From NCBI RefSeq assembly GCF_964204645.1, contig NC_134029.1, positions 16,858,950-16,922,949 on the forward strand: DNA of 64,000 bases, given 5' to 3'. Positions 1 to 64,000 of the stretch are shown in pieces. The notes below the pieces were generated by a model. The model saw only the letters and a program-made list of their open reading frames with translations, did not search any database and was not told where the DNA came from. Position numbers and translations under genes: made by a program. The DNA is from Tubulanus polymorphus (taxonomy: Eukaryota; Animalia; Nemertea). How positions within the stretch are numbered: position 1 is the stretch's first letter; each line of letters begins with the position of its first letter.

Positions 1-1107
1 CCCCTATAAACCCCTAAATTCCCTCCGGTACAGCAGCGGAGACACTATGTGGTATTGAAAGGGTTAAGCACCATTGATGTAATGGTAAGAGGCATCTGGT
101 ATGATTCAGCCAAGTCTGTTGTCTCACATATGCCCTCTGGAGGTGCTACAGAGCTCTCCTGTGACATGTTGCTACTATAGGCTAGCCTGATTGCTAGCTC
201 AATATTTTAGCGATGGAGAAGAAATATTTTCCAGTGACAAATAGCCGGGGAAGAGATTTCTGATTTTAACTTCTTGGCCAGTAGGCCCTGAGGGGTACTG
301 ATGTCGCCATCATCCATCCTTCCATCCATGCGGGCGTTGAGGAAGAGCTCATTCCTTATATGTACATTTTAGAGTTTTGACCCACTTTTCCCATTAATTG
401 GTTTAGGCCTATGGATTCTTGATGGGAGTTGGATATCCTCCATTGTTTTTGACTTGCCCAAGATAGTCACCACAGCCATTTTGGGTGAGGCAGGTGTTTT
501 GCACCTATGTTTCCTGCTCTAGATTGTACAGTTTTGGATCAAGTTTCCTCGAAACTTAAGCTAAGCTCAGGTCGTGTTATGTCCCGATCATCTCGCCATA
601 AGAACATTGGTAGTAAACACGTGACCGCTGATTGCCGATTCGTTTGTTGCAACGCCGTAAGAGCACTCGGGTCGACTACGACTCGGTCATCGGCGAGTCT
701 AAAGGTCATGTGATGCATAACTCTTTGACGACGATCTGATCGTAGAATTCGAACTCATTCTATCCATGCGGTTTCGGCTTACGATGGGCCTACGATCAAT
801 CCATTGCGGTCGTAAATAAACTCGTAAAAGTTTCAAAAAAGTTTCCCGATGCAAAAATTGCAGACTGTTCCGAAAAGATGATCGGGTTGTCAGTCGACCT
901 GAGCAATATTTGTAGAGCTTTCACATGCCGGCCGAGGCGTGTTGCTGGTGTAGCTATAGTTTGTAAAAATCGAAATTATCGTGCTTAACTCATTAACTCC
1001 GGAATACCCAAATTAAAAATCTCGCGCAGCATACGGAATTTCCGCCATTTTGGTTAACAAGGGATTCCCCCTCTGGTACTTCGCATGATCAATAGTGTCT
1101 ATGACGC

Positions 1108-1323
1108 AGAACGATAACCACACTCAAATGTGGTGAAAGGATAATAAGATAAAACCCACTATCTACAGATTAAAAGAATTTAAAAACAAGAATTTATTTA
1201 TTCAAGTGACGATGATCTCTAGGGTGAGATCGAAACGTCGTGTCTTATATATATTTTAGATTGAATAAATAAATTCTTGTTTTTAAATTCTTTTAATCTG
1301 TAAATAGTGGGTTTTTATCTTAT
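1108..1323. mobile_element. Short insertion with internal inverted repeat and hammerhead-like core; probable Penelope-like retroelement end fragment
   Basis: 15-bp direct repeat TAGTGTCTATGACGC at 1093-1107 and 1324-1338. A ~63-bp inverted repeat (1142-1205 vs 1261-1324) flanks gTGACGA-tgatctc-tagggt-gagatc-GAAAcgtc. Confidence 0.55.
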
Positions 1324-3217
1324 TAGTGTCTATGACGCGTTGCGTACGGGATTCCATGGAATTCCCTTACATAATTTATGATAATATTGTGTACTTGTAT
1401 TCTGATTGGTTAAAATCACGTGTAGTTCAAACGTAGGCAGTGTTTACATTTGTGACATCATGAAAGCCGCTCTTAGCGGCTTTGTGTATGCAACGGTAAA
1501 TACCGGCGAGCCGCTGACAGCCGCTTAACATATTCATTGAGTTAAGTAATGTTAGTTAGACATTTGGGCATGATCGGTTGATGTGATCAAAACTGGTCAA
1601 ATATGGCCACTTTGCCAGTTGATAAAAAAGTAATTCATTGAATATTCGTTTCGAACTAGCACTTTATAATTTTCAGCTGGTAAGAACTATTCAAATTGCC
1701 AAGAGCCAGTTTACGTGGATTTGCAATTTTGACATTACTTTAGATCAAGACTTCTATAAATTTTTAGGCCAGTTCTAGGCTGAGCCTATTAATATACTGA
1801 TGGCATAGTACTTACATGACATAGTTTCCAGATGAAAGGCTTTTTCACTGTGCAACTGAGCATGTATTCATACAAATCATGCATTCAAGCATTATCCATT
1901 TTCCAATTCCTAGGAAGCCAGATTTTGAAAAAGGCTTCAGCATAACAGTAGGTTTTTCATGAAAATCTAAACGCAAAAATATCAGTTTTATAAAGCCTAA
2001 CAGAAAGCAAAGTCTCTTCTATGATTGGCTTAGCGGGAGAAATTAGCAGGTGTTCACATGAGCCCACGGTATCGTCTACTGTTATACTTCCGGGTTTTAT
2101 TTTAAGATTTAAATTTGTATTTCAAGATCGATTTCTGTGAAATCTTTAGTTGAATTGGTTTTTGGGAGGAATATTTTTATTTAAGCTACAGAAAATCCAT
2201 CCTTGAAAATTGCGCAATATTCGGGAAAAAAAGCTTTTTCTTAAATCGAATGGATGACCTTGATATGCTATTTAGAAATGATTGCATGATTGTACATGTA
2301 AATTACATTAGCCGTGTTCACACTAGATACGGCGCTTGTGTAATACCGTACTTCACTGGTACCAAATTCACCAAAATACGGCGTTTACACAGCCGGTTAC
2401 GTTCACACGTATAGTCGGCAATTCAGCACTTAGTAAGCCCAGTATAGTAGTCACCCGGTGTGCCAATAGAGGGGAGTGTAATTAGTGTTGAGTGTATTGT
2501 ACTACGCGGATGTAAATGCGCGGCTAGCTAAGCGCCGAATCTGCTTTCACACTACCGTAAATACGCGGCCAGCTCAGTACCGCACTGAGATTGGATTTGC
2601 AGGCTTGCAAGCCCATCTTGCTATCACAGGGATTGATAATTTACTTTCGTTAGAAACTTTCTTGGGCTCTGATATTCACACACATTTAATCTGGTGTATA
2701 AGTTTCTTTGTTTTATGATTTTATTTTATCGGTTTTGTTATTTCAGCAGCGCATGTAAACCTTTGTTGAGCATGCGTGATCAGTCTTGAAATTGGTATTC
2801 ATGTGCGGCATAGTGCTGATAACAATTCAATTCATTCTTTATTGACACAATAAATATTTCACAATAAAACACTTACTTTTGCGTTAATTTCATTGGGTGC
2901 TTGCATTAGCGGCCATTTGAAAAAATCTTTGTATGAACATTTATTTGTTTTCAGTTTATCTAAAACTTAAAACCGCTTTTCTGTGAAATAAATTCATAAT
3001 TTCTTAGATAATTTCTTTTAAGCCCATAGAGATACTCATCTCCCCTTCCTTATTTTTCAAAACCTTCCCTGTGCCCCAGTTCACCCTTAGCAGCATCTCC
3101 TGTAGGCCTATGTGGCCAGTTGCACTTTCTAATGCCAATTGCCTGTACCCCATTGCAAGGAGTTGAAAATGTAAAAGTTTTCTGACAATTGGTTGATAAG
3201 ATTTGATTTATTTTCAG

Positions 3218-3337
3218 AGTGCATTGCATAATTTGGAGGATATGAAACAAGGCAGACAGAGTTTAGTGGATCGAATCCACCGAGATCGTGGTCGACAAAT
3301 GGTTGCGCATAGACGTCAATTGCCTTTTGAAAAACGA
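3218..3337 (+). CDS. CRTC: CRTC coding exon (SALHNLEDMKQGRQSLVDRIHRDRGRQMVAHRRQLPFEKR)
   Basis: ttttcag acceptor; 120 nt, phase 0/0. Resembles the vertebrate CRTC 'GLVDRVYRERGR...HRR' segment. Followed by a GTATCCTTT donor. Confidence 0.85.
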
Positions 3338-5319
3338 GTATCCTTTCAAATATTTAACTCTGGGGAAAATATATAATCACTCCCTGGAAACATTTTGCTA
3401 GATCATTGCTGAAAACTATTTGGTTTAACTTAGAAATCAAGATTTTTCATTCGTGAAGATTGCAAAATTGCTTAAAAATCATTCGCATCTTTTTGGGCGT
3501 TAAACCGATGCTTTTATCACTAAATCTAAACAACTTGCATGTGATTTACAGTTCATTATAACAGTTTTGCAAATCTGCTATTGTTCAAAAAGATCAATGA
3601 GCCGCATAATTTTGGAAAGTTTTCTTCAAAATGATTAATCACATTACAAGCATTTATACTTATAGAGGCCAGCACTGTCTGTCTGGCAGTGTTAGTAATT
3701 GATTTCAATTCACTTTAATCGATATTTTGTTATGTAGCACTGGTGGACATCACAATGTTGAAAAACAAATGTTGCCTGGAAATCATTTTTGGAAAAAGAT
3801 TTTTGGAGTTGAAAAACTCCTTGAGGAGTCGCAATCCTCCAGTGGCCAATAGTACCAGGGAGCATGAATTACTTTATCTATCCGACCAAAAAAGTTTTAG
3901 AGCAATAGAAATACATCACTCGGAGTCTCTATAGGCCCTAAAGCAATATGAAAGGAAGCATTCATGGCTGCATCTTCATGCGGTGTAAAGTTTTTGTATT
4001 CCATTGATTGAGCATTTCTTGTCCTTTGATGGTATAGCTACCAAAATCCCAGTCACAGATAGCTTTATAATGAAGAATGCTGGAACAGCTATATGAAGTA
4101 AACATTCGAATTTCTGGTTTTTACCATAGGATATAGAAGATTTTGGAATACTGGCCTGAGCTCTGAATCGGGAAATGTTTTGCTGTCACAAAATTAGGAA
4201 TTTTGTATAAGTTCTTAATAAAACTCTTAAAATAGCAATGGAATTTTGTTGGTTTAATTCAAAATGATTATTAAAATTTGGCTTGCTCTTGCTAGAAATG
4301 ATCATTGAGCATAAGCACACACCACCAGATTGTGTTAGTGAATGGACAATAAAGAATTAGATTGATTTGATAAGTTTTCACCCCTTAGCTTGACTTCTTT
4401 TCATGGGAACATCGTGACTTATGGATCTGTGTCTTGATTGACAAGAATTGAGTAACATTTTGGAAATTGATCATGAAGTTATAGTGACTTGAGCCTGAAG
4501 AAAGATGGCCCGTTCCCAAAAGAAGGATATTTGAGTAAAAATTGATCATAAAGGTATCGAACCGGCTATAGTCTAACGTATTGATTAGGTGTAGGCCTAC
4601 TGAAATCGGAACAGAGAGATAAATGGACATAAGGTGCTGAGGGCGGCTTGGAATCTCTTTGAAGCCGGTTGGCTGACTATCCTGTCGCTGATGAGTGCCA
4701 GTGATTCCATTCGACTTGACAAAGGGTGAATTGCAGAATTGGTCAATCTTACATCGAAAAAGGGTGAAGCATATCAGCAATAAGCTGTGAGGTTCATAGT
4801 TTGAATTAGATAGTTTATACGTACAATATAACCTGTTTAATTCGGATTATTTGGGACCAACAAAATTCATCTGGTTTATGGGAAATCCTGATTAAAAGTC
4901 ATTCATTAATAAACAAGTGGACTGCAAATTGCCTGGAATTGACCAAAACCTTGATTAAGCCGATCCGGATTAAACAGGTTCTATTGTATGTGTTATTGAA
5001 GGTAAATACTTTGTTGCTGATTTTAGATGGACTAGTGGGATTGACTGATTTCCTGGTTACCGGAAATATCTGAAAAATGCTGAAAAAAAAACTATAACTG
5101 TTGTGCATTGGGTGCAGATAAACTTGAAAGGAATATCGAGATTGTCAGATTGTCAAGCATCTCACCAAGGAGGCATTGTGTCTATGGACCACTAGTTCAT
5201 ACTAGGAGAAACCATGGCAAATTGTCATTGTATATTGTGCCATTGTATATACTGATAGCTCGGTCAGGGTTGTTTCTTTCTTGCATTTATTCTGGTATCA
5301 ACTCTTTAACTGAAATAAG
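3338..5319 (+). other. U12-type (minor spliceosome) GT-AG intron of CRTC
   Basis: Donor GTATCCTTT matches the U12 consensus. Branch-point-like CTCTTTAAC at 5302-5310 lies just upstream of the AG at 5318-5319, with no polypyrimidine tract. Confidence 0.8.
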
Positions 5320-5378
5320 ATTGATTGTTCACCGTATGGATCGACGTATCTATCGCCGCCAGATACCAGTTGGAGGAG
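5320..5378 (+). CDS. CRTC: CRTC coding exon (IDCSPYGSTYLSPPDTSWR)
   Basis: Conserved CRTC motif SPYG..YLSPP.DTSWRR. 59 nt, phase 0/2, gtaact donor; joins 8932 in frame. Confidence 0.9.
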
Positions 5379-6999
5379 GTAACTATCTGTTGAATTCTTT
5401 CAAAAAACATTAACATATCCTAGAAAACCGATGGACATTAGCACGTATTGATGATGATATTTTTTCGAGGCTTAGAAATAATATGAAATTTGCAGTTTTT
5501 TGGGTCTGAAGCTATAAAAAGCTATGCTATGGATTATTCTTGTTGTTTTAAGTACTAGTATTTGTTCTCATAAACTTTTGATCTGCCTTTGTGAAGTTAT
5601 ACCGAAAAGTAATTGACAATCGAAGACTGCAAATGGTATGAACCCTATGTGTTATGATAATAGTTTGGGAAAGCGGAACCTAGTATCTATAGAAATTTGT
5701 TTAAATAAACACAGACAGATATGATATCTCTGTAGCTCTCTTTTACTGGGTAACATGGGGAAACTAAAAAAAAAACAATTCTTAGCTCCACTGGGCTCTA
5801 TGGGCAATAGAGCTGAAGGTTTAGGGGGATTGCTGTAGTTGTCCGTGTGTTCATGGTCGACATTTACTTTAGATTATTACTAGTCCTAAAGTTATTAATG
5901 GACCAAGATGAAATATGGTACCACTGATCTGTCAGCCAAGGCCTTAAAACAATATAGAGCCTTTTTACAGGGTGTGTCCTAGGGGTGGGGTCCATGTTTC
6001 TACTAGTTCATGGCTACTAGTTCTACAGTTTTTATCTGATCGGTACTAAATTTTCAGAATTTTATCTGTCATGGCCTACAAGAATAAAGAGCTGATCATC
6101 AACTAAAAAAGTTTTCCAGATAGAGCTTTCATATTTCACATGAATGTGTCAACTGGCATGACCTATTACATGACTTTACTTCGTACCTGACCAAGCAGGC
6201 TTATAATAATAATAATGATAATAACTTAAATGCGTTTGCGTCTTGTTTGAAGAAAATAAAGCCATTTTGGCATACACTATATAGCAGTAATGTTATGAAG
6301 ACCACAAAGGCCTTGTAAACTATACCGCATTTGTGGGGGGGGGGGGGGTATTAAAAGGCTACCCATAGCAGTGGAGCCATTAGATAAATCTATGGGATTT
6401 ACATACACACTGAAATATTATTAAGGCAGTGGCACATCCCTACTGCATTCTACTGTATTCCGGAATTTAGTAAGAGAAAGATTACAAAAACTGAATTCCC
6501 TCCAGAATTTTCTTGTGGCAAAAACCCCTACCGTAGATCTTTTTTAGTATTATCAAGTTTAGGTAATGGGGAGTTGTGTTTGAAACAAAAGTGAAATATT
6601 CATTCCAGTTTCGATTTTGAAGATTTGAAACAGGTCACCAGGTCAGTGAATTACATTATCAATTGAATTACAACAGTTGTACTTATATAAACCCAGTAGT
6701 ATGATATTTCATATGATTGTCCTATCTAATCATCTTTTCAAATTATTACCTCCCATCCACATTCAATATTTCATACTATATACTAGCCTACATGTACAGA
6801 TATACTTGAAATGTTGTGCTATTTGCTTGAAACAATTTGATGGTTTGTCCATAAATCAAGTGGAATAAATATATTCCTATTTTGTAACTGAAATAGATTA
6901 CATATTTTGTAACTGATTTAAGTTAATTGATTGAAAAATCAACATTTCATCGAAGTTTAAGAAAGTAAATGAAAAATGGTGAGCTAAGTGTGAGACTAA

Positions 7000-7200
7000 G
7001 ATTAAGGGAGTTCAGAGAGTTTAAAACAAAAGTGTTGGGTTGGTTAGGACTGAAATGAGCTCACTCTGTCTTGAATGAAAGTCTTGGGGAGTTCAAAGAG
7101 TTTAAAATATGACTCAGGTTAGTTATAGGACTAAGATCAGCTCTGTCTGTCTTGATTGAAACATGTGGGGAGTTCAGAGAGTTTAAAACCAGACTGTTGG
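7000..7200. repeat. Three degenerate ~80-bp tandem units (GGGAGTTCAGAGAGTTTAAAA...)
   Basis: Motif recurs at ~7006, ~7087 and ~7168. Confidence 0.6.
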
Positions 7201-7395
7201 GTCCAAAATCAACTCAGTCTATTGAGGGAACAAAATGATGATCAACTGCTTGTAACAACCTTCAATCAGCATTTTTCAATGAATTCAACAATCCAAATTT
7301 ATCCTGACTAGCTCAGTGAAACCGCTCCCTAAATCCACTTTCATGAAAAGGTCAAACTCATAGATCAATTTGATTTTTTCATCAATTCAGTTATC

Positions 7396-8218
7396 AATAC
7401 GGGATATCGACAAATTCAAGTTCTTGAATTACTCGTTTGATGGCGCTAGTCGGAACCGGAAATTGAAACCTAAATCCGCCATGTTCTAGTTCATTTGCAA
7501 TAAAAATCTCTCGCTTCAAACTTTTAATTAGCGATATTTTACTTACTATACATAGGCACGCACAATCCTTTAAGTATGATATCCGGACAATGTGTTGAAT
7601 TCGATAAAACCTCACTTTGAATGCTAAAGATCACTAGAAATGTCAAAAAACTACCAAAAATCACAAATTTAGCGATGACGCTCGAAGCAGCTAACGGAAG
7701 TAATGACTGGCGCCCGGTGTCATCATTTTGTTGTTGAGTTCAAGACTCTAAGGTGAATTTATTGCAGGCTACACTGATAAATATGAAATAATATTACGAA
7801 ATAAAATTGATTTTTGAAGGACTACACTCGTAGATTCATAATAAAAATATGAAAAGTACCAGGACTCGAACCAACAATCGAAATTGGGCCGTCAAGTGCT
7901 GCCACCATGTGATACCTGGCAACTAGTCTTTACATCTTCAGCCGTTGCAAAATGTTTTTTGATAATTTTAAGACACTTAGTGATTTCTAGCCTTTGCAAT
8001 GAGGTTTTATCATATCCAACATTACGGTAGATTATCATATTTAAAGGATTACGCGTGACGATATATAGTAAGTAGAATATCGCTGATTGAAAACTTGAAG
8101 CGAGAGATTTTCATTGCAAATGAACTAGAGCATGGCGGATTTAGGTTCCAATTTCCGGTTCTGACTAGCGCCATCAAACGAGTAATCCAAGAACTTGAAT
8201 TTGTCGATATCCCGTATT
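7396..8218. mobile_element. MITE / foldback DNA element with ~270-bp imperfect terminal inverted repeats
   Basis: AATACGGGATATCGACAAATTCAAGTTCTTG... at the left end is mirrored by ...CAAGAACTTGAATTTGTCGATATCCCGTATT at the right end. No clear TSD. Confidence 0.8.
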
Positions 8219-8931
8219 AGATTAAGATAAACTGGATGCTGGGCACAGTTCTACAGTCCTGGCTGAATTGACTACACTGCATCCAGTTGCTCAAAGGTTG
8301 GTTTAAGTTAACCAGTGGATAATTGATACAGTGACTGACAATCAAAACTGCATTGTTACCATGGTATTCATTCGATGGTTTACTTAACCCCTCAACTATA
8401 TGGCATGATTTAACTCGTTCAAGCCAACTTTTACCCCACGATTTGGACTAGATAACTTGTGGACACTTCTAGTTTCCCCTGTGTTTTTCGAAGAGTTTAT
8501 TCAAGCTTTTGGTTATTCGTCAAACTACTAGTTCGTTAGAGGCGCGATACCAGTGGTTTTACTCAGCAAGCAGGCAGCTGTTCTACAGCTGTCTGTACAG
8601 TCCATTCAATTCCTAGGTCCCAAAATCATTGTTTTGAAATATTTCAAGAAAGGGCCATATCACCAAATGGCCACTTTGACTGTGCCAACTGAAACAGTTA
8701 GGAGGGTGACACACATCACCCAAATGGATATCATGGTACTAATGCTGTTTTACATGTCAACTATTTGATAGTTTACTCTTACCAACATCTGAGCAACTGA
8801 GTCCCGATCAGTTACGTTGAACCATCTTAAATCAACTAACCTCTGATATTTAGTTGTTAGATCAGTAATATATAACCTTGACCTTATCTCTGCCCTAGTT
8901 AATTCTATGATACGGTGTATTTCTCTTGCAG

Positions 8932-9026
8932 GACAAATTCAGACTCAGCTCTTCACACGAGTGCAATGTCGCCATCTGCATCAACAGAGAATTTGGGAGC
9001 GACTACCCCTCCTCCTAACAGACGCA
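8932..9026 (+). CDS. CRTC: CRTC coding exon (RTNSDSALHTSAMSPSASTENLGATTPPPNRR), SIK/AMPK phosphosite and 14-3-3 motif
   Basis: Diagnostic RTNSDSALH motif; ttgcag acceptor, gtgagt donor; phase 2/1. Confidence 0.93.
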
Positions 9027-9112
9027 GTGAGTATTCAAACACTTTACTCAAATGGCATAAACATCAATTCTTTTCATTCTCTAATATTTGTGTCAATCAA
9101 TAGTTTTATTAG

Positions 9113-9209
9113 GTGATTCTCTCGGTGATAATTTACTAAAAGGTTTCTGGGATCCAAAGAAACCATTAGCGCAATCGCGACCTAAATCCTGTGAAGTTCC
9201 TGGCATCAA
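9113..9209 (+). CDS. CRTC: CRTC coding exon (..DSLGDNLLKGFWDPKKPLAQSRPKSCEVPGI); alternative in-frame acceptor would start it at 9104
   Basis: Conserved SRPKSCEVPGI motif; gtaagt donor; phase 1/2. Confidence 0.88.
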
Positions 9210-9404
9210 GTAAGTACCTCTCATTGAATCTTGATGAACAACTTCGCCAATCTTTTTAGTACATTTCAAAAAAGAAAGAAAACTTTGGACACTACTTTTA
9301 ATAAGGTGTCAAGGAAAGGTCAATGGAGCTTTAGGGGTGTCTGCCTGTCAACTTTTGTTTCATGGCAGACAAATTTTTGCTCGCTTATTTTTGGCCATTT
9401 TTAA

Positions 9405-10277
9405 CATGGCTCCCACACTACCGTGAAAACGTGAAAAACTTGTGAATATAGGATACAAATTTCATGGTAGTGAAAAACTTGTGAATTTGCCAAAAATCTG
9501 TAAAATCCGTGAAAAGACAGGGAATTTGAGAAGAGGTTGTTTTATTTTGCAATTGTCATAATTTCCGATGCATAGAACGAAACAAATGTTGATCGACTTA
9601 ATAACATCACGTTAACAAATTCAATTCAACATTACACCTAATTATTACACCTAAATTAATTGTTATTGTGCGGTGGCGCCATCTATCCCGCGATCTCAAG
9701 GTCGATTGGTGAAGCCGCCTGATTTCATTTTTCACTGTTTTTTTATCATGTGTCAAGTGGATTCATGTTTTAAAAGGTAGGGTTTATACTATATATGATC
9801 AGCTTCTGAGGTAAATTGCTGTAGGCTACATCAAATGAATGAAGCTCTGAAAGTTACTGAGTTTAGTTTGACTTGTTGTTAGTAAAAGCCGAGCCGAGTT
9901 GTAACAGTATCAGCTAGGTCAGGCTTGACAGACATTGGGGTACGCATCCGAAGCTGTATTCTTATAAGGATTAACTCTGATCATATGTTACGTGTATTTT
10001 TGAAAATTTTATTATCTTGTTGCAACAAACATTAGTGGAAACGAAATAGCAAGCGGACAGAGCATCGTATTACGAATTTATAAAACTGCGCACCAACCTA
10101 CGCTGCAGTATATTAATTTTACGGAAGAAGAGGTCAAGGTCTATGTAGACCTGAGTACCAAAATGGATACTAATACTACTAGTATCCCGGAAATCATTTG
10201 TGAAAATGGAAAGTTTTTCAGTGAAGAACTTGTGAAAAAGTAGTGAATTTTATTTTGTCTTAAGTGTGGGAGCCATG
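9405..10277. mobile_element. Non-autonomous DNA transposon (MITE) with 15-bp TIR
   Basis: CATGGCTCCCACACT...AGTGTGGGAGCCATG, TTTTAA on both flanks, subterminal GTGAAAA repeats. Confidence 0.75.
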
Positions 10278-10711
10278 TTTTAAAGATTCATGGAGAATTT
10301 TGAAAATGCTTTGATTCAATTCTTTTGAAGAACATGTATATATCCCCATTGAACCTATCTCTCTTTGCGGAGAAAATTGGGTAGATCCAGTGTGAATGTC
10401 ATTTTCAGCCTTTGTTGTGCTATTAGCAACATCCTGGCTGTTATTGAAGGGCTTATTTTGAAGGGCATCTGTCACATGATTCTTTGTGATTTATGTCTAT
10501 GCAATCATGTCGTAAAGCAGATCCGACCCCAATTTGAATCTGATTAATTGGATAACATTTAACACAATCTCTCGTCCCGGGTGAAGGTTTTGCAATGTAA
10601 TATTGAATTCAAATGTGGGGTTTGGGCAGGTATATTCTGAAATACCATAGGCCTATCTGGTCTAGATTTCAGCCAGGTTACTTTTTACATAAGTTTATCA
10701 ACTATTTTTAG

Positions 10712-10911
10712 TATTTTTCCATCTGCCGAACAAGACACCGGAGTTCATATTCCCATTTCCAATAATACGGGTTCGTTGCCTGATCTGACGAGTATACACT
10801 TCCCGTCACCGTTAGCAACGCCGTTAGATACAGAGGATCAAAACTTTAACCAGCAACAGCAACAACAAACAAGTCCTACTAGTCTGTCACCTACATCAGC
10901 ACATCATATTG
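10712..10911 (+). CDS. CRTC: CRTC coding exon (NIFPSAEQ...[22 protein letters not shown]...QQQQQQ...)
   Basis: Conserved GSLPDLT..HFPSPL.TPLD motif; tttttag acceptor, gtatgt donor; phase 2/1. Confidence 0.93.
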
Positions 10912-11877
10912 GTATGTATTTTCATCTTTCTGTCCATTCATCTATCTCACTGTCCACTCATCCATCTACCTCACTGTCCATCCATCTATCTCACTGGCCA
11001 TCCATCTTCCATCTGATTTTGTACCTACTACGATGTGTATGTATTTAATTGATCAGACAGACACGCGCGCGGCAACAGAGGTAATGTATATAGGCCTACT
11101 TACTGTGGCTGCACGTGTGTGGCGAATGCCTTCAGATATTATACACTACTGTGTGATGATTTTTAGTGAGCATTCATCGGCGCGTTTTAACTGCAGTAAT
11201 TCAGGGCTCGACCCGTAATACCTGAGATGCTGAATGTCATTGAATGAGGATGTGCCACATTGGAACTAGCCATTACCTTCCAATATGTAATAGTCGTTCA
11301 TGGGTTCAAGATCGCTCTCAGTGCTTGGAAAACGCTTTTAATTTCTAAAATTTTCTTGGGTGAACCCCCAAACCCCCCCAAAATAGTTTCGCGCCATCAG
11401 CAATTGTGAGTGCATCCATTTACCACACTGCCCATCTATCTACCTCACTATCCATCCATCTACCTCACTGCCCTTCCATCTGTCTCACTGTCCATCCATC
11501 GGTCTCACTGTCCATCCATCCATCTCACTCTATCCGTCTATCTCACTGTCTATCCCTCTCGCTATCCATTCATCTATATAACTCCATTTCCATTTAGGTC
11601 TGGTGTTGATTCCTTTGAAAATTTGTGTTCGTACACTTTTTTCCCCTGGTGGAAATAAGTGGAAATCATTTTGCAATTATAGAATTCTGAGATGTTGTCC
11701 ATAAAGATAAAGCCAAAGGAAGCTTGTTTCTTGAAAATGAAAATTGGATTATCATTGATTTATATCACTGATTTATGGGCCAGTCTTGAATGTGTTTATT
11801 CTTGAAATTCAAAATAAAATATAGCTGCAAAGCAGCGATAACGGGTTTTCTGCACAGTCTTAGAATCCTGTTCAACG

Positions 11878-12115
11878 GTGGATTTCAACAAAGCATTTGA
11901 TAAGGCTCAACATCAGCCATTACTGAACAGGCTATTAGGAAACAGTATCAATGATAGGTCGCCCAAATGGCACAGCAGTTATCTCTGAACGGAAACTTGT
12001 AACCGAAATCAACGGAACGCCTCATCTCGGAATGAGACGGTCTAACTAGTGGAGTCACGCAAGGTAGTATCCTAAGTCGTCTTCTGTTTAATGTCCTGAC
12101 AAATGACATACACAG
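11878..12115 (+). pseudogene. Decayed non-LTR (CR1/L2-like) reverse transcriptase fragment
   Basis: Translates to VDFNKAFDKAQHQPLLNRL...KWHSSYL* and TSGVTQGSILSRLLFNVLTNDI, matching the DFxKAFD and GVPQGSxLxPxLF RT motifs. Contains a stop and a frameshift. Confidence 0.8.
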
Positions 12116-12189
12116 TAATCCAAAATATACCAGACCGAGTAAATTTCCAAAACAACCTTAACACACTGTTTGACCAAAAACTTAATGTT

Positions 12190-12528
12190 CCGACAAAACC
12201 ACGGGCGACAAAACCAAAATTATGAATTGTCGCGGGTTACAAAACCAAAATATTGAATTGTCACGGGCGACAAAACAAAAATAATGAATTGTCGCGGGCG
12301 ATAAAACCAAAATAATGAATTGTCGCGGGCGATAAAACCACAATGATGAATTTCCGCGGGCGTTAAAACCAAAATATTGAATTGTTGCGGGCGATAAAAC
12401 CAAAATAATGAAGTGTCGCGGACGACAAAAACTAACTATTGAATTGTTGCGTGCGACAAAACCAAAATGATGAATTGTCGCGGGCGACAAAACCAAAATA
12501 ATGAATTGTCGCGGGCGACAAAACCAAA
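12190..12528. repeat. 31-bp satellite, left block (GCGGGCGACAAAACCAAAATAATGAATTGTC)
   Basis: About 11 tandem units visible. Confidence 0.95.
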
Positions 12529-14807
12529 CTAGGGGTCCAGGGACACCATGCTCACTTGGGCAGTGGTTTCAAATGCTCAACAATCTAACAATTTCAATAC
12601 ATAACGCCCTCTAGCGACCATATACAAAAACCAATTACCTTGAAACCCACCACTATCATTGAACATGTGAGCAGCTATGATTTTGTAATCGATTGTGATA
12701 ACAAAATATGCCTCGTTACCAATTTAATATGGAAATACTAAGTTATTCTACTATTCAACGACCCCTGGTGACCATATGCAAAACCCAATGACCTTAAAAC
12801 TCACCACAATCGTAGTACATGTCATGAAATACAACTTTGCAATTGATCATAGTAACAAAATATGCCTAGGTACCAATCTAATAAGGAAATACTAAGCCAT
12901 TCTACTATTCAGCGCCCCCTGGTGACTATATGGAATAACTAATGTCCTTAAAAACTCACCACTATCATAGACGATGTCATGAACTACAACTTTGCAATGG
13001 ATCATGGTAACAAACTATGCCTAGGTACCAATCTAATAAGGAAAAACTAAGCTTTTCTACTATTCAACGCCCCCTGGTGACTATATGGAATAACTAATGT
13101 CCTTAAAAACTCACCACAATCATAGACGATGTCATGAACTACAACTTTGCCATTGATCATGGTAACAAAATATGCCTTGGTACAAATATAATATAGCGAT
13201 ACTAAGTTATTGTATTATTCAACGCCCCCTGATGGCCACATACAAAAACCAATGATCTTGAAACTCACCAAAATCATAGAACACGTTATGGGCTACAACT
13301 TTCCAATTGAATATAGTAACACAATATGCTTAGGTATCAATTAATTGTGGAAAAACTTTTTCCCACCTACGAATGAGTACTGATGACACCAAGATGGCCG
13401 CCAATTGCGTCATAATTGGCTGATCAAAAATACCTGTCCCAGGTATAAAACATCCCTCTCTAAAGAATATCCATCAGCAATTGCAATGAGAAATGGCAAA
13501 CCAGTAGGAAGCTACAGGACCTAGAATTCTGGCCAAAATTGACATTTTTCGGCACTAAAAAGGTCATAGGACGGCCATCTTGAGTCAGATCGACCCAATT
13601 TTCTTATGCTGATCGGCCTTTGGTAGATTCAATTATAAACGAAAGATCAAGGTAATTGATCAAATTGTCTTCAAAATTTCCCACGAAAACTTCGAAAATG
13701 TTTAAAAAGTGCTGATTTTGGCAAACAACAATGGCTGCCAGTCGGCCATCTTGAATCTGACAGGGCCAGTTTTTGGGCTGACGATGTGTCTAGGGTAGAT
13801 ACATGTATAAACCAAATATCAAGACATTACCTTGAAGCGTCTTCAAAACTTTAATATGGAAATACTAAGTTATTCTACTATTCAACGCCCCCTGGTGACC
13901 ATATTCAAAACCCAATGACCTTAAAACTCACCACAATCGTAGTACATGTCATGAAATACAACTTTGCAATTGATCACAGTAACAAAATATGCCTAGGTAC
14001 CAATCTAATAAGGAAATACTAAGCCATTCTACTATTCAGCGCCCCCTGGTGACTATATGGAATAACTAATGTCCTTAAAAACTCACCACAATCATAGCCG
14101 ATGTCATGAACTACAACTTTGCAATGGATCGTGGTAACAAACTATGCCTAGGTACCAATCTAATAAGGAAAAACTAAGCTTTTCTACTATTCAACGCCCC
14201 CTGGTGACTATATGGAATAACTAATGTCCTTAAAAACTCACCACAATCATAGACGATTTCATGAACTACAACTTTGCCATTGATCATGGTAACAAAATAT
14301 GCCTTGGTACAAATATAATATAGCGATACTAAGTTATTGTATTATTCAACGCCCCCTGATGGCCACATACAAAAACCAATGACCTTGAAACTGACCAAAA
14401 TCATAGAACACGTTATGGGCTACAACTTTCCAATTGAATATAGTAACACAATATGCTTAGGTATCAATTAATTGTGGAAAAACTTTTTCCCACCTACGAA
14501 TGAGTACTGATGACACCAAGATGGCCGCCAATTGCGTCATAATTGGCTGATCAAAAATACCTGTCCCAGGTATAAAACATCCCTCTCTAAAGCATATCCA
14601 TCAGCAATTGCAATGAGAAATGGCAAACCAGTAGGAAGCTACAGGACCTAGAATTCTGGCCAAAATTGACATTTTTGGGCACTAAAAAGGTCATAGGACG
14701 GCCATCTTGAGTCAGATCGACCCAATTTTCTTATGCTTATGGGCCTTTGGTAGATTCAAATATAAATGAAAGATCAAGGTAATTGATCAAAGCGTCTTCA
14801 AAATTTT
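12529..14807 (-). mobile_element. 5'-truncated copy of the 154-bp-repeat HINE family with a 1127-bp internal tandem duplication, nested in the 31-bp satellite
   Basis: Begins with the reverse complement of the family 3' end (CTAGGGGTCCAGGGACACCATGCTCACTTGGG). 12724-~13680 is repeated from 13851. Confidence 0.85.
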
Positions 14808-16260
14808 CTTCGGGCGACAAAACCAAAATAATGAATTGTCGCGGGCGATAAAACCAAAATTATGAATTGTCTCGTGCGACAAAACCAAAATAATGAATTG
14901 TCGCGGGCAATAAAACCAAAATAATGAATTATCGCGGGCGATAAAACCAAAATAATGAATTGTCTCGTGCGACAAAACCAAAATAATGAATTGTCGCGGG
15001 CAATAAAACCAAAATAATGAATTATCGCGGGTGATAAAACCAAAATATTGAATTGTCGCGGGCGATAAAACCAAAATAATGAATTGTCGCGGGCGACAAA
15101 ACCAAAAAAAAAATTGTCGCGGGCGACAAAAACAAATTATAAAACCAAAATAATGAATTGTCGCGGGCGTCAAAACCAAAAGAAGAATTGTCGCGGGCGA
15201 AAAAACCAAAATAATGAATTGTCGCTGGAGATAAAACCAAAGTAATGAATTGTCGTGGGCGATAAAACCAAAATATTGAATTGTCGTGGGCGACAAAACC
15301 AAACTAATGAATTGTCGCGGGCGACAAAACCAAAAAAAGAATTGTGGGGGCAACAAAACCAAAATAATGAATTGTCGCGGGCGACAAAACCAAAATGGTG
15401 AATTGTCGCGGGCGACAAAACCAAAATAATGAATTGTCGCGGGCGATTAAACCAAAATGATGAATTGTCTCGGGCGACAAAACCAAAGTAATGAATTGTC
15501 GCGGGCGATAAAACCAAAATAATGAATTATCGCGGGCGATAAAACCAAAATAATGAATTATCGCGGGCGACAAAACCAAAATAATGAATTGTCGCGGGCG
15601 ATAAAACCAAAATGATGAATTGTCTCGGGCGACAAAACCAAAATAATGAAATGTCGCGGGCGATAAAACCAAAATAATGAATTATCGCGGGCGATAAAAC
15701 CAAAATATTGAATTGTCGCGGGCGATTAAACCAAAATAATGAATTGTCGCTGGCGACAATACCAAAATATTGAATTGTCGCGGGCGACAAAACCAAAAAA
15801 AAAAAATTGTCGCGGGCGACTAAAACAAAATATAAAACCAAAATAATGAATTGTCGCGGGCGACAAAACCAAAAAGAAGAATTGTCGCGGGCGACAAAAC
15901 CAAAATAATGAATTGTCGCTGGAGACAATACCAAAATATTGAATTGTCGCGGGCGACAAAACCAAAAAAAAAATTGTCGCGGGCGACTAAAACAAAATAT
16001 AAAACCAAAATAATGGAATTGTCGCGGGCAACAAAACCAAAAAGAAGAATTGTCGCGGGTGACAAAACCAAAATAATGAATTGTCGCTGGAGATAAAACC
16101 AAAGTAATGAATTGTCGCAAGCGACAAAACCAAAATATTGAATTTTCGCGGGCGACAAAACCAAATTAATGAATTGTCGCAAGCGATAAAACCAAAATAA
16201 TGAATTGTCGCGGGCGATAAAACCAAAATATTGAATTGTCGCGTGTGACAAAACCAAAAC
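14808..16260. repeat. 31-bp satellite, right block
   Basis: About 46 tandem units of the same consensus; source of the many spurious repetitive ORFs in the track. Confidence 0.95.
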
Positions 16261-17519
16261 CTTGTGCATTTGACAATGATCGGTATGTACTGTAGGAAAT
16301 ATAAAGTATATAAAGGGTTGAAGCCCGCGGCCGAATAAAGTAACGTATTCTTTTATTTTAATACCTCGTCGACATAACAGCTTTTCTCCGCCATATCTCT
16401 TCGGCCTGTTTAGTTTAGGCCTACGATTCCCCGGTACACTAAAGATTTATCTTAGTAAATACACGGTTAATTCGGTAAAGAAAAATAGGTATTGTTAAAC
16501 TAACTCCTTGAAACCCGCAGCCAAATCACTGGTAGTAATAAATTAATTTGTACTCGATTTGATTCTCATGATGAGGAGAAACTTGCAGCTCATCCCCGGA
16601 ACGTCGATGTAGTAACACACTTCGATTCGTCGATGTTTACGGCTCCACAGTGCTTTTAAAATCTAAAGTAGTAAATTTCCAGTGTATCGGTAATATGATT
16701 TGATGAGGAAAATGGGCTATTGTTAAAATCACTGTTTGAAGACCGCGACTGAATGTGAAGTCTGCGGCAATAAATTAGTTCATTTATACTTGAATTGATA
16801 ATCGAAGTGACAGTCGGCCTGCGGGTTGATTTCGGGATGACGACTCGAAAAACATGTCGCCCCATTGAATGGGGCTAAATTTTCGATGTTTACGGCCCGA
16901 CAGCGCTTTTGTAACGATGATTTGTGAAAAAACACGCGGGCTATTTGTAGATCTCAGTGAGCTGAACGATATTATATGGATTGTATATGAAACAGCGGTA
17001 AGGTAACAAAGCCTATGTTCTTTTGGTAAAAATAGTGTGGAAGAAAATAATAATAATAATAATCACGCGGATATCAATAGGGTTTTCTGTGAAATAACAG
17101 AAAACCCTAAAAATTAGCGAATGTTTCCTTAATGTCCAAGACATTAACATAGGCGCTGGGTTTCATTTGTTAGATTGAGTAATAACTAATCCTGGTATGT
17201 GGTTGGTAATTGCATCTGATTCTGATCTATTTACAAGCAAGTTTAGTATGACATGTGCAGAAATAGAAATAGAAACCAGTTATGCAGATATGCATGCAGG
17301 ACCATATTCGAGCCAGGCTTGACACTTTCAATTACCGGTATTGCATTGCGCTTACTATGAGTTGCCAAATGTGACTTCAGCAGCTGATGACTGAAACTCG
17401 GCTCAAGTTTCATGAATCAACTGGTAATCATCACCAACGCATCGTAAGGGCGACCTGTGTTAGGCTTAAAGCTTATTGTATTGCAGGAATTGTAAAGTAT
17501 TTATCTTATTATTACGTAG

Positions 17520-17650
17520 GTAACACTCGGCAATCACAACAGCAACAAACACAGCAACAACCAGCAACCAGTCCGTTATCCCGGCGACGTCAAGTTCAAA
17601 CTGCTCCGAGTCCTCTAGTCCTGGGCAGTCCTACACATATTCAACAACAG
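17520..17650 (+). CDS. CRTC: CRTC coding exon (GNTRQSQQQQTQQQPATSPLSRRRQVQTAPSPLVLGSPTHIQQQ)
   Basis: Phase 1/0 fits its neighbours; Q/S/P-rich with SPLVL; tag acceptor, gttggt donor. Confidence 0.8.
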
Positions 17651-18507
17651 GTTGGTAATTTGATATTACCTTAAATTTCAATCTTAGCTGGTATCGCTGA
17701 TCAATTTTTGATGGACTTCATCTTCATGTGATCATCAAAGCCATCTGATATATTTCAGTCATGATTAAGACAAGCAAAGAGGGCTTTGTAAATTGTGCCC
17801 TGCCCTGTATAATCTTCAGACATAATTTGTAAGAGAGTTACAGTGGCTTCAGGACCCAGTGCTGCAGTTCTGAGTAAAGATTTGATGAAGAAGTGAACTA
17901 ATAAAAAATGAACCTCTTTTAAATCTGCGTCATCTTTGGAACTGGGTCTTGGTCCATTGTCTTCTGAATGGATCATGCGTAGCTGTTTGTCAAACATCTG
18001 ATGTCTATAGCTGTACAATATTACACTCCCTTGGTATACATGGTATACATATGCAGCGTAAAAGCATGGATGTATAAAACTAGATCTAGTTGGTACGTCT
18101 AGGTAAAAGCGCGCATACCTGATATACATATACATGTAGTATTAGTCCATCATGAAAACCTTGCGTCTGGTATATTAATACCCGGTGAATGCCAGTTAGG
18201 AGTTAAATGAATTATGTATTTTTGTAATTCCCTCCAAAATTTAACGCATGAAACTAAACAACTAGCAAAACGTTCATAGACTGAGTTACGTTGATAGAAA
18301 TTAGACATATTGAATATTGTCACCCTGCATGTTTGTGGATATCTTTACTATAGATATACATGTAGAAGTATTTGTCCCTGATAGAAATACTGCAGCATCT
18401 GTAATATGATATTACGGGGTTGTGACTGATAAAATTTTTGCTGCTAGTTGCTCGGGAAGCGATTGTTGTGAAACCTTGACCTCGCATGTACGTTGTGTTA
18501 TGAACAG

Positions 18508-18708
18508 GGTGATGACAGATTGATGATTGATCAACAACGATTCCGTTTATATCAACTACAACTACGACAGCAACAGCAACAGCAACAACAACAACGGCCT
18601 CAGCAACAATTACAGCAGTTACAACAACGGCTATCGGCACCACCTATACAGTCAACTGCTTCACCTCAGTCTTCGCAACAAAAATCACTCAGTAATAATG
18701 CAACGCAG
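18508..18708 (+). CDS. CRTC: CRTC Q-rich coding exon (GDDRLMIDQQRFRLYQLQLRQQQ...NNATQ)
   Basis: 201 nt, phase 0/0; aacag acceptor, gttagt donor; polyQ with mixed CAA/CAG codons. Confidence 0.75.
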
Positions 18709-20310
18709 GTTAGTATTGCACCCTCTATTCCGCCTGCAACCAAAGTTCTCTCGGAGGTCGCTCTTATTAGGGCGAGAATTGCAGTAACAAGTTACCGTGA
18801 TATCATATACACGGATCTGTGAGCAATATTGACCTCACAATTATTTTGCGATTAGCTGCAAAAAACATGTGATCGCACTGATTGTTGCTCCGGCAATATT
18901 GGCAGGTGTCATTCATACTATTCATTAGTCGTTACAGTGGGATCCAGGAAGAAAGACACTCTAAATATTTGGATGGATATATGAAAGCTGTGGGTACTGG
19001 AGTGTGTAATGGGTAGTGTAGTGTGATCTGTGTGCATTTGTGGCCAGCACACAGATCACATTGTTCAATGGGGTTGGGTCCAGGACTCGCGAGATTTTCA
19101 ACAACACGGGAGTAACGTGTAATAAATGATGACTTGAATTGCATGACTACCTACCACCCCTCATTATTGTTGGAAAACTAAACGTTCGGCACTGACTAAA
19201 AATTAGTAATAACATTTTAGAAATGGCCAGAATTTTGACTTAGGTTCTATCTCATTTTTATTTTACAATTGCGATTGGTATAATTTTTTTTTAAACGGCC
19301 GTTAAGGCTTCATGTTTCGTCTGCAATTTACTGCAAATAGTTACGCAACTACGCACATTTCAGTGTTTTTGGCAGCTGTACACTCAATCGGCACCGTTCG
19401 TGACTAGCTTCACTGCGGAATTATCATTAATTAACATCGCCATATCACATCATCAACTTATATTGTGCCTTAAAACCCTAACAGCCGAAATAATTGAAAT
19501 GCACACACGATTTCTATCATTGAAAATTGAGAGAGTGGCCATGTTTGTGTTTGCTGCTTCGCGTAAATCCCGCGCGGTGGCGCAACCGCGCGGAGTGGGG
19601 CCGATACGTCCAGTGTGAGTTAGAGTTGCAATGAGTTAACTCCTATTCAAATTTAAACTCACAGCTGTGGAACTGGGCCCAGGGTAATCAGTTATGTGGA
19701 AAGTTGGTAGCGTAAGAGTTATAAGATTTCAAACTCTTGAAGATGAAATGTACGTATGATTAGCAGGCTAAGGATGCAAACAAAAGTTTGAAATCTCCTC
19801 GATGTGCTCTAAAGGATGGCCGACCTGTGTTTGCTTAAGCACGAAAATTTTATTATGCCAATTTCGTATACATGTATCTTGAAAAATAACTTTCTAAGCT
19901 TATTAGTGGAGATTTCAGGTTGAGTTTTTGCTTCCATTCACCCATCACTCTATCACTTGCCAAGACCCTGACATGAAATATTGTATATCCTTTATATCAT
20001 TTCTATGCTTTTTCTTCGGAGAGCTGTATTCCAGCTAATTACAAAAAGGCTTTATGACGAGATTGATGATTATTTTTCACCAGGCTTCAGCTGTTAAGTT
20101 AAATTTTTGAAATTACTGGTATATTCATGGTAGTGGCTACTGCTACTCACATGCTGAGATAAATTTCTTGTGTTTGTGTTATTTGTTTGTAACTTCTCTT
20201 TTTACTCTGCATGTTATCATGTTATGTTTATTATTTACACTTTAAAACTACCTAAAAACTAGCCCAATCAGGCATTGGGCCTAATTGTAAGCGGTTGGTC
20301 TGATTAGGCT

Positions 20311-20314
<4 letters not shown>

Positions 20315-20371
<57 letters not shown>
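20315..20371. repeat. (TA)n microsatellite
   Basis: Directly visible. Confidence 0.95.
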
Positions 20372-20373
<2 letters not shown>

Positions 20374-23300
20374 TCCTAGTAGGGTAAGTTAACATACTAT
20401 ATCGTTTGCCTGAAAGTTGGTCAGTAGGATGTGCTAGGTCCATGGATTACACCTTCCGAAAATGGCTGCCATGGTGGACATCTTGGAATTTTGCGTTTGC
20501 GCTCGACACACTACAAATGACATGAGATTTTCTTGAAAGTTGATAGGTACAGGGATGAAAATCTTCCGTCCAAAGATGGATTTCTGACCTTTTAGTTACA
20601 TTTCCATCATTCTTAAGAACAGTGAAAATCCGGGTCACAAAGAAAGATCGGTAGATCAAAGCGGCTGTAAAAGCGCTGCAACCGTAAAAGCGTTCGTTAT
20701 ATGTGTTTTCCCTATCTCCATTCAAGAAGACACTACAAATGTAATCAATAATTGTATCTATTTGAATAGTAAACATTGTATTGATTGTACGCATAACACG
20801 GAAAAAGCCGATCGCGGACGTAGAACCAGCCCGTGTATCTGACGTCTGGCCGAGGCCAGGGCCGGGTTTTAGGCTTGTGGCTGCATCCAGGACTGTGACC
20901 GTGTTTCAGATGCTACCAGCCCAATTCAATTCAGTAGATGAATTTGTGGCTGAACTTCGTGGAGATTTTGTCAATTGATGGTAAATTTTGGTAAAATTTT
21001 CTAAACCCGAGGGGGGACACCCCCTCGAGCTTCCCCCGCTCCCGACCTCTGGTCGCTGGGGCAACGACGCTGTACGTCATTGCTGGTCGTTGCGAACACT
21101 TGTTTCATTTATTATAATTGACATTTCTGACCTTTCGGATTTGCCCATTTTCATCCCTGTAGGTATGATGTGCTAGTTACATGGATAACATGTGTTGAAA
21201 ATCAGGTTTCTAGCCGTCCCAAAATGAGTGCCAAGCTTGGCATCATGAATTTCTCACAAGGTGTGATGGGGTAGGTCCACTGATAACACCTCAAAATCAA
21301 GTTTCTCGCTCTTCCAATATGGCCACCACGGCGATAGGCACCAATAGGCATTTTGAATTTCTTGTTAGTGCTCCAAACATTACACATAATTTTCCTGAAA
21401 GTTGGTGTGATTTGCTAGGTCTATGGATTACACCACATCGATATTCAAGTGTTTGCTCTTTCAAAATGGCTGCCATGGTAGACGACATCTTGAAGTTTTT
21501 GTGAGTGTTTCTGGCCAGTTACTGGCCAGTTCGAAATGTCTGCCGTAATTTCCATTTTTGGGCATCCGATATATGGAAACTCTTGACACTGTACTTTAAA
21601 GAAGGTTTACGATAAATAAAGTGCTATTATATTTGATAGCCTGACAGTGTTGTTACTAAAACTGGTACTAATGAAAAAGGAAAGAATTTCGAACTAACAG
21701 AAGAGGACTACAATGCTATATTAATAGAACATGTAAGAATTATATGTTGTGTTCATGTATTAGTGTGTTGATAATATTGTATCTCCCCATCAATGTCACG
21801 AATAACTGGTAGCCATATTGGATTTCATCGTCCATCAACTCCATAATGGATATCAATACATGTCAACTGTATAGCAGACTATTAGTCATTTTGGATCTCG
21901 TTCCAATTCAGCTTGGTGGCTGTATTGATTAGTAGAATATCTGAAAACTTTAACAGCTGAACAGTGTTGCTGAAAATGACTGATTAACATCGCGATCTAT
22001 GTATTTTGCGGCAGTTAATGCAATGTAGAACAGTTGTGGAAACGTATAGAATTATTACTTTAAAGTCTTGTCTGGTCCAAGGTTGCGTAACAAATATGAC
22101 ATTCATATAATACAACGATTGCTAGGAATATTCTCAATAATCATTAATTGAGGTTTTTAACAGTATTTTGTCTCATGTTTGTTTCTGTCTCATGTTCGTT
22201 TTATATGCTTTGATTTAATTGTATTATTCGTCGATGAGTAATGAAAAAACTGCTTCTTTGTGGGGGTCTAATGTACTTTTTCTTCTGCTATTTTTCATTA
22301 GTCTTAAAACCATTCTTCTATGTAAAAATCTGAAACAATGGAATGTGTCTAATTCAAAGGATATTAGATACTTGCATTGTTTTGCTATAGGCTTGGTTAA
22401 GATTGTTAAATTCTGAATCACAATGGCGCATTTTGAAAAATAAAATTAATATTCCAGTCAATACAAATCAGTTTCATTCGTGCTAATTATTGGCAGACTG
22501 AAGAAAAAATCCTAAGTGTTTGTTCCTGACAACTGTCTATGTTATGAAAAAACTTGAAATTTGTCATGCTGCATTATGTTGCTGCATTACGTTCCTGTCA
22601 CAATTTTGACCTTTTGGAGCGAATCTTCCAATGATGTCTACGATTAACAAAACAACAAATTAAGGTTTTATTTTTCAAATGTGATTATCAAAACTTTAAA
22701 AATCTTTGGGCATGATATTGAATTCTAAATTACGTTCTAGGGCAAAAGTGTGATGCATATAATTGTCATATTTAAAATTCACGAGAATGCATACATGTAC
22801 TTGATAACTTCAGCTAAGTCCGGTGTATTAAGATGATTGTCAGGCGGGGGTTCGGTTATATCAGCTGTCGAAGACGTTGGATGTAAACAATAATATAAAC
22901 CACGTGCGCGATGCAAACAGGGACATCAAACTAAGAAGCACTGAATTTGTGAATTACATGTGATTTGAATAGGCATCTGTGCTGGTTTTTCAAAAAGTCG
23001 AATCTAAATTGACTCCTATTGCATAGGCCTAAAGCCAGGCCCTTTGGAATTGGATTGTATTCAACACAGTAATTCGTCTGTAATTTGCGATGAATCTTTT
23101 TAAAAATTAGCTTGAAGATTAGGTCTGACGAGATATCCACCCTTATAGTAAAAAAAAAATATTGGTGACTAAATATGGCTGCCAATGGGGTGGCCATCTT
23201 GAATTTCTTGTTTGCACAATGCAGCCCGCAATTCTTGATGGATTTTTCGCAAAGTTTGGTGTGAGGATCAGGGTAGGTAAGCTGTCCATACCTATTGTAT

Positions 23301-23953
23301 ATGGAGGTCATCGGATTTCATATAATGCAATTCTTGATGCATTTTCATTATACTAGGTGTAAGAATTATGGTAGGTGAAATGTCTTCCCCTTATTGAAAA
23401 TTGAGGTCAAGTAAGGCGCCAGGGTTGCCATCCATCTAGGATTGCTTTTCAGCACGATGCCTACAATTCTTAATGCATTTTTTCATGTAGTGTGATCTTT
23501 GGGGCAGCGAAAATGGGCTTGTCTTTTCATGTAAGGATATATTAACAGAAAATGAACATTATCGCCACATAGCCTATACCATCTTAACTATTTTAAAACT
23601 TGTTACATCGTTTCAATGTAAATCTTTCTGTAAAACTTTGAATACTAAATCATTCTTCTTCTACTGCATCATGAAGGTAAAAGGCCCGTGGGCCTCTTGT
23701 TGTAACAAGTGATTGATTTATGTCTGAAAGCGGTTTTGAGACTCTGATTATTTAAGCCATATTTAATTCGGGTCTGAACATGGCTTTACCTCGAAAATAG
23801 GCAACACTTGTAACTGTATAAAGTTTTCATTGAAGGATGGTTTTAGATTATATTTGTATTTTTCTCGCTTCAACAACGAATCATTGAAAGGTCTAAACAG
23901 ATTTTGAACAACTCCGCGATTAACATAGCGATCTGAAATTCTATTTGTTACAG

Positions 23954-24145
23954 TCGTCACTGACCCAGTATAGAAATAATATGGCAGCAGATTCGTGTCA
24001 ATCTCCAACATCACCACATTCACAAACTTCTTACTCTCCCTCACAGTCTCCAGGCCCTAGTGTCGCCACCTATAGTGAGTCATACTATTTACAGCAAACA
24101 CAACAGACGGCCGCGTTACAGCATCAATTTGAACAGTTCAATATG
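23954..24145 (+). CDS. CRTC: CRTC coding exon (SSLTQYRNN...SPTSP...ALQHQFEQFNM)
   Basis: Conserved LxHQxEQFNM ending; ttacag acceptor, gtgagt donor; 192 nt, phase 0/0. Confidence 0.9.
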
Positions 24146-25314
24146 GTGAGTATTGATTAGTATTTAATTAATCATACATTTCATATCTGCACATTGTTCA
24201 GTGATAGAGTTATATTAGAATTACTAGTCCAATCACTTCGAGCAAGTTGAATATTTGTGTCTATTTGAAATAAGATATCTTGATCTTCATTATAGTCAAT
24301 GGATTGATATCAACAAATCCATTGAAAAAAATTATTGCAGATATAAAATGTGTTCAGGGTTTACTATCTTGTTGGGCTTTGGTCATATATGCTCTAGACT
24401 GTGGTTGATAAGGGTTTTTTATACTAAATCATAGCATGCTTTTATTATTTCTACTTCTATGCTTTATATCAAGTTTTGGTGTTTATAGGTATTTTCTATA
24501 AAATATTCTATTCAACTTTTCAAAATTGTGTTTCCTCGGATATCTCGTGTAGAAAGTTTCTGTCAGTTGGTCTTTAGGTTGGTTGATATTTGGTGGAATT
24601 ATTGACAGTGTAGTATTGAAAGTGTATTAGATGCTGAGCGGATTAAAATATATTGTTACACAAAGGTGCATGTTCTCACAAAGGCTGTGTAGGAAAGACT
24701 GAAGAAATGCAACATTTAAGCAAGAAAAAAAGACTGCAAAGGAAAACACTATAGATTGTGAATGAATGAATATTCGGAAGGAATGAAACATTGTTTACAT
24801 CCAGTTACTCTCACTGTTGAGGATACAACAGAGATAATTTGATGTGATATGTATTGTACAGAGACGTGGGTTGTATATTCATTGATCAAACGTAATCCGC
24901 TTTTCTCGCTCGGATGAATTTTCCCGAGTGTGAGTTTTACTCCTGTAGTCAGTCCAATCAAACCAAGCTGCGTATATTCTTTTGCAATATAGCTTTATGT
25001 TGACTTACTAACAAACTGTGATGGTCAAAGGTTTCTAATTGTTGTATTTTGAACATATTATCCGTATATATCGTTCGTGATATTCTAGTTTGCATTTATT
25101 CCATTTAAAGATTCACCAAAGATTTCTGAAGAAGAATAATTAAGAGAGATATAATTGATGAATTAAACAGCCATCACCAGGTGTGGTCATTCCTCCTGAT
25201 GATGGCAACAACCATAAGGTTATAGTTAAATTTCAATAAATCTTTGGAATTTTTTTTCTTAAAAACTTTTATTTAGTATTTTTAAACTAACTAGATATAA
25301 TCAATATTTTATAG

Positions 25315-25494
<180 letters not shown>

Positions 25495-25789
25495 GTAAGT
25501 ATCTGTGGCTCTTTTCAGGACCCTGAAAAGCCTCTCGCCACGAAACCTTTATCTTGGGTTTGCTCTATCTCAGGCTCTATGAGTGCTAAGCCCATTATAA
25601 TTATCTATTTATCTATATATTGATACAAAACTATGTACCATCTAATGTCACCGTGGAGAAATAATTGGCCTTGAGATCAGGTGTGGTAGTCAATCATTGT
25701 ATAAACTAATGCAATGGCTAGATGCGGGTGTGAAAATATCTATAGAAGGGGGCCAAACAGAGGCTCATAATTTCAGCCAATAATAATAT

Positions 25790-26030
25790 AATAATTTGTG
25801 TCTTAGCCTATATAGCGCTAGTTCCAACGAAGCTGCTCAGAGCGTTTTACATTTTTCGGTACAATTACCCCGGCCATTTTAATACTCTAACATGTATCAT
25901 TCATCTCTCCCTGGGGAGAAATGACACCGAACGGCTAACAAGCGCACAGGAGTCATCTATCAGGCCAGGTACCCATTTACTTCTGGGTGAAGAGAGGCAA
26001 TGAGGATAAGTGTCTTGCCCGAGGACACTC
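25790..26030 (-). mobile_element. SINE fragment (CORE-like central domain plus LINE-derived tail)
   Basis: Minus strand reads GTGTCCTCGGGCAAGACACTT...CACCCAGAAGTAAATGGGTACC, with tail TGTAAAACGCTCTGAG...AGCGCTATATA. Confidence 0.65.
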
Positions 26031-26583
26031 AGTGAGCCCAATCAGTGAGCAGGAATTTTAATCATGGACTATCATAGTGTCAAATTAATTTTACAGTACC
26101 ATTCCTGCAGTTACAATAGCCCAGTTGGTAGAGCGCTACACTCGCACCTAACATCAGAAGTTCAAGTGCAACATCTATATTTTTTGCCTCCGATGGCTCC
26201 CGCTCTCCACAGGGCGAGCTTATCCAGGGTTCGTGCCGGTGCTTGAAAAGCTTGAAATGGCTTGAATTTGAGAAATGCTCTTCAAGCGCTTGAAAACGGC
26301 TTGAAAATAGATTGAAAGCTTGAAATAATTATTTTTGACTTGAAATAAAAGAATATGGCTGGAAATGCTTGATTATGACAAATTTCCTTCTTCGAGAATT
26401 TTTTCATTGAAATCGCAGACAATACATTTTCGTGTCGTTTCTACGTGTGCATCATGTCTTAGGCATCCATAAAGAAATTAATTGAATTGTATTGAATCGC
26501 GAGACTCACTTGCATTGCGACTTGTGGTGAAACTCTCCAGTGTCTGGAGACTTGAAAATATGGGGAAATTTCAGTCATGCATG

Positions 26584-26882
26584 CAGAGCCGTCGGAAGGA
26601 ATTTTTCAGTGGCGAGGCTTATTTCTGAAGGGGGGCTCTTGGGCCCTCCCGCTGAAAAATTTTGAAAATTCAATCGCCGGAGATGCGTTTCAGGGCCATT
26701 TCATGGTCTCATTCACAGAAGCATGAGAAGTCGTGAGCCAACCACCTAGTACGGAGAACGACGAACTGCTACACGCGGTACAGCGTGTTTTTGAAAAAAG
26801 CATTAAAAAATTTTCAATTTTTGTTAAGCAAATAAGTGGGGCCGCTTTGGCAGCCCCTGCCGCCCCTGTTCCTACGGCTCTG
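26584..26882. mobile_element. MITE (CAGAGCCGT...ACGGCTCTG) flanked by a TGCATG duplication
   Basis: TIR and 6-bp flanking repeat seen directly. Confidence 0.7.
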
Positions 26883-26998
26883 TGCATGTTATCGAGCATT
26901 GATGTAAAATGGCATTGAAATTCCACACCAGGTGTGAGAGCCATGTTGAAGGCACCGCAGCCTCGTCAAAGTCATTGAACATTACAAATTTCGTATTA

Positions 26999-27536
26999 GG
27001 CCATCCCAAAATAATGGTCTGTTTGTCGTCACCTGACCGACCCGACTTCATAGGTACCGAGTGGAAACCTTTTTCTGGGATTCATTGAAATAAATTTTGT
27101 TTTTGACAAAATAGCTTACCCACTGCCGATGTATGCGCTACGTATGTTTGAATTCAAGTGTGCATCGTGTGAAAACGTGGCTCGACTATGGCCTAGTTTA
27201 AGTTTTCCAGGAAACTGGCAGTGTTCCAATAATCTGCCATTCATTTCTTAGTGACTATATTAAAGCTGGTAATGTTATAGCGTGCATATATTCAATCTAC
27301 TGTTTCATTTTGAACCAGAGATGACACTCAGGACGAAGTAAGAATTTTAAAATTTATTCTTGAAATCTAGGATAATTTGACAAATTTCCCTTGCACGACG
27401 CAGATTTGGGATATTGTTTCCACTAAAAGAGGTGATAAATTTGTTGTTTTTTTTGCCCTAAAATTTTGCAGAAAAAACGATTCTAACTACCTACCCACTG
27501 ATCCCAAAAATTTGAGTTGATTAATTTGGGATGGCC
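26999..27536. mobile_element. MITE with GGCCATCCCAAA TIR, TA-flanked (possibly Zator- or Harbinger-type)
   Basis: TAGGCCATCCCAAAATAAT...TTAATTTGGGATGGCCTA. Confidence 0.65.
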
Positions 27537-29900
27537 TAATATCCAAATCTTGATTGATATATTTAAGCTAGGAAAAGCTGGTAATCATTGTGATAAACGG
27601 GTTTCATCTCTAACAGAATCGTTTCAACTTAGCGGTTCAACTGAAAAATAAATCGAAATTTCACCTCTTTACCTCTTAGCGAGCCTATGTCAACGGTCTG
27701 GCCGATCGATAATCATTCGTATGCTTGATACACTACGCTCAAAGCTATTTTTAGCACACTCAAACGCAATTTCAGTAGCCTGTAATTTCACTACTAATGG
27801 GCGAATTGAATGGATTAAGCAAAAATATATTTCATCATTTGTTTTTCTTTATGGTGCGCAAAGTTGAAAGCCGTTATTGTTTGAGAAATAACCAAAAAGT
27901 GTCAAAAATTCGATTTATTTGAGCACATTTTTTTATGCAGCATCTTTAATTGTCCAAAATAACACATTTGAAAATTCAATGCTATTTGTGTCGGAAGAAC
28001 TTTATCTCGTCAAGATCCGATGCTTTGTTCAGTAGTTATGGGCTTTCAAAGACGAAACCCCCCCCCCCAAAATCTTGGTTATATATAATTTGTGTTGACC
28101 CGGTTTGAACTCCATCATGACATCATAGCATTCGATGAATTTGTAAATGAGGTGGATCAGCAGGTGCTAAACAAAATGACGGCACAATTGAATAGGTTGA
28201 TAGTCATCATTTCTAGCGCGAATACTGAAACTCAAGGTGTATGATATAACGATTTATTACGTGCGATGTGTTCAATGATTCATCTAGTTTTGAAATCCCG
28301 TCCATAAGGTAACGTTGCATCAAGATATCTGACGAAATTCTGGGTTCAATTTGTGGTTACTTCCGTGTTCGCCACACGGCTGATTCACTGATGATACTGA
28401 TCAGCTGATAGCATCAAATTTTTTAAGATGAGTCTGATATATTTAAACGACTGGAATAATTGTTTTATCATCATTTATCGTCATTTTATTGACATTCGCA
28501 TTAACGATCCATTTTGGAGCCTGATTATTTGTATTAGTTTGTTAATCGCGGCATAGTGATGAGCGTTCGCGTTGAAACAGTCGTGTACAGTCGCGTAGGC
28601 AATATTGCCTTATACTCTCGTGGTCACTGCGTGTATGTGTCAGTTATAGATAACGCGCGCCAAGGCGCAGGTCGCGCGTTACAACGGTTCTGAGTGAAGA
28701 TGTAAGCTTGCCTGCCTACTTAAATCAATAAAAACCATGTCAGTCGATAAACTTTATTTCGCCAGTTACCGGCACTGGCCTCAAATTTGCATAGACTTGG
28801 GAGCTTCTGTCCTAATTGAGCTGTATGATAATGAAAAACCTCCGATGAATCCCAGGCTCTCACTTGGCCGGGTCACTCATAGTTTTAGTTGTTTTATATG
28901 TCATTCTATGAATGTATTAGAATTATGAATATTAATTTGTTGAGACAAAAATTCCCAAAATCAATTTTTCGAAGATTTCATTCTCGTTAAAAAGTCAGTT
29001 ATCACTGACCAAAATTAAGTCCTTTTTGATATATATTTCTTATTTAATTTTCAATGAAATGAATTTTTTCGTACTACATGTAGTAGCCTATATGTGACAA
29101 ATTTTTTACTTCACACTATGGTTCACCATTGGTCCTCTATTTAACATTTTTATACGAACCTGTTAAAAATAGGCAAATTGGCTGCGACGATCGAAAATTG
29201 CATCCAACGTGCCTGAAAAGATAGCTTGAAAATGGTATAAATCTAGCTTGAAATGGCTTGAATTTCACCTGAGCTTGAGACAATTAACCCTGTTATCAAC
29301 ATTCCTGAGATGGCATAGGCATATACCTCATAAATTTCAAAAGATCTGAATTCCATGGCCAGTAAATGTTTGCACTTCTAGGCAAAAAAGCCACCAAAAT
29401 AAATAGATTTGAAAAAGATAAAATCACACTATAGTACTCTGCAAGCCCCTAACCGGACTCTTATGTCTATAAACTTTAACAAAAAAATTACTTACATAAA
29501 CACAAAACATTAATTGCAAGTTACTGAATGTTTCACCAAGAACCTAAGTGTCTGACACTAGAATCGTGAAGCGAAGATCAATTTGGAAACAACAATAGTA
29601 TGATGATACATGCAGTTCACTGCAAAATGTGATGATTGTTTATGATAGCAGAAGTTGGTCTCTATGGATCGGTATAAATGACAGAGATAATGATGCTATT
29701 TACCGCTTATCCTGCATCACTACCCAGGGAATGTGCGCTAATGCGTAGATGTTACTGCATACGATTCATGATTTTCAGTTGCTGGATTACCGCTTACGAG
29801 TCATATTCAACACTGATCTCCATTTTCCCGGCCCCCTGGGGCTGCGCATTTCACTGACTGGTGCATTGTTTCATGAATTATGTTGATCTTGCGACTTGGT

Positions 29901-31312
29901 TTTTAAGCCCACTTGGGACTTTAGTCCCAGCGGGCTATTGCGTTCACTTTTCCGCCGTCCATTCGTCCGTCCGTAGACGGAATCCAGTTATTTTGGGAAG
30001 CCTTGAAGACAAGGTAATGTCATGATATTTGGTTCATACATGTTTCTACCCTAGACACATCTTCAGCCCAAAAACTGGCCCAGTCAGATTCAAGATGGCC
30101 GACTGGCAGCCATTGTTGTTCGCCAAAATCAGCACTTTGTACACATTTTTGAACTTTCTGAGGGAAATTTTGAAGACGATTAAATCAATAACCTTGATCT
30201 TTCATATATGTTTGAATCCCCAAAGGACCCATCACCATGAGAAAAATTGGGTCGACTGGACTCAAGATGGCCATCCTATGACCTTTTTAGTGCCAAAAAA
30301 TGTAAATTTTGGCCCGAACTCTGAGTCCTGTAGCTTCCTACTGGTTTGCCATTTGTCATTACAATTTGTGATGGGTATTCTTTGAAAAGGGATCTTTTAT
30401 ACCAGAGACAATTCAATTCAATTCAATAAACTCTTGTATAAGACATGTATTTTTGGTCCGGCAATTATGACACAATTGGCGGCCATCTCGGTGTCATCAG
30501 TACTCATTCGTAGGTGGAAAAAAGTTTTCCCACATTATATTTATACTCAAGCATATTTTGTTACAACAATACATTGTAGCTCTTGACATGTTCTATGATT
30601 GTGCTGAGTTTCAAGCCCATTGGTTTTTGTATATGGCCACCAGGGGGCATTGAACATTGCAATAACTTAGTATTTCTATATTAGATTCGTATCTATGCAT
30701 ATTTTGCTACCATTCATGACATGGTCTATGATTGTGGTAAGTTTCAAGGTCATTGGTATTTGTATATGGCGTTGAACATTGCAGTAACTTAGTATTTTCA
30801 TATTGTATTTGTACCTATGCATATGTTATTACTACAATCAATTGGAAAGTTGTAGCTCATGACATGGTCTTTAATTGTGGAGAGTTTCAAGGACATAAAT
30901 TATTCTATATGGTCACTAGGGGGCGTTGAATAGTAGAATAACCTAGTATTTCCTTATTATATTGGTACCTAGGCATATTTTGTTACCCTGATCAATTGCG
31001 AAGTTGTAGCTGCTGACATGTTCTATGATTATAGTGAGTTTCAATGTCATTGGGCTTCGCATATGGTCACCAGGGGGCGTTGAATAGTAGAATAACTTAG
31101 TATTTCCATATCATATTGGTACCTAGGCATATGTTGTTACCACAATCAATTACAAAATTGTAGCTGCTGACATGTGCTATGATTGTGGTGAGTTTCAAGT
31201 TCATTGGATTTTTTCAGGGTCATTTGATGGGGCATTGAATATTGAGATTGTTAGATTGTTGAGGATCTGAAACCATTTCTCAAGTGGGCATGGTGTCCCT
31301 GGACCCCTAGTT
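29901..31312 (+). mobile_element. Complete HINE of the 154-bp-repeat family
   Basis: T-run, subTIR GCCCACTTGGG with adjacent inverted copy, (GTCC)n, ~154-bp tandem units, and 3' CAAGTGGGC...GGACCCCTAG-TT. Confidence 0.85.
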
Positions 31313-31547
31313 TTCAAAATAATTTTCTGTGACTTTATTTTTTTCAAATCACTGGGCTAATTACTGGAAGGCACTTGCAGATACATGTATGTATTAACTC
31401 TGTAGCATCAGTCCATGGGAAGCATGTTGAAAACTCTCCAAACACTTGATAAACAGAGCTTGATCTCGGGATATAAAATCTGAGGCTATGATACTCAGGT
31501 GTTAACCTATGGGAAAAGGTGGCCTGGGTTTAACAATCAAGGAGCAC

Positions 31548-32120
31548 TAGCCCACTTGGAACTTTAGTTCCAGTGGGCTATTGCGTTCTCTTTTCGTCCG
31601 TCGTCAGTCCATGGACAGAATCCAGTAATTTTGGGAAGATTTGAAGAGGATAATGTCAAGGTATTAACTTATAGTCTTGATATTTGATTTTCATTAGCAC
31701 TGGCACAGGATACATCTCACATGGGTTTGGGATCACCTGATTCTTTCTTCTTGCCACCAGGTAGAGATAAGTATTATATGATATACAATTTGTCAATTCA
31801 TTTTGGCAACTATGCGTATTTTTAACCATAATCAATTGCAAAGTTATAGCTCATGTCATGTTCTATAATTGTGTTGAGTTCCAAGGTAATAGTTGAATAG
31901 TACAATAACTTAGTATTGCCACATTATATTGGTACTTAGGGATATTTTGTTTCATCAATCAGTTGCAAAATTGTAGCTCATGATATTTTCTATGATTGTG
32001 GTGAGTTTCAAGATCATTGGGTTTTGTGTATGGTCACCAGGGAGCATTGAATATAGAATTTTTAGATTGTTGAGCATTTGAAACCATATCCCAGTGGGCA
32101 TGATGTCCCTGGACCCCTGC
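31548..32120 (+). mobile_element. Older, internally deleted copy of the same HINE family
   Basis: TAGCCCACTTGGAACTTTAGTTCCAGTGGGCTA start and CCCAGTGGGCATGATGTCCCTGGACCCC end. Confidence 0.75.
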
Positions 32121-33173
32121 TTATTCACCCTATAGTTCTTACTGCTACCTCAGTACCGTACAGCGTTTCCCAAAAACTTTGCCGAGTACAGAATTTTTCT
32201 GGCGATTCAGGCACATAATGATCCAATAGTAGCTCGTGACAAAGACAAGGAGATAATAAAAGGAAATATATAGTAAGATATTTCAGGGAATTCTCAACGA
32301 TTACATCGATATATATCATCATATATTATAATCAACCAAATGCATGAATGCTGCATAAGATCGTCTACACTAGATGCTTCATTACCGTATTTCTCCAAGG
32401 TCTATCAGGCTCAAACTGCCCAGATCATATAAAAACCCAGGAATGAAATAAAGATTTAGAAGAATTATCATTAAAAAAGTGGCAGAAAAATAGTTTTGTA
32501 AAAAATAAAGTCGATGCCAGTCGCAATGAGTCGCACATGTTCTACTTTCTGCGACGCGACGTGACTTGCAACGACCTACGCACTCTTGCGACTGGGAGCA
32601 ACGCAACGCGATTCGAACACACAATGGTAATGAGATGCGTTTTCAAATAATTTTTTTGGAAGGCTTCATAAAATTTCTTATCGAGAATTTTAACTCATCC
32701 ATTTATATTCATATTGCTTCGACCATAAAGACCAGTATTTTAGCTCTAACTCAAGGCTATTAGTAAACAGCCTATCAATTATGGATTGCAACTGGTTGGT
32801 GGGGATAGAATTTGCAGAAGAAAGCAACATGACAGTTTATTTGTTCGTTCCGAGTGTTAGAACCAACTTTTCCCGTGTAGTAGCCAGGAATTCGAAATTT
32901 TCGATCTTTGCCAGTTTTAGTTACCATGTGACAACCAGAATGGCGGGTCACGTTGCTTCAACCTACGTGCCCTTGCAACTGGCAGAAACTAGTTGCACAC
33001 CGTCGTTGATAATCGCGTCGCAACCGACTTGCGACGCAACGTGATGATCACGTCACATCGCAGGGCCGACCTACACCTGGCTTTAGACACTTCTGTAGAA
33101 GTGTCATTTTACCAATTCTGTTTGAACTCTTGCTTCTGCTATAGAAAAATTATTTTGTTATTTCACATTACAG

Positions 33174-33263
33174 TTTCAAGATACTCGGCCTTTAACATCG
33201 TCGCAATTAAATAATGGTATTTATACGACTGGAGATTTGATAAATAATTTACAGTTCTCCCAG
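33174..33263 (+). CDS. CRTC: CRTC candidate duplicated/alternative exon (FQDTRPLTSSQLNNGIYTTGDLINNLQFSQ)
   Basis: ttacag acceptor, strong CAG|GTAAGT donor; 90 nt, phase 0/0. Peptide is paralogous to exon 25315-25494. Confidence 0.75.
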
Positions 33264-35968
33264 GTAAGTTAGCATACATCGGGTTATTACATCCATCCAT
33301 TGGTCTGTCCATGGCCATTTATGGTAGCCAAATTGACATTACATGTATTTTACATCTGAAATTTTCACAGTGAAGACACATTGATGAATTCTTCTTGAAA
33401 TCCCAATTAATCCATCACTGCAAGAGAAATTCAGTTTGTTAATTTCAAGACGGCTTTCAAGTGGGCTAAAGCCCACTTTTGTCAATTGGGCATTCATTTA
33501 TAGCTGGATTCTATCTACTTATGCTGTTGAGCAACAGTATACAATAAACAACTTTGATAATATCTAAGCCCAGCCATCAGCTGGCAGCGACTACATTGAC
33601 TATCTATGTTTTAAGTTTTTTGCAGCTTGACTATTATGTCAATAGAAATAAGTATATTAAGGAAAACCAATTTTTCAATACAAAAAAGTAAAACCGTCGA
33701 CCTTGCTTTAATCGTCAGCGTGTAATTCGTCATTTTTCTTCAAGAACGGATAAACGCTTCATTATTTCCTTAATGTTTCGGTCATTAATTTGTCATTTAT
33801 AGGTCGTTATTTTGCTTCAAACGTTACTATTTTGCCGATGCGTTAGTATTGTTTATATGTAAAATGGCATCGGTTAAACAGTGATTGCACAGAGGATTAC
33901 TATAAAACAACAGGTGCAGCACTGTTTATTTATCAAACCATTCGGTCTCGATCGCCAGACAGTCGTGGTTTCATAGCACGCATAACTACAAAAAAAATTG
34001 CTGCATACTTGTATGTCAACTCCCTCATCACACGTGCACATCTTTTCATAGTAATAGAGCCCTCGTAGAGTGATCAACAAAATAGTACTAAACTGTTTTT
34101 TAGATTCAGCGCAGCTGAATCTATTACTATTAAACGGAGTCTTGAATTCGTGTTGACCGCTATCTCCTCCTGAGTGTGAAATGATTCACGGGCTAAGGTC
34201 TGCATTAAGTTGGCTGTTATAATGGCAGCTAAGTGGCGACTGCTTTTGAAGGCTATTGATAAAGCCTAAATTGGGTAAATTGGCAATTTTATGCCGTTTT
34301 TGGGGATTTTTAGCGATGTAGTGTGATGTCATCTTGATCTACTAACGTTAACACATGAGCGGAATTGTACCAAATTTGCTGTCGAATTTACAAGTATGCT
34401 TTTTATATATCACTGATACAACATATATCATTCTTCAATTACTCGTTATGATCCTGCCTCTGCGTGGGATTCGTCTTGTTGAGCTTCTTTTATGCATTAC
34501 TACTTGACGCTAAGGTGGTTGATAAGGCGGGTACGTAGCAGGGTGGCCGCGATCCGCTCGGTTTCTCATACGGCGTGGTTTGAGTTCAATGCCGTTAGAA
34601 TGATACTACAGGGGAACGAGGACTGTCGCTTTTATCCAGCGAACAAACATCGCTCACACGTACATATCGTTCATATCGAACTGATCCACTGTAGTTTGAG
34701 AATAGATAGAGAATTCATTAGAATGTCTAACTTGTTACTAACCCGACCACATAGAAAGAATCTTTTTAGTATCATCGATCATGGTTTAAAAAAGTAATGT
34801 ACAGGGTAGATAGGTGGCCGACTTTTAAGCTCAGCAATGAGTGGAGAGACAAGGTATCAATTTTTTTGCCTCAGGTCTTGACTTTGAATCCTGAAAATCC
34901 TGACGGAGTTTGTATGGAACTTAGAATACTTTCTCATCTCCCGATACAGTTAGATTTGATTTCAGCTTCAGCAACAAAAATATTAATATGACATCTGAGA
35001 TCTTTTCGATTTAACGAAACCTTATAATTTATTAGGAGGCTTATAATCTCTAATGATTACATGTATTTCATTTCAAAATCTGTTAGGCCTACTTAAAATG
35101 TGTTACGTATTTACCTTCTCTTCCTTGTATAAACAACTGTTTGTCATTTAAAATCTAATTAACTTATGTGTCAAGTATAAGCTGATAGAGCACCTTACTA
35201 AACCAATGTATGGTCTAGTATGGTGGATATGATTAACTCCTTCAATTTACTAAATTCTGCGCTGAATCTAAACAGTGCCCATGGGCAGCTTATTTAAGAT
35301 TTTGCTTAGAAAAGTGAGAAATTCCCTGAAAGGAATCCGTCCATGAAATAACTCAATCGTGGACAGTGAACAGTTGACAGCCTTCATCAATGTGACTTCA
35401 ACTCAACGAGCAGCCTTGTTACAAACGTATATGCACCAATTTTCATTTTGACATCATTGGGTTACGCATGTAAATTGCCTGGCCCATCAGATACATCCCA
35501 TGATTACACGGGTTCTTTGAATAAACAAAGACTGGTGATACGAATCAGAAAGTAAAAAGGCACTTAATTCGTCAATCGGATAAATCTTCATTTTTAGCTG
35601 GTCCCTAATATGCCGATTAAAGCGAGGTCCACTGTATTAGACATGCCATTTAGTGGTGTGCAGGCGTGTTGGAAGCAATTTTTGATTGCCGAGGCCAATT
35701 GCCGATTTTTGAGAGGTTCCAATATTGCTGCGGCGAATTTACAATTTTGTCAAGAACATGTGAAAGAAACAGACGTCATTCAGCAATAACGCCAAGCATG
35801 TCTAATTGACTATGCGCCTCTCAGATTGACTCTTTGGCTTAGTTTTTGTGATACCTTTCATTGATGATTGATGATTATCAATTGAATCAAGTATTAATTT
35901 ACACTCTAATGGCTAAGAATAGGATTTCAGGGAGTCAAAATGAAATGCTATTTTGTTTCTTTTTCCAG

Positions 35969-36206
35969 GATGATTCATCTATATATAGCAGTACATTGAA
36001 TAACCTGAACAATGTACCGTTATCACAGGCTAATTTACAAGGTTTAGCCAGTAATCAACAGGATTTCCAACCTTACTATCAACAACCTAGTGGAGTAGGC
36101 ACTGGCAATCAATTATCACCTCAACTATCTCCACAACCACAACAACCAACGACAAATTCTCAAGTACAAACTCCTACAAGTAAGATCCCTGATATAGTGT
36201 TGACAG
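35969..36206 (+). CDS. CRTC: CRTC penultimate exon (DDSSIYSS...TPTSKIPDIVLT); may extend to 36248
   Basis: Strong acceptor ttctttttccag; conserved IPxIxLT motif. Donors ACAG|GCGAGT (36207) and ACAG|GTACGT (36249) are both phase 1. Confidence 0.88.
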
Positions 36207-37027
36207 GCGAGTTTCAGCACTCTACTCTACTCAGTCAACTATTTACAGGTACGTAGCTATTTTGAATCCAATGCACTAAACTGCTTTTTGGTTACAGTGG
36301 TTTTTCATGACCCTTCAATTGCCGTTTTTCTATAATATAATGGGAGTGGCAGAAAATAAATATTGTGTCATTAAAACCTTCTTTGCTAAATTTCCCATAT
36401 AATCTTTAGTTTGTTTGCACTGCATAGCCTTGATAATCTATCTATGAATACAACTCACCCGAGCATATTATATGGTCCCACTTAATTCCAGATGGAAATT
36501 TCTGATAAAATTTGAAAATTGACTTAGTAATGTAGTTTGGCTTTTATTACAAAATGTTTCATGAGTCAATTGCTATATTGCCCACAATGCGCACTTTTTG
36601 TGCTTAAAATCAATTTAGATTGCAGATAGGGCCTTTCTATTTAATTGCATTCAGTAGAGTTATTAAGATGAATCATCTAGAAATTGTTTTCTAGTGAAAT
36701 AAAGTCTCTGTTGATAAAATTGATAGATTTTCGATCCTCTGATTCAGATTGGCTCTTGGTTATTAGGCCTACGTCATTTGCGTGGAGTATCGAGTGCGAT
36801 ATGCCGTGTTGATACCAACTAGCCATGTGTTGGGATTGTGATGCAATTGGTTTTGAATACAATCAGAAAATAGAGGTTCAGCATAAGTTCATGCAACTGC
36901 GTAGTAAAACTAATGCAGAAAACCTGTTATCCCTGCTTTGCAGCCAAATTGTATTGATCGTTTGTGGAACTATTGAGATTTGATATTGAGAATGACGTAG
37001 TATAAGGGGTTTGTTGATCATTTTTAG

Positions 37028-37224
37028 GAGCAGACGATTTATCAAGACAAGATTTGAAGGATTTTCCAACGGGAGTCTTAACAGACAGTTTCGATGCCGA
37101 TTTATTCTCAGCAGATGAAGCATTAAAAGTCGGTTTAGATCCGTTAGATTTAGAAATGTTGACCGATCCGAGCATTATTGCCGATCCCGCTACCGAGGAT
37201 AGTTTCCGGTTAGATCGGCTGTGA
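37028..37224 (+). CDS. CRTC: CRTC last coding exon, acidic transactivation domain (..DEALKVGLDPLDLEMLTDPSIIADPATEDSFRLDRL*)
   Basis: Diagnostic C-terminus DPATEDSFRLDRL-stop; tttttag acceptor; phase 1. Confidence 0.96.
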
Positions 37225-40200
37225 AATCGTCGTGGCAACGACGGATATCATAGATTTTTAAAATCGCATTTTTCTTACAAAAATTTGTCTCAAACCAGAA
37301 TTAGCATTGCAGACGTGAGATGCAGGGAATGCGAATCTTTAGGAACGATTTGACGCACAAATGGAGATCGCGTCAAGTAAACTGGCAGCTATCCGGGTCA
37401 CGAAAAAATCATCATGACATTGTATCATATCTGTATAACCAGTCTGGACATGTTAAAGTCCGGTGGTGCTTTAATGCTTTAATGATCAAATCTTCAATGT
37501 GAGAGTAATACAACATCAAGGTCAGAATTTGTGTAATGAGAAGTTTTTTCTTCAAACGAAATTCATGTGCTAAAATGTATGAAACTGTATAAATGGAATA
37601 TTGTGCTTTGGTTTCATTGGCTCTTTCTTGCTTTCAATTTTTTTTCTGTAAAAGCAACTCATTATCCTATCAAGGAAAATGTGTGCAGTGTTACTATAAA
37701 GCTGTCACCAGATCTTTGATAAATTTTTTGTAATTGACCCCAGAAATGCGATAGATAAATTCATTCATCTTAACAATCATAGTTTTGAGGACATCTGTTT
37801 CTTATATACACATTGTTTTAACTTACAACTACGTATATTTTTTTCAATAGCCCTTTAGCTAGCTGCTAATATTTTATCATTTTATGATATAAGAAGCTCT
37901 ACTAATGGGTGAATATCTATACATTTGACGCAGTTCACCCATAGTAATTATTGGTTGTCTCAGTTAAAAAAAACTCTGTGCGCAATGTCTCAGTAATTGA
38001 TGTGGCTTACACCAATTACCAGGGCTGTACCTAGCTGAGGGGAAGGGGATAGTTGCCCCCCAGAAAATTTGAAAGGTGCGGCCCTGTTTACTGGCAGGTT
38101 CCAGCATACTACTGAGCAGAAAAGTTTCTTGATGATAAACAACCTTGATTATGTCAGTAAATTTTGAATTATTAAGATATATACAAAAATAAATGCAACA
38201 GTTGCTATAAATGGGGATGTGGCTTTTTATTCATCCAGGATTCGAAATTATTTAGTCTTCACAGTGTTTACAAAATCATAAGAAAACATGTTTACAAGAT
38301 GAAAATTCCTTGTGTGTGATTGATCCACTATCTACAGACATATGTAGTTATCACTAGCCTGAAAACATCCCTTCAAACATTCACCGCTGCAGTGTAAACT
38401 TTTGATAGAATATCCTAATGCAATGTTCTCCATATGCTGGGCCTTAGGAGGGGCTGCATTCATTCTTAACCTCCCTTGAAAACTTCTCGTGGAGAGCGTT
38501 ATAAATTTAGGTCATTTGTAAGTTCACTTTCAATAAAAGATATCTAAGTTGATATTTGGACAATCAAAAATTGAAAGAGTGGTAATGAAATATTACATAT
38601 ATGAGTTGAAGGGTCCTGCTTGCATTAAGTACCCGTTGTTTCCTGAAATAACATATTTGAAATGCTCAAACGCACAAAGATCATATCTGGAAACTCAAGT
38701 TTTTAAAAAAGACTTCTATTCCTCGTGCTCATTAAACTCCTAGATTAATCTGGAGCAAGAGTAATTTGTACTTTGTGTCTGTCAAGCAATTGTTGAATAA
38801 GGTTTTTGCTAAAAATTGTCATAGGCATAGGAACACATATCAGATTTGGGGGCCAACATGCAATGGTTTCTTCACTGCACGTCAAATAACACTTATTTTT
38901 TCCTTACGTGTAGTAAAACGAGTAACAGTTTTTAAATGTTATAGATTTTAGGCCTGTAGGGTGAGGAATATGTGGATGGGTTTCGTTTTAACTTTTTGGT
39001 ATCTGGCCCCTCAGAAAATTGTGATGCTCAGCTGATATGGCCTCTTAGCAATTTCTGTTGATATATCGAAAGTCTAGGAAAATGAACAAATTCAAAATAC
39101 ATGCATAAATTATGTTGTAATAGTTTTGTTTGGTCACTAATTAATCAACCAATATTGTGACACCTGACCATAGGCTACCTGTCTTCGCTTACCAATATTT
39201 CGAAATTAAATCAAACACCCCATGCTACCGGCCTATATTTGATAGCCAGCAATAAGCAATACCAACAAAATAGGTAACCAATATGCCACTTCGGAATATG
39301 TCATGTCTAATCTTAGAATTACTGTCTATGAATATACATTATTATTGTCGTTAAGGTGCTCTTTTGAACAGTTGCTTTAGAACGAAACATCTTGCCTCTG
39401 ACTAAACGGCCAAAATATATGATATATGTTGGCTGTTTTGCATTTTGAAAATCGGGGGAGGCCAGGCAAGTTTCCCTGACCTCATATTCCGATGCCTATG
39501 ATTGTTTTTAGCGATTTTTCACTTGTAGGAAATAATCGAGTTACTGGTATAATTAACATTGTGAGCATTCATTCCTTTCTAGTCAGTGTGTAAGTTAATG
39601 TGTATATGTTTATCTTTTTTATTAGAAGTAATAGTTAATTTTTTCTGGCTCTCAATCAATGTAAATAATGATTGATGTCGTTTATTTTTAAGGATGGTCG
39701 GTGTACAGATACAACCTTGAAAACAATCTCATTCGCTAATCTGTTCAATCACAGCATCCGTAATGTACTCGTTAAACATAAAAATCCCACTATCATGTTT
39801 ACCCTAAGTCAAATTGAGGAATTTTTACATTTATATCATTTGATAGGAGAGAAAATTAGGTTTCAAATTAATATTTTGTTATTTCATGCTATTTTTAAAA
39901 AAATTCTGAACTCATCGATTGAAAACTCATCCTTTTGAAAATTTGCTCTGAAAATGCAGGCCTTCGGTTTAAGCCCTGTCAGAATTGATTGCTGAGGACA
40001 ATGGTCAGGAATTATCTATTGCTTTAGACTGTCAAATGTTGCTAAATGCAGTGTATTTGTAACAACAATCGGCAATTCTGGAATTGAATGACAAAGTGTA
40101 GACAGGGCACGGCTTAAACGTACCAACATTTCTGTGAATGTGACATGATGCCTCAGTGGTACATAGTTTAATGGTTTGTCTTCCACCATTGAGCAGTTTA

Positions 40201-41344
40201 TGTTTTTATGATACAGTTCACCTTTGAATTTGAAATATGTTAAAATGAACTTATCTTTACCCCTGGGTGAATTTCAGCTAATCTCATCTCATAAAAGGTT
40301 AGCTGAAGGGACACTCATAGGGGTCTGTTGTTAAGTTTCAATGAATAAATAAATACATTCCTGTTAAGATATCCATGTTTAGTACCGATTATATGAAGGG
40401 ATATTACACCCTTCAAATTCTCTGATCACTTAATGATTATATCAGGATTAAGTTCTACTATTATCGTCATTGTCAGTCTTTGCCAATTACTGGAACTGGT
40501 TGCTTAGCATAACAGGTTCTGTATAGATCTTGGTTTTACTTATGCTGGTGTTGTGACATCAGTTAAAAGTTACCGTATTTGCATTTTTCAAAGCGATCAT
40601 CATTGAGTAAATGTTTGACTTATATTTCTAAGTAAAGAGAATGTTCATATGAAAACTGTGTAAAATAATGAAAAAACATAACTGTAATAATGATTTATTT
40701 TCTAATTGAATTAGCGCAATGTACATGATGCCCCCTAGTGGCTGTGTAATGAAACTAGATGTGATGATGATTAAATTATTGTGTTGTAATTTGTTACCTG
40801 GATTTTATACTTTTAAACCTGTAACTGTTTCTGCCCTCTCTGAGTTGACATTAAACCTGAGCCTACAGACGCCTCCCACTGAAAATTAAGTATGGCTCAA
40901 CATTTTTGGCCCACATGTGTCCAGCAGGGTTTTGCATTTACTTTTCATATGTTGTGTTCTTTGGGAACTTCTCAACTAGCTTAGATAGTTAGTCTTGATA
41001 TATGGTTTATACCTGCATCTTCGCTCGCCTCATCACTGTTTCAGGAATGCCTGATTATGGGAGTAAAGATTGTGCCAGTATATCGGGGTGTCACTTTAAG
41101 TTCACAAGCCTCTCAACCGAGGCCTCCCTCATAAGTATGGTATCTTGATTAGTATTACTGGTGAGTAAAATATCAGAGAAACATGACAACCGATTTAAAA
41201 CTCGGTATATTAAACGAGAAAGAAATTCCTTCACGATTTCAGCTGTAATTTTCACATGTTCACAGTCCATTGATTTGAGTAAACTGGTTTCACTAATTAA
41301 AGCTAGGCATGAATCATGTGAGCATTAATGATAGATTGTTTTCT

Positions 41345-41710
41345 CAGATCAAAGGTAATTTTTGCTGCAGATTCTGAGTCCTGTAGCTTGTGCCATTTCC
41401 TATTGACATTTATTTTGTGATAGTTAGGTATGCTTTGGGAAGGGATCTTAAACATATGAGACAGGTTATTCGATCAGTCAATTTTTACGCGATTGGCGTC
41501 CATCACCAGGGGGCATTGAATAGCGAGATAACAAGGTATGATTGTGGTTATCAATATATGTGGTAAGCACAATCATTAGCAGAGTTGTAGCTTATAGCAG
41601 TCTCTATGATTACCAGGTTTGTTCACCAAGCGGTGTTGAATATTGAAATTGTCAGATTGTCAAGCAGGAAGCATTTCATGGGCAGCGTCCCTGTCCCTGG
41701 ATCACTCTAG
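41345..41710 (+). mobile_element. Degenerate HINE remnant downstream of the CRTC stop
   Basis: ATTCTGAGTCCTGTAGCTT and CACCAGGGGGCATTGAATAG match the 154-bp-repeat HINE family. Confidence 0.6.
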
Positions 41711-43750
41711 GAGTAGGGCCAATCAGAATCAAGATGGCCATCAATTTGATACTTATTTCCGGCCTCGGCTCCAGGCCATATAGCTTCTACCATCAGGGTT
41801 TTTGCATCACATTAGGCATAGTGAAGTTCTTTGTATGTTCCCTCCCCCATATTGGATTCTGTGCAGTTCTATAGATGGGTTGTATAAGACACTAGAACTA
41901 TAAACTATGCCCGTGGCCTCAAATGTAAAATTGATGATGCTGCCCTTTATGATACTCATATGCTTAATGCATAGATTACAATTTATAACCCCTATCAGTT
42001 GCAAGGTCGTAGGTCATGACATGTTCTATGGTTATGGTGCAATACATTGGTTTGTGTGCCACCGGGTAACATTGAATATCGAAATTGTCGGATTGTCAAG
42101 TATTTCACCAGTTCCCGAGTGGGTATGGTATCGCTCTACTGTTTAAAGAAACTGGACTGCTTAACCAAATGTATATATTGGCTCCCCTGGTGGTTCTACT
42201 CTTCGAGTTGAACTGATGTTTCTGTCTCATCGAATATTTGAATTCATCGAGATTTACATTTTGCAATGTAAGCAGTTGAACGGACATTTACATTAAAGGT
42301 GTAGTGTGTTGTTTACAAAGTTGTATATAGAGTAACCAGTCACATTGAGAATAAGAGATAATGTCTACTAATGAACAGTACGATAGGGTTTGTTGTTTTA
42401 CCCAAGGATTTGTATAGTATTGTGTATAATTCAGTGGCAGTTTTTGTATATATTGTAAACCTATAGTGCTATTGATTATACCGAGTTGTTTTTAATTTTT
42501 CCTTCAAAAGGATTTCAAATGAATAGATAATTCTCGGTCGCGTAAATACCGGTACCGGTAATTATAACTGTAGGTCGTGTTAGGTTATTGATGATTGTGA
42601 AGTCTGTTGATAATTGTTTCAATTTTACCGCGGAGCTTATGAGAAAATGCTGTCCTTCGTAACTTCATTATAAAAGTTGTTTCTAGTGATGTGAAATTTG
42701 GATATAATGAAGCCGTTTTTTTATTTGTTGAATAAAAAAAGTTTATGTTGATGGCTGGTTTTCTCTCTCTCTCTATTTCTCATGTTTCTGCTATTATTGG
42801 TTGATAATTAATAATGTTTACATACGTGTTGTATCTGTAGAAACAACAATAAAAAACTAAATACAAACTTTCAAATTAATTCTTGTTTTTTAACGCTTTT
42901 TTTCATGGGAAATGGAGATATTAGTGTGGGAGCAAAAGTTAAAAGGCAGAAAATGACATCGGGTTCTTCATCGACAATCGTTTGAATTTCTAAAGTTAGC
43001 AAATAGGGAATTGGGATGCGTGAAACGATCTTTCTCCTTTTTAGATGTAAATGTACAATTTTAACATTATTGTAAAATATAATTAATAGTCCGTCTGATC
43101 AGGGACAAGGTGGACTCCAACCTACCTGGTCTGATTTTGGGATGTAGTGCAATATCCGCAGGAGTTCAATGAATTAGCGCATGGACGTATAAACTAGTTT
43201 ATACGTGCATGATTAGAGAAAGTCCATAGAAGAGCAACCATTGTTGGAGCCATTTAGACTATGAAGAAAATTTGGAGTGGCCCTTGATTCGCTGGTTTTC
43301 AATAAACGATTTCGATAAAAGTCCAGATTTTAGCAGCAAATTATTGCCTGCCGGGGCTTTGAAGTCCCACTTGGAAAACATGATACATGTATCCACTATA
43401 ATATCCAGAAATCGTCTCCCATTTACAGGGTGTTTCAGAAAATATGTTACCGAAGTTATAAGATTAATTATTCATTAACTATAAGCCAAACTATCGTAGT
43501 TGGTTTTTGGGGGTAAGGTTGATCTGGATGTTTCCTTGAGGATGGAATGTTGTAATGCATGGCGTAGCACTAGCGTGTTTTTTAATAGCTATGTAAAATT
43601 GAGTCGAACCAAAAACATGAGATTTAAGGACTGTCCAATCGTGGACGTTTAATGATAAATGACCGGCTGCCATTTGAGATATGAGAATCAACTGAGACAG
43701 ATTCTCTTTATTAATTATAAGAAGCCTCAGAACATGTTCAATATTTTAAT

Positions 43751-43800
43751 AGATAATCGCCCGAATTTCCCTCCACGGTTTTCGCTCACAAAATCTCATT
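43751..43800 (+). repeat. Displaced left edge of the 5S rDNA spacer
   Basis: AGATAATCGCCCGAATTTCCCTCCACGGTTTTCGCTCACAAAATCTCATT matches the spacer, which resumes exactly at 50561 (TTACTCATACCAG). Confidence 0.9.
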
Positions 43801-44784
43801 TTTAGCCCACTTGGGACTTTAGTCCCAGCGGACTATTGCGTTCACTTTTCGTCCGTCGTCCGTCCGTCCGTAGACGGAATCCAGTTATTTTGGGAAGTTT
43901 TGAAGACGCTTCAAGGTAACGTTTTGATATTTGGGTTACACGTGTATCTACCCTAGACACATCTTCAGCCCAAAAACTGGCCCTGTCAGAATCAAGATGG
44001 CTGACTGGCAGCCATTGTTGTTCGCCAAAATCAGCACTTTTTACACATTTCTGAACTTTTTGAGGGAAATTTTGAAGACGCTTCGATCAATTACCTTGAT
44101 CTTTCGGATATATATGAATCCCCCCCAGGGCCCATCAACGAAACAAAAATTGGGTCGGTCAGACTCAAGATGGCCGTCCTATGACCTTTTTAGTGCCCAA
44201 AAATGTTAATTTTTGCCCGAATTCTGAGTCCTGTAGCTTCCTACTGGTTTACCATTTCTCATTGCAATTTGTGATGGGTATTCTTTGGAAAGGGATGTTT
44301 TATACCTCAGACAGGTATTTTTCATCAGCCAATTATGACGCAATTGGCGGCCATCTTGGTGTCACCAGTACTCATTCGTAAGTGGGAAAAAGTTTTTCCA
44401 CATTATATTGATACCTAAGCGTATTTTGCTACCACAATCAATTAGAAAGTTGTAGCTCATAACGTGTTCTATGATTGTGGTGAGTTTCAAGGTAATTGGA
44501 TTTCGTATATGGCCACCAGGGGGCGTTGAATAATACAATATCTTAGCATTTCTTTATTATATTTGTACCTATGAGTAATAGGGGTAATGGGCTTTCAGGT
44601 CAAAGGTCGAACGGTTGAGCTCATTAAAAAACAAAACATTAAAAGTAATTAAAAACTATAATATATTTTCATAACCGTGTGTATTTTATATTAAAAACTA
44701 AATATTTATTCTAAGATATCAATAATCTAAAAAGCATATTGTATTAAATCAATTGGTCGCGAATTTATTTTTCATTTTCTAGAA

Positions 44785-45003
44785 AAAGTGTGAGTAAAGT
44801 GTGAGTGAAATAATTCATATTTTAACAGATTTCGAGTAAAAATATAAGTAAAATAAATGGATAACTAAAAGAATATAAAAGTGTGAGTAAAGTGTGAGTG
44901 AAATAGTTTATATTTTAAACATATTTCAATATTTATATTTGTATGAGTTAGATTTTTAAACATTAAAGTGTGAGTAAAGTGTGAGTGAAATAATTCATAT
45001 TTA
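44785..45003 (+). repeat. Three subterminal (AAAGTGTGAGT)2-GAAATA boxes, mirrored at ~49628-49846
   Basis: Copies start at 44785, 44878 and 44965. Confidence 0.9.
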
Positions 45004-45065
45004 AAACATTGAATATTTATATTTATATGTGTTGGATTCATTTTAATAAAAGTTTTGTTATTAAA

Positions 45066-45686
45066 ATGAAGACAGAAGAAGAAGAACCCAACTTTAAAAT
45101 CGAAATCAATGAAACCAATAAATCATTTTCACAGTTTTACATTAAAAATTATATTTCAGCAACAAATTTAGTGTCCGCAAGACATTATAAAATCGATAAT
45201 ATTACTATGATTAATCAAATATTATCAAATGAAACATATTTAATTATTGAACTAGTAGATACTTTTGATAATGGCGTTAAAAATCCTAAATTGTTCAATA
45301 CAGTTTTTAATTTTAAAGGAACTTTAGATGAAAACATAATTAATATTCTTAAAACTCCTTTCAATGAAAGAAATGATGATATAATACTTTCAAAAGATTA
45401 CAATGATTTGATTGACTTAAGAATTGAAAGAAGACAATTATATTATTTCAATTTTGATAATAAACAAATTATCTATAATGAGAATTCATCAAATATTGGA
45501 ATTCAATGTGAATTAGATAATGAAAAATCATTTAAAGATATTGCAGTTCAATGTAATTTAGATGATGAATTTAGAAAATTCAATCCTAATGAAAAAGTGC
45601 ATTGTTATTGCGGAGGTAAATATTTAAAATCACATAAATCAAAGCATTATGAAACAATTAAACATAAAAACTGGTGTGAAGAGTAA
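45066..45686 (+). CDS. Palindrome ORF1, 206 aa from the likely ATG; C-terminal CxC-x11-H-x5-H zinc-finger-like motif
   Basis: Long open frame in very AT-rich DNA; TAAAATG start context; VHCYCGGKYLKSHKSKHYETIKH. Confidence 0.7.
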   Translation: MKTEEEEPNFKIEINETNKSFSQFYIKNYISATNLVSARHYKIDNITMINQILSNETYLIIELVDTFDNGVKNPKLFNTVFNFKGTLDENIINILKTPFNERNDDIILSKDYNDLIDLRIERRQLYYFNFDNKQIIYNENSSNIGIQCELDNEKSFKDIAVQCNLDDEFRKFNPNEKVHCYCGGKYLKSHKSKHYETIKHKNWCEE

Positions 45687-45746
45687 CAATTCTACATTAT
45701 AATTATTGAATTGAGTTAAAAGATTTAAATATCTAATAGACTGTTA

Positions 45747-46192
45747 AAATGATAAATTGTTTGCCAGTTGAAATGTTAAATTGTTTGACAGTTGAAATGT
45801 TAAATTGTTTGACAGTTGAAATGTTAAATTGTTTGACAGTTGAAATGTTAAATTGTTTGACAGTTGAAATGATAAATTGTTTGACAGTTGAAATGATAAA
45901 TTGTTTGACAGTTGAAATGATAAATTGTTTGACAGTTGAAATGATAAATTGTTTGACAGTTGAAATGATAAATTGTTTGACAGTTGAAATGATAAATTGT
46001 TTGACAGTTGAAATGATAAATTGTTTGACAGTTGAAATGATAAATTGTTTGACAGTTGAAATGTTAAATTGTTTGACAGTTGAAATGATAAATTGTTTGA
46101 CAGTTGAAATGATAAATTGTTTGACAGTTGAAATGATAAATTGTTTGACAGTTGAAATGATAAATTGTTTGACTGTTGAAATGTTAAATTGT
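45747..46192 (+). repeat. 24-bp tandem array (AATGATAAATTGTTTGACAGTTGA), ~18.5 units, open as (MINCLTVE)n
   Basis: Directly visible; mirrored at ~48439-48884. Confidence 0.95.
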
Positions 46193-46273
46193 TATTCGAT
46201 TTGAAACATATAAAAGTTAAATATTTCTAAAATATCAAATATTTATCAATTTAATAATTTTTTTCTTAAATAA

Positions 46274-46492
46274 ATGGATGGTTTCATTCCAACTGGGAAA
46301 AGTGATTTGAAACATTATTTAGTTGCTGGAGGTTTAATATTAGCAGCATTATATTTTTACTATGAGAATATTTCAAAAGATTTGATGAATGAAAATAATA
46401 AATTGAGTAAAAAATTAAAGAAGTTAAATGGAAACAATCACAGAAATAGAAAGAATAAAAAAGTTAATTTAGAAAATGATTTAGAGGATTAA
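46274..46492 (+). CDS. Palindrome ORF2, 72 aa; single predicted TM helix and basic/coiled tail
   Basis: TAAATG start; hydrophobic YLVAGGLILAALYFYY. Confidence 0.6.
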   Translation: MDGFIPTGKSDLKHYLVAGGLILAALYFYYENISKDLMNENNKLSKKLKKLNGNNHRNRKNKKVNLENDLED

Positions 46493-46530
46493 AACAGCAT
46501 CTTTCAATTTCATATATTTTGACTATAAAA

Positions 46531-46833
46531 ATGAGTGAAAATATATTAAACTTATTACATCTAATATATAAAAATCAACAGAATATTAAATCAATTATTA
46601 TGCTTACAGGTTTATTTTCATTCTCAGTTTATAGTATAAAACAGTTGTTAGAATTCTATGATTGCTGTAAAATTAGATACACTGAATTAATAGAAAATAT
46701 GAATTATATTTCAGATAGATTGAATAATATTAAATGCTGTGAAATATGCAATAAAAGATATAAAAATTTAAAGAGTTTAAAAACTCATAAATATATTCAT
46801 GAACTTGATGAAAAATTATATGAATCAAAATAA
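46531..46833 (+). CDS. Palindrome ORF3, 100 aa; hydrophobic segment plus canonical C2H2 zinc finger
   Basis: AAAAATG start; CEICNKRYKNLKSLKTHKYIH = C-x2-C-x12-H-x3-H. Confidence 0.7.
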   Translation: MSENILNLLHLIYKNQQNIKSIIMLTGLFSFSVYSIKQLLEFYDCCKIRYTELIENMNYISDRLNNIKCCEICNKRYKNLKSLKTHKYIHELDEKLYESK

Positions 46834-47797
46834 GAAATCGACTGTTAAATTAGCTGAAAATATAAAATATATTAGTTGAAATGTATGAAAATGAGTAAAT
46901 TATATTTATGTTAAAAAAGGAAGGTTGAGGTATCAATGTATCAAATACGTATCAAATACGTATTAATGGTATTAAATACCATTAATACGTATTGATGGTA
47001 TTAAATACGTATTAATGGTATTAAATACATATTATGCTTTATTTCTGAAAATGAAGTAACAGAAGTAATTTATGTTTTAATTCATTCAAGTATGATATTT
47101 TAAATTCTTTACATTTGACTAGGATAATACAAGAGTGATATTAGTTAGTTGGCTTATTCAATAAGAGAAACAATGAAATAATACAAGAGTGATACTAACA
47201 GTTAAAGTTATTGAATTTCTTGTTAAATCTATTTGAATTCTTGTTAACCAATAGCGCGAATAGAAATCAAATAGATTTGAATAAAAAAACAATAATTTAA
47301 ATAAGTTAGTATTAGATAAAGTAACTTATTGTTTTTTTATTCAAATCTATTTGATTTCTATTCGCGCTATTGGTTAACAAGAATTGACTAGAATTCAAAT
47401 AGATTTAACAAGAAATTCAATAACTTTAACTGTTAGTATCACTCTTGTATTATTTCATTGTTTCTCTTATTGAATAAGCCAACTAACTAATATCACTCTT
47501 GTATTATCCTAGTCAAATGTAAAGAATTTAAAATATCATACTTGAATGAATTAAAACATAAATTACTTCTGTTACTTCATTTTCAGAAATAAAGCATAAT
47601 ATGTATTTAATACCATTAATACGTATTTAATACCATCAATACGTATTAATGGTATTTAATACCATTAATACATATTTGATACGTATTTGATACATTGATA
47701 CCTCAACCTTCCTTTTTTAACATAAATATAATTTACTCATTTTCATACATTTCAACTAATATATTTTATATTTTCAGCTAATTTAACAGTCGATTTC

Positions 47798-48100
47798 TTA
47801 TTTTGATTCATATAATTTTTCATCAAGTTCATGAATATATTTATGAGTTTTTAAACTCTTTAAATTTCTATATCTTTTATTGCATATTTCACAGCATTTA
47901 ATATTATTCAATCTATCTGAAATATAATTCATATTTTCTATTAATTCAGTGTATCTAATTTTACAGCAATCATAGAATTCTAACAACTGTTTTATACTAT
48001 AAACTGAGAATGAAAATAAACCTGTAAGCATAATAATTGATTTAATATTCTGTTGATTTTTATATATTAGATGTAATAAGTTTAATATATTTTCACTCAT
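47798..48100 (-). CDS. Mirror copy of ORF3 (one K/R difference)
   Basis: Inverted duplicate of 46531-46833. Confidence 0.7.
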   Translation of the reverse strand: MSENILNLLHLIYKNQQNIKSIIMLTGLFSFSVYSIKQLLEFYDCCKIRYTELIENMNYISDRLNNIKCCEICNKRYRNLKSLKTHKYIHELDEKLYESK

Positions 48101-48138
48101 TTTTATAGTCAAAATATATGAAATTGAAAGATGCTGTT

Positions 48139-48357
48139 TTAATCCTCTAAATCATTTTCTAAATTAACTTTTTTATTCTTTCTATTTCTGTGATTGTTTT
48201 CATTTAACTTCTTTAATTTTTTACTCAATTTATTATTTTCATTCATCAAATCTTTTGAAATATTCTCATAGTAAAAATATAATGCTGCTAATATTAAACC
48301 TCCAGCAACTAAATAATGTTTCAAATCACTTTTCCCAGTTGGAATGAAACCATCCAT
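48139..48357 (-). CDS. Mirror copy of ORF2 (one G/E difference)
   Basis: Inverted duplicate of 46274-46492. Confidence 0.6.
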   Translation of the reverse strand: MDGFIPTGKSDLKHYLVAGGLILAALYFYYENISKDLMNENNKLSKKLKKLNENNHRNRKNKKVNLENDLED

Positions 48358-48944
48358 TTATTTAAGAAAAAAATTATTAAATTGATAAATATTTGATATT
48401 TTAGAAATATTTAACTTTTATATGTTTCAAATCGAATAACAATTTAACATTTCAACAGTCAAACAATTTATCATTTCAACTGTCAAACAATTTATCATTT
48501 CAACTGTCAAACAATTTATCATTTCAACTGTCAAACAATTTATCATTTCAACTGTCAAACAATTTAACATTTCAACTGTCAAACAATTTATCATTTCAAC
48601 TGTCAAACAATTTATCATTTCAACTGTCAAACAATTTATCATTTCAACTGTCAAACAATTTATCATTTCAACTGTCAAACAATTTATCATTTCAACTGTC
48701 AAACAATTTATCATTTCAACTGTCAAACAATTTATCATTTCAACTGTCAAACAATTTATCATTTCAACTGTCAAACAATTTAACATTTCAACTGTCAAAC
48801 AATTTAACATTTCAACTGTCAAACAATTTAACATTTCAACTGTCAAACAATTTAACATTTCAACTGTCAAACAATTTATCATTTTAACAGTCTATTAGAT
48901 ATTTAAATCTTTTAACTCAATTCAATAATTATAATGTAGAATAG

Positions 48945-49565
48945 TTACTCTTTACACCAGTTTTTATGTTTAATTGTTTCATAATGCTTTGATTTATGTG
49001 ATTTTAAATATTTACCTCCGCAATAACAATGCACTTTTTCATTAGGATTGAATTTTCTAAATTCATCATCTAAATTACATTGAACTGCAATATCTTTAAA
49101 TGATTTTTCATTATCTAATTCACATTGAATACCAATATTTGATGAATTCTCATTATAGATAATTTGTTTATTATCAAAATTGAAATAATATAATTGTCTT
49201 CTTTCAATTCTTAAGTCAATCAAATCATTGTAATCTTTTGAAAGTATTATATCATCATTTCTTTCATTGAAAGGAGTTTTAAGAATATTAATTATGTTTT
49301 CATCTAAAGTTCCTTTAAAATTAAAAACTGTATTGAACAATTTAGGATTTTTAACGCCATTATCAAAAGTATCTACTAGTTCAATAATTAAATATGTTTC
49401 ATTTGATAATATTTGATTAATCATAGTAATATTATCGATTTTATAATGTCTTGCGGACACTAAATTTGTTGCTGAAATATAATTTTTAATGTAAAACTGT
49501 GAAAATGATTTATTGGTTTCATTGATTTCGATTTTAAAGTTGGGTTCTTCTTCTTCTGTCTTCAT
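48945..49565 (-). CDS. Mirror copy of ORF1 (one E/K difference)
   Basis: Inverted duplicate of 45066-45686. Confidence 0.7.
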   Translation of the reverse strand: MKTEEEEPNFKIEINETNKSFSQFYIKNYISATNLVSARHYKIDNITMINQILSNETYLIIELVDTFDNGVKNPKLFNTVFNFKGTLDENIINILKTPFNERNDDIILSKDYNDLIDLRIERRQLYYFNFDNKQIIYNENSSNIGIQCELDNEKSFKDIAVQCNLDDEFRKFNPNEKVHCYCGGKYLKSHKSKHYETIKHKNWCKE

Positions 49566-51083
49566 TTTAATTACAAAACTTTTATTAAAATGAATCCAAC
49601 ACATATAAATATAAATATTCAATGTTTTAAATATGAATTATTTCACTCACACTTTACTCACACTTTAATGTTTAAAAATCTAACTCATACAAATATAAAT
49701 ATTGAAATATGTTTAAAATATAAACTATTTCACTCACACTTTACTCACACTTTTATATTCTTTTAGTTATCCATTTATTTTACTTATATTTTTACTCGAA
49801 ATCTGTTAAAATATGAATTATTTCACTCACACTTTACTCACACTTTTTCTAGCGAGTAGAAAATGAAAAATAAATTCGCGACCAATTGATTTAATACAAT
49901 ATGCTTTTTAGATTATTGATATCTTAGAATAAATATTTAGTTTTTAATATAAAATACACACGGTTATGAAAATATATTATAGTTTTTAATTACTTTTAAT
50001 GTTTTGTTTTTTAATGAGCTCGACCGTTCGACCTTTGGCCTGAAATCCCATTACCCCTATTACTCCTATGCATATTTTGTAACCACAATCAATTGGAAAG
50101 TTGTAGCTCATGACATCATCTATGATTGTTGTGAGTTTTAAGGACATTAGTTTTTCTATATGGTCACCAGGGGGCGTTGAATAGTAGAATAACTTAGTAT
50201 TTCCTTATTATATTGGTACCTAGGCATACTTTGTTACCATGATCAATTGCAAAGTTGTAGTTCATGACATGTTCTATGATTGTGGTGAGGTTCGAGGTCA
50301 TTGGGTTTTGAATATGGTCACCAGGGGGCGTTGAATAGTAGAATGACTTAGTATTTCCATATTAAATTGGTAACGAGGCATATTTTGTTATCACAATCAA
50401 TTACAAAATCGTAGCTGCTGACATGTTCTATGATTGTGGTGAGTTTCAAGGTCGTTGGTTTTTGTAAATGGTCACCAGGGGGCGTTGAATATTGAAATTG
50501 TTAGATTGTTGAGCATTTGAAACCATTTCCCAAGTGGGCATGGTGTCGCTGGACCCCTAGTTACTCATACCAGTTTCAGTTCGAATAGCCAGTCATAACG
50601 CACAAACACTGGCGCACCGACAAATTCGACCTAACGCACTCTACCGTCAAACGATTGACGACTTTTATTCGGCGCTATAAAGTTGTAGTTGTTTGCAGTA
50701 GCCAAATTTAAGTTGACGAACTATTATTCAAATCGCTTTGGAGATTCTCGAAAATACTGTCTTTGAGTCGATTGGCTATTTCGTGCAGTTGTGACGTCAC
50801 AGATTGAGTTGCTAAGTAGCTGTCGTCGTAGTTTCTACCGTCCTTACACCGGTCGTTGGGCCACAACTCGCAAAAATGGTCGTCGCTTTTCATATACGAA
50901 GATATATGACAATGATTCCTGGTCAAGTTATCGCAATTTGTACGTTGGTGCGAGTAAAGCGTTTTAATTAGGAGGCGGTGAAGCTTAGAAGGTTTGTGCC
51001 GCAAATATGACTTATGAAATATGAAAAATAGACTTATACGATCTAATGAGATATTCAAAAGCGGTACATTTTTGAGTTTTATT

Positions 51084-51203
51084 GTCTACGGCCATACCAC
51101 GTTGAAAGCACCGGTTCTCGTCCGATCACCGGAGTTAAGCAACGTCGGGCCCGGTTAGTACTTGGATGGGTGACCGCCTGGGAATACCGGATGCTGTAGA
51201 CTT
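51084..51203 (+). rRNA. 5S rRNA copy 1
   Basis: GTCTACGGCCATACCACGTTGAAAGCACCGG...GCTGTAGAC followed by a T-run terminator; two variants vs the array consensus. Confidence 0.93.
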
Positions 51204-51879
51204 TTTCACCATTTTCATTAATCTTTTTCAAAAATTCACAATAACACGTTTCAAAAGCCGTTGTGCGTGTTTGTCATGTTTTTCGTCGTCACGAATGAGT
51301 GAAAAGATAATCGCCCGAATTTCCCTCCACGGTTTTCGCTCACAAAATCTCATTTTTACTCATACCAGTTTCAGTTCGAATAGCCAGTCATAACGCACAA
51401 ATACTGGCGCACCGACAAATTCGACCTAACGCATTCTACCGTCAAACGATTGACGACTTTTATTCGGCGCTATAAAGTTCTAGTTGTTTGCAGAAGCCAA
51501 ATTTAAGTGGACGAACTATTATTCAAATCGCATTGGAGATTCACGAAAATACTGTCTTTGAGTCGATTGGCTATTTCGTGCAGTTGTGACGTCACAGATT
51601 GAGTTGCTAAGTAGCTGTCGTCGTAGTTTCGACCGTCCTTACACCGGTCGTTGGGCCACAACTCGCAAAAAATGGTCGTCGCTTTTCATATACGAAGATA
51701 TATGACAATGATTCCTGGTCAAGTTATCGCAATTTGTACGTTGGTGGGAGTAAAGCGTTTTAATTAGGAGGCGGTGAAGCTTAGAAGGTTTGTGCCGCAA
51801 ATATGACTTATGAAATATGAAAAATAGACTAATACGATCTAATGAGATATTCAAAAGCGGTACATTTTTTAGTTTTGTT

Positions 51880-51999
51880 GTCTACGGCCATACCACGTTG
51901 AAAGCACCGGTTCTCGTCCGATCACCGAAGTTAAGCAACGTCGGGCCCGGTTAGTACCTGGATGGGTGTCCGCCTGGGAATACCGGGTGCTGTAGACTT
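51880..51999 (+). rRNA. 5S rRNA copy 2 (variant A)
   Basis: Full length; GTACCTGGATGGGTGTCC variant. Confidence 0.93.
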
Positions 52000-52675
52000 T
52001 TTCACCATTTTCATTAATCTATTTCAAAAATTCACAATAACACGTTTCAAAAGCCGTTGTGCGTGTTTGTCATGTTTTTCGTCATCACGAATGAGTGAAA
52101 AGATAATCGCCCGAATTTCCCTCCACGGTTTTCGCTCATAAAATCTCATTTTTACTCATACCAGTTTCAGTTCGAATAGCCAGTCATAACGCACAAACAC
52201 TGGCGCACCGATAAATTTGACCTAACGCACTCTACCGTCAAACGATTGACGACTTTTATTCGGCGCTATAAAGTTCTAGTTGTTGGCAGTAGCCAAATGT
52301 AAGTGGACGAACTATAATTCAAATCGCTTTGGAGATTCACGAAAATACTGTCTTTGAGTCGATTGGCTATTTCGTGCAGTTGTGACGTCACAGATTGAGT
52401 TGCCAAGTAGCTGTCGTCGTAGTTTCTACCGTCCTTGCACTGGTCGTTGGGCCACAACTCGCAAAAAATGGTCGTCGCTATTTATATACGAAGATATATG
52501 ACAATGATTCCTGGTCAAGTTATCGCAATTTGTACGTTGGTGGGAGTAAAGCGTTTTAATTAGGAGGCGGTGAAGCTTAGAAGGTTTGTGCCGCAAATAT
52601 GACTTATGAAATATGAAAAATAGACTAATACGATCTAATGAGATATTCAAAAGTGGTAAATTTTTGAATTTTGTT

Positions 52676-52795
52676 GTCTACGGCCATACCACGTTGAAAG
52701 CAACGGTTCTCGTCCGATCGCCGAAGTTAAGGAACGTCGGGCCCGGTTAGTACTTGGATGGGTGACCGCCTGGGAATACCGGGTGGTGTAGACTT
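52676..52795 (+). rRNA. 5S rRNA copy 3 (variant B)
   Basis: Full length; GCAACGG, AAGGAAC and GGTGGTG variants. Confidence 0.9.
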
Positions 52796-53473
52796 TTTCA
52801 CCATTTTCATTAATCTATTTCAAAAATTCACAATAACACGTTTCAGAAGTCGTTGTGCGTGCTTGTCATGTTTTTCGTCTTCACGAATGAGTGAAGAGAT
52901 AATCGCCCGAATTTCCCTCCACGGTTTTCGCTCACAAAATCTCATTTTTACTCATACCAGTTTCAGTTCGAATAGCCAGTCATAACGCACAAACACTAGC
53001 GCACCGACAAATTCGACCTAACGCACTCTATAACCGTCAAACGATTGACGACTTTTATTCGGCGCTATAAAGTTCTAGTTGTTTGCAGTAGCCAAATTTA
53101 AGTGGACGAACTATTATTCAAATCGCTTTGGAGATTCACGAAAATACTGTCTTTGAGTCGATTGGCTATTTCGTGCAGTTGTGACGTCACAGATTGAGTT
53201 GCTAAGTAGCTGTCGTCGTAGTTTCTACCGTCCTTACACCGGTCGTTGGGCCACAACTCGCAAAAAATGGTCGTCGCTATTCATATACGAAGATATATGA
53301 CAATGATTCCAGGTCAAGTTATCGCAATTTGTACGTTGGTGGGAGTAAAGCGTTTTAATTAGGAGGCGGTGAAGCTTAGAAGGTTTGTTCCGCAAATATG
53401 ACTTATGAAATATAAAAACAGACTAATACGATCTAATCAGATATTCAAAAGCGGTACATTTTTGAGTTTTTTT

Positions 53474-53586
53474 GTCTACGGCCATACCACGTTGAAAGCA
53501 CCGGTTCTCGTCCAATCACCGTAGTTAACCAACGTCGGGCCCGGTTAGTTGGGTGACCGCATGGGAATACCGGGTGCTGTAGAATT
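53474..53586 (+). pseudogene. 5S rRNA copy 4, probable pseudogene
   Basis: 7-bp deletion (ACTTGGA) in the internal control region plus several substitutions. Confidence 0.85.
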
Positions 53587-54258
53587 TTTCACCATTTTCA
53601 TTCATCTATTTCAAAAATTCACAATAACACGTTTCAAAAGCTGTTGTGCGTGCTTGTCATGTTTTTCGTCAACACGAATGAGTGAAAAGATAATCGCCCG
53701 AATTTCCCTCCACGGTTTTCGCTCACAAAATCTCATTTTTACTCATACCAGCTCAGTTCGAATAGCCATTCATAACGCACAAACACTGGCGCACCGACAA
53801 ATTCGACCTAACGCATTCTACCGTCAAACGATTGACGACTTTTATTCGGCGCTATATAGTTCTAGTTGTTTGCAGTAGCCAAATTTAAGTGGACGAACTA
53901 TTATTCAAATCGCTTTGGAGATTCACGAAAATACTGTCTTTGAGTCGATTGGCTATTTCGTGCAGTTGTGACGTCACAGATTGAGTTGCTAAGTAGCTGT
54001 CGTCGTAGTTTCTACCGTCCTTACACCGGTCGTTGGGCCACAACTCGCAAAAAATGGTCGTCGCTATTCATATACGAAGATATATGACAATGATTCCTGG
54101 TCAAGTTATCGCAATTTGTACGTTGGTGGGAGTAAAGCGTTTTAATTAGGAGGCGGCGAAGCTTAGGTTTGTGCCGCAAATATGACTTATGAAATATGAA
54201 AAATAGACTAATACGATCTAATGAGATATTCAAAAGCGGTACATTTTTGAGTTTTGTT

Positions 54259-54378
54259 GTCTACGCTCATACAACGTTGAAAGCACCGGTTCTCGTCCGA
54301 TCACCGAAGTTAAGCAACGTCGGGCCCGGTTAGTACTTGGATGGGTGACCGCCTGGGAATACCGGGTGCTGTAGACTT
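54259..54378 (+). rRNA. 5S rRNA copy 5 (variant C)
   Basis: Full length; GTCTACGCTCATACAAC 5' variant. Confidence 0.9.
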
Positions 54379-55058
54379 TTTCACCATTTTCATTAATCTT
54401 TTTCAAAAATTCACAATAACACGTTTCAAAAGCCGTTGTGCGTGTTTGTCATGTTTTTCGTCGTCACGAATGAGTGAAAAGATAATCGCCCGAATTTCCC
54501 TCCACGGTTTTCGCTCACAAAATCTCATTTTTACTCATACCAGTTTCAGTTCGAATAGCCAGTCATAACGCACAAACACTAGCGCATCGACAAATTCGAC
54601 CTAACGCACTCTATAACCGTCAAACGATTGACGACTTTTATTCGGCGCTATAAAGTTCTAGTTGTTTGCAGTAGCCAAATTTAAGTGGACGAACTATTAT
54701 TCAAATCGCTTTGGAGATTCACGAAAATACTGTCTTTGAGTCGATTGGCTATTTCGTGCAGATGTGACGTCACAGATTGAGTTGCTAAGTAGCTGTCGTC
54801 GTAGTTTCTACCGTCCTTTCACCGGTCGTTGGGCCACAACTCGCAAAAAAATGGTCGTCGCTATTCATATACGAAGATATATGACAATGATTCCTGGTCA
54901 AGCTATCGCAATTTGTACGTTGGTGGGAGTAAAGCGTTTTAATTAGGAGGCGGTGAAGCTTAGAAGGTTTGTGCCGCAAATATGACTTATGAAATATGAA
55001 AAATAGACTAATACGATCTAATGAGATATTCAAAAGCGGTACATTTTTTAGTTTTGTT

Positions 55059-55178
55059 GTCTACGGCCATACCACGTTGAAAGCACCGGTTCTCGTCCGA
55101 TCACCGAAGTTAAGCAACGTCGGGCCCGGTTAGTACCTGGATGGGTGTCCGCCTGGGAATACCGGGTGCTGTAGACTT
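55059..55178 (+). rRNA. 5S rRNA copy 6 (variant A)
   Basis: Full length. Confidence 0.93.
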
Positions 55179-55851
55179 TTTCACCATTTTCATTAATCTA
55201 TTTCAAAAATTCACAATAACACGTTTCAAAAGCCGTTGTGCGTGTTTGTCATGTTTTTCGTCATCACGAATGAGTGAAAAGATAATCGCCCGAATTTCCC
55301 TCCACGGTTTTCGCTCATAAAATCTCATTTTTACTCATACCAGTTTCAGTTCGAATAGCCAGTCATAACGCACAAACACTGGCGCATCGATAAATTTGAC
55401 CTAACGCACTCTACCGTCAAACGATTGACGACTTTTATTCGGCGCTATAAAGTTCTAGTTGTTTGCAGTAGCCAAATTTAAGTGGACGAACTATAATTCA
55501 AATCGCTTTGGAGATTCACGAAAATACTGTCTTTGAGTCGATTGGCTATTTCGTGCAGTTGTGACGTCACAGATTGAGTTGCCAAGTAGCTGTCGTCGTA
55601 GTTTCTACCGTCCTTGCACTGGTCGTTGGGCCACAACTCGCAAAAAATGGTCGTCGCTATTTATATACGAAGATATATGACAATGATTCCTGGTCAAGTT
55701 ATCGCAATTTGTACGTTGGTGGGAGTAAAGCGTTTTAATTAGGAGGCGGCGAAGCTTAGGTTTGTGCCGCAAATATGACTTATGAAATATGAAAAATAGA
55801 CTAATACGATCTAATGAGATATTCAAAAGCGGTACATTTTTGAGTTTTGTT

Positions 55852-55971
55852 GTCTACGCTCATACAACGTTGAAAGCACCGGTTCTCGTCCGATCACCGA
55901 AGTTAAGCAACGTCGGGCCCGGTTAGTACTTGGATGGGTGACCGCCTGGGAATACCGGGTGCTGTAGACTT
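55852..55971 (+). rRNA. 5S rRNA copy 7 (variant C)
   Basis: Full length. Confidence 0.9.
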
Positions 55972-56650
55972 TTTCACCATTTTCATTAATCTTTTTCAAA
56001 AATTCACAATAACACGTTTCAAAAGCCGTTGTGCGTGTTTGTCATGTTTTTCGTCGTCACGAATGAGTGAAAAGATAATCGCCCGAATTTCCCTCCACGG
56101 TTTTCGCTCACAAAATCTCATTTTTACTCATACCAGTTTCAGTTCGAATAGCCAGTCATAACGCACAAACACTAGCGCATCGACAAATTCGACCTAACGC
56201 ACTCTATAACCGTCAAACGATTGACGACTTTTATTCGGCGCTATAAAGTTCTAGTTGTTTGCAGTAGCCAAATTTAAGTGGACGAACTATTATTCAAATC
56301 GCTTTGGAGATTCACGAAAATACTGTCTTTGAGTCGATTGGCTATTTCGTGCAGATGTGACGTCACAGATTGAGTTGCTAAGTAGCTGTCGTCGTAGTTT
56401 CTACCGTCCTTTCACCGGTCGTTGGGCCACAACTCGCAAAAAATGGTCGTCGCTATTCATATACGAAGACATATGACAATGATTCCTGGTCAAGCTATCG
56501 CAATTTGTACGTTGGTGGGAGTAAAGCGTTTTAATTAGGAGGCGGTGAAGCTTAGAAGGTTTGTGCCGCAAATATGACTTATGAAATATGAAAAATAGAC
56601 TAATACGATCTAATGAGATATTCAAAAGCGGTACATTTTTGAGTTTTGTT

Positions 56651-56770
56651 GTCTACGGCCATACCACGTTGAAAGCACCGGTTCTCGTCCGATCACCGAA
56701 GTTAAGCAACGTCGGGCCCGGTTAGTACCTGGATGGGTGTCCGCCTGGGAATACCGGGTGCTGTAGACTT
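56651..56770 (+). rRNA. 5S rRNA copy 8 (variant A)
   Basis: Full length. Confidence 0.93.
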
Positions 56771-57443
56771 TTTCACCATTTTCATTAATCTATTTCAAAA
56801 ATTCACAATAACACGTTTCAAAAGCCGTTGTGCGTGTTTGTCATGTTTTTCGTCATCACGAATGAGTGAAAAGATAATCGCCCGAATTTCCCTCCACGGT
56901 TTTCGCTCATAAAATCTCATTTTTACTCATACCAGTTTCAGTTCGAATAGCCAGTCATAACGCACAAACACTGGCGCACCGATAAATTTGACCTAACGCA
57001 CTCTACCGTCAAACGATTGACGACTTTTATTCGGCGCTATAAAGTTCTAGTTGTTTGCAGTAGCCAAATTTAAGTGGACGAACTATAATTCAAATCGCTT
57101 TGGAGATTCACGAAAATACTGTCTTTGAGTCGATTGGTTATTTCGTGCAGTTGTGACGTCACAGATTGAGTTGCTAAGTAGCTGTCGTCGTAGTTTCTAC
57201 CGTCCTTACACCGGTCGTTGGGCCACAACTCGCAAAAAATGGTCGTCGCTATTCATATACGAAGATATATGACAATGATTCCTGGTCAAGTTATCGCAAT
57301 TTGTACGTTGGTGGGAGTAAAGCGTTTTAATTAGGAGGCGGCGAAGCTTAGGTTTGTGCCGCAAATATGACTTATGAAATATGAAAAATAGACTAATACG
57401 ATCTAATGAGATATTCAAAAGTGGTACATTTTTGAATTTTGTT

Positions 57444-57563
57444 GTCTACGGCCATACCACGTTGAAAGCAACGGTTCTCGTCCGATCACCGAAGTTAAGG
57501 AACGTCGGGCCCGGTTAGTACTTGGATGGGTGACCGCCTGGGAATACCGGGTGGTGTAGACTT
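57444..57563 (+). rRNA. 5S rRNA copy 9 (variant B)
   Basis: Full length. Confidence 0.9.
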
Positions 57564-58241
57564 TTTCACCATTTTCATTAATCTATTTCAAAAATTCACA
57601 ATAACACGTTTCAGAAGTCGTTGTGCGTGCTTGTCATGTTTTTCGTCTTCACGAATGAGTGAAGAGATAATCGCCCGAATTTCCCTCCACGGTTTTCGCT
57701 CACAAAATCTCATTTTTACTCATACCAGTTTCAGTTCGAATAGCCAGTCATAACGCACAAACACTAGCGCACCGACAAATTCGACCTAACGCACTCTATA
57801 ACCGTCAAACGATTGACGACTTTTATTCGGCGCTATAAAGTTCTAGTTGTTTGCAGTAGCCAAATTTAAGTGGACGAACTATTATTCAAATCGCTTTGGA
57901 GATTTACGAAAATACTGTCTTTGAGTCGATTGGCTATTTCGTGCAGTTGTGACGTCACACATTGAGTTGCTAAGTAGCTGTCGTCGTAGTTTCTACCGTC
58001 CTTACACCGGTCTTTTGGCCACAACTCCCAAAAATGGTCGTCGCATTTCATATACGAAGATATATGACAATGATTCCTGGTCAAGTTATCGCAATTTGTA
58101 CGTTGGTGGGAGTAAAGCGTTTTAATTAGGAGGCGGTGAAGCTTAGAAGGTTTGTGCCGCGAATATGACTTATGAAATATGAAAAATAGACTAATACGAT
58201 CTAATGAGATATTCAAAAGCGGTACATTTTTGAATTTTGTT

Positions 58242-58361
58242 GTCGACGGCCATACCACGTTGAAAGCACCGGTTCTCGTCCGATCACCGAAGTTAAGCAA
58301 CGTCGGGCCCGGTTAGTACTTGGATGGGTGACCGCCTGGGAATACCGGGTGCTGTAGACTT
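58242..58361 (+). rRNA. 5S rRNA copy 10
   Basis: Full length; single T>G at position 4 (GTCGAC). Confidence 0.93.
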
Positions 58362-59040
58362 TTTCACCATTTTCATTAATCTTTTTCAAAAATTCACAAT
58401 AACACGTTTCAAAAGCCGTTGTGCGTGTTTGTCATGTTTTTCGTCGTCACGAATGAGTGAAAAGATAATCGCCCGAATTTCCCTCCACGGTTTTCGCTCA
58501 CAAAATCTCATATTTACTCATACCAGTTTCAGTTCGAATAGCCAGTCATAACGCACAAATACTAGCACACCGACAAATTCGACCTAACGCACTCTATAAC
58601 CGTCAAACGATTGACGACTTTTATTCGGCGCTATAAAGTTCTAGTTGTTTGCAGTAGCCAAATTTAAGTGGACGAACTATTATTCAAATCGCTTTGGAGA
58701 TTCACGAAAATACTGTCTTTGAGTCGATTTGCTATTTCGCGCAGTTGTGACGTCACAGATTGAGTTGCTAAGTAGCTGTCGTCGTAGTTTCTACCGTCCT
58801 TACACCGGTCTTTTGGCCACAACTCGCAAAAAATGGTCGTCGCTTTTCATATACGAAGATATATGACAATGATTCCTGGTCAAGTTATCGCAATTTGTAA
58901 GTTGGTGGGAGTAAAGCGTTTTAATTAGGAGGCGGTGAAGCTTAGAAGGTTTGTGCCGCAAATATGACTTATGAAATATGAAAAATAGACTAATACGATC
59001 TAATGAGATATTCAAAAGCGGTACATTTTTTCGTTTTGTT

Positions 59041-59160
59041 GTCTACGGCCATACCACGTTGAAAGCACCGGTTCTCGTCCGATCACCGAAGTTAAGCAAC
59101 GTCGGGCCCGGTTAGTACTTGGATGGGTGAACGCCTGGGAATACCAGGTGCTGTAGACTT
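59041..59160 (+). rRNA. 5S rRNA copy 11
   Basis: Full length; GGTGAACG and ATACCAGG variants. Confidence 0.92.
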
Positions 59161-61007
59161 TTTCACCATTTTCATTAATCTATTTCTAAAATTCACAATA
59201 ACACGTTTTAAAAGTCGTTGTGCGTGTTTGTCATGTTTTTTGTCGTCACGAATGAGTAAAAAGATAATCGCCCGAATTATCTTGTTTTACAAAATCTCAT
59301 TTTTACTCGTACCAGTTTCAGTTCGAATAGCCCGTCATACCGCACAAACACTGGCGCACCGACAAATTCAACCTGCGCACTCAAACGATTGACGACTTTT
59401 ATTCGGCGCTATTAAGTTCTAGTTGTTTGCAGCAGCTAAATTTAAGTGGATGAACTATTATTCAAGTCTTTTCGAGATTCACGAAAATACTGTCTTTGAG
59501 TCGATTGGCTATTTCGTGCAGTGTGACGTCACAGATTGAGTTGCGAAGTAGCTGTCGTCGTAGTTTCTACCGTCCTTACACCGGTCGTTGGGCCACAACT
59601 CGCAAAAAATGGTCGTCGCTTTTCATATACGAAGAGATATGACAATGTTTCCTGGCCAAGTAATCACATTTGTCCGTTGGTGGGACTTCAGCATTTTAAT
59701 TAGGAGGCAGCGAAGCTTACCGTCAAACGATTGACGTCTTTTATTCGGCGCTATTAAGTTCTAGTTGTTTGCAGCAGCCAAATCTTAGTGGACAAACTAT
59801 TATTCAAATGACTTCGAAGAGGCATTGTGCGTGGGCAGATCCAAGGGCAGGGGGTTTCGGGTTTTGTAACAATCTCGGATTCTTTCGTGCATTTATTTCT
59901 ACTGAGTTAAAACACGTAGCTTGTCTCACTCTAGTATCACTCTAAATCTTCACTGCCAACATCATTAGCGGGCAATAACAGAACTTTCTAACAAACAGAA
60001 CACTCACCAGAGGAGTCGGACTGTCTAGATCAGGTTCGTGTCGCTATATGTCACAGAGAAAAACGGCGTAGTCTGCAGCATACATGTACTCATAAATCGT
60101 ACTCACTGAATACGTAGTTCCCTCTGTAGAAGCAATAGTTATAGGGTTTTATATGTATGGTATTGGAAAAGATAGTGTATGTGTGCAGTGTGCACAATAG
60201 CGCACGCTAGATGTGTGCTGGTGCGCACACCGAAGGCAAATGGCTCGAATTACAAGGAGGGAGTATGTTGATAAGAAAGAACAGCATTGAGTAACTATAT
60301 CTAAAATGTAAGGACTTTTAAGGGATGGTTAGTGTAGTCCAGGAGGGAGTAGAATGGTAGTAGCAGGGATAAGATATACCAAAAAGGGTGATGATAGAGG
60401 TGGGCGAGGTCATGGTAAAGGAATGTAAAGAATGTACATATTAGTATATAAGTCTAAGGTTTTTGGTTCAGGGAGGGAACGAAAGAGAGTAAAGGCTGGC
60501 TTATGTCGACAAGCAACGCGACGACTCCTACCGACGCAACTGAGAGCACCCGCGATCGCAGCCCAGCTTATGTCGACTCCGCTCCGCTTCGCAGCAATTG
60601 AGCCCGACTATCGGGATACGAGATCCTCCCAGTTGCTTCCCTGCTTATGCCGGTTACGATTACTGGCAACTGCAATGGCTCAGATGGTCACGTGATAAGC
60701 ATTTTGAGAATAAATTTGATCTATTTTGAATTATTGGGAAATACATTTCTATTAAAAGAAGCTATTTCTTTAAGATCATTATCTTTCTGATTCTGTCTGA
60801 ATTTAATGAGCTAGCGACATCATATAAAGATGGCCGTTCACACCATAATTCTACCAACTTTGCTTCTAGATCTTCGATCCAGTCATCTGCCGTGCTGAAA
60901 CTTTAGTTGACGTTTCGAAATACTTGAATTTGAAAGTTTATGACTAATTACGAATGACGCTAACTAGCGGTCATAATTTGTACTATGTATATGCGGTCTC
61001 TTATTGG

Positions 61008-61082
61008 CGAGGAGAGGGGGAGGGAGAGAGGGAGGGAGGGAGGGAGAGAGAGAGGGAGGGAGGGAGGGAGAGGGAGAGAGAA
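61008..61082. repeat. Polypurine (GAGG/GA)n tract
   Basis: Directly visible. Confidence 0.9.
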
Positions 61083-61562
61083 CTGGTAGTGGTGGAGAAC
61101 AGTCCCTTTACAAGTGGTGGAAGATCGTCGTGACATTAGAGCTAGCATCAAATAGAGCTAGGACATTACATACAAAAATAAATATTGCTATGTTTTTTCC
61201 TTTCCTTCCTTTTTTCTCAATAAAAATTAATAAAGATATATACCGACTCACTGTAGAATAAAATATAATTTAATGTAGAATCAATCATTTCAAAACAGTA
61301 ACTTTACAACTAAAATAAATTACATATACAGTTATATATAATTAATCTCGATAATAGACGAATATATCAATATCAGTTGTACATGGGAAGACTGCAGGAA
61401 GTTTTACTTTTAGGCAAAAATAATGAGCACTTTTCAAACAAATGAACATTAAAAATAATTTTAAAAAATCAAACAATTATAATTCTATGCAATAAAGCGA
61501 TCATTCATTTACTACATATGCATGAAATCACGCATTTGACCCCTTGCAATGTCCTCGATTTC

Positions 61563-62220
61563 CAACTAGAGTTTTACGTTCGCTTTGCAAATGCATGTGA
61601 ATATCCCTCGGCATCACGGAAGTAACCTCCAAACCCAGGTCCGGCATCAACATAGCATTTTGATGAAAACTGCTGTGTAATTTATAGATTTATAGATTCC
61701 TAGTTATAAGCCAAAATAAATATTTTAAGAATCTAATATAGCCACCATTCAGCCATCTTAGATGGGATAACGACCTAAGATTCATCCTGATATATAATGT
61801 AATTTAACATCGTCATAAGAAATATCAATGCTCTGTATAAAAATACACTCTAGTGAATAGGCCGAAATGTCAATCTTTTGAATTGATCATGGCTGCAAGT
61901 CAGCCATCTTGATTGGCATCATGACCTAGAATCAAACAGATATATAATGTTATCTAAACATTCCCATTTTAAATAACATCAATACTCTACATGAAATACA
62001 TTCGCAGTTATAGGCCAAAATAAATTTTTCGAATTCAATATGGCCGCAAATCAACCAATTGCAATTACTTATAAATTAAACAGGGTTCATCTACATGCCA
62101 CAGCACACCTAACATAAAAATCTAATTCGAGCAATTGCTGCAATAAAGCAAACTTCACGTTGAGGCAGTAAAGCCAAAACCATATTCTCCCTTCCCTCCC
62201 GACATCTGGGGGACCGTCAA
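61563..62220 (-). mobile_element. Probable degenerate HINE-like element with ~150-bp internal repeats
   Basis: AACTAGAG at the left edge; CAGCCATCTT...GACCTA...GATATATAATGT recurs at ~61750 and ~61901. Confidence 0.4.
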
Positions 62221-63651
62221 TTTAGTTGTATGATCCACGTGTAATTTCCTTTGCATTGTTATATTTTACTTGATTAATTGCCTCCTCATTCGAATTAATC
62301 TTAATAGTTGAATAGAATCTGTTCTATGATGTAAACACCTTATGTAGACAGAACTTCAAAAATCAGACAAAGATTTACAACTATATACAAGACTCAAAAG
62401 GTTCAATCATGCAAATTGAACTCAATGGACACACCACTGAAAAACACTGAAACCTCAAAACGCAAAATATAAAGTTCTTGTTTAGCTGAACGATGTTCTG
62501 TGTTGCACATATCCTCCCTTGGAAGGGATTCGAACCTGATGGCAGATTCGAATCCCTCGCATGCCAATTGTACCAAATCCCCATAATTTACACAGATGTT
62601 ATTTCATTCTTGCTGAATGTATCTTCGAAAATTAAAAAAAAAAACTCCACAAATTCAAAATTTTACAACTATCTTTGGAATTGGTCTATAAATTACAGAA
62701 AGTATGCTTTAAAGTAAAATGTATGCCTACAATGAATCAGAGACCTAAGGTGTAGATAAACAGCCTAATGTTTATTTCATTTCAAACCCTGGGATCTTTA
62801 GGCCACAATTCTGATATCTTTGAGAATACACACCAGAAAATAGATTTCAAAATGAACAAAATAGCGTTGCAGCTGAGTGTTTGAAGGATCGTTGAAGTCA
62901 TCTAGAAACACAGAAAAAAGCTACCATTTTCAAAAATTGTTCTATGCTTAAAGAATTATTATCATGCCTATGAGGTTATCAGCAGGAAAAAGCTATTGCA
63001 ATAATTCTCAACAGGAAATTGCTGGCTGAAAACAGCTAGAATGCTTGCTGCAGCTGCTTCCATACTCCCTCCGCAGGGGTTCGAACCTGATATCATCAAG
63101 ACTGCCCGACTCACCCGGGTGCACAGGTACATGGGCAGGTGAACCTATCAGATATCCAGTTGTATAATCCCTGAGGCAAATTTCACGAATAATAATAATT
63201 ATTATTATTATTGGAATAACCCGCGCTAAAATAAATCGTAATTTATGATTGGCTAATAATGACATCATCTTGTTGGGTAGGGTTTTGTGCAGTGGCTTAG
63301 TCTAGTGATGCCATAAGTTTTGAATCCCTGACGAGGGAGGATAACCTGTTTACTGCTCTGCCCCCAAAAAAGGTCGGCATTCTGAGTAAATGGCTATATT
63401 TCTAAGTGATTCAAGATACCGTAACTTTTTCATCCTAAATCCTTCATTATAGGCAAAACGGATTAATAAGTCCATGTGCTAGTTCAGTTGTCTCAGTTGT
63501 TCACTTGAACTATTTAAGATTTGTATCCCGAAGTTGACAAGACTTATGAATGATAATGTCTGTGCATATGAAATCAAACAGACATAGACATAAACCCTTC
63601 ACCCCTACACACTACTGTGATACGGTAACACAAAGAATCAACAGAACATTT

Positions 63652-63829
63652 CTAGAATGCATTATCATCATCGTCCTCCTCTTCATCTATTTCATCTTCA
63701 TCATCATCTTCTAAATCTTCATCATCCTCGTCATCATCATCTAATTCTGAATCTTCAGTAACTGATTCTTCTTCATTCTGATTGCAGGAGCATGCAGCAG
63801 TTTCAGCAGCCGACAATGATACATCAGTC
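63652..63829 (-). CDS. Last coding exon of an unidentified convergent gene with a D/E-rich C-terminal tail (TDVSLSAAETAACSCNQNEEES...EEEDDDDNAF*)
   Basis: Minus-strand acceptor ttttcaaacag; open 59-codon frame ending in TAG at 63654-63652. Confidence 0.75.
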
Positions 63830-64000
63830 CTGTTTGAAAAAATAGACAGTTATATTATTTCAAGACTTTCATTGTCTTCCAGAGTCTGAGAAGATTGATG
63901 CCGGCTAAAATTATCATCACATATCATATCGCTTACTATCTATTTAATATATCTACAATAAAAATAAAGGCTAACGATTTCTTCCTTTGGTGATATTATA

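Follow-up and report, generated by a model that had tools for sequence, protein, structure and literature searches.

Parvoviruses, like some other viruses, form snap-back or copy-back defective genomes; in these, and in linear replicons closed by a hairpin at one end, one end is duplicated head-to-head round a small loop, with the strand annealing to itself. Non-autonomous Polintons, as reportedly described by Kapitonov and Jurka in 2006 and in Repbase, are said to depend on a helper, to share ends and target-site duplication (TSD) length and to keep a unique interior. Sola elements have GAG ends. The commonest end motif of vertebrate Mavericks is (AGT)2//(ACT)2, with 6-bp TSDs, and the Maverick core modules are flanked by accessory regions with diverse ORFs, the genes pointing to the centre (PMC8097293); Polinton replication has been modelled, from sequence alone, as passing through a racket-like single strand (PMC4196379); and an architecture of zinc ribbon plus GIY-YIG has been described for a ribbon common to virophages, transpovirons and some polintons (PMC3671162).

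In a 64-kb stretch of DNA (the window, meaning the whole stretch analysed), we found an element that is likely to belong with Polinton/Maverick-type mobile DNA and that consists of inverted repeat throughout. It resembles snap-back and copy-back genomes in its head-to-head arms round a small loop; unlike them, it is integrated with a target-site duplication, its helper and its extrachromosomal form being hypothetical. It differs from Polintons and Mavericks in size (5.5 kb against 12.7-24.6 kb in the account of Mavericks used here), from the autonomous ones in having no pPolB, rve integrase, ATPase, protease or capsid, and in its arms of 2.7 kb, which meet at a 13-nt loop and leave no unique interior such as non-autonomous Polintons are said to keep. 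We found no description of a spacer-less, gene-carrying palindrome in the literature searched. The arms are also longer than intact vertebrate Mavericks' terminal inverted repeats (TIRs), which measure 46-1447 bp (PMC8097293). The resemblance lies in the probable 6-bp duplication, the AGT-type ends (5/6), the TIRs, the intronless genes directed toward the centre and the small ORFs of accessory type (PMC8097293, PMC3014272, PMC6431247). A further possible likeness is offered by transpovirons and the ribbon genes of virophages and polintons, namely a linear DNA of small size that depends on a helper and has a gene for a C2H2 zinc ribbon, the ribbons being compared by architecture; however, transpovirons encode a helicase and are associated with mimiviruses, whereas the element is chromosomal and fully palindromic (PMC3671162).

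Architecture of the element

The element occupies positions 44574-50064 of the window (5491 bp) and is made up of two inverted arms and a loop, with the following parts.

44574..47308, plus strand: left arm, 2735 bp (inverted-repeat search and arm alignment)
47309-47321: loop, 13 nt between the arms
47322..50064, minus strand: right arm, 2743 bp (arm alignment)
47236..47394, no strand: imperfect hairpin tip, with bulges of 9 nt (left) and 10 nt (right) plus the 13-nt loop at 47309-47321
44574..44620, plus strand: terminal module, GC-richer (49%), starting AGTAAT, with 3/11 arm-to-arm substitutions inside

The repeat search returned an inverted core of 2484 nt with 99% complementarity, and by global alignment the arms are 99.6% identical; between them there are 11 substitutions, and 3 indels with lengths of 7, 10 and 9 nt (the raw count was 12 substitutions and 4 indels, from which one of each, being the loop itself, was subtracted). 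GC content is 22.1% in the element against 39.9% and 37.7% in the flanks, and the AT-rich arm contains 9 AATAAA sites. An earlier note on this DNA had claimed inverted arms of ~2.74 kb joined by a 13-nt loop in an all-TIR element, about a dozen substitutions and three indels between the arms, and very AT-rich DNA, all of which agrees with these measurements. The arm differences are unevenly placed: the outer 50 bp hold 3 of the 11 substitutions (P ~0.001) and the inner 75 bp hold 2 of the 3 indels (P ~0.002), both intervals having been picked after the data were seen. Such unevenness is easier to reconcile with propagation over several rounds, or with homogenisation between the arms, than with a single recent copy that then decayed uniformly.

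Genes and repeats of the arms

The ORFs are intronless and compact and point inward in each arm; they are given here together with the repeats that lie between and around them.

45027..45686, plus strand: ORF1, 219 aa, or 206 aa from the second ATG at 45066
46274..46492, plus strand: ORF2, 72 aa, with a hydrophobic stretch at residues 16-34, then a basic tail
46531..46833, plus strand: ORF3, 100 aa, with a hydrophobic stretch, a helical middle and a weak C2H2 finger
47798-48100 (ORF3), 48139-48357 (ORF2), 48438-48892 (array) and 48945-49604 (ORF1), minus strand: mirror copies in the right arm, all open
44785..44986, plus strand: non-coding sub-terminal repeats, in which the 11-mer AAAGTGTGAGT occurs as three pairs in ~90-bp units
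45739..46193, plus strand: 24-bp tandem array, 19 copies, with a stop-free 151-aa frame across it at 45749-46204
46955..46993, no strand: perfect internal palindrome of 39 bp, with arms of 19 bp round a 1-nt spacer, embedded in short tandem units

When the arm minus the 24-bp array was simulated 2000 times with a first-order Markov model, no run gave an ORF of 206 aa, 0.7% gave one of at least 100 aa and 10% one of at least 72 aa; therefore, ORF1 and ORF3 are beyond chance length, and ORF2 by length alone is within it. Six coding differences separate the arms (2 silent, 4 replacement), a number too small for a test and with no selection signal. Three to four ORFs per arm had been claimed, of which three (219, 72 and 100 aa) stand; the 151-aa frame is the 24-bp array itself and is doubtful as a gene, the unit being stop-free in three of six frames. 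The order of variants in this array is identical in both arms. The longest stop-to-stop frames in the arm measure 230, 160, 154, 152 and 117 aa, too short for a transposase, integrase or polymerase, as had been noted before, and no Pfam family scored above the cut-off in the element. The 11-mer repeats are candidate protein-binding sites, and the 39-bp palindrome is a candidate origin or binding site.

ORF1 has an orphan N-terminal part and a C-terminal zinc ribbon of the form CxCG..Y..H..T.KH. All of its library matches (13/13) cover the zinc ribbon, a fusion to GIY-YIG scores above the Pfam cut-off in three of the 13, and 10 of the 13 looked up are unnamed or 'hypothetical'. We presume a likeness to the virophage/polinton ribbon on the basis of architecture and of the motif. 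When 2 of the 13 matches served as queries for the context of ribbon relatives, one returned 3 viral loci and the other 0; similarity in these three loci is in the nuclease domain only, and the ribbon motif is missing. No ORF1 homologue was found by word search (174 candidates) or in viral contigs, the Atlas matches (0.85 or lower) are leads only, and two matches to PDB sequences at E 0.35 were discarded as chance. The strong score of ORF1 against a profile built from the zinc-ribbon matches is a circular result; ORF3 gave no match to this profile. Structure prediction for ORF1 gave a pLDDT of 34, a model of too low quality for fold comparison, as was that of ORF3. A possible role of the zinc-ribbon protein is to bind repeats within the element itself.

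ORF3 has one relative, a second sequence with 69% identity and 86% positives; none was found in metagenome or viral contigs, and no longer fused form occurs among 948 candidates, which is weak evidence. Its predicted structure (pLDDT 61) is all helix, with the finger not formed. The ORF2 match, 22 residues of low complexity, was rejected, leaving no credible relative. Exact matching of 8 element proteins against the protein collection gave 0/8, the PHROGs search gave weak matches only, and across the searches made no element ORF matched a named Polinton protein directly.

Insertion site, termini and competing explanations

The element interrupts a host repeat, and the features of the insertion are as follows.

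44568..44573, plus strand: left target-site duplication CCTATG in the 6-bp reading, the empty site being collinear with other host-repeat copies
50065..50070, plus strand: right target-site duplication CCTATG (arm alignment)
43799..50562, no strand: interrupted host repeat, ~1.27 kb minus the insertion, with 154-bp internal units

The 5.5-kb palindrome is a genuine, clean insertion into an older host repeat. This repeat is dispersed and recurs around 12.5-14.8 kb and 29.9-31.3 kb of the window, and excision of the element with one CCTATG yields a gapless junction collinear with the other copies (88% over 353 bp for the empty site against 12994-13345 and 14121-14472). A given 6-bp direct match has a chance of ~3e-4. 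In the flanks, 29/100 positions are complementary, approximately as by chance, and the mirror ends exactly at the element termini. The AGT...ACT ends flanked by CCTATG, and the continuation of the host repeat on both sides that the earlier note had raised against read fold-back, were both recovered. Near-perfect multi-kb palindromes are a known class of sequencing or assembly artefact, produced by read fold-back or collapsed inverted copies, but the duplication, the restorable host repeat and the unmirrored flanks make a fold-back artefact unlikely, and the arms moreover differ by non-homopolymer indels of 7-10 nt in addition to the 11 substitutions. We consider an artefact highly improbable.

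The ends, AGTAAT//ATTACT, agree with the Maverick (AGT)2//(ACT)2 at 5/6 positions, the reference motif set being vertebrate. They can be read differently, as those of a cut-and-paste foldback element, of Sola type or another, with G...C ends and a 4-bp TSD (CTAT), which would have captured small genes and would owe its movement to a DDD transposase encoded at another place in the genome. The caveat that the ends also read as GAG...CTC with the TSD CTAT proved apt: the empty site is identical to that of the 6-bp CCTATG reading, and in 26% of random targets an element with a 6-bp TSD could also be taken for one with a 4-bp TSD. Sub-terminal repeats, which the element has, are common in foldback elements. 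Its long inverted arms also resemble Sola elements, which are given as 2-9 kb in size, with 4-bp TSDs and with TIRs of 11-1124 bp (PMC10741241); however, arms of 2.7 kb are outside this range and >2x its longest TIR, no transposase is encoded (DDD absent), and the genes look like those of viruses and not like genes captured from a host. Moreover, the GAG-ended 4-bp reading leaves the Maverick-like hexamer to chance, the 3/4 match to TAGT in the next four bases having a chance of ~0.05 (hand arithmetic, equal base frequencies), which favours the Polinton reading roughly 10-20-fold over the 4-bp reading. By itself this locus does not tell the two TSD lengths apart, but its end motif leans toward Polinton; we hold a Sola-type or foldback origin to be quite unlikely. 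A pattern scan for the terminal 17-18-mer gave 0 matches in viral contigs, and its 59 matches in metagenome contigs were dismissed as chance, none extending beyond 24 nt and none encoding a relative.

A Polinton derivation need not mean a self-propagating family. A copy-back defective molecule of one helper end, the kind of origin proposed in the earlier note, may have inserted once, or an integrated Maverick may have lost its interior and undergone fold-back repair. The near-identity of the arms (99.6%) and the matching variant order of their 24-bp arrays are as expected from a recent single copy, the arm resembles a TIR plus accessory region, and there is no second copy within the window, although 64 kb says little on copy number. 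Against such an accident, the arm differences cluster at the outer end and the tip and are not uniform, and we regard it as unlikely, if by no means negligible.

Proposed origin and propagation

We think it fairly probable that the element is a non-autonomous, all-TIR satellite of a Polinton/Maverick, likely copied by helper enzymes via a snap-back hairpin. The end motif (5/6), the 6-bp duplication, the intronless compact ORFs and the zinc ribbon with its GIY-YIG-fused relatives support the link to Polintons/Mavericks; the likeness claimed in the earlier note stands on these points, but direct matches between the element's proteins and Polinton genes were not found. The genes of the element are likely to be accessory genes of the type located between Maverick TIRs and core modules.

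A short inverted repeat that primed fold-back synthesis, and that survives as the imperfect tip, was the likely starting point of the palindrome. Once released, a single strand would fold over its full length into a 2.7-kb hairpin, which may be seen as taking to its limit the racket-shaped single strand that has been proposed as an intermediate of Polintons, and the open hairpin end would provide a ready double-stranded origin. The protein-primed polymerase of a helper would then copy round the 13-nt loop, giving a double-stranded palindrome with two functional ends restored, and the retroviral-like integrase of the helper would insert it with a 6-bp duplication.

More speculatively, and with considerable doubt, we suggest that animal Mavericks may have hairpin satellites: a linear replicon of 2.7 kb, protein-primed at one end and closed by a hairpin at the other, whose chromosomal form is the unfolded mirror dimer and which carries its own conserved zinc-finger and membrane-type genes. 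Such a satellite would out-replicate its helper like a defective-interfering genome, possibly damping it via hairpin RNA. If palindromic elements form families, animal Mavericks have parasites of their own, and the few genes that a satellite retains indicate functions that have to move together with it. Because palindromes of several kb are unstable and assemble poorly, genomes built from short reads may have failed to show the class. An element made entirely of inverted repeat is what the folded-single-strand model of Polinton replication predicts at its extreme, and this one is marked by unique bulges and a unique loop, through which the hairpin intermediate could be detected directly.

Anatomy of the palindrome

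The element is composed of two arms in inverted orientation, 2735 and 2743 bp long, joined by a 13-nt loop, as the earlier note had described from the sequence, and it interrupts a dispersed host repeat:

44574-50064: the element, two inverted arms around a loop, 5491 bp
47309-47321: loop between the arms, 13 nt
about 43799-50562: interrupted dispersed host repeat, also present near 12.5-14.8 kb and 29.9-31.3 kb in copies of 83-90% identity

Aligned with each other, the arms show a difference of 0.4%: 11 substitutions plus three indels (7, 10 and 9 nt), with the loop, which the aligner had scored as one substitution and one indel, left out of the count. This agrees with the dozen or so substitutions and three indels reported before. 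The element is also very AT-rich as claimed, with a GC content of 22% versus 38-40% in the flanks on either side. As a single strand, its centre forms a hairpin with two bulges (z -27 versus 200 shuffles), which is expected of any such palindrome.

All three indels (49853-49859, 47385-47394 and 47291-47299) are built alike: a 4-nt filler lies between the two copies of a short direct duplication (3, 6 and 5 bp, respectively). The filler inside the 6-bp duplication of the 10-nt indel starts like the element's own end, and this indel is possibly the footprint of a lost nested insertion, or possibly due to chance. Moreover, units of 9-11 bp in the non-coding inner region of the arm (46930-47034, mirrored at 47597-47695) form a perfect 39-bp palindrome, which could be an origin or a protein-binding site.

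Insertion into the host repeat

CCTATG was present at both sides of the element, and when the element and one CCTATG were removed, the junction aligned with other copies of the host repeat (88% over 353 bp). The mirror symmetry stops at the element ends, the flanks being complementary at 29 of 100 positions. Since the copies of the host repeat are only 83-90% identical, the insertion is much younger than its target.

In the host repeat, short inverted repeats lie sub-terminally (43805-43815 and 50529-50539); it further contains a GTCC microsatellite and internal tandem units of 154 bp, ends in CTAG, and presumably resembles Helentron-associated non-autonomous elements. Arrays of 31-bp tandem units at 12202-12528 (about 10 copies) and 14811-16259 (over 40) adjoin inverted copies of this repeat.

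Genes carried by the arms

Each arm carries three inward-facing ORFs, ORF1 (219 or 206 aa), ORF2 (72 aa) and ORF3 (100 aa), none of which is interrupted in either arm, and a 24-bp array of 19 copies covering a stop-free frame of 151 aa. Among 2000 first-order Markov simulations of the arm without this array, 206 aa was reached in none, 100 aa in 0.7% and 72 aa in 10%. The longest frame in the arm is 230 aa and the Pfam search of the element returned no family above the cut-off; therefore, it encodes no transposase, integrase or polymerase, and the compact inward ORFs and the lack of these enzymes were as first described.

Of 4 candidates, one proved to be related to ORF3: an unnamed protein that shares 69% identity and 86% positives with it across 87 residues, indicating that related elements occur elsewhere and that the frame is kept. 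Fused forms of ORF3 of greater length were not found among 948 candidates. ORF1 had 13 matches at E up to 0.001 among 1.84 billion representatives, none below 1e-10; all 13 cover its C-terminal CxCG..Y..H..T.KH ribbon and 3 have a GIY-YIG domain above the cut-off. Virophages, transpovirons and some polintons are described as having in common a C2H2 zinc ribbon that occurs by itself or in fusion with GIY-YIG (PMC3671162), and we treat its identity with the ORF1 ribbon as a lead. In the sequence searches, the whole of ORF2 and the 180 N-terminal residues of ORF1 were orphans, and both structure predictions (ORF1, ORF3) were uninformative. The six coding differences between the arms (2 silent, 4 replacement) are too few to test, and no selection is visible.

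Termini and target-site duplication

The ends, AGTAAT//ATTACT, match 5 of the 6 positions of (AGT)2//(ACT)2, reported as the commonest end motif among the Mavericks of vertebrates, whose target-site duplications are 6 bp long (PMC8097293). The caveat of the earlier note, that a 4-bp target-site duplication would fit Sola-type transposons, was justified: the empty site is identical if the ends are read as G...C and the duplication as 4 bp, and a 6-bp target is ambiguous with this reading 26% of the time. Both readings require the specific C...G coincidence (0.038), and the 4-bp reading further requires that the Maverick-like hexamer arose by chance (a probability of about 0.05, calculated by hand). 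Judged from the termini, the Polinton reading is favoured over the 4-bp one, not proven. The end pattern was found in no viral contig, and its 59 metagenome matches were all due to chance.

Proposed mode of replication and alternatives

In the replication proposed for Polintons (PMC4196379), the TIRs of an excised single strand pair so that it takes the shape of a racket, which the protein-primed polymerase copies before integration. For the element we infer every step, from hairpin folding through copying to insertion by a helper, a presumed autonomous Polinton/Maverick: its strand would be a racket without a head, pairing over the entire length into a 2.7-kb hairpin with a double-stranded origin at its open end; it would be copied round the loop by the helper polymerase, and the helper integrase would insert the product. 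In Mavericks, whose genes face the centre, accessory ORFs lie between the TIR and the core modules (PMC8097293), and one arm of the element likewise resembles such a region.

The element is not itself an autonomous Polinton, and we lean towards a Polinton satellite that works with the aid of a helper. The satellite proposal of the earlier note stands in part, with the near-match of the ends and the CCTATG flanks on its side and, against it, no ORF of the element matching a named Polinton gene. A one-off fold-back derived from a Polinton is rather unlikely. The differences between the arms are unevenly spread: the outer 50 bp hold 3 of the 11 substitutions (P 0.0009) and the inner 75 bp hold 2 of the 3 indels (P 0.002), both windows being chosen after seeing the data. 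Such a distribution is less easily reconciled with one recent copy-back followed by uniform decay than with arm-to-arm copying, which would keep the interior alike while the ends and tip escape; for the tip, an imperfect hairpin that existed beforehand and seeded the fold-back would be a further explanation.

A Sola-type element, for which TIRs of up to 1124 bp have been reported (PMC10741241), would yield the same empty site and is still less probable than the one-off fold-back, given the chance hexamer it needs. Least probable is an artefact, against which the CCTATG on both sides, the restorable host repeat and the end of symmetry at the element ends all argue; by this sequence logic, which the earlier note had also followed, we take the element to be an insertion and not a folded read. 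The available portions of the full-text literature, including PMC3014272, PMC6431247, PMC4455052, PMC5199201, PMC10294476 and bioRxiv 10.1101/2024.01.15.575659, yielded no account of a palindromic Polinton derivative that lacks a spacer, and the non-autonomous Polintons catalogued in Repbase may include such elements.

Genomic neighbourhood

Near the element, the genome of the animal host has an intron-rich CRTC/TORC gene and a 5S rDNA array; the element follows the stop of the gene at a distance of about 7.3 kb and precedes the array by about 0.5 kb:

about 10600-37224, + strand: CRTC/TORC exons
50576-59246: 5S rDNA array, 11 units of about 796 bp, one 5S gene each

The last CRTC/TORC exon (37018-37224) matches Pfam TORC_C (E 2.6e-12; one of the three submitted pieces matched), and the exons include a (CAG)33 tract (25327-25426) in an open glutamine-coding frame. 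The 5S genes score from 85 to 117 bits across the array, suggesting variant or decaying copies.
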